Source: Psammoneis japonica
Taxonomy: Eukaryota
DNA length: 47,695 nucleotides
Assembly: GCA_008632985.1 (NCBI GenBank)
Contig: QPGO01000096.1
Location: 248,001-295,695, forward strand
Direction of reading: 5' to 3'
Shown: one piece after another, positions 1-47,695 of the stretch
How the letters are laid out: each line of letters begins with the position of its first letter
Position numbering within the stretch: position 1 is the first letter of the stretch
Program-made: the position numbers and the translations under genes
Notes under the pieces: generated by a model
Databases searched by the model: none
What the model was told of the DNA's origin: nothing
Seen by the model: only the letters and a program-made list of their open reading frames with translations

Positions 1-357
1 TTCGTCCGACATGCAGAGATAACAAATGCCTCCCTCGACTACGTAGTGAAACACGTGCTGATCATAGACATACGACATTTTGCCATCGACCGTGGGAATT
101 TTGGAAAGAAGCACCCGTGTGACTGTGGGGAAATTGCCTGTTGCTTTTGCATAACAAGAAAAACAAGAGCGAGTTAGAGAAAAATAAAAACAACGGTATG
201 TTGCAGCAGGTCCCGGTCATCACCACGTAGAAATCTACAGGATTCTGTACTAAGCGAAGAAAAAGAACATCACTTCAGCATGCTTCTTACCTGATGTCGC
301 AGTGTACTCTGCCAGTACCGTCTTTTGACGAGATACGAGACAGTAAACAATCGTCAT
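1..357 (-). CDS. VAMP7: VAMP7-type longin R-SNARE, 5' part (exon 1 291-357, intron 138-290, exon 2 137 to beyond window start); missed by the ORF track
   Basis: Manual spliced translation MTIVYCLVSRQKTVLAEYTATSG|NFPTVTRVLLSKIPTVDGKMSYVYDQHVFHYVVEGGICYLCMSDE matches the VAMP7 longin N-terminus. The GTAAG...CAG phase-1 intron joins in frame. Confidence 0.92.
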
Positions 358-565
358 GGTGCCTCTACGGTGTGATTATCGTAACGAGGAGGTTACTTGT
401 TGTTGTGTTGCACAATCTAACTGCTGTTGCTTTTTGCGTATTCGATGTCGATTCGTGGGACTTCGATCTCGTGCATTTTTTCAGTCTGAATCTGCATTTA
501 ACATAGTGACGTGGCATTGATTATTTTAGTTAGGGAATGAGAACCCGGTAGCATATACCAGGCCT

Positions 566-583
566 TACGTAGAAATCTACGTA
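566..583. promoter_or_regulatory. Palindrome TACGTAGA-AA-TCTACGTA in the ~290-bp divergent VAMP7/LIN9 promoter
   Basis: Perfect 8-bp inverted repeat. The 14-mer ACGTAGAAATCTAC recurs exactly at 225-238 in the VAMP7 intron. Confidence 0.4.
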
Positions 584-646
584 CGGCAGATCGTGCGGTA
601 CAAACCAGTTTTGGCCAGCACAACCCGCGCTCAACCAATTTTCACC

Positions 647-3600
647 ATGGCGACTCCTCTTCGTCGATCCCCACGCAGCCCCGACAAGGTCATTGACAAT
701 GACAGTGGTGCTAATGATATCAAGACGAATGACAGTGATGAGAAGGAGTCCGTCACTGGAACCGATAACATGGAATCACAATCGAAAATGACCTCTGAAT
801 CGGCATCCGACAGAGAGGAAACTTGCAAATCTGAATCTCCTGGGAAGCCTCCCTCGTCGTCTGGAGATGCTTCTGGCATAAAAGACGACTCCAACGACGT
901 ATTAATCGATAAGGAAGCGACAGACGACGTTGAAATGGAAGAAGCGGATACTCAAGAAAATGACGAGGTGGGAAAACAGACAGACAGTTCTCCCAAAGAT
1001 GCGGTATCTTCAACAGAGTCTCCCTCAAACGACGCTTCCAAATCTCCCATTGAAAAGAAACCTCCTTTGGAACTCCCTCCTGGAGCATTGGATCGTATAA
1101 AGTCCAACTTACAAATCACTGACGCATTGGAAGAGGATGGGATTTCCCAGAAGATGATTCAAATCGATCGCATCGTGATGGATCGCGCGCATCAAGTGGT
1201 GCTTCCAAGTGTCGATGACGATTCCGACGACGAGCATCAAGACTATCAGCGTATTTATCAACAAGAGGAACATCTGGTGATGATGCAACACAATTTTAGG
1301 CACGCGGTGCGAGGCGTTGACAAGAAGACTGCCAACTGGTTAAGAAGTGCCATGGGGCTGAAGAATAAGCATCACGTCCACGCGAATCGAGATGAGGAAG
1401 GGGAGTCTGACGAGGACGAAGACGAGACTCCAAAACGCAAGACGACATCTAGACGGCTCACACGTGGTATGGCGCGGACTACGCGTATTCGTAAGCGAGA
1501 AGAGCGCAATGTACGAGAAAACCAAGGACTTTACGCTCTCTTGGATGTTATCAAGGACTTGGAAGAGGATCACGGTCCTTTTCCGCTTATTGAAAGTCCT
1601 TCCGTGTCAGAAGAAGAGGAAGAGGAGGAACCGCCTCGTAAACGAGTGAAACCTTCCAAGCCGTCAAGGGCGAAAAAAGAAAAAGAACAGGCGAAACGAA
1701 CCTTGAAGGTAAAACCCCAACCACTGATTGCGATTGTTCCCCGAAAAACGAGTAGGAAACGACGCGCAGTCAAGGACACGGACAAGACCGTCCTTGTCAC
1801 ACGAATCATTGCGAATGGGAAGAGAATTTTAGGGCCTGTGAGTATTTGCATCTGCGTGGTATCCTCACAATCTGATTATTTTTTCATTTTTCTATTTTCT
1901 AACCCAAGCCTCGTTATTTGTTCCGTTTGTCGTTTTATAGGGTGAAAGGGAGGTCAGGAAGGGCTCATCTCGGACTACAGCGTCCAAAAAGCGAAAAGCT
2001 CCACCCGCTTCAACATCATTTGTTGCTCAGCCCTCTGCCGCCATGGTTGACGCAGTTGCTCCAGAATGGGAGAGAAATTTTGTTCTCGACTCGTTCTCCC
2101 CAGATGACGATAGCGACGAAGACGATCTCTATTCGGGTCGTTTGTTTGGTGAGCTAGCAAGCTCATTGAAAAACCCGGGCGTCGTGTCGTTGAATCTCCT
2201 TGATTGGAACCGACGACAACAATGGACTCCGGAAGAAGCCAATAAGGAACGAGCGCAACGTATCAAGTTTCCTCCAAATGTCCTTGACGCGGGAGTACAA
2301 GCAGCGTTGCCACCGTGGGAAACTGTCAATCCCATCCCTCGGGTTCCACGTGAGCCTTCTACGACAATGGAACCAAGCTGTCGCCGACATTCCAACGCGA
2401 CTTATGCGAAATGGTGCAACAAGCTCATCAATTTCATCAATGGGAGTGGACGGATGTTTGCAAAAGCGGAATTCTTTTACAGTGATATCGATCGGGCATG
2501 GTAAGACTTGGATGTTTCATCGGCCGTGAAAAATTCATAGCATATATCAATCTGACTTTTTCGTGTTTTTGTCTAGGTACAACTTGAATGAGTTCCAACG
2601 CGACGTTGCGGAACTAGGGGTTCCACCGTCTATGAAATTGACTCGAGCCGAGTGGAGAATAGTAAGGCGCAACCTACCAAATCGTCCCCGTCGATTTTCG
2701 AGACGATTTGTCCGCGAAGAGTTTGATCGATTAAACAAGTATCGTCGCCATGTGCGCGAGGTGCAAAGCAATCCCTCCACTCCACGCAGCCCAACCATGG
2801 ACCACGACATCCCTGCGCGAATCCGTGTCGGAGCTACAGTTACGGCCCACAACAAGAAAGCGCATCTGCTTCACCGAGGTATTGTCTTGGCTCATGACGA
2901 AAAACGCCAGGCGTACCTTATCCAATTTGAACGCAAAGAGTTGGGGTTTGAGCTGTGTCCTGATAGCGACGTGGCAAGCCATGGTGTGCCGGAAATTCTG
3001 CGAGCTGCCCCGAGTATATCATTAGATGGAACGGACTATTTCAGTTTTTCCAACCACGACAAGCCTGGCTCTCTCGTTTATGGAACCAGCTACAGCCAGT
3101 TGTCTGAATACACTCCACCGAAGAAAGCGAGTATGATAAAAGACCTGATTCGCTGCAATACATCATCATCTTTGCTAGCTGGCATTGATGCGTCGTCAAA
3201 GAGGCAACACAATACTACACAAACAGGGAAAGAAGCTCGAGAAAAATTCGTTTCAAAGGTGGCAGAGCGAGAAATGCTTGTCAAGCTGATGGGTTTTATC
3301 GATACTGCCCTGCACCGGAAAGATTTGTTGCTGCAAGCCATGGCCGAGTGTCACAGCGAGTTTGAAGCGCATTCCCCTACAGGTCATGGCGAGTCTGAGG
3401 ACACGGCTGACTTTCGGGATCATTATTCATGGCTGCATTCAAATCTCGTGGTAACAAACCAGTCATTGGAAGCGGCCCTGGTTCATTTACAGGTTATGTA
3501 CGGCGACCGATATGGCCTCACCCTTATCGGAAGCGATGATTCTCAAGCCAAGAAACGCAGGATCGAGCGAATACTGGCTGAAAATCCTTTGCCGAGTGGA

Positions 3601-4104
3601 AAACATGCAATTCAAGACGATGACTCGGTGCAAGAGCCGGACACTCCTAGCTTACATTGGATCACGACATTGCTCCGCGAAAGTGCTCTGACAGCAAAAG
3701 CAATGCAGCTGCGCATCTTAAACGAAGTTGTAGAAGAGTCAAGTTCAGATCAATGTCGGGAACGCTTCCTAGAGCATCGCCTCACAGGAGCGGGTCAACT
3801 GTTGCTCGCAATGAACTACGGTTGCGGCAGCTATGCTGATATCGGGGCCGAAGATTCAACGACTGCGCTACCCCCCATTAAAGTGGACCCCAGACTGTTT
3901 AGAATGGCGTTATCGGCCACTTTGAAAAATCTCGCCCCCAGACCTCTCAGCGTCGGAAACGATGAAACTCTGAAGGAGTTTGATTCTCAAAGGCTGGATG
4001 CCTACAAAGAGCTTGAGGATGCCGTAAATCTGTTGGAATCTGAAATGGCGGCGCAGCGAGCTTGCGAAAGACACGCTGTGTCTGCGGAGGGTGAGCCGTC
4101 ATAG
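647..4104 (+). CDS. LIN9: LIN-9/ALWAYS EARLY-like DREAM (MuvB) subunit with DIRP domain; exons 647-1837, 1941-2500, 2577-4104
   Basis: Two GT-AG introns join three ORFs in frame. DIRP motif EFFYSDIDRAW|YNLNEF...KLTRAEWRIVRRNLPNRPRRFSRRFVREEFDRLNKYR, followed by a Tudor-like segment (GATVTA...GIVLA...YLIQFER). Confidence 0.85.
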
Positions 4105-4470
4105 AAATCACTCTACTACTTACCAGGCCGTCGATATCAGACCGAAGAGAATTAAACGAAAATTAGTTGCTTCGATGCATCTATGAAAATGCTGAGCAGT
4201 GAAATTCGAGTGTCATGCCGTCACATTTTCGTCGCGAAAACTCACAATCGATTCATGTCCAAAGTATCCGATAACGTTTCAGTATTATGACAACGACTCT
4301 CGCAATGTTGGCCAAACATCACCGCTCAAAGAATCGAGTATGTAGTTATGCCTTGAAAACCAAGAAGACTGGCTGGGAATAAGCGATTCATGTCATGGCT
4401 TTCACTACTTATTCGCCGCAATAACCATGCGAAATGAGAGGAGGAAACTAAATAAATATATTATTGATTC

Positions 4471-5615
4471 TCAATCTCTTGCACGCATCTTATCTCGTTC
4501 GACACGAGAACGCTCGCTCAGTGTATCGTCGACACTCATGTACCATCCCGTGAATCCAAAACGATAGAAACCCGCATCTTGTGCCTTGTGAGAAACAGGA
4601 TATACATTGTGTTGCGGTCCAACCGGACGCGTCCGAAACAACAGGGCTGTATTGAAGGATGGAAAGATGGATTCACACCATGCTTCTTGGTATTTACGTT
4701 GCATTTGTAACATGTAACGTTGTCGGAACTCCGCCAGAGGATAGGGACATTCATATCGTGTCTGTCCTCCAAAGTCTTCTTGCCATGTTTGTTGTGCCGT
4801 CATCGTCGTCGTCGTGTTGTTAATTATTGTTTGTGGACCATCCATGAGTGACACGACAAAGGCCCATGTTCCCGCCGAACCGTCATTGTGCGTATTCAAA
4901 AAGTCTCGCGTGCCGTAATAGGTAACAAAGAGGTCACTCAACTCGGGTTGAAACTTGGTGGGTGTCGATGAAAAGCTGTCGCGCTTTACAACTTCTTCTA
5001 CCCTCGCCATCATTTCGGGTGACGCCATGACGTGCTCTATTTCTTGCACCAGCTCATGAGACGGCAACAGTTCCCACTTACTGTAGGCAAATTGATTGTG
5101 CTGATCCAGTAGCTGTGCAATTCTGTTGCGCTCCGCGATTTTGTCTAGACTCCGAGTCTTTTGATTGTTTGGAACTTTCAACGATACCTTATCAGAGCCA
5201 TTGTTGTTGGTGGCAAATCTCCAGGAACTAGCGTCATTGTTTGCATGCCGATTCCATTCGTGTCTCATGGTATCGCGCCACTTCTGAGCCAATGCAGGAG
5301 GCAAAAAATCCTTGACGACATAGACTTGAATACCGGGGCCTGACAGAAACGTTCGATACTCTGCCGGGGGCACGACGCAAACTGGGACGACAACAAATCG
5401 GCTGAAGCAGAAGACGAAGAACCCTGGCTTGTCTTATTTCGGTATCTCGTGTACAGCAATGTCACCACCAACACAAGAATCCCACTTGACAGTTTTCCCA
5501 GTTTGCTGCTGCCGCCGACCTTGTGTTTCTGCTGCTGCTGCTGCTTGGGAGGAAGCTTATTCTCCGTCTGCTTTTTTTGGGATTTCTGAGACTTACGTTT
5601 TCGAAGCGCAGCCAT
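4471..5615 (-). CDS. 2OG-Fe(II) oxygenase (prolyl-hydroxylase-like) with N-terminal membrane anchor; one apparent frameshift near 5365-5390
   Basis: HxD motif in YYGTRDFLNTHNDGSAGTWAFVVSL, distal His in PQHNVYPV, and RFGFTGWY. The N-terminus MAALRKR...GILVLVVTLLY lies in an adjacent frame (ATG 5615). Confidence 0.75.
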
Positions 5616-5893
5616 GACAAACGAAACAGTAAACGGAGAGAGGCAAGCAGAAGATGAAAAGAGCCAACGCAAACAATGCTGTAATGAATGCGCTTCACTC
5701 TTTCTCTTCATTGCTGAAATTTCAAAAATGTCACGCAGACATTTCAGGCATTCGGACTTTTAGACTTTTTCTGGTGAAAAAAGGAAAAAGAGAAAAAGTT
5801 GGAAAAAGCGAAAAAATCTTTCTTTTTGACAAAATCTTTCTCACAACGACGAGGAACTGGAACGGCACAGGCAATGCTGGATACGTTTTCACC

Positions 5894-7279
5894 ATGAGCC
5901 GCAATACGGCTGTTCTCAACGACAGATACAACAGCAGAAGTAGCCCTATCTGCTTTCGAATATCGGGTCGTGCTGCTCATGGAAGAATTGCTCCACTGTT
6001 ACCGTCGCACTGGATTGATAAGAGTCCGTATGCCGCTGAGGAACCTACTACTTCGCATAATGACGACGACTGCAAAAGTAGCATAGACTTTCTATGGGAG
6101 AATGCTCCTAGAAACGAGACAAAGCCCTATCGAGACCATGTCAATGTTTACTCTCACTTGCCGAATGGAACGTGTGTACTAGATGACAAATGGGTACTTT
6201 CGCGTTTCTTTTCTGCTCGAGATGAAAACGACCCTGGTGAATTGGCAACTTTGAAAAGCCACTGCTTTCGCGGGCACAAGGGGTTTCGAGACTTTTGTGA
6301 TGTTGTCGGACTAAACGAACATGATACGAGTGATTTTCCTCAGGATGAAACGTTACAAGACTTGATGAACGAGAATCAGAAACCGATAAGAGGAAACAAC
6401 TCCCCGCAAAGCACCAACATGTGGGTAATCAAGGATGCGCAGTCGAATGGTGCTGGAGGAATATGGATTGTCGGACCTGAAAATGTCTCTCGATTCAAAG
6501 ACGATACCACAACTCCACTTTTGGAGGAGCACCGCTATGTCGCACAAGAATACGCCTATCCACCCGTACTGTACCATGGGCGGAAATGCCATGTTCGCGT
6601 TTATGGACTCATCACTGCAGATGGACGCGCATATTGTCACAAGCGAGCCTTTCTTCATGTTGCCAATGATGCATTCCACGTCAAACCGACCAAGGATGAA
6701 GCCGTGTTTGACGATTGTATTCACATTACAAACTGTTGTGCCAACAGTCACGATGATGGCAAGTTTAGTGGAGAGATTTGTGCCGATCTGGAAGCCTTTA
6801 CAACTCATTCAAGCGACGAATCAAGCGATACCGCAGTCATTTCCTTGGGATATTTCTTCCCATCCATTCGAGCCTCATTGGCAGCCTTGGCAAAGAGAGC
6901 GTATCCGTTCCTAAGGGGAGGCCAAGCCAATGGAGGATTTGAATACTTGGGAATGGATTTCATCTTGTCTTACGACGAGAACCAGAATCCCATTGCCTAT
7001 CTATTGGAAGTTAATGCACCGCCTTCTCAAGATACAGCTACAGGATTAAAACATGCTGAGGACTTGCACAATGAAGTGCTCAAGGATTTACTATCACTTG
7101 TTGTGCTCCCGAAGCTCTCCGACGAGGAACCCGTAGCTGGTGGATGGCGACTAGCGTACCAACCAAAAGACGAGTCAGATAGTCGTACTGCAGAGGCAGA
7201 CGATCTAATTATTCCATCCAAGGCTAGCATTATCAACAAGATTCGGCTAGCATTTTCGAAGGCAAGGCTTCCAAATTAG
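5894..7279 (+). CDS. Tubulin-tyrosine-ligase-family (ATP-grasp) domain; probably the 5' half of a fusion with the downstream aminotransferase
   Basis: Motifs WVIKDAQSNGAGGIWIV, VAQEY..PPVLYHGRKCHVRVY, HITN, FEYLGMDFIL and LLEVNAPP are characteristic of TTL/TTLL ligases. Confidence 0.85.
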   Translation: MSRNTAVLNDRYNSRSSPICFRISGRAAHGRIAPLLPSHWIDKSPYAAEEPTTSHNDDDCKSSIDFLWENAPRNETKPYRDHVNVYSHLPNGTCVLDDKWVLSRFFSARDENDPGELATLKSHCFRGHKGFRDFCDVVGLNEHDTSDFPQDETLQDLMNENQKPIRGNNSPQSTNMWVIKDAQSNGAGGIWIVGPENVSRFKDDTTTPLLEEHRYVAQEYAYPPVLYHGRKCHVRVYGLITADGRAYCHKRAFLHVANDAFHVKPTKDEAVFDDCIHITNCCANSHDDGKFSGEICADLEAFTTHSSDESSDTAVISLGYFFPSIRASLAALAKRAYPFLRGGQANGGFEYLGMDFILSYDENQNPIAYLLEVNAPPSQDTATGLKHAEDLHNEVLKDLLSLVVLPKLSDEEPVAGGWRLAYQPKDESDSRTAEADDLIIPSKASIINKIRLAFSKARLPN

Positions 7280-7399
7280 AAACCATGGGAAACAATCATG
7301 CTTCAGCTAGTGATTCTGAAACACCCTCAACGTCGTGTGGTAAGAGCAACGTCACGCCGACAGCCAAGTGATTCGGGCTCCATCACGCCTTCCATGGTT

Positions 7400-8878
7400 T
7401 CTTCCCACGCTCGATCAAGATTTCCTTACTTTTCTTGTTATTCTATTGCTGCTGCTTCTAGATTCCAAAGCGGCGCTCTCTAGCGAAATCCGGAACGGCA
7501 CATCCAATCTTTTTTGAGAATGCTGGTGGGTCGCAAGTGCCGTACACTGTCATTCACGCCGTTTCTTCCTCGCTGGCGCAACGAAACCGATCCATCATTG
7601 GGCACGAGGCCAAGGAAAAGGCACGAACGGCCTTGCTTCAGTTGGTCGGGGGAACTCCCCAAGATTACTGCATGTTGCTGGGCTCGAACGCATCGTCGTT
7701 GTTTGATGTATTGGCACGTCAATACACTTCCTTGGGAGCACTGACAAGAGACGATGAAGTTATTATTTGCTCTGAAAACCACACGGCAAATTCAAAGCCT
7801 TGGTTGGTTGCTGCATCCCGTGTGGGAGCAAAGATCAAATGGTGGACTTGCACTCCTCCAAAGGCCAGCATCGACTCGTCAGTGCCAGACGACGATGGTG
7901 ACATTGTCGTCTCTAGCGACTTGCAACAGCTACTGACTCCAAAGACTCGTGTCGTGGCGCTGTCACACAGCTCCAATATTCTTGGAGAGCTACGGAATTT
8001 GTCCGACATTTGTAAACAAGTTCGAAACGCAACACGAGGGCGAGCTCATGTCGTTGCAGATGGCGTCTCGGCCACACCACATGTCTTTGCCAATGTATCC
8101 GAGATTGGTGTGGATTGGTATGGTGTGTCTTGTCATAAAATGTTTGGTCCGCACCTTGGTGGCTTGTGCGCTAAACAGTCTGCTTTGCAGGAACTTTTGG
8201 GGACACAAGAAGTGAAGGAGATGGGCACTATTTATAAACATTTCGAGATTGGTACCATCAGCTACGAGGCCTGTGCTGGCGTTGTTGGACTTGCAACTTA
8301 TTTCCAAGATGTCGCTTGTTGCAAGTTTGAACAAAACTTTGATTCGATGCTAACTTCAGATGGTCAGCCCCCGTACCAGTGCACAGCCTCGCAGCGAGAC
8401 AGATACGAATGGAAGAATGGTAGAATCAACGACCCAATGCCGATCAAGTCTCCGCCAAGCCGTCCGTCTCTGACACAAGCCCAAGTTGAAGAAGCATATC
8501 GACGAATACGGCTCGTCGAGATGCCGCTGACGGAGTTGCTTTTGACGAGGCTGCGTCGCTGTCGCCGAGTACGAATCGTAGAGACGTCTTGCTCTGATTG
8601 CGTTTTGCGATTGCCCGTGATAGGTTTGTGCACAGAAGCATTTCATCCAGCGAAATTGTTAAGTTTTGCAGTGCCATGGCATTGCGTGCAGGAACGGGTT
8701 GTTCCTTTGTACCGGTCAATTTCAAAAGGATTTTGAATTGGCATCGGCAACAGACGCAGGCGAAGACGGAGCAAGCAACGCCGAAGGGATCGTTCGTATT
8801 TCATGCGCACACTACAACACTACGGACGAAGTCGAATTCATGATGAATAAACTCGAGTCCATGCCCAACTGGTGGTGA
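7400..8878 (+). CDS. PLP-dependent class-V aminotransferase / cysteine-desulfurase-like domain; frameshifts near 7440-7490 and 8620-8670
   Basis: Motifs ARSRFPYF, IFFENAGGSQVP, ENHTANSKPW, SHSSNILG, VVADG, SCHKMFGPHLG (PLP lysine), FEIGT, GIACRNG and VRISCAHYNTTDEV are spread over successive frames. Confidence 0.8.
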
Positions 8879-9021
8879 CTCTACTACTACTAGGCAATTC
8901 AATTATAATTTTGTCGTATCTGTGTAACTCCGCCGCGTGTAGCGGTTTTCACTAGTTCCTTTTCGTGCAATTCTTATTGACATAAAGTGTTATGCGTTGA
9001 CGCATTCGCCATCTTTCTCAT

Positions 9022-10299
9022 TCACGAGCTCGTTTCCGCATCAGTGCTCATTCGATCTGGACCGTACTCTGGCGGAGGTTCTTTCCCGCAGCGTCGAAAG
9101 AGATACGCCACCTCAATGTCCTTGGTTAGCGGTATAATGATATCTCTGTAGATACTTTCAATGACTGCCGGGTCGACCTTTCCATCATGATATTCCTTTT
9201 TGTCGCCCATGGCTTCGACCGCAGCTACAACCGCCGACGCTGCTGCTGCAGCAATGATTGATGTCGAGTCTTCGGAAGACGAGCCCAATTCATCCAACAA
9301 GTGAGGGGGGAGGGATTTCAATGGCTCGCGTCCATATGTGGCTGCTTTGAGACGAGCTCTCCTCAAGACTTGCTCCTCGACCTTTGCATTTGTCAAGAGT
9401 TTCATAACACCGTCGGCATCCCCCGCTTCTACCAGTTTGTGATAGGCATCTGGATCCGCGCGAAATTTGATTCTGCAACAAACTTTCCGTAGTGGACTCG
9501 ACGACTCAATGCCTGAAGGACCTGTATATCTGCAAGTACGGTTGATCCGTGTTGCTCGTCGTCTCCCGACAATGTCAAGGATGGAACAATTTCGTTTATG
9601 TACTTGGACATTAAAATGGGGTTGAAATTGATTTGCTCGCCTCTTCATCCAACAAACTTGGGTATTCTAACTTTGGTAGCGCCTCAAGCTGTGTCGGAAG
9701 TCGGTCTGGAAAAAACGCGTGCTCTTCCGGAGATGTGTAACGACGAACACAACAATGAAGTACCTCCTGTAAGGGTGTTGTACAAGACAATAGAAGCAAA
9801 AATGACGGTTACTCATATCAGGAACGAAACTTCCTCTTGAGAAAGCAAAACATGCGACCTACCGTTCCAACAAGCATATACTCCATAAAACTCAATTCCT
9901 CGCTATTCTTGGGAACAACACTTCCAGCTGGTACACCGAGCGATTCGAATCCACCGTGTCGGTAAACAATTTTGTTTTTCCTGAACTGAGAGCGTTCGAT
10001 GAGTGCAAAGATGATGGTTTCTTCTTGACGAATGAGGGTGGAGCGGATAGAGTCCAAACTGAGTACATCCGCAGTTTTCACATTATCTTCTGTTCCACAG
10101 TGTCTTGGCCATTCACAATTGTTGCGGCCAAGGCAGGACTGCTTCTTGTTGATGTACAGGAATTATGAGGCAAAACGGATGGTCCCCACCGATTGCGGCC
10201 TGTGGTCGAGTCAGTCGCAAAAGCGTGACAGCAAGAAAGCACTATCGCTATTGATATAGACAGGACTCGGCCAGTAGGCCATCTTGTGTGCACCAACAT
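9022..10299 (-). CDS. Eukaryotic (AroQ-type) chorismate mutase with bipartite plastid-targeting presequence; intron 9767-9862; apparent frameshifts near 10090, 9630 and 9465
   Basis: Motifs LSLDSIRSTLIRQEETIIFALIERSQF, RRYTSPEEHAFFP, LQALSRRVHYGKFVAE and IIPLTKDIEVAYL. The upstream frame has a signal peptide ending CHA-F (ASAF-like). Confidence 0.9.
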
Positions 10300-10820
10300 T
10301 GCTTCAACGCAAACAACACACGTCCTTTGCCGAAGCAGGAAGCAGGGCGATGTCCCTATGCGGCTAGTCTACCTATCATTTATTTTGCATCGTTCGCACG
10401 CGGCGTGGTTCGCACCTATACCGTATCGCTTATCTTCAGCTGCGATGTCTGTGCTTCGCGTGCCGCTTGCTCGATCGATCGATCGATTCGATCGAATCCA
10501 AATCACATGCCTCTGTTCATCTATCGTCCAATGCGCTGCAACTGATCTGGTACCTTGTTGGTATGGTGTACGGTAGGTTTTGACTGGAACAGCTAGCCAA
10601 CTTCAAACTATTTCTTGCTTCAATCCATGAACAGCAACTCGAGGAAGCGCAAAGTCCAGTCCGACTTCCTTCAGTTACTATGGTACGAGTATACCGGTAT
10701 ATCGTATATCTGTTTTGTATGCAAAGGTGTAAAAGCTAATACTTCTAGATGTACATAAGCGACCCCTCTCCAGGTAGCGACCAGCCCGAACATATAAAAT
10801 GCAACTGTCAAACACAAACG

Positions 10821-13753
10821 TTAAAGACTGGCGCTACAACCAGATGGTGTCTCTTCACGTGGAATGTCCATTGCGGCGTGGCCATTAAACACATTCCAGG
10901 GCAAGAGTGAAAACGAAACTCCCAGTGTCGAAGAGATGAGAGGTACGTCTTCTGTTCGAGGTAGATGCTCCTTCCCCAGCGAAACCCATGCGATGAGATC
11001 CGTGTCTTCAACTGATTCTGCATCAGAAAGGAAATGATCAACGGATGTCGTGGGTTCGCCCGGACCAAAGAGATCATAAATGGATGTGAGCCTTTGCTCA
11101 TGTTCATGTCTCTGTATACCGTACGTTGTTCAAACAAACCAATGAGGGTAATTTAGGGAACAGTAGCCTGTGGTTCATCCAATGCGATATTGCTTCATTC
11201 ATACTCACCTTCGTTACTGCCAAAGTATACTTCGAATACGCCGCTGCCAACACGAAAGGATGGTCGTCTGGTAAAGTGTTCACAACAGTTGGACCGGGAA
11301 CAATGGCATAACCGGGATGGCGACTCCTTGACTGTCTGTTGTCACCTCCAGGACCATCCACGTCTTTGTTGATGATCCTGTATATCGTTGGATTTCGTGG
11401 ATCCACCACGGATGTCGAGACTCCAATTCCTTCATGAGAAACTGTTTCGGTGTCAATATACTTGGACGGGATCACGTCTGTACCCTCCACGTCCGGGATG
11501 GATCCAGTACGCAAGTGTAGTCTTTCAAACGAATTGGCTTCACCAAGGACATCCAGGTCAACCTTAAAAGCTGCGATATGTGAGTGGAGCGGTGCCGCTA
11601 GGTGCGTCTTTACGATTTCTGAAAGTCCAAAATGATCTCGTGGCCCCTCCTGCGGGTTCACGTTGGCATCGTAATAGCGGGTTTCGCAGTAACCTGCAAA
11701 ATTGAAGTTGACAGTAATCGAACCATCAAGGCCGAAACGGAACTCAGTAATGTAGTCATAGTTGCCAACCGACGCCGCATGGCGCAACACAAGATCCGTA
11801 TTTCGAACGCCGTCCGTCTTGCGACTCATGAGTTGCGTGTGCCTCCATAATGAACTACCGTGGTCATCTTCAAATACACATACCGACGTTACGGGTTTGG
11901 ATTCCATGACATCGAAGACGGGCTGCCCGTCCACAAAGCTGTAAGGCACGGAGGCGAGGTCCAAGTAGGTTGCATCCCATGGACAATCGACGCCACGCAG
12001 CATGTTTCCTGCAAGCTGTGACATGGAAAAGGCCGAGTCAAGCCAGTACACCTGTTCGCCATTGACAACGTCCCCACTGTAAAATGCCGCAGCCTCGGAT
12101 AGTGCCAACTCGTACGCCACACTCTTGTCCTTGAAATGAATGTCGTATGCTACCAATCCCGTGGAGGGACGCACGGTTGTGAAAAACTTCCAGCCCTGCC
12201 ACTCCACATAACGACCAACAGAAGATTCATCAACCCCTGCGGTAGAAAGAGTGTAGCGCGGTATGCCACTCGGGGAAGAAACAAGTCGTGCAGCCATGCT
12301 CCCATCAGGAGACCATCGACCATGCTGATCTGAGGCTGCCCCCGGAATGTCCCAATCGCCAGGCTTTCTTCCGGTATCCTTCAAAAGGTCACGCACGTCG
12401 CATTCAAACTTGGATGGGTTGGCTTTTACAGCCTTTAGGACGTCGTCTGGAGTAGCAAAAGGCCCTCGCATACAGAGATGGATATCATAGGCCTTGTACT
12501 GTGACGGTTTTCCGTTGCCCTGGTCCATAATGAAGCTAAAAGGCAAGGGATGCAAAAAGGCTGCCTGAAACTCGTTTGGATCACGGAACCAAACAAAGCC
12601 GATTCGCAAAATGCGGTTGGTCGAGTTGGACAAAACGTGGTTGAACCCAAAGGGAAATGCAAAGCCATACTTGTCAACCACTTCAAGCGCGCTAGGATCA
12701 CACTCGGTCCCACAGACCAAAGGTTCAAAGATGGGTCCCATCAACTTCTCCAAGATCGGCAACAGGGGTTTTACGGTTTCGGTAATGAGCTTGTCCTGGG
12801 TTGTATCGGAAAAATCGGTTGGCCGCTTGGCCCATGGCACTTGTCCAGGCTTGAGAAGCGGTGTGAGACAATCAATCCCCTTACATTCACCGTCTAGGCC
12901 ACCGACGCTAATGTTCGTATGGCAATCACCTACGTCGCAACCATGAATGGGGCCCACCTATAATTTAAATGCATGTTTCTTAGAGATACATCATGGATGG
13001 AAGAAAACAAAACACATCCCAGACAACAAGAACAACGCACCTTGTACTCCATGACGTCGCCCTTGGAACCCCTCACGACTGTTACACGTGCAAACCTCGG
13101 TGGGGGATTCTCTGTGTCACCGTTAATGTACTCCAGGGCCTGAGCCTTGGGTACCGGGTAGAGAGAAACCGCGTCTGCTCCGGAAAGAAAATCGCCACCA
13201 TTGATGCTCTCGTCGTTCAAAGAAGCCGCCGTACCAGAAGTTTGAACGTTGTCAAGCACCGTGGTGACGAACTCTGCAATCGAAATGGTCTGACGAATAA
13301 TTGGGGATAAGGTTATTTGAGAACTACTCTAGTAAAATAGCGGAAGCGCCAATGTTGTTTCATGCTGTGTACGAGTACCAGCAGCTTACGTACCTCGGCG
13401 GTTGATAGTTCTCCAAGGATCCAATGTCGCTCACTTCCAACATGTGGAAACGGCATTTGTTGCTTGGAAATTTCACTCTCGTCACTCTGCACAGCAAGAC
13501 AGGACATTGCCTCAATACGTTTGTGGGAAGATCCAAGCAAATAACCGATCAGTATGGAAACAATAGATGTTGCGAGAATGCAAAGAAGGAGCCCCGTCCA
13601 TGACATCACTTTGGTGGATCTGTCGACGAGGTTTTTCGTGCCGTTTTTCTTGTTCTCATTGTCGTGGAGCAACAGCGAGGATTCCTCGGCTGCTAACACT
13701 GATTCAGGATCATCGTTGGGGCTTTGAAGAGGGGCACCGGTGGACACTGCCAT
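10821..13753 (-). CDS. Copper/TPQ amine oxidase, type-II membrane-anchored; exons 13394-13753, 13041-13289, 11209-12957, 10821-11111
   Basis: TPQ motif SVGNYDY, copper ligands LHSH and HLPRTED, and an N-terminal TM helix TGLLLCILATSIVSILIGYLLG. Three GT-AG introns join in frame. Confidence 0.92.
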
Positions 13754-14062
13754 GTTGTCTTTCACAAGTTTATTCTTCCCAGCGCATTATGCCTTTTACG
13801 GATTCACGGATCGTATCTTTGACATCAGAAATCAGAATACCGTAGGTAGCTAGCTAGAACTCCAAACTTTCGACTTCACGTTTTGATTTTTTGTTTTTGC
13901 TGCCCTCCGCCTGCGAAGCCGCACGCAATCGATGGTTGCAATCCGTGATTGTTGGGAGAAAGTTAACGATTTTATAACGCTGGGATCCGGTGTTAATTTT
14001 TATAAAAAATTGTCATAGAAATTTGCTACTTTTAATTATGACAATTGTTAGGTATTTCGTAG

Positions 14063-14200
14063 TAAGACCGTCTTAAGACCGTCTTAAGACCGTCTTAAGA
14101 CCGTCTTAAGACCGAAATATATATAAGGATGAATATAATTCAATACTCTTTTAAACGGTCTTAAGACGGTCTTAAGACGATCTTAAGACGGTCTTAAGAC
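14063..14200. repeat. Foldback array: (TCTTAAGACCG)x4.7, a 41-bp AT-rich spacer, then (CGGTCTTAAGA)x4 inverted
   Basis: Left arm 14063-14114, right arm 14156-14200 with one mismatch. Each unit contains the 10-bp palindrome GTCTTAAGAC. Confidence 0.95.
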
Positions 14201-14755
14201 TTCAAGTTGACGTCAGTTTTCTAAAATTTGTACATAGAGATTTACGTCAGCTACTGAAACGCAAAATTTGCGAATCGCAAATTAAAATTTATAAAAACAG
14301 CTCGAATTTTTTCACGATGAAAGCACGTGCGAGGTCTCTGAGTGCTTCATTTTTCGCTTCAAATGAGCAAATGCTGCTGTTTCGACAACCGAAGGTCTGT
14401 AAGTGACATGAAATAACAAACCAATCAGATTGTTGTCATTATGAAGAGCTACATGACTTTTTGTTTGTGAGGAAAGGCGGTGTAATCATCCAAAAAGGTC
14501 ATTTTTTGTTGAAATCTTGCGATGCGTCGGCATGAGTTGCTGTCACGAGAAGGCAATTTCCTTTGAAAATAAGGATTTCTTGTCATTTCTCATGCATCAT
14601 ATCTTTTCTTAATCGAAGTAGAAAGAACGCCTGCACCTTGAATTGCACCAGAGGATGTTGGCCGCGTCGCAAAGACGATCTTGGAGGGTGACAAGGGTCG
14701 TTTCTCGACTCGCCGCGCGATGATTGTGCGGGGATTCGGAATTTGTCGCAAATTT

Positions 14756-15006
14756 TCATCGTGGAACCCCGCAAATACGCGGGGACCCTCCTGTAGAGGT
14801 CTACGCTCATTTTTGTATGTGGTACTGAAACATGTAGCCTACATACGCAAAACTGGTACAGTTTCTACGACAAAATTTCGAAAAAACGCCTAGTTCGCGA
14901 GATAGCTCTGGTACAAAACCTACGTAAAGAGTCCCCATACATGCACGTACAATTCTACACTTTTCCGGGTTACGGGTCCCCGCGTATTTGTGGGGTTCCA
15001 CGATGA
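14756..15006. mobile_element. MITE-like non-autonomous DNA element, ~251 bp
   Basis: 33-bp terminal inverted repeats TCATCGTGGAACCCC(G/A)CAAATACGCGGGGACCC (14756-14788 and 14974-15006, one mismatch). Flanked by ATTT on both sides (14752-14755, 15007-15010), a possible 4-bp TSD. No coding capacity. Confidence 0.75.
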
Positions 15007-15405
15007 ATTTGAAATTTTCCGATGTCGCAAATTTTTCGATTCGGCAGTTCAGTGGAGAAAAATTTAAAATTGCAATCTCAATCTTCGGAAACCATCAGCG
15101 CCACGGCAGGGACTGCCGTAAAAAAACGCACACCATGACGAGAGCCGTCTTGTGGACGTTTTCTTTCACCATTAATGCAAGATGTATCACAGTGATACTA
15201 AAGGAACAATTTTTTCTTCTACACTCGAGAGTGACACTGTATCTTCAATTTATTCATAGGAACGCTGGACAGACCTCATCATCACATTTTTCAGCTTTCA
15301 GCTCAGATCATCAACCATGGCCATCTGGCACTACACCACTTGCATACATACTGTCGCCTTCTATAGATAGGCTAATTGTACATACTGTAAAACACGACAA
15401 GTAAA

Positions 15406-17046
15406 ATGGCAAAGCGGTCAGATGAAAAACCGAATGTTTTGCTCATCATGGCGGACGACATGGGCTTTTCAGACATTGGCTGCTTTGGGTCTGAAATCGA
15501 AACGCCTAATCTTGATGCACTCGGATTGAATGGAATACGATTCAGTCAAATGTACAATTGTGCTCGATGCTGTCCTTCTAGAGCCAGTCTCATGACGGGT
15601 CTGTACCCTCATCAATCCGGTGTTGGACACATGGTTCATGACCATGGTGTTGGAAAGGCGTACCAAGGTTATCTACGAAGAGACTGCGCGACTATTGCAG
15701 AAGTTATGAAAGCCGGCGGATACGAAACGTACATGAGTGGGAAATGGCATTGTGGTGGAGACTACCCTCCCCATTTGCCTAAATACTGGATCAGAAAGGC
15801 GGGAAATGAAAGGCACCCACTGCCTGTGCAGCGAGGATTTGATGAGCACTATGGTACACTGGGAGGAGCAGGCAGCTATTATGATCCGCCATCACTTATT
15901 CACAACACTGAAATCCAGATAGAGACACCTGACGACTACTATTATACAGATTCAATCAATGACGAAGCGTGTCGCATGATTCGCGATGCAAATGGGCCCT
16001 TTTTTCTTTATGTAGCGCACTTGGCCCCTCACTGGCCGCTTCACGCTCCGCCAGAGGTGATATCCAAATACAGAGGCAGATACAAACAAGGTTGGGACGA
16101 GCTCCGGCAACAACGATATGAGAGACTAAAGCAAATGGGTATTGTTAAAGACCATTGGGCTTGTTCTCCACTTGACGTCAATGCCGTACCTTGGAAAGAA
16201 GCGAAGCACAAGGACTGGAACGATGCTCGTATGGCGACTTATGCAGCCATGATTGATGTAATGGATTCTGGTATTGGTCGCATTGTGAAAGCTCTCAAAG
16301 ACAAAGGTGTGTTTGACGACACTATCATTATATTTCTCTCTGATAATGGTGGATGCGCCGAGTTCCTAAAAGAGGATGGGGACGAAGGTCATTGGCCTGA
16401 ATTCTATGGCACTGTTGCTAGCGACGGGACGCAAACGATAGTTGGCAACAATCCTGATCGAACCCCAGGAGGAAGGGATACCTTTATGAGCTATGATCTT
16501 CCATGGGCAAACGCATCGAATACGCCGTTTCGCTTGTTCAAGAGCTGGGTACACGAGGGCGGAATTGCAACTCCCTTTTTCATTCACTGGCCAAAAGGCA
16601 TAAGCACCAGCCCTGGCCGCATTCATCACGAGCCTTGGATCATGCTTGACGTTGTAGCTACAATATATGATATTTGCGGCGTCGAGTACCCGTCTCATCT
16701 TGTAGGAGAGAGAATCCCGAAACTGGAAGGCGAGAGCTTTGCACCGGTTTTGACGAGCAATGAAAGTGGACGCAAACAGCCAATCTTTTGGGAGCACCAG
16801 GGCAATCGCGCCGTGCGGGAAGCAAACTGGAAACTGGTAAACATGCATGATTCGGAATGGGAACTGTTCGATATGGACAATGATCGAACTGAATTAAACA
16901 ACTTGGCATCGGAGCAACCCGGGCGCGTGCAGAAAATGATTAAAATGTGGGAGCAATGGGCAGCTCGCTGTGAAGTAAAGCCATGGCCGCTACACGAAAT
17001 ACCCGAGGGTGAAAGAGACTGGTCCCATGTTCCTTGGCTTTGGTAG
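15406..17046 (+). CDS. Arylsulfatase (Cys-type, formylglycine-dependent), intronless and bacterial-like, with no signal peptide
   Basis: Motifs KPNVLLIMADDMGFSD, CCPSRASLMTG (CxPxR), GKWH, APHWPLHAP, SDNG, HEGGIATP and WELFDMDNDRTELNNLA. Confidence 0.95.
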   Translation: MAKRSDEKPNVLLIMADDMGFSDIGCFGSEIETPNLDALGLNGIRFSQMYNCARCCPSRASLMTGLYPHQSGVGHMVHDHGVGKAYQGYLRRDCATIAEVMKAGGYETYMSGKWHCGGDYPPHLPKYWIRKAGNERHPLPVQRGFDEHYGTLGGAGSYYDPPSLIHNTEIQIETPDDYYYTDSINDEACRMIRDANGPFFLYVAHLAPHWPLHAPPEVISKYRGRYKQGWDELRQQRYERLKQMGIVKDHWACSPLDVNAVPWKEAKHKDWNDARMATYAAMIDVMDSGIGRIVKALKDKGVFDDTIIIFLSDNGGCAEFLKEDGDEGHWPEFYGTVASDGTQTIVGNNPDRTPGGRDTFMSYDLPWANASNTPFRLFKSWVHEGGIATPFFIHWPKGISTSPGRIHHEPWIMLDVVATIYDICGVEYPSHLVGERIPKLEGESFAPVLTSNESGRKQPIFWEHQGNRAVREANWKLVNMHDSEWELFDMDNDRTELNNLASEQPGRVQKMIKMWEQWAARCEVKPWPLHEIPEGERDWSHVPWLW

Positions 17047-17749
17047 GAGTCTACTTCTATTGCATGCGATACGTGCCGAAGCAAGTCAGTGCCGTACATA
17101 CCGGTAGGCTGCCATCTATTGGGTGGCTTTTCAAAAGTCCAATGCCACGACCTTTGTTGCGAAAGCGTTGGGGCACACCGCAAGAACAGGGTCACCTTCG
17201 TGTTTATTCCAGTTGCAAATATCTTCTGCCGCAGGTAGTCCGATTGGTTCGGTCCAAGTAGGAGTCTGCGTTGCATTGTAAAGTTCCAGTATTGAACATT
17301 GTCTTCTAATAGCCACGGTTGATCGATCAACCTTCTTTCCCAATCTCCAGCGCCCCTTTTATGTGGAGCGCAAGTGGCGCCAAAACGCTCTTGCTTTATT
17401 TTGGGTGCGTTTTGGAATTGCTTCAGCATTACCGTGCAGAATACTCACCTCCGTCGCGGAGTTTGTTGTGAGCTGGCTGAGGCAACATCACCCTTCAAGT
17501 ACTACGGCAGCTATGGCTAGATAGCTATCCAGTTCTACAGCTCAAGCTCAAATTGCCTGCTATGAATCAAACACTATTTACTTGTTATTCATTGACTAAG
17601 TTGGGCTATCGATGGCAGTTCTGTTCAATGAATGAGTTGCTCGAACGGATGTGTTTGTGCTTTGTGTTGGAGATGTCTACCCATGGTCAACGGTCTCTAT
17701 ACGCGACCCTGTTGTGTCCCAGTGAGCAGCTTTACAACAGCATTTTCTT

Positions 17750-18825
17750 TTCATTGAGCTGAGGGGAAGGGATGGCTAATTCTCAAGTTCGGTACCTTGA
17801 AAAAATCCCCGAGTCGTTGTCCGAAGTGGAGGCTGTACAAGATGCAAGTTGAATCTTGCACCTGGGATGGAAACGATCGATTCTTTTGCGTGGCTCTCTT
17901 TGACATGTTGATCATTTTCTTTTTCGTTGATTTGCCCATTTCCCTCCAACATGGGGGTCTCACTGGTACCTCCAAGTAGAGAATGGTTGGAGGAGAATGG
18001 TTGGATATAACTTTGGCAAGAAGAGCCCCAAAGACTTCCAGGATGCTGCTCCAGTTCCGTCCGTATAGAATTATACACCGTTCCACCCCACTTCTCAAAA
18101 AAACTGTACCAAAGTCGCCTGGATAGGTGATCCGTTCTTCACCTTCCTGGCTCGAGATGCCGATGCTTCCATCAGACACAGTAGCTAACTCGTGCGTCTC
18201 GTTCGTCGAACGTGTTTCCACACCTACATGAAATGCACGGCGACTAGCACCAAAGCCGACTAGAACGCTGCCCGCCTGCTGACCACTGATATGGCATTTG
18301 GCAGTTGAACGACCTTTGTCGAGCTGGACGCCACGTTTGTTGTCGAGGGTGGCGTCACTTCGATGTTGTCATCAAATTCGAAGACGACCGAATCTGTGGA
18401 GAGCGACCAAGAGACGACATTTCCAATCTTATAGGCAGCAAAACAATCGAAATAAGTTTTCTGGTTCGACTCGTCCTCCTCTGTACGTACCGCCCGGGGA
18501 CCGGGGAATCGGCCAGTGTCGCCGTCAGCCCATAGTATTTGCCGTCTCTGTAAAAAAAACAAAAAACAAAACCCAGCGTCGCAGAGGTACCGTCTCTGGC
18601 GCAGATCCAGTCGACTCCACACAACGGGCGGCTGGGTTTGTTGGGCATTTCTGTGATTCGATCTGCACGACCCCGAGTCCACTCCTGCTTCAATTCGTCG
18701 AAATTGATGGTCTGCGGGATCGCTGCATTCTTTTTGCTTTTTTGGCGTTTTGGCGGGAAGAACCGCAGCACCTTCCGCATTATCAGCTTGGTTACGCCTT
18801 CGCTCACCGGCACTCTCTAGCCATG
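17750..18825 (-). pseudogene. Fragmented ORFs with trypsin-like peptidase-style motifs; possible decayed or frameshifted gene
   Basis: ATLGFVFCFFYRDGKYYGLTA, STDSVVFEFD and ITYPGDFGTVFL occur in the order expected for GTLG..YGLTxxH / D / GDSG, but in different frames and without the catalytic His or Ser. Confidence 0.35.
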
Positions 18826-19400
18826 GCTGCGCGTGCGTTTGTAGTCCAACCCAAAAAAGATTGCACTCAAAACCCAACAGTCAGTGAGTGGTTCGCAACC
18901 CGAGCGCAAAAGAAACGGTGTGGCAAGGGCACATAACACAAAAGCACATTGCTTGGCAGGCAATAGAGGACAGAAAGGATGAACTGGGGATGGAAGCGGT
19001 CGTCATTGTCCTGCCCCAGCCCCGGCATCACATTTCAGAAGTTTCAAGTTCAGAAAAAAAATGTGTCCACGTGCGTTGAGAGTTTTATCCACGAATGAAC
19101 TGAATCGTGCCAATGTTTACTTTAATCCTCATGTATGATGAACATCATATCAAAATTTTGAGTTGGTCCCGTGTGAAAATGACAGGAGCTTGTGGAGATT
19201 CACTCCGTCACATCAGTTCGCCAACACTTTAGCATCACGTTTCAACGAAGAATACTTTATTCTCGCTGAAAACGAGCCATTTGATTTATCATCCGCGGCA
19301 CTGGCTTCGCAAGATCGAACTGCAAAGTTTGCAAGGAGAGGAGAAAACAACTGTCTGTGATCATTACTAGCGTAGAGCAACGAATGCAGACGCAACAAGA

Positions 19401-20597
19401 ATGTGGAAAACGAAGTTGCAATCCTACATAACGCCAAATAGGACATCTCCGCCAGTCATCAAGTCGTCCGGGATAAGAGATGGGCGCTTAAAAGTATCTT
19501 CTGGGATCGCCGACGACCGACTAAAGGTTGCATCCGAGCGATTCTACGAATTTCGCTTGAAGCTAACACACCTTCTCGACGTGACCAGTGCTCATCTATC
19601 TGACCTGAAACGCAGCGCGAGGAGCCGTGCGTTGGTTATGGAGGCACTGAATGACGTGAGTCAAGATTCACCGCTGGTCAGCTTGGTGGGGGGTAAAACC
19701 GTGAGTTTAGGCCAGGAAAAGGTCCCATCGTATGCCTCAGCCCTACAAGCTCAGGACACATCTGCGCAACTCGAAAGGTATGAACGCGAGCTGGTTTCGT
19801 ATATTCGAGATTGGGAGAAGACCGTATCGACGCGAGTGGCAACGGAGCTGAAGCACATTCAGACTTTGTACAAAACTTTGGAACGGTATCACCAAAAGGT
19901 GGAGAGTCTCAAATTGTCCACGCAAAAGAAAAAGCAAACCTCCGAATCGCTCGAAGACAAGCTCGCATGGAACGAGAGCAAGCTGCGAACTGCCAAGAAG
20001 GAATACCGACGCAATCTTGTAGCGGTAACGCTGTTGATCGAGGAAGTCACGGATAGAGGTTGGAAGGATCTTGTGCCTCTCATGATACGGCTTATTGATT
20101 CTGACATTCACGTTATGAAAAATGCGGCAAATGTTCTGTCTACTCTCTCTAATGTGCGAGAGGAAATGGTCGAACTTTCTCGCAGATATGAAATGGACTT
20201 TGAAGCCGTACATACAGGGCGACTACGAGTTCTTCGAGAGGAAGACGCTATCGACTTTGTTGATCCAGGAGATCTCCAGGATTTGGACAGCACCATTGCA
20301 GGCAGTCTAGATGGACGTGGTTTGAGAGGATCAGTAGCGACTCCATCAACTCATTTACTCAAGGAATCAGCAGTAGCCTTGACTCCCAACAGCAGTGACA
20401 CGGATTCGCCGCGCATGAGCCCTATCAACGAAACTGAACAGCAGCCCGTCGAACCCTCTGAAGATGAAGCCAAGGACGAATCTAGCGCTGTTCCGAACTA
20501 TCCAAGCTCAATTTATCTCTCATATCCAGAAGGAGGGACATGCGCAGTAGACGATGAAACGACACTAACGGGAGTGGCGGATCTGGTTTCTGTGTAG
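19401..20597 (+). CDS. Coiled-coil protein, BAR-domain-like
   Basis: Intact 398-aa ORF with long amphipathic helices (YERELVSYIRDWEKTV...YHQKVESLK...KLAWNESKLRTAKKEY) and an acidic disordered tail. Confidence 0.6.
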   Translation: MWKTKLQSYITPNRTSPPVIKSSGIRDGRLKVSSGIADDRLKVASERFYEFRLKLTHLLDVTSAHLSDLKRSARSRALVMEALNDVSQDSPLVSLVGGKTVSLGQEKVPSYASALQAQDTSAQLERYERELVSYIRDWEKTVSTRVATELKHIQTLYKTLERYHQKVESLKLSTQKKKQTSESLEDKLAWNESKLRTAKKEYRRNLVAVTLLIEEVTDRGWKDLVPLMIRLIDSDIHVMKNAANVLSTLSNVREEMVELSRRYEMDFEAVHTGRLRVLREEDAIDFVDPGDLQDLDSTIAGSLDGRGLRGSVATPSTHLLKESAVALTPNSSDTDSPRMSPINETEQQPVEPSEDEAKDESSAVPNYPSSIYLSYPEGGTCAVDDETTLTGVADLVSV

Positions 20598-21314
20598 TAA
20601 GTACGTTCGTAGATAGTGTTGATTAAGTTTAGGTCATTCATAACATTTTGTTTCATGTTTTTCTTGGGCTAGGGCTAAAAACGTTCAAATACCACGTTTA
20701 GAATCTTTTCAGTTCTGTTTGTTTATAAAATCGAGTTTGTGCTTTTTCACAGCCCCAAACGAGAAAGCTCGGGCTCCAGTCTAGGGCTCCAACCTTGTAG
20801 CTTTTCTCTCTTCAGACAAATTCTATTTTAATTTCGAAACCACAAGTAATGACACGGAAACCTTTCCATTCTCATACAGCATGTAGAGGGTTTGAATGCT
20901 GGACGCAAAGCAAACGACGAAGTTTTTGTCCTTGGCACACAAATTTTTCGGATGCCAAAGTGACTAAAAACGTTGGAACTTCAAGTTCTTTCTACGTTTG
21001 ACTCAGTATTACTTTTACATACGAAGATTGGATACGATTGTTCCGGTACTTTCACGACCATAATGTCCTTTTTCTCAAGTAGGACGTTTAGTAGGATTCT
21101 ACCGTAAAGACATTCTTCTCTTAGCGGTGGCTTTAGCAGGGGGAGGGAACGGCGGCGGGCGGCGGCAGAGAGAGATGGGGAGGAACAACAGAGTACAGAG
21201 TCTATCTTTTCAGCAGTCCGGGAGTGTGAGGGCTGCGATACAATTGTGGGGTATCTTTTTGATTCATTATATATATTGCTCTCTAACCATATCATCCTTG
21301 GATGACGTCTAGTC

Positions 21315-22295
21315 ATGTTTTTTGATCCGTTCATGACGATGCCGGGGCATTCAGTGTCGTGTCCCACGAGCCTCGCAAATCCCGACGAGAATGAAGCTTG
21401 GATGAGCCTGTGTAGAGATCCGCAGTGGAACTATAAAGCGGAGAACAGAGATTCTGTTGAAGACATGTGGTTCGCCAATGACTGGGATTACAACGGAACC
21501 CAATCTGAGCAAGAATTTGCCATGAAAATCACATCCGTACCTGCCCCAGAAGGAATACACCCCGGAGCTCTGGCTCCCAAGTTTGTCTTGGATGCCACTC
21601 CAATCGAAGAACCAGAAGACGAGGATTTGGAGGTGTACATGAGACGTTTGATTTGCTTTGTTTGCAAACGCTTTGTCGTCATATCAAGGCCGAGCGCTGA
21701 TGGCAATGAGCACCTCTCGCGCACCGGTGGGTTGCCTAACGAGGGAGTTCGCTATTGGTGGCGATATTGGGACAACGAAGGAACCGTCTATCAGATTGTG
21801 ATGGAGAAGTTTCGAGCTTGTGCGAATGTCGAGAGAGGGCCAGAAAGCCATATTGATTTGCTCTCTGCAACCGAGATGCATGGCCAGCCGCCCGGGGAAT
21901 TCTCACCACCGCCAGGACAACTCCTCTGGTTGCGAATTCCCAGACACATGACGTCCACAGGCAAAGAGTGCACTGACATGGCGTCTTTTTTCCAATTCAT
22001 GTGGTCCTTCTGTCATCGTGGCACCACGTTGGTGCCACTGTGGGATGCCAATCTCTTGACGCTATCAGGTCTGGCCGGAGTTCCCCTCCAAAAGTGCTGC
22101 CGAGCGTGCAATAGCAAAGTCGAAGCGCAATTGAAACAATGTGAGCAGTGCAAACTCGTCTTTTACTGTCAGAATGGGGAATGCAGGACAGATGATAGGG
22201 GGGATCATTGGGAAATGTGTAAGTATTTTGAAACAAACGAAGAGGAGGTTACGTCAGCCAATAAGCGGGCAAGAGTCGATGACCAGGAATCTTGA
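21315..22295 (+). CDS. Protein with C-terminal MYND-type zinc finger
   Basis: CRAC...CEQCKLVFYCQNGECRTDDRGDHWEMC fits the MYND Cys/His spacing. Confidence 0.75.
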   Translation: MFFDPFMTMPGHSVSCPTSLANPDENEAWMSLCRDPQWNYKAENRDSVEDMWFANDWDYNGTQSEQEFAMKITSVPAPEGIHPGALAPKFVLDATPIEEPEDEDLEVYMRRLICFVCKRFVVISRPSADGNEHLSRTGGLPNEGVRYWWRYWDNEGTVYQIVMEKFRACANVERGPESHIDLLSATEMHGQPPGEFSPPPGQLLWLRIPRHMTSTGKECTDMASFFQFMWSFCHRGTTLVPLWDANLLTLSGLAGVPLQKCCRACNSKVEAQLKQCEQCKLVFYCQNGECRTDDRGDHWEMCKYFETNEEEVTSANKRARVDDQES

Positions 22296-22698
22296 ACGCT
22301 GTATATGAATGGCTTGTGGGGGAATATCGAGCCACGCAAACTTGGCAAATTGTGCACCTGAGTCTCTCAGCTAGTTCACAAGTCTCGCTGCAATGTTTGG
22401 TGATAAACTGCATTTATTTAGTTTGAACGGCATGTATCCAACAATACCGTCCCTGCGCTGGAAAGGAGTTGTTTGTCGTCATTAGCTGTAGACTGTAGAC
22501 TATTCTTCAGTGATTTGAACTGTTCTTCACGCATTTCGCCGCCGCTATCCTCCGCAGAGCCTTCACGTCGTTCGTCGCCCTCATCATTTTTGTTGCTCGC
22601 GTCGTCTGCTCGTCGTGTCGTTGCGCGTCAAAAAGATATGCTATATTGCGACAGCAAACCACATAAAAAACAGCAGCAGCAGCAGCAGTAACGACACC

Positions 22699-24162
22699 AT
22701 GTATTGCGGTGATGAAACGGGTGCCTTCATTGGTGATATCGGTTCCCATAGCAGTCGATTTGGGTACGGTGGCGAAGACAATCCCAAGTATGTGATTCCC
22801 AGTGCGGTGGGCGGCGACCACAAGTGTATCTTGACGTCGGCATACCATGATCGATTCGATTCAGTTCAACCCGTCTACCGCATGGCTTCTTGCACCACTC
22901 AAGAGTTCCCGCAGGTAGACCCAAATAAATTTCTTCAACAAGGGGATTGTATTGAAGATTATGACGCATACGAGCAGCTCTGGTCCAGTAGTTTTGACGT
23001 GCTAAGAGTACGAGACAAGCTCAAACACACCAAGGGCGGAGGCACTGTGAGTCGGTTGAGCACTTCTGCCGGAGGTGTCACGAGCGATACTGTTCAATCT
23101 TCTGAACCAATTGATAGCACAATCTCTCATCCACTCTTGGCTGTTAGTCACGGCAATACATGCATCGTCGGGCAAAAACAAGACGATGATGCAACTCGGG
23201 GCACACAATACCAAGCGTCCGTACGTCGCAACGAAACGAAACAAATTACAGAAATACTCATGGAAAAGTTGGGTGCGCCAGCAACCTTTATTGCTCCTAC
23301 ACCCATGCTGGCGTCCTTTAGTCATGGGAGACAGACTGCCATGGTGGTTGACATGGGCGCAGGTGGATGTCGAGTCACTCCTGTTGTGGACGGATTGGTG
23401 TTGAAGCACGCTCAGCGACGCAATGGACGAGGCACCGACTGGTTGGGGCATGTCTGTGCAAGAGCTATCCCTCAAGATATTGTCCCAAGATATCAACTGT
23501 CAGGAACTGGGAACAAATCCAAGTGTCCTTGGTTTCATACGTGGGCCATGCTTGACGTCATGTATGAATTCCGCACCTCGCACCATGTGTCGTTGGCGCA
23601 ATGGAGATATGATACATCCATTCCATTTATGAATAGCAGAAAAGACGACCAAGACCAAGATGCTTTAACTGAAACTGCAAATTCCTATGAATTACCAGAC
23701 GGGACTTTTGTCAACCTGGATACGCATTTGGGCAAGGATTTGTGTCGCGTACCGGAGTTGCTCTTTACGGACGAACTTCCATTTGTGGATCAACTAGACA
23801 AATCAGTCTTGTCACAGTCGGATACGTTATCCGATTTGCCGCTTCATAAACTGGTTCACGCGTCCTTGACCGCCGTCGGAGACGCAGACGCTCGCAAGGA
23901 GTTATGCGGCAACATTTTGCTTTGTGGGGGCGGTTCGCTTGTGACCAACTTGGAACAACGACTCTCGTATGAGTTAATGACAATCATTCCGTCCACTCAC
24001 AAGTGTCGTGTAGTTGCGAGCCGGAATTCTTCAGAGAGGACCAATGCAGCGTGGATTGGCGGATCCATTCTGACATCTCTAGGATCGTTTCAACAGCTAT
24101 GGTTGTCTCAACAAGAGTACCAGGAGTATGGGACCACTTTAGCCATTCAGCGGTTTCCATAA
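22699..24162 (+). CDS. ARP4: Nuclear actin-related protein 4 (ARP4/BAF53-like)
   Basis: N-terminus MYCGDETGAFIGDIGSHSSRFGYGGEDNPK, plus YELPDG, RVPELLF and AWIGGSILTSLGSFQQLWLSQQEYQEYG. Confidence 0.88.
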   Translation: MYCGDETGAFIGDIGSHSSRFGYGGEDNPKYVIPSAVGGDHKCILTSAYHDRFDSVQPVYRMASCTTQEFPQVDPNKFLQQGDCIEDYDAYEQLWSSSFDVLRVRDKLKHTKGGGTVSRLSTSAGGVTSDTVQSSEPIDSTISHPLLAVSHGNTCIVGQKQDDDATRGTQYQASVRRNETKQITEILMEKLGAPATFIAPTPMLASFSHGRQTAMVVDMGAGGCRVTPVVDGLVLKHAQRRNGRGTDWLGHVCARAIPQDIVPRYQLSGTGNKSKCPWFHTWAMLDVMYEFRTSHHVSLAQWRYDTSIPFMNSRKDDQDQDALTETANSYELPDGTFVNLDTHLGKDLCRVPELLFTDELPFVDQLDKSVLSQSDTLSDLPLHKLVHASLTAVGDADARKELCGNILLCGGGSLVTNLEQRLSYELMTIIPSTHKCRVVASRNSSERTNAAWIGGSILTSLGSFQQLWLSQQEYQEYGTTLAIQRFP

Positions 24163-24563
24163 GAGTTGCGAGTACGATAATCAATAATGATCAGTTTGGT
24201 AACATAGAGAGAAAGAGGCAATCTAAGGGTTTATTGTTCTAGCTAGTAGAGCAAGACGTAACTTCACCATCCCTCTAATCTCGACACACGCTTGACATTG
24301 CAGCCTTGCGCCTACCATAACATCGTTTTGTCCCATTAGCAGCTACCAGGGGGGTGGAGGCTCATTCAAACGAAGATTTTTCAATCATTTTCACCCTCAT
24401 TTCTCATTTTCAATTTCCTGTATGTACGTAGCTTCTGTCGCGCGTACTGCGGCTGACTCCTCACTCGCCTCAGATGGCTCGCCTCAGTCACAGTCAAAAT
24501 GGACGATCGATGCGTCGCCCAAACCCAACACCGGTACAGCTAGCTACAGTAGTGTTTTGAACA

Positions 24564-26267
24564 ATGAACGGCAATGAACGGTATACAAGTACGAGTACAA
24601 GTGCAAGCAGTTTCGTTTCTCGTTTCTGTAAGGAATTGCGAGAACAAAGCGAAACTTCCATCCCAACTGTTCTCAGTATGGTGTTGACGAAAATACCCTG
24701 GATATTATCACTTCGGTTTGCTGGAAATATTGGAGCAGAAGAATTGGCTGCGGCAGCCTTGGCTACCACTCTTATGAATGTGACAGGTCTTAGTCTAAGT
24801 GTCGGATTGAGTAGTGCGCTCACGACACTTACTGGCCAAGCTCGAGGTGATTTGATTGCTATGCATCACAATGTGTTGAGTCGTCAGCAAAGAAATCAAA
24901 CTACAGAATCCATGGACGAGAAAAAGACGTCAGACCAAGTCATTTCAAGTGAAGAGACTCTTCTTCTGCCTCCTGTATCGTCGAGGAGACAATTGCCAAC
25001 CCTCATGCCCTTGACGTACCTCTATCGTGGGATCTTTATTCAGATGTGTATTGTGATTCCGGTGGGAGTATGGTGGCTATATGGTATCAAGCCTGTACTC
25101 TTAGCGCTGGGGCAGAAGGAGAAATTGAGCGAAATGACTGAGACGTATCTACGGATATTAACCCCTGGACTGTGGTCATACTCGCTCAACTGGACGTTGA
25201 CTGTGTGGCTTCAGGCCATGGAAATGGCAGACGTTCCTGCCTTTGCTGCATGTGTGGGATTGGCACAGCACATCCCGACAAACTTATTCTTTATTCACTA
25301 CATGGGCTGGGGATATTTAGGAGTTGGCGCTGCGACTGTGATCTTTCAAGTGATACAGCCATTGCTCATTCTAATTTACATCTTTGGTACTAGACATGGG
25401 GTGGGACGAGTATTGGCGTCAATGAAAGTCTCAGATAAAGTCAATGAGACTCGTACGGTGGCACTTTCTTTTCGTAAGGAAGCAAGAATGGCGGTGGGCT
25501 CTTTAGTTGGGATTTGGCAGTACCTGAGTCTTGCCATTCCAGGAATTCTAATTATATCGGAATGGTGGGCGTCAGAAGTCGTTATCTTCTTGGCAGGCCG
25601 TTTACATCCTAACCCGGCTCTTGCTGTTGATGGAATGACAATATACCAATCCATCAACAGCTTTTGCTTCATGTTCCCCACGGGCTTGAGTATTGCCGGC
25701 GCGGCGAGGTTGGGAAAGCTCTTGGGTTTGGGAGATGTTGATGGAGCATCCTTTGCCACAAAGACCTTTATGGCAAGTGCCTCGCTCGTTAGCTTGACCA
25801 TGGGGTCGATCTTGTATTTTGTCCCGCATACATTTTTTCCGTCTTTCTTCTCTCCTGACGAGGCTGTAGTTTTGGAGACCAGTAAGACTATTCCTCTGTT
25901 GGCGTTTTACGTCGTTGCCGATGGGATCCAGTCCGCCGTAAATGGTGTTGTTCGTGGTTGTGGACGCCAGTGTATTACAATGCCGATTGTCATTATTGCT
26001 TACTGGGTGGTTGGTGTCCCGCTGGCATATTACCTTTCCTTTATACGACACGATGGCTACATGTGCGAGGACAGCAGATTTTGTGGAATTGTGGGCCTAG
26101 TGTCCGGCATGACGACTGGAACGTTCGTGCACTTGGTCCTACTGGCATCGGTAGTTCTCGGAACCACCAACTGGCGAATTGAAGCTCAAAAAGCAAGAAC
26201 GAGACTGGCGCTTGAGAAACACTCTACTCCAATGTCCCCTGATGCGAGCACGCAACACGCCTTGTAG
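24564..26267 (+). CDS. MATE family efflux transporter
   Basis: Motifs FAGNIGAEELAAAALA, GLSSALTTLTGQARG, SEWWASEVV, RLGKLLG and GVVRGCGRQ; about 12 hydrophobic segments. Confidence 0.93.
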   Translation: MNGNERYTSTSTSASSFVSRFCKELREQSETSIPTVLSMVLTKIPWILSLRFAGNIGAEELAAAALATTLMNVTGLSLSVGLSSALTTLTGQARGDLIAMHHNVLSRQQRNQTTESMDEKKTSDQVISSEETLLLPPVSSRRQLPTLMPLTYLYRGIFIQMCIVIPVGVWWLYGIKPVLLALGQKEKLSEMTETYLRILTPGLWSYSLNWTLTVWLQAMEMADVPAFAACVGLAQHIPTNLFFIHYMGWGYLGVGAATVIFQVIQPLLILIYIFGTRHGVGRVLASMKVSDKVNETRTVALSFRKEARMAVGSLVGIWQYLSLAIPGILIISEWWASEVVIFLAGRLHPNPALAVDGMTIYQSINSFCFMFPTGLSIAGAARLGKLLGLGDVDGASFATKTFMASASLVSLTMGSILYFVPHTFFPSFFSPDEAVVLETSKTIPLLAFYVVADGIQSAVNGVVRGCGRQCITMPIVIIAYWVVGVPLAYYLSFIRHDGYMCEDSRFCGIVGLVSGMTTGTFVHLVLLASVVLGTTNWRIEAQKARTRLALEKHSTPMSPDASTQHAL

Positions 26268-26815
26268 AGGAGCTAAGTCGATCAATTCATTTAAATTGTT
26301 GGTAACCCAAAGAGTAAATATTGATCCCGCCTCGAGGGAGCCATCTCAACGGTAATACCCGCAAGTTGGGGCAGAGTAGTGCTCACTAAAAGGAAATAGA
26401 TTAGACAGTAGAACAGGGGTAAGATTGTAACGCAATTCGCTTCCCTAGAGAAGCTTTGAAGAAAAACATAAAAGAGGAACGAACGCAACAAACGACGACC
26501 TTTTTCCCAACGTTGAAATGGTTTGCATCTATTCCTGGGCTTTCTTCAACTCACGGCAAGCGAGACGAAGTCAATGAATTCCCTATGCCAATTCGTAAAT
26601 GGAGGAAGCCAGCTGATTACAGTATGCACGATTCTATTTTAACTATTAGCTTGAATCCCATGAGTATAGATACCTATTATAAATTATCTGAAATAAATGC
26701 ATGTTGCAACTGTAAAGACCAATCGATTGCCCGACGATTTGAAGAATATTTCAAGGAGCATAGTGTATATCCAAGTCACAATGGTATTAATACGACTCGA
26801 TCCTGTCTCTCGTCA

Positions 26816-27343
26816 TTACTCCTCATAATAAGTCAGTTTCCACCCACCACCTGATTTCTCTTCACCTCGCAAATTGCGCCTAACTGGATCCTTGAAGTCC
26901 CACGAATACTCGTCACTCCCAACGTTCTGTTTTAGCTTCAAAATGACGTTGTTTCCAAGCATATTCGGATTGCCTTGAATAACAACGGCGTAATCCGGAA
27001 AGGCCTGGAGGCGGATATCATCTTCAATCTGATAGACTTGTAGGCTATTCCTCAGTGAGCTGGTGGAGCAGCTCAGAACCCGTGCCTGAGTGCCATCCTG
27101 AAGAATCTCGCCGTACCCGGACTGGAGGCACTTGCTTCGGTCGGAATTCAAACGAATCTTATCATCACCCGAAAATACATACCATTTGGTGTTTGGGTCA
27201 CTGCACGGGACGATTTTTACCCTATCGCCTTGAGCACCCATGCATCCACCCGCAGGAACAAGCTGGGAAATGGTCACAATGTCGCCAGCGCTTACAGCGC
27301 AAGCAGAAAAGAGAGCAACCGCAATAGAGAGAGCCGTCTTCAT
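26816..27343 (-). CDS. Small secreted ricin-B/beta-trefoil lectin-like protein
   Basis: Signal peptide MKTALSIAVALFSACAVSA. Repeated CxxA..G..V.I.PC....KW....D.IRL....KCL pattern. Confidence 0.6.
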   Translation of the reverse strand: MKTALSIAVALFSACAVSAGDIVTISQLVPAGGCMGAQGDRVKIVPCSDPNTKWYVFSGDDKIRLNSDRSKCLQSGYGEILQDGTQARVLSCSTSSLRNSLQVYQIEDDIRLQAFPDYAVVIQGNPNMLGNNVILKLKQNVGSDEYSWDFKDPVRRNLRGEEKSGGGWKLTYYEE

Positions 27344-28530
27344 TGTCTTGCGTTTTCGTGTTGTGTGTTGTTGTACCAGGCTGCTTACCAATTTTTTGTG
27401 TCACTTTCGAAAGATTTTCATCGGAGCAACAGAAAGCAAGACATCGCTTCGCGTTTCTGTTCAATTTTTGGGAATCACGACACAACGGACGCGGTCATCA
27501 GTTATGAATTATGAGTCGCGAATTTTCTTCTTATGAGTCGCACTTCTGAAGTGAATTCTTAGTTCGCGTTTTTGAACAAAGTCGCGTTTTCTTGCGTCAT
27601 CTCACTTTTAAGAATGCATTCCCGCCAGGCTGAGAGCAATCGTGTTGTCCGTTAGGATAGTGTAATAGGCAACTGTGCGATTACGCAATAGCGAAACAGT
27701 CAGTCCCGCAATCACAAAACGCGACGTCAAATTATCTGCGGTTCTAAATAAAAAATAGAACCGCGGGAGAAGGGCGTTTCGTTTCAGAGACATGTTTGTC
27801 TGAGCACTTGCAACATAGCTGTGGATTATGATGGGAACAAAAGATATGGATTTGGAAAGAGACGCCATTGCCATCCACGCAGATTTGGAAATTTTGGAAT
27901 GCTGCTTTCTCCCTCCGACATGCAAGCATGTAGAAGGTGTACTGTGATGTACGCAGCACACGGCTCATGAGTGCCGTGTGTTCGCGTGCGGCGGCACCAG
28001 GGAGTTGCATGAAATGTCGACATTTTCGTTTTTCCCTGTTTCGTTTTTCGTGGTTTTTCGTGACGATAATTCATTTTACGCATCCCCTAAAGCTTTGCAT
28101 TTATTTAGGGCTATCCATATGCGAACACCAGACACCGGATAGATGGGGTCGAGCGAAGACACGGTGCTTATCTCAGCGACATAGTGTCGTAGAAATATTA
28201 ACTTTGTACCACAGATATTAATATATAAATATTATATATCACTGCTGCAGGCCAACGCAAGAACCAAATTTTTCCACGCTGCACCGTGACAAAAAAAATG
28301 GTGAGTTGCCGTTGCTTTCGACGATGTCGTTTGCCAGAAGCGATGAGCACGAGTGTGATGTTTTGACAAAATATTGCTATTCAACGTCAATGCTAACGAT
28401 GTTGCTAAAAACATCACACTCGCATGGACCAGGAAACAACAAACAACAATGAACAAAAGTCACCTTGCCTCCGGGTGTGGCGACACCTCCACGACGCCTC
28501 ACCACGACGACTTCACCAAAACCAATGAGT

Positions 28531-29260
28531 ATTGCAACGGCTCCAACATGTGTTTCGTTGTTGTGACTCAAAGCAATGATGGATGCCCTTTTACAATGCT
28601 TGCAAAGTTTCAATCCCCATGAACGACCTGCAACTGCCGCCCAACGAGAAAAGTGCGACCAAAAAAAAATTGCATTCGAGCCCGTTGTTTTACCTTTCAG
28701 GCCACAAATTGCAAGGGGTCCAACATTTTGCTCTCCATCACAACTCAAAGTAATGCTGGATGCCCTTTTACAAATTCTTGCATCGTTTCTAGCCCCACAA
28801 GCCACCGGCCTCTCACTGCACCGCCAAGACTGCGGGTTGCAATGGGTTGAACATGTGTCTCTCATTAGAACGATCCAAAGCAACACTGGATGCCCTGTTC
28901 CAATTATCTTCTTCGTTTCTAGCCCCACAAGCCACCGGCAACCGGCGACCGACGACCAAGCGCCAAAAAAAATGTTGTGTTCCGGTCTCTTGTTGTGCCA
29001 CCAAGACCTCAAATTGCAATGGGTCAAGCACACATCCCCTCGTCACAACTCAAAGTGCTGATTGACGTCATGTTGCAATTTCCTGCATCTTTTCTAGCCC
29101 CACGAGCGGCCGGCAACTGCCGCCGGACGACCAAAGCATGCAGAAATGCTGTTGTGTTCCGGCCTCTCATTGCGCCACCAAGGCTGCAAATTGCAACGGG
29201 CCAAACATGCATCTCTTCACAACGACTCAAACAAATGCTGCATGCCCCACAAAGTTTTCG
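28531..29260 (+). repeat. 177-bp tandem repeat, ~4.4 units, readable as a 59-aa protein repeat
   Basis: Anchor (A/G)TTGCAA at 28531, 28708, 28836, 29013 and 29190 (spacings 177, 128, 177, 177). Translation PRPQIAxG...SQLKxMLDALLQxxASFLAP recurs. Confidence 0.85.
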
Positions 29261-29419
29261 CAACGCCCGACATGTTGATGCGGCTGGCATCAAGTGTTGC
29301 ATTTTGACGAGAAAAAAGTGTGATTGAAAGAATGAAAACATTGATGATTGGGTTGTGGGTGCAAGTCACACTCTGTCGCCTGCGCGCAGAAAAAAAGCAC
29401 CGTGAAGAGCGAACGGCGA

Positions 29420-29900
29420 AGGCGGCGATGGTTTGTTGTGCGAAGCGAAAGTCAGTGCCGTCCACCGTCACCGTGCATGCCATTGTCATCCATGAACCTG
29501 GGTTGCCAGTCAGTCTAAGATGATGAGATGGTGAAGCTAATGCCAGTGCATTGATTTTCAAAAAGAGATTGGAGTGATGGTGCGCAACAAGTCCAGATTT
29601 ACAATTAACTCCATTCCGACACAAAACCATTTTCTTGTCGTGTCTTCGTGTGCTCCACCACAGATTCCCGGCAAAATGGTTTCAGAACAATGCAGATTCA
29701 GAAAACAAGGGCACACAACAAGTGAGTGGGCAGGAACCCATGAGAAAGGTTGCCTTCATCTTGAAGAAGGCCCCACAACTGCACACTGCTGCATGTCCTG
29801 CAAAGTGCTCAAGCATGACGCGAACCCATTGGCTCCAAATCCACTCCGATCTTGTCGGCCTCTGAATGACTGTCCTTGCAAGACAATCCACTGTGGCTCT
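29420..29900 (-). pseudogene. PIF/Harbinger (ISL2EU-like, DDE_Tnp_4-type) transposase relic, N-terminal part up to the first catalytic Asp
   Basis: Across frameshifts: HFAGHAAVC / LWGLLQDEGNLSHGFLPTHLLCAL / FLNLHCSETILPGICGGAHEDTTRKWF / DWQPRFMDDNG / CTVTVDGTDFRF. This matches my recollection of the HLLWAL.FL..Y.SE...RKW and VDGTDFR motifs of this family. Confidence 0.7.
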
Positions 29901-30112
29901 GGGCAGGCGCATTTGCATGGTGAGCAGCACAGTCGTGTGTTGCGCATTTGACATTTTACATTGTTGTGCTAAAATGATTGCTGCCGCGCTGGTGCCACAC
30001 AGCAGTGTTTTTGTTGCCACAGGTGGATTGATGGTTCCATGTGTTGTCAGGCAGGGTTCTCATTCATTTCCAACGTCTAAAAACAATGCTGTGATGCCAG
30101 GCCTTTAAAGAG

Positions 30113-30617
30113 AGATTCCCTTTGGGAACGCTCTTGGTGCGGTCCCGGAACGCTTTTGGTGCGGTCCCGGAATGGTGGAAACACGGGAACGACGAAATGC
30201 CCATTTCGTCGAATGGCATTTCCACGTTGGAGCCATTGGCGGTTGTCATAGATGTGATTTAGTGTCAAACAATGCCAGTGGTCACAATGCATCACAGCAG
30301 TTTAACTCACAGCCACTGCAACTCAAAATTGTTGAGACTTCCAACAGCCGTTCTTTTCCTCAGAGAAAATAGAAACCTGTTTTGACGGGTGCACCTTTTT
30401 GCAATAAATCCATCTAATCTGTTAAACTTTTGCACCATTGTGCCACACTCAAACAGTTCCAACAATGGCGCACCAACCACAACGCATCATGTGTCTCATT
30501 GGCGAATTGACCGGCTCCAAAGTTTGATTTCCGCGCGAATTGGTGCACATGAGAACGTTCTCGGAACGGTGTTGGAACGCTTCTGGAACGCTTTTGGAAC
30601 GGTGTGCAAGGGAATCT
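30113..30617. repeat. ~505-bp element bounded by a 10-bp inverted repeat, with subterminal 11/22-bp GGAACG arrays; possible MITE
   Basis: AGATTCCCTT (30113-30122) and AAGGGAATCT (30608-30617). (GGAACGCT(C/T)TTGGTGCGGTCCC)x2 near the left end and four GGAACG units at 11-bp spacing near the right end. Confidence 0.5.
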
Positions 30618-33600
30618 TGAACGACAACAACCCAAAATGGTCTGGCCCTTGGTCCCCCCAAGAGGCCTTTTTTGGTTTTGGCGGTTGGAGCCATTTGGCG
30701 GGATTTGAATTTGAAATCTGCACTGTCGCACGAAAAGCGATGAGGTTGAGACAGTCGTGACTGGTTCAAATCGGAGTTCGGGATCGAGAAGGGAACTCAA
30801 CGGCGTCTCTCTTGCAGTCGCGCCTGCCGTGCAGTGCACTCATGCGTGCAGAAACGCCGTGACAACATCATGTGCTCTCACAGCAACTCCGATGATGCAT
30901 GTGCAGATGTGCAAATGTGAGTGCAGTGGGAAATGAGCTGACAGGCGGGCACCGATAGAAGGTGACGTCAGCATCGATTGTCGCACCGTGTTGTCGTTCA
31001 TTCAGTGCTTGTGATGATGCACCATGCCAACCCAATTGAGTGAGCTGTTTTTCACACACTGCACAACATCATTTTGACATTCTCATTCCAGTGGGTTGTC
31101 TTCTCAACGAGAAATTTTGGCAGGGGTCTGGTGAAGACACAACCACCTGCATTTCTGGGGGCATTTTCTCTCGGCACTTGGTTGGAAAAAAGACAATTGT
31201 TGAGAAGCCTTTCATGGAATTTTGACATTTTGTCAAATCAACCAGAGTCCCAAACACACAGGATTTGTCCTGCAGCCAAATGCCTCGAATGTTGTGTGTC
31301 TGTGGCATGTCCCCTGGCAAAAAGTGCAAGCATCGTTTGAGTGGAAAGTGCACAAACTTTCGCAGCATCGTGCAGACCGTGGCACTCGCATGCAGGCAGG
31401 CAGGTCTCTCTGACATTTCTGTGCGTTTTTGCAGGGAAAAACAAAAATTTTGACATTTCACGCAACTCCCAACGGCTCACATGTCTGATTGACCCGGATG
31501 CCAAATCTTGAGTTTGTTGAAAGCACCGCGACATCATTGCGACGGTTGTCGATCGACCATGGCACCTTTGGTGCAAGTTGCAGAACACAACATCAACATT
31601 GTTCCCGTTTCTTTTTTCATTCTTAAGGACATTTCCACAATCCATCCGACAAGAAGCTTGGTCATGTTTTGTGTCAATGAGAACGTTGTGGATTTGTGGT
31701 GGTTTTGTCAAAGTGCGCCAAAAAATCGATTGTGCGATTCGAGACAGGTTGGCACCATTTCGATTGTCAATGGCGCTTTCACCAATTTTCTCACTGCTTT
31801 TTTGTTTTTCATTTATCTTTGTTTTTTTTCTTCAGAAAATTCAAGGGTGTGGAGTGTTTTTGTGGCAATCTGCAATCTGCAGCACCGCTTTTGGGAAGAA
31901 GAGCAGCGTTGCTGGAGGCACATGTGGTTGGTGCATTGGGGGACAAGGCATCATGTGATGGCAACACCCTGGTGGAAATGCAGGTGGTGCTTGTGACAGA
32001 AAGGCAAACGGCTGTGGGAGGAAGTGACCCACAGGAGGAGGGGGTGAAATCGTTGCAAGCGGGGACATGATCCTGCTGGCTGCAACAGCAGTGTGGCATC
32101 GACTGATTCCTTGGCAGCATGTGCAGGCAAGCTTCCTCCAGCCACACTTTGTCAGCAACTTCTGGTGAGTGGGAGAGAGGGGATGTGCTCTCATTGGTCA
32201 TTCCCACCCTCTCTGGCCTCTCGATTCTGCCACCTTTTTGCCGGCAATGCTTTGCGGATGTGGCAGCTGGAGCAGATTGATGAGAAAACACATGAGGCCC
32301 TGCCTCATTGTGACAAATTGACCCACAAGCTTGCTCTCATCTGACAGAACTTGACAAACAATGCATTGCCTTGGTGGTGTGCCCTGCCGCATCAAGATGA
32401 TTCGTCGCTGTCACTGACAATGAAAAACACAACAAGGCCGCTTGATCAGATTGTCCTGCTGCTTTTTAAAGAGACTGCTGTGGACCATGCCCAGAATGTG
32501 CTCATCTGCCTTTTTTCCACATTTGCCATGGCTGAGGTGCCAGAAACAACTCAACTCACTTGTGGAGTCTGTTCAAACAACATCCCTCCATTCAAAGTTC
32601 CGCTTCGTGGGCCAAAGCATGGGACGTCATTCATGGAACAACAACAATCATGTTGAAAGCATTGACAACACCATGGCTGATGACCCATGTTGTTTTGTGT
32701 TGCAAAGCAGAAACTGAAAATGCTGGCATTTGCATTTCCTTGCTCTTGTCACAAGTGCTGCACACCAAATGACTTGAGTTCAGTGCGGCCGTGTGGGGAG
32801 CCAGACAGATCTTGCCATTGACCAATCATCCGGAGAGCAACAATCCAGCAGAGACATCACTGCAATCGGCATTGCTTGCTGACATGGCAAGCATCTGGCA
32901 GAGCTGAGCAATGTTTGTGACATGAAAGCCAAAATTGTTTGCAATGCAAAAGCTGGAATCCATGCCCCCCCCCCCCCCCCCCCCTGCTCACCTCAAAAGA
33001 AACTCTCTCCACTTCCCATGAGGATTCATGGCAATGCGAGTCCATTCAGCACCTTTCCTGGTGCCGCCATTGCTGCCACGTTTGCTGGCCATGGTGAAAA
33101 CTGCAGCCGCAATTGGCGCTGTCTGATGACTGAGATCTGCTGTGTTTTGTTGGCTTTTTCTCTGTCAAACATTTGGGTGCAGTGGACACATCTCGCATGA
33201 ATGCAACAATGCCGCTTTTCCAGAGATTGGCTGTCCACAAAAGAGAAGTCCATTTGTCATTGCAATTTTTCTGGAGGTCTAGAAAACTGGCAGCATCGCA
33301 ATGTCGTGCAGATCAACCCAAGGTTGCCCTGAGTGATGTCCATTGAGAAAGGTTGTGCAAACATGAACCACCAACTGGCACAAAAAGCTTGCCGATGCCA
33401 GCCGCAAGACAAGTGTCCAGAGCCACAAACATCCTCAGACATTTTCTCAGCACATCAACACAATTTCTTGCTGTTTGACAATGGCTGCTGTGAGAGAATG
33501 ATGCACCACTTTCCCTCTAAAAATGCAAAAAGTTAATTCTTTGCCCAAAACACAATCTCACACCTGCTCCTCTTTGCTGCCCAAAAGCAAGCACTGTGCT

Positions 33601-36067
33601 TGACTCTGCTCTTGTTGTGTGTGATCTGGTGCAGCCTTCTCTGTTTGCAATCCTCCAATGTGCGGAAGTGCTCTTGGCTGCACACGTGCCCTCTCAGCAA
33701 GAAGTTCAGGATTGTCAATGACAGCTGCAATGACATTTTGCTCATCATCCTGGTCACTGGCCAGGTTGGTTGTCCAATGCCAACAAAGCTGCTGCAAAAC
33801 CTGGCTTCTTCTTTTTTCTTTGTCATTTCTGCCTTTAATTTGCAAATGTGAGAGTTGCCAGGCTCCTGGGCAAGGGAGACAAGATGCCTTTCTGATGCAG
33901 AGCTGCACTTTTTTTTTCAGCAGAAAAATTGCCACTCTGCTTTTGCTCCACTCTCTTGTTCTTGCAACACTTTGTTGCAGCTCCTGCTCACACTGTGATC
34001 TGACAGTCACTGCTGCTGCTGCTGCTGTTTCAGTTTGTTGCCAAGCTTTTTTCTCTCACTTTTTTCTCTTGTTGGGGGTGCAAAAAGACCAGGCAATTCT
34101 GTGAAACATCCACATGATTTGATTTGTTTAACTTCAACCAGCACTGGATTGGGCGGATGGCCAACTGGCATGCCCATCAATGACAAGCACTCGGTTTCCA
34201 TCTCTGCACACAACACACAGGTGCAAGCAAGGACAGCCACAACAAGCCACCCAAGCATGGATTTGGAACAAGCTCAACAAGCTGATTTTGAGCATGTTTG
34301 CAAATGGCTCATCTCTCTGACCCCCACATTCTTTGCTTGCCATGGTGCTTCTCCACAATGTTGTTGAAGCACTCGCTCACCACAAGGGCACTGTGGAACC
34401 ATGACAACATAGAAAATGAAATGATTTCGTGAGTGTGTCAACTTTTGCTTTGCAGAGGATGCCAAAATCACTCCAAACAAGAGGCAAAAAGCAACAAGAG
34501 CACAAGAGAATGAAGCACAGCTGCGCACATTCCACTGCACTCCACTGTCAAGGCTCAAACAGGAAAGGCCAAGGCCTTTGCAGCTTCTTTTCAGGTGGGT
34601 CTGCATGGCAAGGATCCAACGTTGAAGTGCTGTCAAGTGATGCTGGGCTGAGACCAGAGTTCAGTGACTTCAATGAATTGCCCAATGACTGCAAAGCTCT
34701 GCCACTCTCTGAAAAGCAAGAATGAGGGCACAATTGAGGAGCGTGCAAATTTTTTGTGCAAGCTGCACGGCTTTTCTTGTGATCAGAGAGTGTGGTTTGA
34801 GGCAGATCACAAGGAGGCAATTGAGGATGCATTGCTGACATGTTGTGCTGGCCTGGAGGAGAAAGCATGTCAGGAAGAAAGCCTTTCTTGCAGATGTCAA
34901 AGGGTGTGACCCAGCTGTTGAGGCTGTGGAGGAGCATGCTGTTGCAGCTCAAGATGGAGTTGCTGTTGAGGACACATGGGTCCAGGAATTTGGCAAAGAT
35001 TGCAGCTCTGCCATGGTTGCCAAAATTTTGAGTTGGCTCAGTTTTTCCCAAGGTTGTTGTTTTGCCAGAGTGCAAACACAAATTTCAAAACATGGGGCAG
35101 TGCTGCATCCATGGAACATTGGAGCATTTCCCTTGCACTTGGCACCCAACTTTGCAAGCTCACCATGAACTTTGGAAAAAATGCACAATTGTGAAAAACA
35201 GAAGGTGCTGCCCCCCCCCCCCCCCCCAAGTGCACCAGCTGTTGATGCAGCTGGCTCTGACCCCATGCCATTGTGAGTGCTTCTTGCTGCTGATCTGCCC
35301 CCAGCAGCAGCTGACAGCTCACATCTGCCTCCAAGCTCAGCCAAAAATGCCTTGGATTTTTTTTCTCAGCACACCCGCCACACACACAAGCTCCTGTTTT
35401 TCTGCAACAGCTGCTGTGAGAGAGTCTTGAACCACTTTTCCTCCAGCCACACATGCACCCTTTTTTCTGCAGTGCCTTTTGTTGGCAGCATTTTTTTTGT
35501 TGAGTTTGGGCTCTTTTTGCTTGTTGTTTTTTGGCACTTGCAACTTGTTCTCTGCCAGAGGTGCTGGCAGGAGGCTGCCAGTGAGGTGCGCACATTGCTG
35601 GCAGCCAGCCATGTGGAGCTGAAGTGAAGGTTGTGCACAGGATCAAAACACAACTGCGAGACCCTGCAGCCATTGTGAGACCAAATGAAGTGCAGCCGCA
35701 AGCGCTGCAGGCCTTTGCCAGCGATTTGCTCAAAAGGAGTGGCTGGCTGCGGTGCTCCCTCTCACATCTTTTGCTTTCTTTCTTGTTTTGTTGCCTTGTC
35801 CATCTGGAATGGCACAGTCAACATTTGGCTGGACATTGTCATGATCTGGCAAGCTGTCATGGCCATTGTCACCCTGCTCAAGACAGAAGGGCCTGAAAAA
35901 GACCCAATTGCTGCTTCTGCGCGGCAGCTGAAACGCGTTAACGGGTCATGACGAGACACACACAATTCCACCAAAAGATATGCCCCTCTGTTTTTTCCGT
36001 TGACTTTCTTCAATGGTCATTCGATCAGAGTCATAAGTCTGATTCAACGGAAGGTGCCAAATAAAGG

Positions 36068-37305
36068 ATGCGGTTGTTGGTCATTGCAATCTCGGTCATC
36101 ATCCTCTCAGCTTTTTATCATCAAGCCCCAATGGTCAGGGCCTCACAAATCCGAAAAGGCCACCGTTCCTTCCCCTTGGCGTCGTTTTGCAGCCTCAGTA
36201 TAGCCAACTGCCACTATGAGGAATGCTTTTACTACCTTCCTGATTGCATCGTTCAATCTTTCCACTGTGACGGCGACGCCGGCTCCGACAATTACGCCTG
36301 CTGAAACGCCGGCTCCAGCGCCTAAGGTGAGTTGAACCGCCAACTCTAAATGCTGATAGAGACGGCAAGCATGGCATGGATTGACCTTTGCTGCTGTTTT
36401 CGGATATACAGGCATCCGCCAGTAGTTGCGATGTTGTCCTGGAGGACTTTTGTTTTAAAACTGACGAGGGTGTGTACCACACAGTTGGCGTTCCTTCTCA
36501 TACACTCAGGCCCCTCAAAGAGCTTAGTACATGTGGAGGTGGCGTTGAAGGAAGATGTGATGACGATGAACTGTGCAGTGAGTTGTGTGGTTATTGCCAT
36601 GACTATGTGGCAGAAAATGGTATGTGCCAGTGTAAGGCCAAACTCTTGAGTCAAGACAAGATTATGAAGAAGGTGTACCAGGACCTTGGTGTGCCAATGA
36701 AAAAGAGCAATCCATGCGGACCAAGGTGGCATGGAGTTACGTGCAATGAAGAAGTGGAGGAAACTGAAGTATTGAAAATTGATTTGAATAGTAAGTGGCC
36801 TATCTGTTAGTGCCACGTGGCTCTACCTCTTAAGTGGAAACTAACACCCACTTGCCAAACTTTGTGAACAGATTTCGGTGCCAAAGACATGATGAAGATT
36901 GATGCGGCCATTCCACCGGAATTGGGCTGCATTGCCACGTTGGAGTATTTAGATTTGGGTGAGTTCATCGAATTTAGGCAGTTGCATTGAGTCCATAAAC
37001 GTGGCAAAGTGAATCTCATCTTTTGATCAAATCTTTCTCTAACTTTCTGATGAAGGCTTCAATAAGCTGAAGGGACCTATTCCTGCAACACTCGGCAAAC
37101 TGGATAACTTGCAGGGTCTTATTTTTCGTAAGTTGGGCTATTCTTCGCCTCTGATTCGGTTTGGCGATTTCTGTATGTTTTCTCACACTCTCCGTCGGTA
37201 ATAATCGTGTTCGTAGACTACAACGCGCTGGAAGGCGTGATCCCGAAAGAGGTATGCCAAAAAACTCCAACTATTGTTGCCGACGAGGCCAACAAATGCG
37301 ACTAG
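36068..37305 (+). CDS. Secreted multi-exon leucine-rich-repeat protein (plant-type LRRs); exact exon structure and stop uncertain
   Basis: Signal peptide, LRRNT-like CGPRWHGVTC, then IPPELGCIATLEYLDL, FNKLKGPIPATLGKLDNLQGL and YNALEGVIPKEVC, separated by GTAAG/GTGAG introns. Confidence 0.7.
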
Positions 37306-37549
37306 AGCCGATTATGACGGACGCGTCAATGACGAATCCCATCTGCAATGTTGTAGCTTAGTAGAGAAGAGTATAATAGCGAAGCGCAAAAGAGAGGGAC
37401 TGGGCAGAGTTCGTGATATGTTAAACTTAGTAGCCCCAAAGGTACCCAGCAAATCTACTATCTAGATCAAATTCATCCCTCACCATTCGTGAGCGAGCAA
37501 AGCTACAGAAGAAATATCCCGAAACGCGTCATTTCATCTGTTCATGGTC

Positions 37550-39096
37550 TCACGAACCCTTGTTTTCCTTTCCTTTCTCTTCCTCTTCTTTACGAGCTTT
37601 CAGAACACGCTGCTGCTCTTCTACTTCTGCAGCTTTGGAGTTTGCGTATTGGTCGTGTTTATGCCATTTCTCCCCGTGTAACTTCTTGTACAAGACAGCC
37701 CTTGCTCCCTTGTCCCAATCGCTGTTGAGCATACCATAAACAAGAGAATCGCTATTACTCTCCTTGATGACTTTATGCTTGGGAATAAGTCCCTCCTGGG
37801 TAAATCCGAGCCGTCCCGGTAGTTTCTTACTCTTGACATCTTGTGAGTCCACAAGGAGCTGTATACGACGATAACCCAACGCAAAGAGACGATCCAACAA
37901 GAGGAAACAAGCTTCCATTTCTTCTGCGGTTCCCGTTGAGGTGGGTTTGCAAATAGGAACTTGCATTTCGATATTCAGATTGCGGGGATCATCTCCTGTC
38001 AACGACATAACACCAATCAGACGATCCGTCATCATTTCGCAAATGGCAAAGGAAGCCATGTTTTCTTGCTTTCGTTCAAAGATTTCGGATGCTGCCATTT
38101 GTTCTGGAGATTCAAAGGGTCCGCAGTCCAGGAAGGCCCAAACTTCATTCGGGTTGTAAGATTTATCTTCCATGTGTGACTGACCACTGGTGATGTCGTA
38201 AAGTGATTGCAAGTGACGAGATTTGTCCAAGAGTTCCAATCGTACCGTCCGTCCAATAATATCTTGGGGACGCTTCGAGTAGTGGTCAGTATACTTCTTT
38301 TCGGTTGCGTGTGTGGCACAGGCCATGCGTTCATACATTCGTGCATAGGACCGACGATAGTTTGTAGTGGTCCAAGATCCGCAACCAGCATATGCCCGAG
38401 CAAAAGCTTCAAATCTGGCTTCTGGCAATCCACCCAGGGGTCCGCCTGTGACATGATCGGACAAGCGTAAGGCAGCGGGTACGGTAAGGTACCACGAGAT
38501 TCACCATTAAGACTTATTCAGCTTTGTGAACATGTACCACTACTTACCCCCCGGTTTATCCTGGCACAGTCGATAGCCTACGATAAAGTTCTCTTCGAAA
38601 TCACTCAATGTTTTCTTGTTGTCTTTCTTGGAAGACTCTTCACTCACCAAGTTCGAAACCGTGGTGGCGTTGGGTTGTTTGTTGAGCAGATTACGTTCCA
38701 ACGTGGTTGTGACCGACCCATCTGTTTTCTCTTCTGTGTAGGATTTCATAAGTCGCTCTCGAGCAAGTAAAAGTCGCTCGAGTAGCAGCGGGCGTTCCGC
38801 ACGAGCTTCAGTAGCGGCAGGTAACGTAGCGGCCCCCGTTCTTGCTTGCTCGGCCATTCGTTCAAACGAGCCTCCTTTGACCAGTAGCACGAGCACAGCC
38901 GAGACTGTACAGGTAAACACAATACACCCAAACAGGATCCCATATCGTTGAGCTGTTGGTAGCTACGGCAATGCAATTTGTTACAACAAACGAGCTATGA
39001 GAAAGGTTCAACACTATCACCAAGCACGAAATTCCAATTCAACAAATCACAAAGTGTAACGTCTTACGTTGGCGAGGCCAAAAGCTTCCAAAACAT
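37550..39096 (-). CDS. GNAT acetyltransferase (RimJ/RimL-like) with N-terminal TM segment; multi-exon, 5' structure approximate
   Basis: LLLDRLFALGYRRIQ...SKKLPGRLGFTQEG...DSLVYGMLNSDW. An upstream exon encodes YGILFGCIVFTCTVSAVLVLLV, with GTAAG donors nearby. Confidence 0.75.
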
Positions 39097-39459
39097 GATC
39101 GACTGATGAAAACGAAGAGGTTAGCTGTGAGAAGGCAAGAGTTAGCTTCTCAAAGTCGGACGGTTCATCAGGGTTCGCCGCCATGGTGTTTGTTGGATGT
39201 GCGGCGGCGAGAAAAAATGAGATCATTTTGTGTCAGTTTGACTGTAAGTGTGAGAAAAAGGTGCTCGAATGAACTTGAAAGGTTGCATGGTTCCTTGTCT
39301 GACTTTCGCGCAAGTCCCGCCTCGCGCGCGATGACATCGCGCGGAATCTTCGATCTTATTCGCGGATCGAGCGTTTTGAGTCACGAACAGCTAAGGCACA
39401 CAGCACACTCAACAAAGAGCGCAAGAGAAACAGAGAAAGACACACCAGCCTCTTCCACC

Positions 39460-40633
39460 ATGAAGAACTTCTTCAACAGCAGCAACAAGGGCAAGGCTCC
39501 GACCTTTAAGAACCCCTTTCAGCCACCAAAGAAGAAATTTGGGGGTGGGGGTCAGAGCTTGGGCGGTACAAAGCCCGGTAAAGTCCTTACAATTATTCTA
39601 TCCAACCCTGGGGCGCTTGGTGTGAAGGTTGAGAAGCGGCCCAACGATAGTACCGCAATTATTGCCATGGTGGTTCCGGGAAGCCAAGCTGAAGAAGCAG
39701 GACTAAAGCGGGGAGATGTCGTGTGTTACACCGAAAGCAATGGGCAGGACGAAATTTCATACGATGACTTTTTGAAATTTGCTGCATCGTCCCAGCGTCC
39801 CATGGTGTTTGATGTAAGGCGCATCGAAACAAAACATTCCAATCCAAACAGCAATAAGAATCAATCTGCTGAATCAGAAGCACGTAAGCGCGCCGTGATT
39901 GCTGCGGCAGAGAAGAGAAACAGAGAGCATAAGGCCAAGTCTAAGCCCATTCCCAAGACGATCAAGAAGAAAGAAACGCCGGCTCCCAGCACGCAGCCAG
40001 CATCGAACGAGCCCATGTCGTTAGAGGCGAAGCAAGCTATCGCAGCAGCAAAAAATCAAGAAGAAGTACTGGCGAACCAGTTGGGATACAATCCGTACGA
40101 GACAAACAAAGCGTCCGCAGGCCAAGTTAGAACTGCAACAGTTGCCATGACGCACGGGAACATTCAATCAAACCCAAACAACTCCACGAGTAATACTGCT
40201 ACTGCTGGTAACATCAGTGAGTACCAAATGTCGCAACGCCATCTTCATTAGCTCAACCAATTGATGATACTGTTCCACCCGTGAGTGATGCCTTTCAAGA
40301 CGCCTTTACCCAACTAGTGACTACCAACAATGATACCAACGGCGTCATGTCGTCGCTGCAAATTATGCAGAAACTCATTGTGAATGCCACAACCAAGGGA
40401 CAAGGATCAGAAGAGAATGCCAAGTTTCGACGTGTCCGTTTAGGTAACGCAAAAATTCAACAAGCAATTACGGATATAAACGGAGCGCTGGAACTCATGC
40501 TCGCGGTGGGATTTCAGCTTTGGAGGAGAGCGGCGAAACCCATTTGGTTTATCCGTTTCCCTCCACTGGACCACTGTGGCTGCCAAGAGCACTCGAGACC
40601 ATGCAACAGTACCAGGAATCACATGAAAAGTAG
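39460..40633 (+). CDS. PDZ + PUB domain protein; apparent frameshifts near 40230 and 40520
   Basis: PDZ: GALGVKVE...VVPGSQAEEAGLKRGDVV. PUB: LQIMQKLIVNA...AKFRRVRLGNAKIQQAITDINGALELMLAVGF. The shifted frame ends ...QQYQESHEK* at 40633. Confidence 0.78.
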
Positions 40634-41066
40634 GTACAGTAGACTGGTTAGATGCGGCTTGTTGTAGGCAGGTAGCACTTTTACGACAATAGAAGAGTGC
40701 CGCATAGAACTATAGAGGCGGAAGTAGCTGCTACTAATGTCATTCCAACCTCTATCTATTCCACTGTCGCAACCGACCTTGATTTATCCGTTCTGCGTGT
40801 TTGTAGTCTTATCCGTTTCCCTCCACTGGACCACTGTGGCTGCCAAGAGCACGCGAGACCATCACACCACAGGTAGATAGACTGACTAGATGCGGCTTGT
40901 TGTACGCAGGTAGCACTTTTAGGACGCAATAGAAGATTGCTGAATAGAACTAGAGAGGCGGAAGTAGCTGCTACTTACTTGGTGGTAGGCATGTCATTCC
41001 GGCTTCTTTGTTCTCTTCCACTGTAACAATCGATCTTGATTTATCCGTTCTGCATGTTTGTATAGT
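40549..41066. repeat. ~260-bp diverged tandem duplication covering the 3' ends of two convergent genes
   Basis: TTATCCGTTTCCCTCCACTGGACCACTGTGGCTGCCAAGAGCAC at 40549 and 40809. GAGGCGGAAGTAGCTGCTACT and ATGTCATTCC...CTTGATTTATCCGTTCTGC occur in both copies. Confidence 0.92.
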
Positions 41067-42898
41067 TCTAGCTCATATCGACTGTGCTCTTCGAGCAAAG
41101 CTAGGAGCTCGGGAGCGGTATTGCGCAGCACGTTTTGGTAGCCCTGGTACCTTTCTTCTGAATCGTCTCGTTGGACAATCACATTCGCCCTTACCTTAGA
41201 CAAGGAAGCAAAAGATTCGGGTACTCTCATAATGTCCGCCACGTAGGCCGCCTGTTCTTGAGTCGAAAAGGTTTCCGAAAGCAACACCACATCGAACGAC
41301 TCCAACACCGACATTGCTCGTTTGAGCGTCGCTTGGCTCAAATGGTGATATGCCCTTGTGCCGCCACCAAACCTACCACCGTATTGGCACGGCCCATGGC
41401 ACCTCTGGCATGTTTGACACTGTTTAAGCTTCTTACGCCGTACACAGTGATGCTGTGCTTCTCTGTAGTCGGGTAGTGCGCTTGTTTCTCCAGTGAGAGC
41501 GCGAAGTTGAAAGTTATCTACAAATTGACCACCGAGAGCACCATTCTCTCTGTGTTTATGCATTCCGTCGTCTATCCATGCCGGTAGTTCCTCTCGAAGA
41601 AAGTTAGCAAATTCCACAGTATACTTTTTTGTTTCGACCCAGTCGTAAATGGTCTTGTTCCTTCCTGGGCCAGAGTAGAAGAATTCAGAAAGATGACGTT
41701 CAATGGGATGACGAACACCAACAACGCTTATTGCGTCATTCCACCGCATATCGATTTGGGGGCAGCGCCAATCCATTGCATAAAACTCCTGTTCATAAAT
41801 TGAAATGTTTTCTTTTGGATGAATCGCCTGATGGTACAGCACAACATTGTCCAGATACTTTCGTATCGAAGTGCCTCCCGCCTTGCGCATGTGCTTGAAG
41901 AATACATACACGTTGCGTTGTTTGTTCCACAATCGTTCATCCCACAAACTAGTGTTTGATGGCTTCAATCGAGAGCTACTATTTTGAGCCTCTTTGAAAA
42001 GCCCTTGACGTGCAGAATTATTCATCAAATCTGGAGCGATTGGAGGCGTGCTATTGGCGGTAGTATCGGAAAGCCGCTGCAAACATGATTCATTGATACC
42101 AAAAAGATCAGCAAGGTACGTTCCTGCCTTTTTATCTCCTAAGTCTAGCTCCACCAATGCATGTGAAGGATGCTTCGAAACAAAGTTGCGTACGCGTTTC
42201 ACTTGGTTGCAGATGAATCCAGCCACATCCTCATGTCTGCTTGAAATGTTGAAGCAACTGGAAACTCGATTGCTCAGTGAATCCCAGTTCTTTACGGCAT
42301 ATCTCCAATCATGAGCGTTCCGAATATCAAGAAGAAACGTGGCATTCGGATGCTCATTATGAATTTGCTCCAAGAACTGAATCTGAGGCCAAACGCACAA
42401 TCCTTTTGTTGGATGCGTTATCTCAACCTGGAGGTATGCGCCGTAGTTGCCGCATGATCCAAGTGGACCGTCGCCACGTGCAACGGCATCACGTATACAA
42501 ACACCGCACCACCTCGATCCTTTTTCAGAAGACGAATCAAAGCACGTGTGATGGCTTACGTTGAAGCGGTTGCCGCATTTGAAGAGATCTGCGATAGTAG
42601 ATGCGGCAGACGTACTAGGAAATCCAAGATTCACAATAGGAGTGGGGAGTGGTAGCAAGACAGTCCCTCCGTCTGAGTCTCTTGGTGTAAAGCATGACAA
42701 CGTGCTTGGGATATCGCTTTTTGCGCTCGAGGAATCAACGAGAGTTGCGTTGTGAGAAACATCTTCAGAGAACCAATGAGTGATGGTTGCCATAGATTTT
42801 CGTCCATCATCTTTTAGAGCAAACAGTGTGAGTATGACGTACACTACGACGGAGTAGATTGCCACGCAGCTTGCCATCCATTGATGTGTGCGACGCAT
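40994..42898 (-). CDS. Type-II membrane sulfotransferase-family protein with two sulfotransferase-like modules
   Basis: N-terminal TM helix. The C-terminal module has 5'-PSB FFKHMRKAGGTS and 3'-PB RHPIERHLS. The N-terminal module has a degenerate PIVNLGFPSTSAAST loop. Confidence 0.75.
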   Translation of the reverse strand: MRRTHQWMASCVAIYSVVVYVILTLFALKDDGRKSMATITHWFSEDVSHNATLVDSSSAKSDIPSTLSCFTPRDSDGGTVLLPLPTPIVNLGFPSTSAASTIADLFKCGNRFNVSHHTCFDSSSEKGSRWCGVCIRDAVARGDGPLGSCGNYGAYLQVEITHPTKGLCVWPQIQFLEQIHNEHPNATFLLDIRNAHDWRYAVKNWDSLSNRVSSCFNISSRHEDVAGFICNQVKRVRNFVSKHPSHALVELDLGDKKAGTYLADLFGINESCLQRLSDTTANSTPPIAPDLMNNSARQGLFKEAQNSSSRLKPSNTSLWDERLWNKQRNVYVFFKHMRKAGGTSIRKYLDNVVLYHQAIHPKENISIYEQEFYAMDWRCPQIDMRWNDAISVVGVRHPIERHLSEFFYSGPGRNKTIYDWVETKKYTVEFANFLREELPAWIDDGMHKHRENGALGGQFVDNFQLRALTGETSALPDYREAQHHCVRRKKLKQCQTCQRCHGPCQYGGRFGGGTRAYHHLSQATLKRAMSVLESFDVVLLSETFSTQEQAAYVADIMRVPESFASLSKVRANVIVQRDDSEERYQGYQNVLRNTAPELLALLEEHSRYELELYKHAERINQDRLLQWKRTKKPE

Positions 42899-43160
42899 GT
42901 TTGGAGAATAAGTCCTAGCTAGTAAGGTGTATTGACTTTAGCCATCTTGATGAAACTGTGTGGGGTGGGATGCACCCGCCGCGCATCCCGTGGTTCGCGC
43001 TATTGCCTCCTTCTTGCTGAGAGAACAAATTACTCACAGTCCTCCGTCACAACTAGAAGTAATGAAAAGACATAAAGGGAAAGCGTTCTCCGCCTGAAAG
43101 CAACTAGTTTACCTCAGCGTAGATCTATGAAGTTCCATGCAAAATTACTAAAACTAGAAA

Positions 43161-45047
43161 CTAGAGTCGTAACTTCGACAGTCTAGGGCAACGTCGGTTC
43201 AGCATCCCCACATCGTCTTTCGAAACGAAGTAACAACCACCCAAATCTAACTCAGACAGCGTACCAGCAGAAGGGCTACTGCCCAGGGCATTCAAGATGC
43301 TTTTCCCAAACTGCTCCACAACTCTAGATGGTGCCAAAGCTTCGTCGGCCTCCTTTTGAGTTCGATTGGGAAAGCATCTCCACAGGGACAAACGTCGCAA
43401 CCCCCCATCACTGCTCGTCATGCCGTGCTTGGCGAGTGTCAACGTTAATGTATCCATTGCATTCGTGTCCGTGCCAACAAATCCCATGCATCCACCCAAG
43501 TCCAAATCAACAAGGCTTGGAGAAGAGGCAACAAGCCGAGCAACGCCTTTGCATGTAATGCTCGTGTGTCCAGAAAGATTTACACACCGGAGAGCTAGCT
43601 TTTCTCTCAGCAATTCTTCCATACTTTCGTCAGTCAATCGATGAGATCTGCCAAAGACATTGGCGCAAGAGAGGTCGAGCGTCTGCAACCCAAAAACATC
43701 AATATACGAAAGAAGAGTTCGTAACAAAGCGTTGGACCATGACTCTCCTCCGCCACTCATTCTTAAACTCGTCAGCCGTAATGAAGACTTCTCACTGCTG
43801 CTCACTCCCAATGACAATGCTTGACATAGTTCAGACGCAGTGACCCCCGTGTGAGAAATGTCGAGACTTGATAGTCGCCCACACGAAGAAGGAATGGAGC
43901 CGCCTCGAGATGGCGATGCCGGTGGAATATCAAAGAGAGATTGCAAAGAAGCCAGAGCTTGGTGAGGCTGCTGCGAACACTTCCAGAGCTTTTTCAACGG
44001 TAGCATGCTCGTTATTTTAGTATTTCCTCGAAGACTCAAAACTTGCAGACGAGGGCAGTGAATCGCGACGAATTCCACAGCCAGGTTGGTCAGTAGCGGG
44101 CATTGTTCTAGAGCCAAGTGAGTCAATTTTGAGGAGGGTCGCCCGTGCCGACGGGACGACTTGCTTTGGAAGTTTGGCAGCACTAGAGAGGCCGTGAGCA
44201 TTGCGTGAACATGTGCATCAGTTAGGGATGCATAACCGGTTAACTTCAGCTGGCACAGGTTCGTCATGCTCGAAAGTGACGGAAGACATACATCAGGTAG
44301 CAAGCGGTATTGGATATCTGAAAGCGTCAGAGACTCGATTGTTGCTTCGTGTCGAGCCAGATGCTTGGCAATAAAGTGGCTTGTTTCTTCAGGAGACGCG
44401 GTTGATGAGGTGAGGAATTCGGTAGCATCCACTTGTTTCCAAGAATGTGTGTGATTTGAACAATAGCGCCATCGACGACAAACTTGAGAGCACTGTAGCA
44501 GTTCGTTCAAGTTTAGGTGAGAGAAGATCAGTAGCATCACCTCGTCATGGACATGCGAGAATAAGGAATTACAATGGAGATTCCAGAGACCTCGGACCCT
44601 TCGAGGAGTACAACGAAAACCTGAGGCTTTGGTTCTGATGCATGGCTTTCGAAGAACAGGAGAAAGAGTGACTCCTCTATTAGATATTGAGAAGGACGTG
44701 GAGGAAGGAGTGACTTTTGCAGAGTCAGTAGACTGGTGATTCCGGTTTTCTACCACTGCGCTTTTCTTGCGTGATCCACCCGTATTCGTATTTACCCCGT
44801 CGATTTGATCTCGTGGAGTTAGAATGCCATTACTTTTTTGACACCCCGAGGAGAAAGGCAGTGAAAATGTGGAGTTGCTCGAAGACCCAGCGGAATTCTT
44901 GGGAGGTACTTCAAACGTAAGAGCTGTCTGAGAAACGCAAGATGGACTGGGAGGTGGATGGGTCGACACCGAAACGGGGTTCGCTACGAATTCGGTGCGC
45001 GTATTTTCATCAGAACAGCAGCGACTTGAATGACAAGATATCGTCAT
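43161..45047 (-). CDS. F-box/LRR protein
   Basis: F-box HVHDEVMLLIFSHLNLNELLQCSQVCRRW, followed by cysteine-containing LRRs (LTHLALEQCPLLTN, CPRLQVLSLRG, LVDLDLGGC). Confidence 0.9.
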   Translation of the reverse strand: MTISCHSSRCCSDENTRTEFVANPVSVSTHPPPSPSCVSQTALTFEVPPKNSAGSSSNSTFSLPFSSGCQKSNGILTPRDQIDGVNTNTGGSRKKSAVVENRNHQSTDSAKVTPSSTSFSISNRGVTLSPVLRKPCIRTKASGFRCTPRRVRGLWNLHCNSLFSHVHDEVMLLIFSHLNLNELLQCSQVCRRWRYCSNHTHSWKQVDATEFLTSSTASPEETSHFIAKHLARHEATIESLTLSDIQYRLLPDVCLPSLSSMTNLCQLKLTGYASLTDAHVHAMLTASLVLPNFQSKSSRRHGRPSSKLTHLALEQCPLLTNLAVEFVAIHCPRLQVLSLRGNTKITSMLPLKKLWKCSQQPHQALASLQSLFDIPPASPSRGGSIPSSCGRLSSLDISHTGVTASELCQALSLGVSSSEKSSLRLTSLRMSGGGESWSNALLRTLLSYIDVFGLQTLDLSCANVFGRSHRLTDESMEELLREKLALRCVNLSGHTSITCKGVARLVASSPSLVDLDLGGCMGFVGTDTNAMDTLTLTLAKHGMTSSDGGLRRLSLWRCFPNRTQKEADEALAPSRVVEQFGKSILNALGSSPSAGTLSELDLGGCYFVSKDDVGMLNRRCPRLSKLRL

Positions 45048-45289
45048 ATAATCAGCGACAGCAGTGGTTTCGGATTGCGTTATCGATATCGGCCGATATG
45101 AAGAATGAAAGAGGTGTTCTTTGTTTTCCAGACTGTGGCAGCTTCATGCATGTGAACGGGGTGCGGATTTCTGTTTTCTGCACACGTGGTGAGAAATAAA
45201 GTGTCAAGTGTCAGGCAGGATTGCGGACGGGACGTCTGCAAGCATAGGATGTGTCAGTCAGCGTCACGACAATCCGTTCAGATAACGGT

Positions 45290-47695
45290 CGCTTGGTTTT
45301 CCTCCTCCAGCCTTCTCTGTCCGCCGCTGCTTCTTTCGTCATCAGCTCCCTCTCTCTCCGTGGATGATCATCATTCCAACACGACTGTCAACCGTTTCTG
45401 TGAAATCCAGTTGGAGTGCTGAAAGAAAGTGGGTTTCGTGGTGGGAAAGACAACATGTCTTTTGTTTTGAATGACAACTCCATGGCAGCCACCCACTCAA
45501 AACATCTGCATGTGTTTCTGCATGAGCTCTCGCACAGATGTCGCCCTTTTCAGATGGCATGTTGCTGGCTCTCTCAAGACCATTCTGGCCATTGGCATCA
45601 ATGGTGTGCCCTTGTTTCAGCATGTTAAACAATGTCACCAAGTGGAAAATGACTGGCGTCAACTCCTTGTTGGTCGCATGCTCGTTGATTTTTTTTGTCA
45701 TTTTCTGCAGATCCAAGAAATTTTCTGCATGGATCCCAGTGCAAATTCCATGCACTTCAAACACCACCAATGAATGCCTTGTCACATCTCGGAGCTTCTT
45801 GTGCCCACACCTGTCTGTCCTCAACATGACCCTCTTTGTTCCTGTCAGCCAGCCAAGTCCTTCACTCTGTGGGGTGAAAGCGCCGCTTCAGCTGCGGCGC
45901 CGACAAGCATGAGTGTGAGCCCTTCTTCAGCATCAATTGATTGTTCTCCATTTGCTGTGTGCATCAGCATTTCCATGCAAGATCCAGCACAAATTCTGCG
46001 TGCTTCAGCAAACACCGCCGATGAGTGCTTTGTCACGTCTCCCCGAGCTTCTTGTGCCCTTGCCTGTCTGTCCTCAATGACCCTCTTTGTTCCTGTCAGC
46101 CAATCAAGTCCTTCACTCTGTGGGGTGAAAGCACTGCTTCAGTTGCAGCACCAATGAACATGAGCATGAGCTTTTCTTTGGCATCAATTGGCTGTTCTCC
46201 ATTTGCTGTGCGTGTCGACACTCCTGCGCAAGATCCGGCATGGTTTCTGCATGTGGAAAATGTTGTTCCCGGTGACCAACCCATCACATCATCAAGTGCT
46301 CCTGTTTCCAATCTCCCAGTCATGGACAACCCCTCCCTCCCTTTCTGGCAAACCAAGCTTCTGGCTGCATGCAGCGATCTTTCCATCTTTGTCACATTTC
46401 TTGGAGGTTGGAACAAAGCTCCCTTCTCAATGAGCGAAGCCAGCGGTTTGAAAAAACCATTTTTTGACTTGCTTCCCTTTGCTGTTCCCAAACCCAAACC
46501 TGTGGGCAATTGTTCTTTGCCATGCTGGTGTGGCAGATGCGTCTCCAGCCCAAGTGAAAGCAATGAGCTCCCCAATGTGTTGCTTCATCACCCCCATCCA
46601 TCTCAGGCATGTGTCCTTTTTGGAGGGCACTGCAACAAGCCAATTGCGACAACTTCTGCCACACCCCTTGCAGGGTGTGCTGGAAGTGTTTGACAGCCAG
46701 TGCTGGTGTTGCTGGGCAAAGGCGCAACAGCACTTAAAATTGGGACCGAGTTTTTGTTTTGTTTTGAATGGAGGAAACAGGAAAAAGGGGAAACATCACC
46801 CACAACAAAAACACAACAAGCAACAGAAAAAAAGAAAGGGGCCAGCGCCCTCGCTGGTGTTGCAAACAGCTCCAGACAATCTGGCTGCACCTTTTCATGC
46901 TGGTAACCAGTGCTGCTTGGTGATCTTTTGCCACATTTCATGCAGCACCAGCACCAGTCATGCCTTGTCAACAAGAGCTCCAGCACCAGATCAAGGCTGG
47001 CGCACAAGTGCAAAATTTTGTCAACTTGTTTGTCAAAAGCACGTTCCAGCACATTCATCACAAAAGCTGGAGCCAACACTTTGAGTGCCTTGTGCACAAT
47101 CCAGGAGAGCCATTGTCTCAGTCAACCATGTGAGAGACTAAAGTGCTGAGCAAATGCATGCCTGACATGACAAAACAGAGTGCAAAGGTCAGAAAAATTT
47201 TTTTTTCTGCCCCGCCTTTTCTGGCAAAAAAGACAAGAACACCATCAGAGCTGCAGCAATGTTTTGGTCTGTGGATGCCACCACATCTCTTTTTCTTTTT
47301 AGCACAAGTGTGATGCAGGCTTGTGGTGGCTTCAGCAACTTTCAAGTGTGCGCATGAAAGTTTTTTTGTGCTCTCATCTCTCTCAGCCTGTTTCACCTGC
47401 CCTCTCTGCTCTGCCGAGCTGTTTTCAATGACACACAAATGTGCCATCAAATTCAGCACATCTGGGTCAGCTCACATGGCCACATCTGCATTTCACAAAA
47501 ATGATCTGTTTTGGTGGTTTCGTGCATTGACTGCCTTTCTTCAGTGCACACAAAAAGATGTGTGCAAGAAATGATGAGCATCCTCTCTTGAGAACACACA
47601 GCAGGTGCACTTTTTTTGCAAGAGAGCTGGGGCATGCTCATCACATCACGTGCGGCACTTCACACCACTGACACACTGGAGCCAGAGACGCAGCT
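45290..47695. mobile_element. Second TpA-depleted decayed island, running off the window end; contains unidentified minus-strand coding relics
   Basis: Only 5 TA in ~2.4 kb (hand count), TG/CA excess and Tyr-free ORFs. Confidence 0.7.
45770..46253. repeat. 251-bp tandem duplication inside the second island
   Basis: ATGACCCTCTTTGTTCCTGTCAGCCA..CAAGTCCTTCACTCTGTGGGGTGAAAGC and TGTTCTCCATTTGCTGTG are repeated at a 251-bp offset (units start at 45770 and 46021). Confidence 0.92.

Follow-up and report, generated by a model that had tools for sequence, protein, structure and literature searches.

Regional erasure of TpA in two blocks of a diatom genome points to a putative TAY-biased A:T to G:C mutation process

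Targeted hypermutation of repeats is known from fungi, in which cytosine is always the base attacked. In fungal RIP, as found in Neurospora and other ascomycetes, C:G pairs are changed to T:A, mainly at CpA, which becomes TpA, and TA is thereby created; the blocks of diatom DNA described here instead carry A:T to G:C changes at TpA, through which CpA and TpG are made, so the mutation direction is opposite to that of fungal RIP. RIP strikes duplications that exceed thresholds of length and identity, and it requires a RID-type DNMT-like enzyme and a premeiotic stage. RNA adenosine deaminases (ADAR) change A to G and prefer a U or A on its 5' side, and TadA naturally targets the A in the U-A-C of the anticodon loop. 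No account of TA to TG/CA hypermutation turned up in literature searches. According to PMC9998398, diatom DNMT4 is related to RID, the DNMT-like enzyme of RIP, and transposons in diatoms carry CpG methylation. The present analysis covers one window, a stretch of 47,695 nt from Psammoneis japonica, with few polarised sites; its features are collected in Table 1.

Table 1. Features of the two TA-depleted blocks and their surroundings, in window coordinates (ts, transitions; tv, transversions).
Feature	Coordinates	Evidence
Unmutated TA-rich end of high-copy repeat; adjoins the depleted block and marks its left boundary	28000-28239	TA counts, depth
Partly converted high-copy repeat block, including degenerate tandem array (~28560-29250)	28240-30430	TA 1.32% vs 4.1%; CG 4.57%; 29 TA left
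High-copy repeat with TA nearly gone and CpG largely retained	30431-32000	TA 0.19%, CG 4.33%; 3 TA left
TA and CpG both nearly gone; near single-copy from ~33.7 kb	32001-35938	TA 0.18%, CG 1.27%, TG 11.5%, CA 10.7%
Island of ordinary genes between the two blocks, with normal TA and CpG	35940-45289	TA 4.13%, CG 5.22%
Second repeat block, lacking TA and poor in CpG, that continues past the window end	45290-47695	TA 0.21%, CG 1.95%
Two tandem copies of ~250 bp each, mutated independently after duplication	45722-46230	51 ts:3 tv

The original prediction of nine TA dinucleotides in 30961-35930 (4970 bp), counted by hand, is reproduced exactly, against ~200 expected from the flank frequency. Across 30431-35938, TA makes up 0.2% of dinucleotides compared with ~4.1% in the flanks (4.09-4.13%), and in 1-kb windows TA o/e is 0.00-0.07 in 30501-36000, 0.11-0.22 in 28501-30500 and 0.36-0.90 in the remainder. 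The depletion in 28240-35938 is confirmed and is larger than first described: this first block (7699 bp) holds 39 TA against ~315 expected, and a second TA-free block, overlooked at first reading, begins at ~45290, continues past the window end and holds 5 TA against ~99 expected in 2406 bp. The compositional claims made alongside the hand count also stand, with TG and CA each rising from 7.2-7.5% in the flanks to 9.5-11.5% in the blocks and six-frame translations that are almost Tyr-free (0.02% vs 2.3-2.4%) and rich in Cys (6.1-6.5% vs 3.6%) and His (4.75-5.3% vs 3.3-3.4%). GC content remains at 48-49% in the blocks, without a fall. The right edge, foreseen as sharp, lies at 35939; on the left, a zone of partial loss extends to 30430, but the edge is sharp and not the proposed gradual fade-in, 23 TA in 28067-28239 being followed directly by partial depletion.

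CpG is likewise depleted, a feature overlooked at first reading, with o/e values of 0.08-0.31 in 32001-36000 and 45501-47500. It is much better retained (o/e 0.57-0.90) in 28501-31500, where most TA has already been lost, and in 30431-32000 only ~5% of TA is retained compared with ~79% of CG. Outside the blocks, 20 non-ORF flank segments (9610 bp) have a TA o/e of 0.69 (range 0.36-1.23) and a CG o/e of 1.09; since non-ORF DNA of the flanks keeps its TA, the process is regional.

The missing TA is matched by its transition products. The sum of TA, CG, TG and CA is 23.7-25.4% in all blocks and flanks, and because the loss of TA and CG equals the gain of TG and CA, taking flank composition as the assumed ancestral baseline, TA has been converted and is not merely absent. 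The tandem copies at 45722-46230 differ by 51 transitions and 3 transversions, among them 12 TG/CA swaps and 11 sites with CG against TG/CA, and contain no TA; their identity is 89.5% in purine/pyrimidine space versus 80.6% in four letters. Sixteen of the 51 transitions fall outside YR dinucleotides and reveal an additional, less specific transition component. Copy comparisons within the array at ~28560-29250 give 55 transitions to 18 transversions with 9 TG/CA swaps, and 38 to 19 with 3 TA-versus-CA sites, and a tandem repeat within an ordinary gene, taken as a control, gives 14 to 12 with no swaps and 14 conserved TA. Among 40 differences listed of 476 between the window and other genomic copies, nine sites are directly polarised: at seven, the other copy carries TA where the window has CA/TG, in several cases at depth 600-980, in keeping with the predicted direction, and at two the reverse holds, against it. 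Together, the constant sum, the transition-only divergence of the tandem copies with its TG/CA swaps and the seven TA-bearing copies argue that TA was converted in place. TG and CA are equally represented (827:797 in the first block and 248:271 in the second), and their order along the blocks gives runs-test z values of -2.2 to +0.8, with no strand-coordinated tracts in either block; both strands are affected at random.

The TA dinucleotides that survive lie mostly in the YTAR context (27 of 44 in both blocks). Specifically, counts of RTAY, RTAR+YTAY and YTAR are 2/11/16 where conversion is partial (p=4e-8) and 0/4/11 where it is saturated (p=9e-9), compared with 486/816/250 in the flanks, and this YTAR excess points to a per-strand motif 5'-TAY-3', with A changed to G. 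Retention graded by the 3' base is 0.13 for TAC, 0.16 for TAT, 0.47 for TAG and 0.66 for TAA. The products are skewed in the same sense, with an excess of RCAR (+10.8/kb vs +3.0 for RTGR) and of YTGY (+16.8 vs +4.7 for YCAY). This product asymmetry is significant in the first block (Fisher p=2.5e-6 with the flank as reference and p=0.0036 with the non-ORF baseline), where among sub-blocks 32001-35938 alone reaches significance by itself, and is not significant in the second (145:108, p=0.21-0.51). Three of the four testable polarised sites, among the differences listed, fit the TAY rule and one does not.

The repeat nature of the blocks is defined by read depth only, single-copy sequence having a depth of ~58. 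Summed depth is 300-2400 in 28240-30430, 390-2300 in 30431-32000 and 400-1460 in 45042-47042, and one contig of summed depth 892 connects 28143 with 29439. By this measure, 28.2-33 kb and 45-47 kb are multi-copy and 33.7-35.9 kb is near single copy. The proposed transposon relics were not confirmed as such, no transposon protein domain being detected. A Pfam scan of 35 ORFs and of 12 read-through translations of whole frames yields no family that reaches its curated cut-off at E<=0.01 (four ORF matches at E 0.004-0.03 score 15.7-17.9 bits against cut-offs of 27-31), and Pfam finds no reverse transcriptase or other domain in the six frames of the blocks. A 258-aa ORF at 35038-35814 on the minus strand has 0 matches among 1.84 billion representative sequences, the blocks lack a purine/pyrimidine-space period-3 signal comparable to that of genes, and no tRNA or Rfam family was found. 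Self-alignment in purine/pyrimidine space and with transition tolerance adds no more than two short matches to the known tandem arrays, and a degenerate pattern from the high-copy part matches 0 metagenome contigs. An inverted match of 39 bp between 28000-28038 and 31432-31470 does not extend past that length. The gene island between the blocks has Pfam matches to GNAT, PDZ (weak) and F-box/LRR; block edges lie ~250 bp from gene starts, the minus-strand ORF 43161-45047 starting 243 bp from the second block. Of the originally predicted locus-targeted conversion, the both-strand, locus-restricted change of TA to TG/CA is sustained by the mass balance, the tandem divergence, the TA-bearing copies and the flank o/e of 0.69; its triggering by repeats is not, and targeting by repetition is unproven, because the high-copy end at 28000-28239 has escaped mutation and the heaviest mutation is seen in 33.7-35.9 kb, at close to single-copy depth.

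That a real regional mutation process erases TA is very probable, and several readings that dispense with one can be weighed against these data. A sequencing or assembly artefact, in which modified bases are misread, is extremely improbable. Systematic miscalls from modified bases are possible in some long-read consensus assemblies, and the X1 contigs (short-read-type k-mer contigs from a public run) may derive from the assembly's own data and are then not independent. These contigs nonetheless carry the TA-free sequence in pieces of 1.9-5.4 kb: one matches the assembly over 33351-35227 apart from 4 differences, its depth being 64.7 against 57-58 in neighbouring genes, and another spans the right boundary (35211-40578) at depth 58.4, equal to that of the gene island. 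A strand-specific miscall would moreover spread the depth over a TG and a CA version of each site. Sharp edges also count against an artefact, as does the fact that the repeat copies followed by the pattern are not identical to one another. The TA-free sequence is thus not a consensus artefact, and a base-calling error is made unlikely by the X1 contigs. Position 34410, a residual TA site, differs between the assembly and run X1. It is only marginally more credible that adenosines in repeat transcripts were edited to inosine and the products reverse transcribed and reinserted: an RNA adenosine deaminase produces A to G changes and prefers a U on the 5' side, and copies related to 28.4-30.4 kb are present in the RNA-like run X2, but editing of a single template predicts one product, whereas the blocks contain TG and CA at equal frequency and in random order, neighbouring tandem copies were mutated independently in place, and six frames contain no reverse transcriptase domain. 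Run X2, in which one contig skips 38445-38546, gives no cover over 33036-37037 and 45709-47695 and is not used as evidence. An intrinsic or selected composition, whereby the elements already lacked TA on arrival (a foreign origin being one example) or avoid TA owing to a TA-recognising agent, is also very improbable; no homologue or domain was found that would reveal the ancestral state, but TA stands in other copies of the same genome at seven sites (among the 40 differences listed of 476), the same sites are TG in one tandem copy and CA in the other, the YR mass balance holds, and selection would have no coding signal to work on. Slightly less remote, though still improbable, is a genome-wide neutral bias against TA and CG that becomes visible only in old, unselected DNA, with genes and short intergenic regions keeping TA by selection. 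The placing of the edges ~250 bp away from gene starts, at the point where constraint should set in, and the unique, non-coding character of the most depleted part suit this reading, yet the non-ORF flank segments have normal TA (o/e 0.69), the TA-rich unmutated repeat end at 28067-28239 directly adjoins the block, 95% of TA is lost where 79% of CpG is kept, and tandem copies just 20% diverged are already TA-free.

Within a regional process, the base attacked could instead be thymine, the T in 5'-RTA-3' being modified, or miscopied in error-prone repair, and then pairing with G, as might follow if a TET/JBP-type 5-methylpyrimidine dioxygenase oxidised T to 5-hydroxymethyl- or 5-formyluracil. 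The A in TAY and the T in RTA belong to the same base pair and cannot be separated from sequence, both base J and dinoflagellate 5hmU favour T preceding A, and the accompanying CpG decay would suit an activity on 5-methylpyrimidines that precede purines in the sequence. The uncoupling of TA and CpG loss in 30431-32000 counts against thymine attack, which is unlikely overall but deserves real weight. Pol eta, put forward in the original prediction for its WA to WG bias and a possible route to thymine miscopying, is a poor fit: A to G changes at both TA and AA would be expected of it, and AA shows no depletion (7.7-10.3% in the blocks vs 8.0% in the flanks). Among the candidate mechanisms, a putative adenine deaminase is the best, and adenine deamination as the chemistry overall is a serious possibility to which we give a little less than an even chance.

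The proposed mechanism starts from the observed composition, mass balance, independent mutation of the tandem copies, regional restriction and context bias. Two transcriptionally quiet, repeat-derived nuclear blocks would undergo context-specific transitions in place, on DNA and on both strands, in which the A:T pair of TpA becomes G:C and TA hence becomes TG or CA. The reaction would be much faster where a pyrimidine follows the adenine, giving TGY from 5'-TAY-3' and RCA from RTA on the other strand, and would proceed to near-saturating conversion and halt abruptly ~250 bp before neighbouring genes, with CpG decay (CG to TG/CA) as a separate, slower overlay. The most likely agent would be an enzyme that deaminates adenine to hypoxanthine in silenced-repeat DNA, one strand at a time, the hypoxanthine then being read as G at replication. 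A nucleic-acid deaminase with the CDA fold, TadA/ADAT-like or of another type, would be a fitting candidate if the silencing machinery brought it to the DNA; the short per-strand motif expected around its target A is seen in the sequence as the TAY bias. We know of no natural DNA adenine deaminase with such a role. Taken whole, this reading of regional, in-place, TAY-biased conversion with overlaid CpG decay and an inferred agent is somewhat more probable than its negation. In PMC3239186, stramenopile-restricted deaminase-SAM-Tudor proteins and LmjF36.5940-like deaminases are predicted to be editing or mutagenic enzymes. A more specific version, in which diatoms, or this species at the least, possess a natural DNA A-to-G editor for genome defence, possibly a deaminase-SAM-Tudor protein, that is led by RNAi/heterochromatin machinery to silenced repeats and acts on 5'-TAY-3' in either strand until its targets are exhausted, is speculative and on balance doubtful.

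If true, such a defence would mirror fungal RIP in its chemistry, and nature would provide a first counterpart to the adenine base editors made in the laboratory. Erasure of TpA by A:T to G:C changes with a three-base motif would constitute a second, chemically different solution to repeat control, in a major group of marine algae, and an adenine deaminase, if responsible, would be an editor of adenine in DNA that occurs in nature and whose sequence preference is known. Because mutated copies differ mainly by transitions (89.5% vs 80.6% identity in the tandem pair) and have no detectable protein domain, diatom repeat annotation would need to change, and repeat dating and base-composition models would also be affected. 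The signature to look for is simple: DNA of mid GC content whose TA o/e is under 0.1 and whose few remaining TAs lie in YTAR.

No block both TA-free and CpG-poor is present in 512,120 bp of metagenome DNA, from 68 loci that surround Arp homologues, a sample too small and too distant to say that relatives lack the process. Its lowest-TA windows (o/e 0.04-0.32) were rejected as the same pattern because they belong to GC-rich loci (0.53-0.71) with a CG o/e of 1.5-2.0 and just 29-33% identity; the lowest mid-GC locus has a TA o/e of 0.33.

Among the closest known systems, fungal RIP resembles the diatom blocks as a both-strand, transition-only hypermutation of silent repeats with a dinucleotide preference, which nears saturation, stops near genes and destroys coding capacity. 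RIP raises TpA and lowers CpA/TpG, whereas in the blocks TA is down 20-fold, CA/TG are up and polarised sites run from TA to CA/TG; unlike in RIP, GC does not fall, and the lineage is a diatom. Decay of methylated CpG through 5-methylcytosine deamination yields the same TG/CA products and is consistent with a CG o/e of 0.08-0.3 in 32001-35938 and 45290-47695, but it cannot remove TA, whose loss is larger, faster and separable, and it explains only part of the pattern. As originally argued, RIP and CpG decay alone fail to explain the TA loss. ADAR and APOBEC footprints in retroelements share clustered, context-dependent transitions fixed in mobile-element DNA, yet these enzymes attack an RNA or cDNA intermediate, in a single strand, and leave strand-coordinated runs, whereas products in the blocks are balanced, interleaved at random and arose in place; APOBEC, in addition, gives C to T or G to A, unlike the blocks. 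Diversity-generating retroelements, which have template and variable repeats and a reverse transcriptase and change A to any base, are likewise a poor match, the tandem changes being transitions (51:3) and the six frames containing no reverse transcriptase domain. TadA/ADAT and the TadA-derived laboratory adenine base editors share with the blocks the proposed conversion of A to hypoxanthine and a U/T before the target A; natural TadA/ADAT act on tRNA, activity on DNA being familiar to us from engineered variants, and the U-A-C site of TadA matches TAY.

Two blocks of the window have lost nearly all of their TA dinucleotides, which make up 4.09–4.13% of dinucleotides in the flanks. Block 1 retains 39 TA in 7699 bp, where ~315 are expected, and block 2, absent from the original prediction, retains 5 in 2406 bp, where ~99 are expected. 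The predicted count of nine TA in 30961–35930 is reproduced exactly, as are the tyrosine-poor, Cys/His-rich translations (six-frame Tyr 0.02% versus 2.3–2.4%, with Cys and His raised); the observation of TA loss is thereby confirmed and extended. Both edges of block 1 are sharp: 23 TA lie in 28067–28239 with depletion from there on, and the usual density is back at 35939, to be lost again at ~45283. The abrupt end predicted at ~35940 thus holds, whereas the gradual fade-in predicted at the left is replaced by a sharp drop.

Depleted segments, polarised sites and control region (window coordinates)
Feature	Position	TA share of dinucleotides	Remark
Partly converted, block 1	28240–30430	1.32%	
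Saturated, block 1	30431–32000	0.19%	
Saturated, block 1	32001–35938	0.18%	
Saturated, block 2	45290–47695	0.21%	runs past window end
Window CA/TG, other copies TA	28348, 28392, 29387, 29582, 29612, 30098, 30836		several at depth 600–980, i.e. most copies
Control duplication	40548–41062		covers the 3' end of the 634-codon ORF 40994–42898 (-) and the adjoining downstream DNA; normal-divergence control

The loss is regional, not genome-wide. In 20 flank stretches outside ORFs of at least 120 codons (9610 bp), TA observed/expected (o/e) is 0.69 (range 0.36–1.23) and CG o/e is 1.09; a genome-wide neutral bias able to erase 95% of TA should have appeared there. All results are based on the 47,695-nt window and one public sequencing run, X1. 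Because X1 is possibly the assembly's own source data, agreement with it serves as a check on consensus artefacts and not as independent replication: one Logan contig, of depth 64.7, matches 33351–35227 apart from 4 differences, and another, with 6 differences, crosses the right edge (35211–40578) at depth 58.4, close to the 57–58 of the gene island. Miscalls at modified bases would be strand-dependent and would divide the depth between TG and CA versions, a split not seen in the X1 contigs.

Within the blocks, TA was converted rather than absent from the start. The loss of TA+CG is balanced by the gain of TG+CA, the four together totalling 24.0–24.3% in the flanks and 23.7–25.4% in every depleted block. 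One in-block tandem pair is 89.5% identical over 468 positions in purine/pyrimidine space versus 80.6% over 247 in four letters, and another 90.5% over 252 versus 75.8% over 161, while the two measures stay close together for a control tandem repeat in a normal gene (80.9% versus 76.4%). Specifically, between the tandem copies at 45722–46230 there are 51 transitions to 3 transversions; 35 of the transitions lie within YR dinucleotides, with 12 TG/CA swaps (TG in one copy, CA in the other) and 11 sites of CG versus TG/CA, and the 16 outside YR dinucleotides reveal a weaker, less specific transition component. The array at 28800–29240 shows 55 transitions to 18 transversions with 9 swaps, and at three sites of the pair at 28560–28945 one copy reads TA where its partner reads CA. 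The control duplication (~260 bp, 76% identity) shows a 14:12 ratio, no swap and 14 conserved TA. Since the same sites were resolved independently in adjacent copies, the change occurred in place, after duplication.

The direction of change is indicated by related copies: 989 X1 contigs align to the window, many of them such copies, with summed depth up to 2400 (28–33 kb) and 1460 (45–47 kb), and transitions predominate among the differences (374 of 469 places when classed by type). Among the 40 differences listed out of 476, a small, selected sample with 34 in depleted blocks, the window carries CA/TG against TA in other copies at 7 sites and the reverse at 2 (28751, 34410), an excess in the predicted direction that supports TA as the probable ancestral state. 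At 34410 the assembly reads TA and the X1 contig CA, in an ATAG context fitting the RTA motif; the site may be polymorphic, or conversion may be ongoing. At 30144–30145 the window reads CC and most other copies TT, which hints at some T->C change outside TpA. Together, mass balance, in-place copy divergence and polarised sites support the core of the original prediction, a locus-targeted, both-strand A:T->G:C change at TpA, and a real regional process of TA-erasing mutation is very probable.

The surviving TA form a non-random subset: sorted into RTAY, RTAR+YTAY and YTAR, the counts are 2/11/16 for the partly converted block and 0/4/11 for the saturated blocks, compared with 486/816/250 in the flanks and 117/283/100 in non-ORF flanks (partly converted and saturated, respectively: p=4e-8 and 9e-9 versus flanks, 1e-5 and 1e-6 versus non-ORF DNA). 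Relative to flank densities, retention in the same class order is ~7%, 23% and 110% in the former and 0%, 2% and 21% in the latter; strand-symmetrised retention in the partly converted block is 0.13 for TAC, 0.16 for TAT, 0.47 for TAG and 0.66 for TAA. The products are also skewed, with RCAR gaining 10.8 per kb versus 3.0 for RTGR at RTAR sites, and YTGY gaining 16.8 versus 4.7 for YCAY at YTAY sites. This asymmetry is 549:336 in block 1 versus 1542:1364 in flanks (p=2.5e-6; p=0.0036 versus non-ORF DNA), with 32001–35938 alone significant by itself, and runs in the same direction in block 2 without significance (145:108, p=0.21–0.51). Most simply, the target on each strand would be the A of 5'-TAY-3', which pairs with the T of 5'-RTA-3' on the opposite strand, with TAR converted, by a rough estimate from the retentions, ~10x slower than TAY. 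Four of the nine polarised sites are informative for this rule, three fitting it and one against. The TAY motif goes beyond the original prediction.

TG and CA are balanced (827:797 in block 1, 248:271 in block 2) and randomly interleaved (runs test z -2.2 to +0.8), so both strands were attacked without long one-strand tracts. This pattern speaks against an ADAR-type footprint, and the process does not match an APOBEC-type footprint or a diversity-generating retroelement either. A WA-type polymerase signature (Pol eta) is disfavoured because dinucleotide counts find no AA depletion in the blocks. CpG decay alone does not account for a TA loss that is larger, faster and separable from CG loss: CG o/e of 0.08–0.31 is limited to 32001–36000 and 45501–47500, CG o/e is still 0.57–0.90 in 28501–31500, where TA is mostly gone, and 30431–32000 keeps ~5% of TA versus ~79% of CG. 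TA loss is thus much faster than CpG loss. The CpG component itself fits the CpG methylation carried by diatom transposons (PMC9998398).

Collectively, the change is regional, saturating, both-strand and specific to a three-base motif. Its chemistry may be adenine deamination, a tentative reading held at somewhat less than even confidence and favoured by the per-strand motif, the strictly A->G change and the preference of tRNA adenosine deaminases, which naturally target A following U. An enzyme is the inferred cause: a nucleic-acid deaminase of the CDA fold, brought to silenced repeats, would turn adenine into hypoxanthine in DNA. Alternatively, the thymine of RTA may be attacked, by TET/JBP-type oxidation or error-prone repair, and sequence alone cannot separate this T from the A of TAY. 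For adenine deamination, candidate agents, though not evidence, would be the stramenopile-restricted deaminase-SAM-Tudor proteins and LmjF36.5940-like deaminases, for which Iyer and co-workers suggest editing or mutagenic roles (PMC3239186).

By X1 depth, 28.2–33 kb and 45–47 kb are repeat DNA and 33.7–35.9 kb is near single copy. The predicted repeat relics are therefore upheld and the transposon relics are not, as 35 ORFs and 12 whole-frame translations yielded no protein domain. The blocks likewise show no coding periodicity and no tRNA or Rfam match, and a protein search found no homologue of their longest ORF. The high-copy repeat end at 28000–28239 is unmutated, so repetition alone is no more than a possible trigger, and targeting may also depend on chromatin state or age. 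Where copy number is highest, short, related 22-bp and 11-bp tandem units recur at a spacing of ~430 bp (30125–30172 and 30553–30605) and may belong to the structure of the repeat element. C homopolymers also occur in the TA-free block (C20 at 32965–32984, C17 at 35211–35227).

By its genes, the window is identified as nuclear DNA of a diatom. In protein searches, all named relatives of the actin-related protein gene (22615–24162) are diatom sequences (Fragilaria, Seminavis, Mayamaea, Epithemia, Phaeodactylum, Nitzschia and others; best identity 60%), and the top named eukaryotic matches of the sulfatase gene are Attheya, Cyclotella and Thalassiosira; the matches to both genes include none from the source diatom. 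The intron-less arylsulfatase gene 15406–17046 (+) has relatives in diatoms (53–66%) and many bacteria (54–69%; Planctomycetota and Chloroflexota among them), which suggests an old bacterial origin. A single contig of a second run, X2, probably a transcriptome, connects 38444 to 38547 exactly, and the minus-strand ORFs 37550–38464 and 38540–38920 on either side probably belong to a single GNAT-domain gene, interrupted by a 102-bp intron (38445–38546). In an AT-rich intergenic stretch (14063–14200, GC ~0.40), an 11-bp unit is repeated ~4.5 times in tandem and, beyond a short AT-rich spacer, another ~4.5 times in inverted orientation, forming a large palindromic array; an inverted repeat of 34 bp occurs separately at 14755–14788/14974–15007.

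Full-text literature, with most subscription journals outside its coverage, yielded no description of TA->TG/CA hypermutation in diatoms or elsewhere, a negative that is not proof. In diatoms, DNMT4 is presented as related to RID, the enzyme of RIP, with no function assigned in that account (PMC9998398). Like fungal RIP, the process hypermutates silent repeats by transitions, runs to saturation and halts near genes. However, RIP creates TA whereas the process in the window removes it, failing RIP's defining feature, and the earlier exclusion of both RIP and 5mC decay is borne out, TA being removed and lost faster than CG. The process is rated as targeted repeat hypermutation with a new chemistry in a new lineage.

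Follow-up and report, generated by a model that had tools for sequence, protein, structure and literature searches.

Repeat-like islands in the nuclear genome of the diatom Psammoneis japonica have probably undergone a targeted, flank-dependent hypermutation that changed TpA to TpG or CpA, and we infer an adenine deaminase serving genome defence as the agent. The fingerprint of these islands is of the kind expected from a sequence-specific DNA-editing enzyme. The DNA analysed is one window, that is, the whole stretch of 47,695 nt in GCA_008632985.1 QPGO01000096.1:248001-295695. Positions 1-28000 and 36100-45200 of the window, with 1524 TA, served as the ordinary-DNA background.

Extent and composition of the islands

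Two islands were delimited, neither assigned to a strand. Island A consists of a left part (28401..31000, from 200-bp bins), which is TA-poor with CpG still near normal, and a core (31001..35930), which has almost no TA or CpG left and about 1.8 times the expected TG/CA. Island B (45290..47695) has the composition of the island A core and continues past the end of the window. The boundaries lie at about 28.4, 35.93 and 45.29 kb, each resolved within one or two 200-bp bins. The core ends sharply, directly before the next gene, and the left edge of island B is also sharp. On the left of island A, the mutated sequence is sharply bounded because the adjoining TA-rich patch (28001..28400, again without strand) is undepleted, with 10 RTAY against 5.1 expected and 25 CG against 22.5; it contains ATATATA and GTAC. 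The first-pass annotation had the block begin at 30.96 kb. This start has to be moved, since the DNA is TA-poor from about 28.4 kb and it is CpG that stays near normal until about 31.0 kb.

The islands hold 1-4 TA per kb, compared with about 65 expected from base composition, and the neighboring genes are without TA loss. None of the 1533 control windows of 500 bp, drawn from diatom-like loci and the window background, had a TA observed/expected ratio below 0.2, the minimum being 0.22. The ratios in the island A core are 0.03 for TA, 0.28 for CG and 1.76 for CA/TG, and over the island parts they range from 0.03 to 0.16 for TA and from 1.55 to 1.76 for CA/TG. Other dinucleotides shift less (0.74-1.37 versus 0.89-1.15 in the background), the largest values being those of GC/GC (1.37) and AA/TT (1.33-1.36). 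Among the dinucleotides that contain A, TA alone collapses, AA is raised, and AT, GA and CA show no collapse, which places a T directly 5' of the lost A.

Surviving TA sites

The TA sites that survive in the islands are strongly biased in their flanks. Fourteen of them, nine in 30961-35930 and five in 45290-47695, had been listed in the first-pass annotation, which read them as YTAR spared and RTAY absent. The list is exact (TTAA seven times, CTAA twice, and CTAG, TTAG, TTAT, ATAG and GTAA once each), and the reading holds, with 11 YTAR, one YTAY, two RTAR and no RTAY. The five sites in the 2.4 kb of island B are TTAA (twice), GTAA, CTAA and TTAG. YTAR makes up 16.1% of the background TA sites, YTAY and RTAR together 52.6%, and RTAY 31.2%; against these fractions, 11/14 YTAR gives p=4e-7 (binomial) and 0/14 RTAY gives p=0.005.

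The same flank pattern was found in 28401-30960, which lies outside the earlier sample and thus replicates it: the 27 TA there are 15 YTAR, six YTAY, five RTAR and one RTAY (YTAR excess, p=3e-6; RTAY deficit, p=5e-4). In total, the islands of this one window (9.9 kb; 9,936 bp) retain 41 TA against 408 expected, namely 26 YTAR, 14 half-sites and one RTAY (p=1e-11 for YTAR and 4e-6 for RTAY against the background). Equal depletion of all NTAN contexts, which had been set beforehand as the contrary outcome, was not seen in this enlarged 41-site sample. Survival instead followed the predicted order RTAY << YTAY = RTAR < YTAR, with observed/expected values of 1/127.5, 14/214.8 and 26/65.9. The same two all-island tests gave p=2e-7 and 1e-4 against equal classes of 25%, 1e-10 and 4e-6 against diatom-like metagenome DNA (363.5 kb, 18,991 TA), and 1e-9 and 3e-4 against window DNA outside ORFs of at least 150 aa (529 TA). 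Five of the 41 sites lie in copies of one tandem unit; when these copies were counted once, 24 of 38 sites were YTAR (p at most 5e-9).

Conversion of TA and the target motif

The data support the view that TA in the islands was converted to TG/CA rather than being merely absent. The number of YR steps per kb in the four flank classes is similar in the islands (58/60/53/68) and in the background (66/57/56/64), and losses of TAC and TAT are balanced by gains of TGC and TGT; in the CpG-intact part, TAC falls by 21.7 per kb and TGC rises by 26.2 per kb. As judged indirectly, from composition and paralogues, the changes appear to be A>G / T>C transitions limited to TpA, giving TpG or CpA. Both strands are affected alike (TGY versus RCA 327:312, 148:138 and 150:140), and no strand clustering of changes was detected (runs z -1.4 to +0.4); an ADAR-type change of one strand was rejected on these grounds.

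The surviving sites alone do not separate a TAY target from a far-flank reading, but the polarity of the TG/CA excess does. With the strands pooled, the core has a YTGY:RTGR ratio of 1.66 (median 1.68 and interval 1.46-1.94 in a block bootstrap), compared with 1.13 in the window background and 1.04 in diatom-like DNA (363 kb); the ratio of 1.33 in the left part is weak alone, with a bootstrap interval of 1.04-1.65 versus 1.05-1.23 for the background. The gains predicted by a near-flank model fitted best (squared error 52 and 81), those of a model without polarity worse (316 and 120) and those of a far-flank model worst (868 and 353). The polarity indicates that the mutated base pair adjoins the favourable flank, so that the target would be a contiguous 5'-TAY-3' (RTA on the other strand). 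This favours the substrate that had been proposed from the first 14 sites.

At the +1 position of the survivors the bases are A43, G23, C8 and T8, and the loss parameter rho is 2.32 for C, 2.34 for T, 0.85 for G and 0.15 for A. The +2 bases are A42, C19, T15 and G6 versus 23.8/20.2/18.9/19.1 expected from island composition (p=3e-5), and G at +2 favours loss in this small sample (6/82 survivor flanks versus 19.1 expected). TACG is found 0 times against 56.8 expected, TAGG 0 against 28.9 and TAAA 24 against 58.7; TAAA survives best (0.41, versus 0.10 for TAAG). Insofar as the loss depends on +1 and +2, is sharply confined to blocks and is absent from neighboring genes, these results support the earlier view that an enzyme with sequence preference, not drift, was at work.

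The observed composition, flank dependence, polarity, look-alike copies and TA-bearing paralogues are probably best explained by the following course. The islands would be copies, some old and some younger, of repeated DNA resembling transposons. In them, a targeted process turns TpA into TpG or CpA (A:T to G:C transitions) and probably strikes the two strands at fine scale and independently of each other. Its rate would be set by the bases 3' of the adenine, fastest at T-A-C/T, intermediate at T-A-G and slowest at T-A-A (notably TAAA), and would be raised further by G at +2. A TA would be lost fast when either strand reads TAY; RTAY offers two good targets, YTAY and RTAR one and YTAR none, so that YTAR nearly alone remains. 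A TadA/ADAT2-like polynucleotide adenine deaminase is the candidate agent; working on DNA, it would convert A to hypoxanthine, read as G, and it may serve in genome defence by being targeted to repeats or silenced chromatin. A scan of 20 window ORFs found no deaminase.

In nature, TadA acts on hairpin loops of RNA. It prefers U(-1)A(0)C(+1)G(+2) (PMC10586758), the motif of bacterial mRNA editing is TACG/YTACGAA, and TadA editing of hokB is abolished by +1 C>T (PMC12255301). The islands share with TadA the T/U before the target adenine, the fastest loss with Y at +1 and the favoured G at +2. On the other hand, TadA requires C at +1, whereas T equals C in the islands (rho 2.34 versus 2.32), and a strict requirement for C therefore does not hold. 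The island profile seems to work like a relaxed TadA motif, not a strict one. The parallel with TadA drawn in the first-pass annotation thus stays suggestive: the G at +2, as in U-A-C-G, speaks for it, and the equivalence of T and C at +1 against it. For TadA8e a minimal YA preference is reported (PMC10586758). According to another source, E. coli TadA caused no rise in the E. coli mutation rate, and amphioxus ADAT2 edits DNA at GAA (adenine) and TCG, not TA (PMC10354150).

The only precedent that we found for TpA hypermutation comes from mutation-accumulation lines of Bigelowiella natans, in which integrated viral DNA, of NCLDV and virophages, undergoes de novo TpA -> TpG/CpA hypermutation (Mettrop et al., bioRxiv 10.64898/2026.01.13.699255, 2026). 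The same preprint reports that TpA-depleted coding sequences are enriched for transposase and reverse-transcriptase domains, and proposes an ADAT2 homologue, an adenine deaminase, as the agent. Shared with our islands are A:T to G:C changes at TpA only and on either strand, discrete blocks, and low TpA with high CpA+TpG. However, B. natans is a rhizarian alga and P. japonica a diatom (stramenopile), the process was measured de novo there and is deduced from composition and paralogues here, and the depletion is far more complete here (TA observed/expected 0.03 versus 0.45 in the B. natans NCLDV region). The main text of the preprint gives no flank context, and the dependence on TAY and +2 G, the polarity and the CpG decay are absent from it; its supplementary mutation list may hold flank data. 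No viral gene was seen in our islands.

The same pattern could be left by a thymine-directed enzyme, through TET/JBP oxidation of T in 5'-R-T-A to 5-hydroxymethyluracil or base J and a subsequent change to C by mispairing or faulty repair. The polarity fixes the base pair only, in which the A of TAY faces the T of the opposite RTA; an A-directed enzyme on TAY and a T-directed enzyme on RTA would therefore look alike in sequence. Enrichment at T before A is known for 5-hydroxymethyluracil in dinoflagellates and for base J in kinetoplastids. We nevertheless regard this route as unlikely, because the B. natans precedent and the biochemistry of A-to-I deaminases give a direct way from A to G, whereas 5-hydroxymethyluracil pairs mainly with A. 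To our knowledge, no modification of the 5-hydroxymethyluracil or base J type occurs in diatoms.

Rate of loss and decay of CpG

The survival of TA was described by a two-parameter Poisson model in which each strand is struck independently; all rate estimates assume that the original NTAN make-up of the islands was that of the ordinary DNA in the window. The fit (rho_R=0.46, rho_Y=2.31) predicts 26.3/6.9/6.6/1.3 YTAR/YTAY/RTAR/RTAY against 26/7/7/1 observed. Loss is about 5 times faster for the A of T-A-Y than for that of T-A-R, and about 30 times faster in the least-worn part. A uniform loss rate was rejected (likelihood ratio p=2e-13). Squaring the half-site survival gives 0.0042, and multiplying the survival of the two extreme classes gives 0.0031; this near agreement fits independent action on the two strands.

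A gradient runs along island A. In 28401-30628, RTAY is reduced to 1 versus 28.6 expected and half-sites to 10 versus 48.2, with YTAR at expectation (15 versus 14.8) and CG at 103 versus 125. In the most-worn part, 33257-35930, all classes are low (RTAY 0 versus 34.3, half-sites 1 versus 57.8, YTAR 5 versus 17.7, CG 23 versus 150.5).

These counts bear on the idea that the surviving TA were regrown after a flank-blind wipe-out, by ordinary or TpC-specific C-to-T change (TCA->TTA, TGA->TAA). Such regrowth would account for the T before or A after TA in 32/41 sites, compared with 38.5% in the background, and for the observed/expected values of TC/GA (0.92-0.93 in the islands versus 1.12) and AA/TT (1.33-1.36 versus 1.15). 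It is nonetheless quite improbable. The least-worn part, with its full complement of YTAR and its single RTAY, matches the prediction of sparing, not that of wipe-out and regrowth. CTAG cannot be made by this route, yet it is retained in three of four tandem units at 28560..29300 and so is ancestral there. In addition, TCA/TGA are not depleted (44.1 versus 36.8 per kb), and the independent polarity of TG/CA would be left unexplained.

CpG decay is decoupled from TA loss, since 28.4-31.0 kb is TA-poor with a CG observed/expected ratio of 0.80, compared with 0.28 in the core. The surviving CG in the four flank classes (24/31/25/37) are proportional to the background (587/483/460/558), without bias. 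The loss of CpG is a second, slower process without flank bias, most simply explained by deamination of 5-methylcytosine. The decay of 5-methylcytosine in methylated transposons shares with the older island parts the change of CG to TG/CA at any flank; it accounts for the CpG half of the island pattern only.

Repeats, paralogues and element structure

A 19.7-kb stretch of the window is matched by 1104 contigs from the source run at a likeness of at least 80%, and the matches are concentrated on the islands. Summed word depth is 320-3400 over 28401..31000 versus 58 over genes, indicating many look-alike contigs, and 670-1600 over 45.1-47.05 kb in island B. It is about 700 over the undepleted patch 28001-28400, where look-alike contigs are also present; repetition is therefore not sufficient for mutation. 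Transitions predominate among the differences between contigs and window (A>G 146, T>C 139, C>T 197, G>A 151, versus 13-33 for each transversion type). Among 34 differences checked (the first 40 of 844 minus the first six, at 28080-28232), other copies had TA where the window has CA/TG in six, and the reverse was seen in one.

Repeat-induced point mutation (RIP) of Neurospora and other fungi is likewise a dinucleotide-context hypermutation of repeats that leaves sharply bounded, compositionally odd, non-coding transposon relics. Its chemistry involves a cytosine methyltransferase-like enzyme that acts before meiosis, to which nothing in the islands points. Its direction is opposite: RIP enriches TpA through C-to-T change of CpA, whereas TpA is destroyed and TpG/CpA gained here. 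RIP is triggered by duplication, but the repeated patch at 28001-28400 is untouched. RIP was rejected because TpA is nearly absent and CpA/TpG are raised. No comparable island was found in the 363.5 kb of diatom-like metagenome DNA, in which repeats assemble poorly, and the hypermutation process may be specific to this lineage.

Two sets of tandem copies lie on the plus strand. Five units of about 130-178 bp were aligned at 28560..29300, inside the TA-poor part, and TA, TG, CA and CG alternate at the same YR columns. A 251-bp unit is duplicated at 45758..46260, inside island B, and its copies mismatch at 49 positions; 43 of these mismatches are transitions and 13 set CG against TG/CA, and at seven columns one copy has CA where the other has TG.

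Hyper-editing of retroelement transcripts from A to I by ADAR-like or ADAT-like enzymes, followed by reverse transcription and re-insertion, would be consistent with the preference of such enzymes for U before the edited A (bioRxiv 10.64898/2026.01.13.699255). The repeats may also be transcribed: second-run contigs span 29.3-30.6 kb, and one that skips 38445-38546 looks spliced. We consider this origin very unlikely, because the two strands are equally affected with changes finely interleaved, whereas editing of one strand predicts TG without CA. The tandem units of a single locus, moreover, differ at TA/TG/CA columns, and the element has inverted terminal repeats with no reverse-transcriptase signal (none of 87 island ORFs exceeded any Pfam cut-off).

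It is just as improbable that no mutation process was involved, the islands being foreign or functional DNA selected against TA and CG, or an artefact of assembly or of base calling at modified bases. Some long-read platforms make systematic base-calling errors at modified motifs, and the sole run containing the stretch may be the window's own assembly source; but the TA-free sequence is recovered, with 4 deviating letters in 33351-35227 and 5 in 46748-47695, by contigs built from exact 31-letter words (depth about 58-65). In addition, further copies from that run have TA at positions of TG/CA in the window, YR-step totals are conserved, the graded series of RTAY, half-sites and YTAR is the prediction of a rate process and not of a composition rule, and no coding signal is left for selection.

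A pair of 39-nt inverted repeats, 90% complementary, also detected by blastn and without assigned strand, has its left arm at 28000..28038 and its right arm at 31432..31470. The pair may represent the ends of a DNA element of about 3.5 kb. By eye, the two arms differ from each other at CG versus CA/TG steps.

Composition of the TA-poor islands

Dinucleotide counts per kilobase and in 200-bp bins revealed two TA-poor blocks, one from about 28.4 to 35.93 kb and the other running from 45.29 kb off the end of the window. Where the first block ends on the right and the second begins on the left, the transition spans one or two 200-bp bins. Within these islands TA falls to 0-4 per kb, where about 65 are expected from base composition, and TG plus CA are about 1.6-1.8 times as frequent as expected. 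CpG is depleted only from about 31.0 kb on; between 28.4 and 31.0 kb, where TA is already scarce, CpG still reaches 0.80 of the expected level. GC-biased gene conversion was rejected, since GC content is the same in the islands (0.48-0.50) and TA alone is lost.

As controls, 1533 windows of 500 bp were drawn from the remaining DNA of the window and from 363.5 kb of diatom-like metagenome sequence, 46 loci found with a TTL-aminotransferase alignment and used as control only. TA observed/expected was below 0.2 in none of these windows (minimum 0.22), and hence in none from the other diatoms represented by the 46 loci. TGCA is enriched about threefold in 28401-35930 and 45290-47695 (28-32 per kb against 9.3, strand-pooled), as expected if GTAC, TACA/TGTA and TATA drained into TGCA; GC/GC steps are up to 1.37 in the same intervals.

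Flanking context of the surviving TA sites

The first-pass annotation had claimed that, in 30961-35930 and 45290-47695, TA is spared in the YTAR context and absent in RTAY, implying a preferred substrate of 5'-TAY-3'. Its site list was exact: the 14 sites comprise 11 YTAR (TTAA seven times, CTAA twice, CTAG and TTAG), one TTAT, one ATAG, one GTAA and no RTAY. Ordinary DNA of the window (1-28000 and 36100-45200; 1524 TA) shows the opposite trend, with 16% YTAR, 53% half-sites (YTAY and RTAR) and 31% RTAY. Against this background YTAR is in excess (p=4e-7) and RTAY is lacking (p=0.005) among the 14 sites. The interval 28401-30960, on which the claim had not drawn, serves as an independent replicate; its 27 TA are 15 YTAR, 11 half-sites and one RTAY (p=3e-6 for the YTAR excess, p=5e-4 for the lack of RTAY). 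All island DNA together (9,936 bp) retains 41 TA against 408 expected, namely 26 YTAR, 14 half-sites and one RTAY; these flank statistics come from one window only and assume that the islands were ancestrally like ordinary DNA in composition. The class bias holds under a null of equal class frequencies, against the 18,991 TA of the diatom-like loci, against window DNA with the long ORFs excluded, so that avoidance of TAR as stop codons plays no part, and when the copies of one tandem unit are counted once (YTAR 24/38).

The classes were fitted with a model in which the strands are hit independently and the adenine rate in 5'-T-A-N is set by N, so that survival equals exp(-(rho[N3]+rho[complement of N1])). 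A two-rate Poisson fit gave rho_R=0.46 and rho_Y=2.31. It predicted 26.3 YTAR, 6.9 YTAY, 6.6 RTAR and 1.3 RTAY, where 26, 7, 7 and 1 were observed, and was better than a uniform rate (p=2e-13). The order foreseen at first pass, RTAY << YTAY = RTAR < YTAR, was recovered, and the effects multiply as for two independent strands. With four rates the fit gave TAA 0.15 < TAG 0.85 < TAC 2.32 ~ TAT 2.34.

Polarity of the products

Under a near-flank rule the changing base is the A with Y after it or, equivalently, the T with R before it. This rule predicts that YTAY becomes YTGY and RTAR becomes RCAR, and a far-flank rule predicts the reverse; survivors cannot separate the two, but products can. In the island core the strand-pooled YTGY:RTGR ratio was 526:317 = 1.66 (block bootstrap median 1.68, interval 1.46-1.94). 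It was 1.33 (1.04-1.65) in the CpG-intact part, 1.13 in ordinary DNA of the window and 1.04 in the diatom-like loci. Gains were predicted from how many TA and CG sites each class had lost, with CpG products divided evenly. For RTGY, YTGY, RTGR and YTGR, respectively, the near-flank rule predicts core gains of +21.6, +30.3, +13.3 and +14.0 per kb, and +24.6, +31.6, +7.6 and +11.3 were observed. The squared error in the core was 52 for the near-flank rule, 316 for no polarity and 868 for the far-flank rule, and the ranking was equal in the left part of the island (81, 120 and 353). Since the near-flank model fits the products best, the motif is contiguous 5'-T-A-Y-3' (5'-R-T-A-3' on the partner strand), as first proposed. 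The first-pass observation is confirmed, and the reading placed on it is supported and made more precise. Totals of YR steps per kb by flank class are near-equal in islands and background, which supports the premise that TA and CG steps were converted rather than absent from the start.

A T-directed enzyme acting on RTA would leave the same sequence as an A-directed enzyme acting on TAY, and the two are indistinguishable on these data.

Progressive loss and the wider flank

In 28401-30628, RTAY numbers 1 against 28.6 expected and half-sites 10 against 48.2, while YTAR is untouched (15 against 14.8). Regrowth of TA via TpC-type C>T change was considered as an alternative; against it, YTAR in this interval stands at expectation while RTAY is nearly gone. 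In 33257-35930 there are 0 RTAY against 34.3 expected, 1 half-site against 57.8, 5 YTAR against 17.7 and 23 CpG against 150.5. Because YTAR is untouched in the former interval but reduced in the latter, it is lost too, roughly as fast as CpG decays, a rate one to two orders of magnitude below that of RTAY.

With both strands pooled, the base 3' of the A in survivors (+1) is A in 43 cases, G in 23, C in 8 and T in 8. The +2 base is A in 42, C in 19, T in 15 and G in 6, where the dinucleotide transitions of the island itself predict 23.8, 20.2, 18.9 and 19.1 (p=3e-5). Four-letter survival was 0.41 for TAAA, 0.26 for TAGA, 0.20 for TAAC and TAAT, 0.14 for TAGC and 0.10 for TAAG, and at most 0.06 for every TAC and TAT word; TACG (0 against 56.8 expected), TAGG (0 against 28.9) and TATA (0 against 35.9) are gone. 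From this +1/+2 profile, therefore, the spared site is more exactly a TA where a pyrimidine tract meets an A-tract, rather than just YTAR. G at +2 raises the vulnerability of a TA site.

Repeats, strand balance and CpG loss

One sequencing run, and no RNA library, was listed as containing the stretch; 1104 contigs of that run (at least 80% likeness) were placed on 19.7 kb. Summed word depth was 320-3400 at 28-33 kb, 670-1600 at 45.1-47.05 kb and 57-58 over genes; it does not equal copy number and was taken only as a sign of many look-alike sequences (repeats), the source run being possibly not independent of the assembly. For another run, X2, the reading was confined to bins with cover. Where these contigs differ from the window, transitions prevail (A>G 146, T>C 139, C>T 197, G>A 151), each transversion type numbering 13-33. 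Of 844 difference rows, 40 were listed, and 34 of these were checked, all but the first six, at 28080-28232. In six of the 34, other copies carry TA where the window has CA or TG (GTAC twice, ATAC, GTAG, CTAT and CTAG), and one shows the reverse change. Five tandem units at 28560-29300 interchange TA, TG, CA and CG at shared columns, with CTAG retained in three of four units. The two 251-bp units at 45758-46260 have 49 differences, 43 of them transitions and 13 of them CG against TG/CA; their seven columns with CA in one copy and TG in the other are of mixed flank classes and too few for a polarity test.

The TGY:RCA counts are balanced (327:312, 148:138 and 150:140) and interleaved (runs z -1.4 to +0.4, like background), and the runs test found no strand-coordinated clusters of TGY or RCA in the islands. 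Both strands are therefore hit, without long single-strand tracts.

A pair of 39-nt inverted repeats (28000-28038 and 31432-31470) together with short tandem 22-mers suggests DNA-transposon-like elements. The 22-nt repeat has no match in IMG/VR; the sole match there to the 19-nt inverted-repeat end (L047) has no wider similarity and an ordinary composition and was set aside as chance. The patch at 28001-28400 is repeated, TA-rich and untouched; it is either a later arrival, or else repetition by itself does not trigger the process. At 28180-28240, 200 bp from the TA-free block, the repeated sequence is extremely AT- and TA-rich (ATATATA, TATTATATAT), either by later insertion or by shielding from the process.

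An inverted motif of about 10 nt was seen by eye at 30106-30625 (near 30113 and 30610). Together with tandem 22-mers and 11-mers at 30125-30172 and 30553-30605 it flanks the stretch of peak summed contig depth, which may be a MITE-like element with TTTAAA at its left flank. One contig of the source run (X1; word depth 892) connects 28143 to 29439 with 39 other letters between them, and therefore an element variant lacking the tandem-unit array is present at high depth in that run. An X2 contig over 37439-38962 omits 38445-38546 (102 nt), like a spliced transcript, and X2 may therefore be an RNA library despite its label 'DNA?'. X2 contigs also cover 29315-30628 in the TA-poor repeats, a hint that the repeat family is transcribed.

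Surviving CG by flank class numbers 24/31/25/37 in the islands against 587/483/460/558 in background, without flank-class bias in the islands, and CpG loss is spatially decoupled from TA loss. We infer that it probably reflects ordinary 5-methylcytosine decay. A single deaminase for both T-A and T-C-G is unsupported, as CG survival is 19-44% over ACG, TCG, CCG and GCG and TCG is not distinct.

Possible mechanism and relation to known systems

The best-supported explanation of the sequence pattern is that repeat DNA is subject to targeted hypermutation from A:T to G:C, with T-A-Y(G) as the preferred context. The agent would be a polynucleotide adenine deaminase working on DNA, and its target would be repeats or silenced chromatin. 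Other explanations weighed were editing of RNA with subsequent retrotransposition, selection or foreign composition, and artefact. To our knowledge, no adenine deaminase that acts mainly on DNA is established in nature. Such an enzyme, if real, would be of interest to genome-defence biology and genome engineering, because the adenine base editors were obtained only by evolving TadA.

The literature search for TpA hypermutation, in diatoms or elsewhere, returned one close precedent, a 2026 preprint on Bigelowiella natans; one search gave, besides it, only papers on RIP and cancer. According to that preprint, two integrated viral regions gained 231 new mutations, of which 230 were A>G or T>C, all 230 at TpA; long-term clusters are TpA-poor and rich in CpA and TpG, and the candidate enzyme is an ADAT2 homologue (bioRxiv 10.64898/2026.01.13.699255). 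Its main text makes no mention of context, trinucleotide, tetranucleotide, flanking, CpG, diatom or stramenopile. The phenomenon described here is a diatom instance of a kind described once. The diatom signature is near-complete and would extend chlorarachniophyte TpA hypermutation to a second major algal lineage and to transposon-like repeats. In the literature searched, the flank rule, the polarity and the law of strand independence were not found in print. They provide a fingerprint for the direct test of candidate enzymes: loss at TAY exceeds that at TAG and then TAA, G at +2 helps, the strands are independent, and the changed pair adjoins the favourable flank.

TadA favours U(-1)A(0)C(+1)G(+2) (PMC10586758), bacterial mRNA editing requires TACG/YTACGAA (PMC12255301) and DNA editing by amphioxus ADAT2 occurs at GAA and TCG (PMC10354150). 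On these accounts the island profile has in common with TadA a T at -1, a pyrimidine at +1 and a G at +2, yet it tolerates T at +1, which TadA does not; it differs from amphioxus ADAT2 in targeting TA. Fungal RIP is a functional analogue, although its chemical direction is opposite. A wider reading, which we put forward tentatively and consider rather unlikely, is that diatoms carry a RIP-like genome defence run by a natural DNA adenine deaminase descended from TadA/ADAT2 with a relaxed U-A-C-G preference (T-A-Y, G at +2), directed at repeats and acting on both strands. The same system would then lie behind the Bigelowiella hypermutation and would be an ancient defence of the SAR supergroup, the natural counterpart of laboratory adenine base editors.

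Coding content and other features of the window

A Pfam scan of 20 of the 51 stop-to-stop ORFs of at least 150 aa (15 gene-sized and five island ORFs) found the eukaryotic domains DIRP, tubulin-tyrosine ligase, actin, F-box, sulfatase and MatE. The top relatives of the tubulin-tyrosine-ligase ORF are raphid pennate and other diatoms (45-59% identity), in which it is fused to a class-V aminotransferase. These domains and relatives indicate that the window is diatom nuclear DNA.

None of 87 island ORFs of at least 70 aa passed the curated Pfam cut-off (scan at E<=0.1), and a protein search with the ORF at 46452-47081 gave 75 candidates, none at E<=0.001. In the islands within 28401-47695, TAA and TAG are lost and TGA is the sole remaining stop. 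ORFs of 100-260 aa occur in all six frames; they are rich in Cys, His and Gln and matched no family. In diatom genomes, TA-free, CG-free blocks with long false ORFs will lead gene callers and repeat finders astray.

Two poly-C runs lie on the same strand of the core island about 2.2 kb apart, at 32955-32974 (20 nt) and 35211-35227 (17 nt). Contig placement skipped the repeats at 32956-32996; a contig piece stops, and its successor starts, at 35211-35227. At 5633-8736 (+), a class-V aminotransferase ORF lies downstream of the tubulin-tyrosine-ligase ORF. Most of the relatives listed have both as a single fused protein of about 850-950 aa, and the fusion is apparently diatom-wide.
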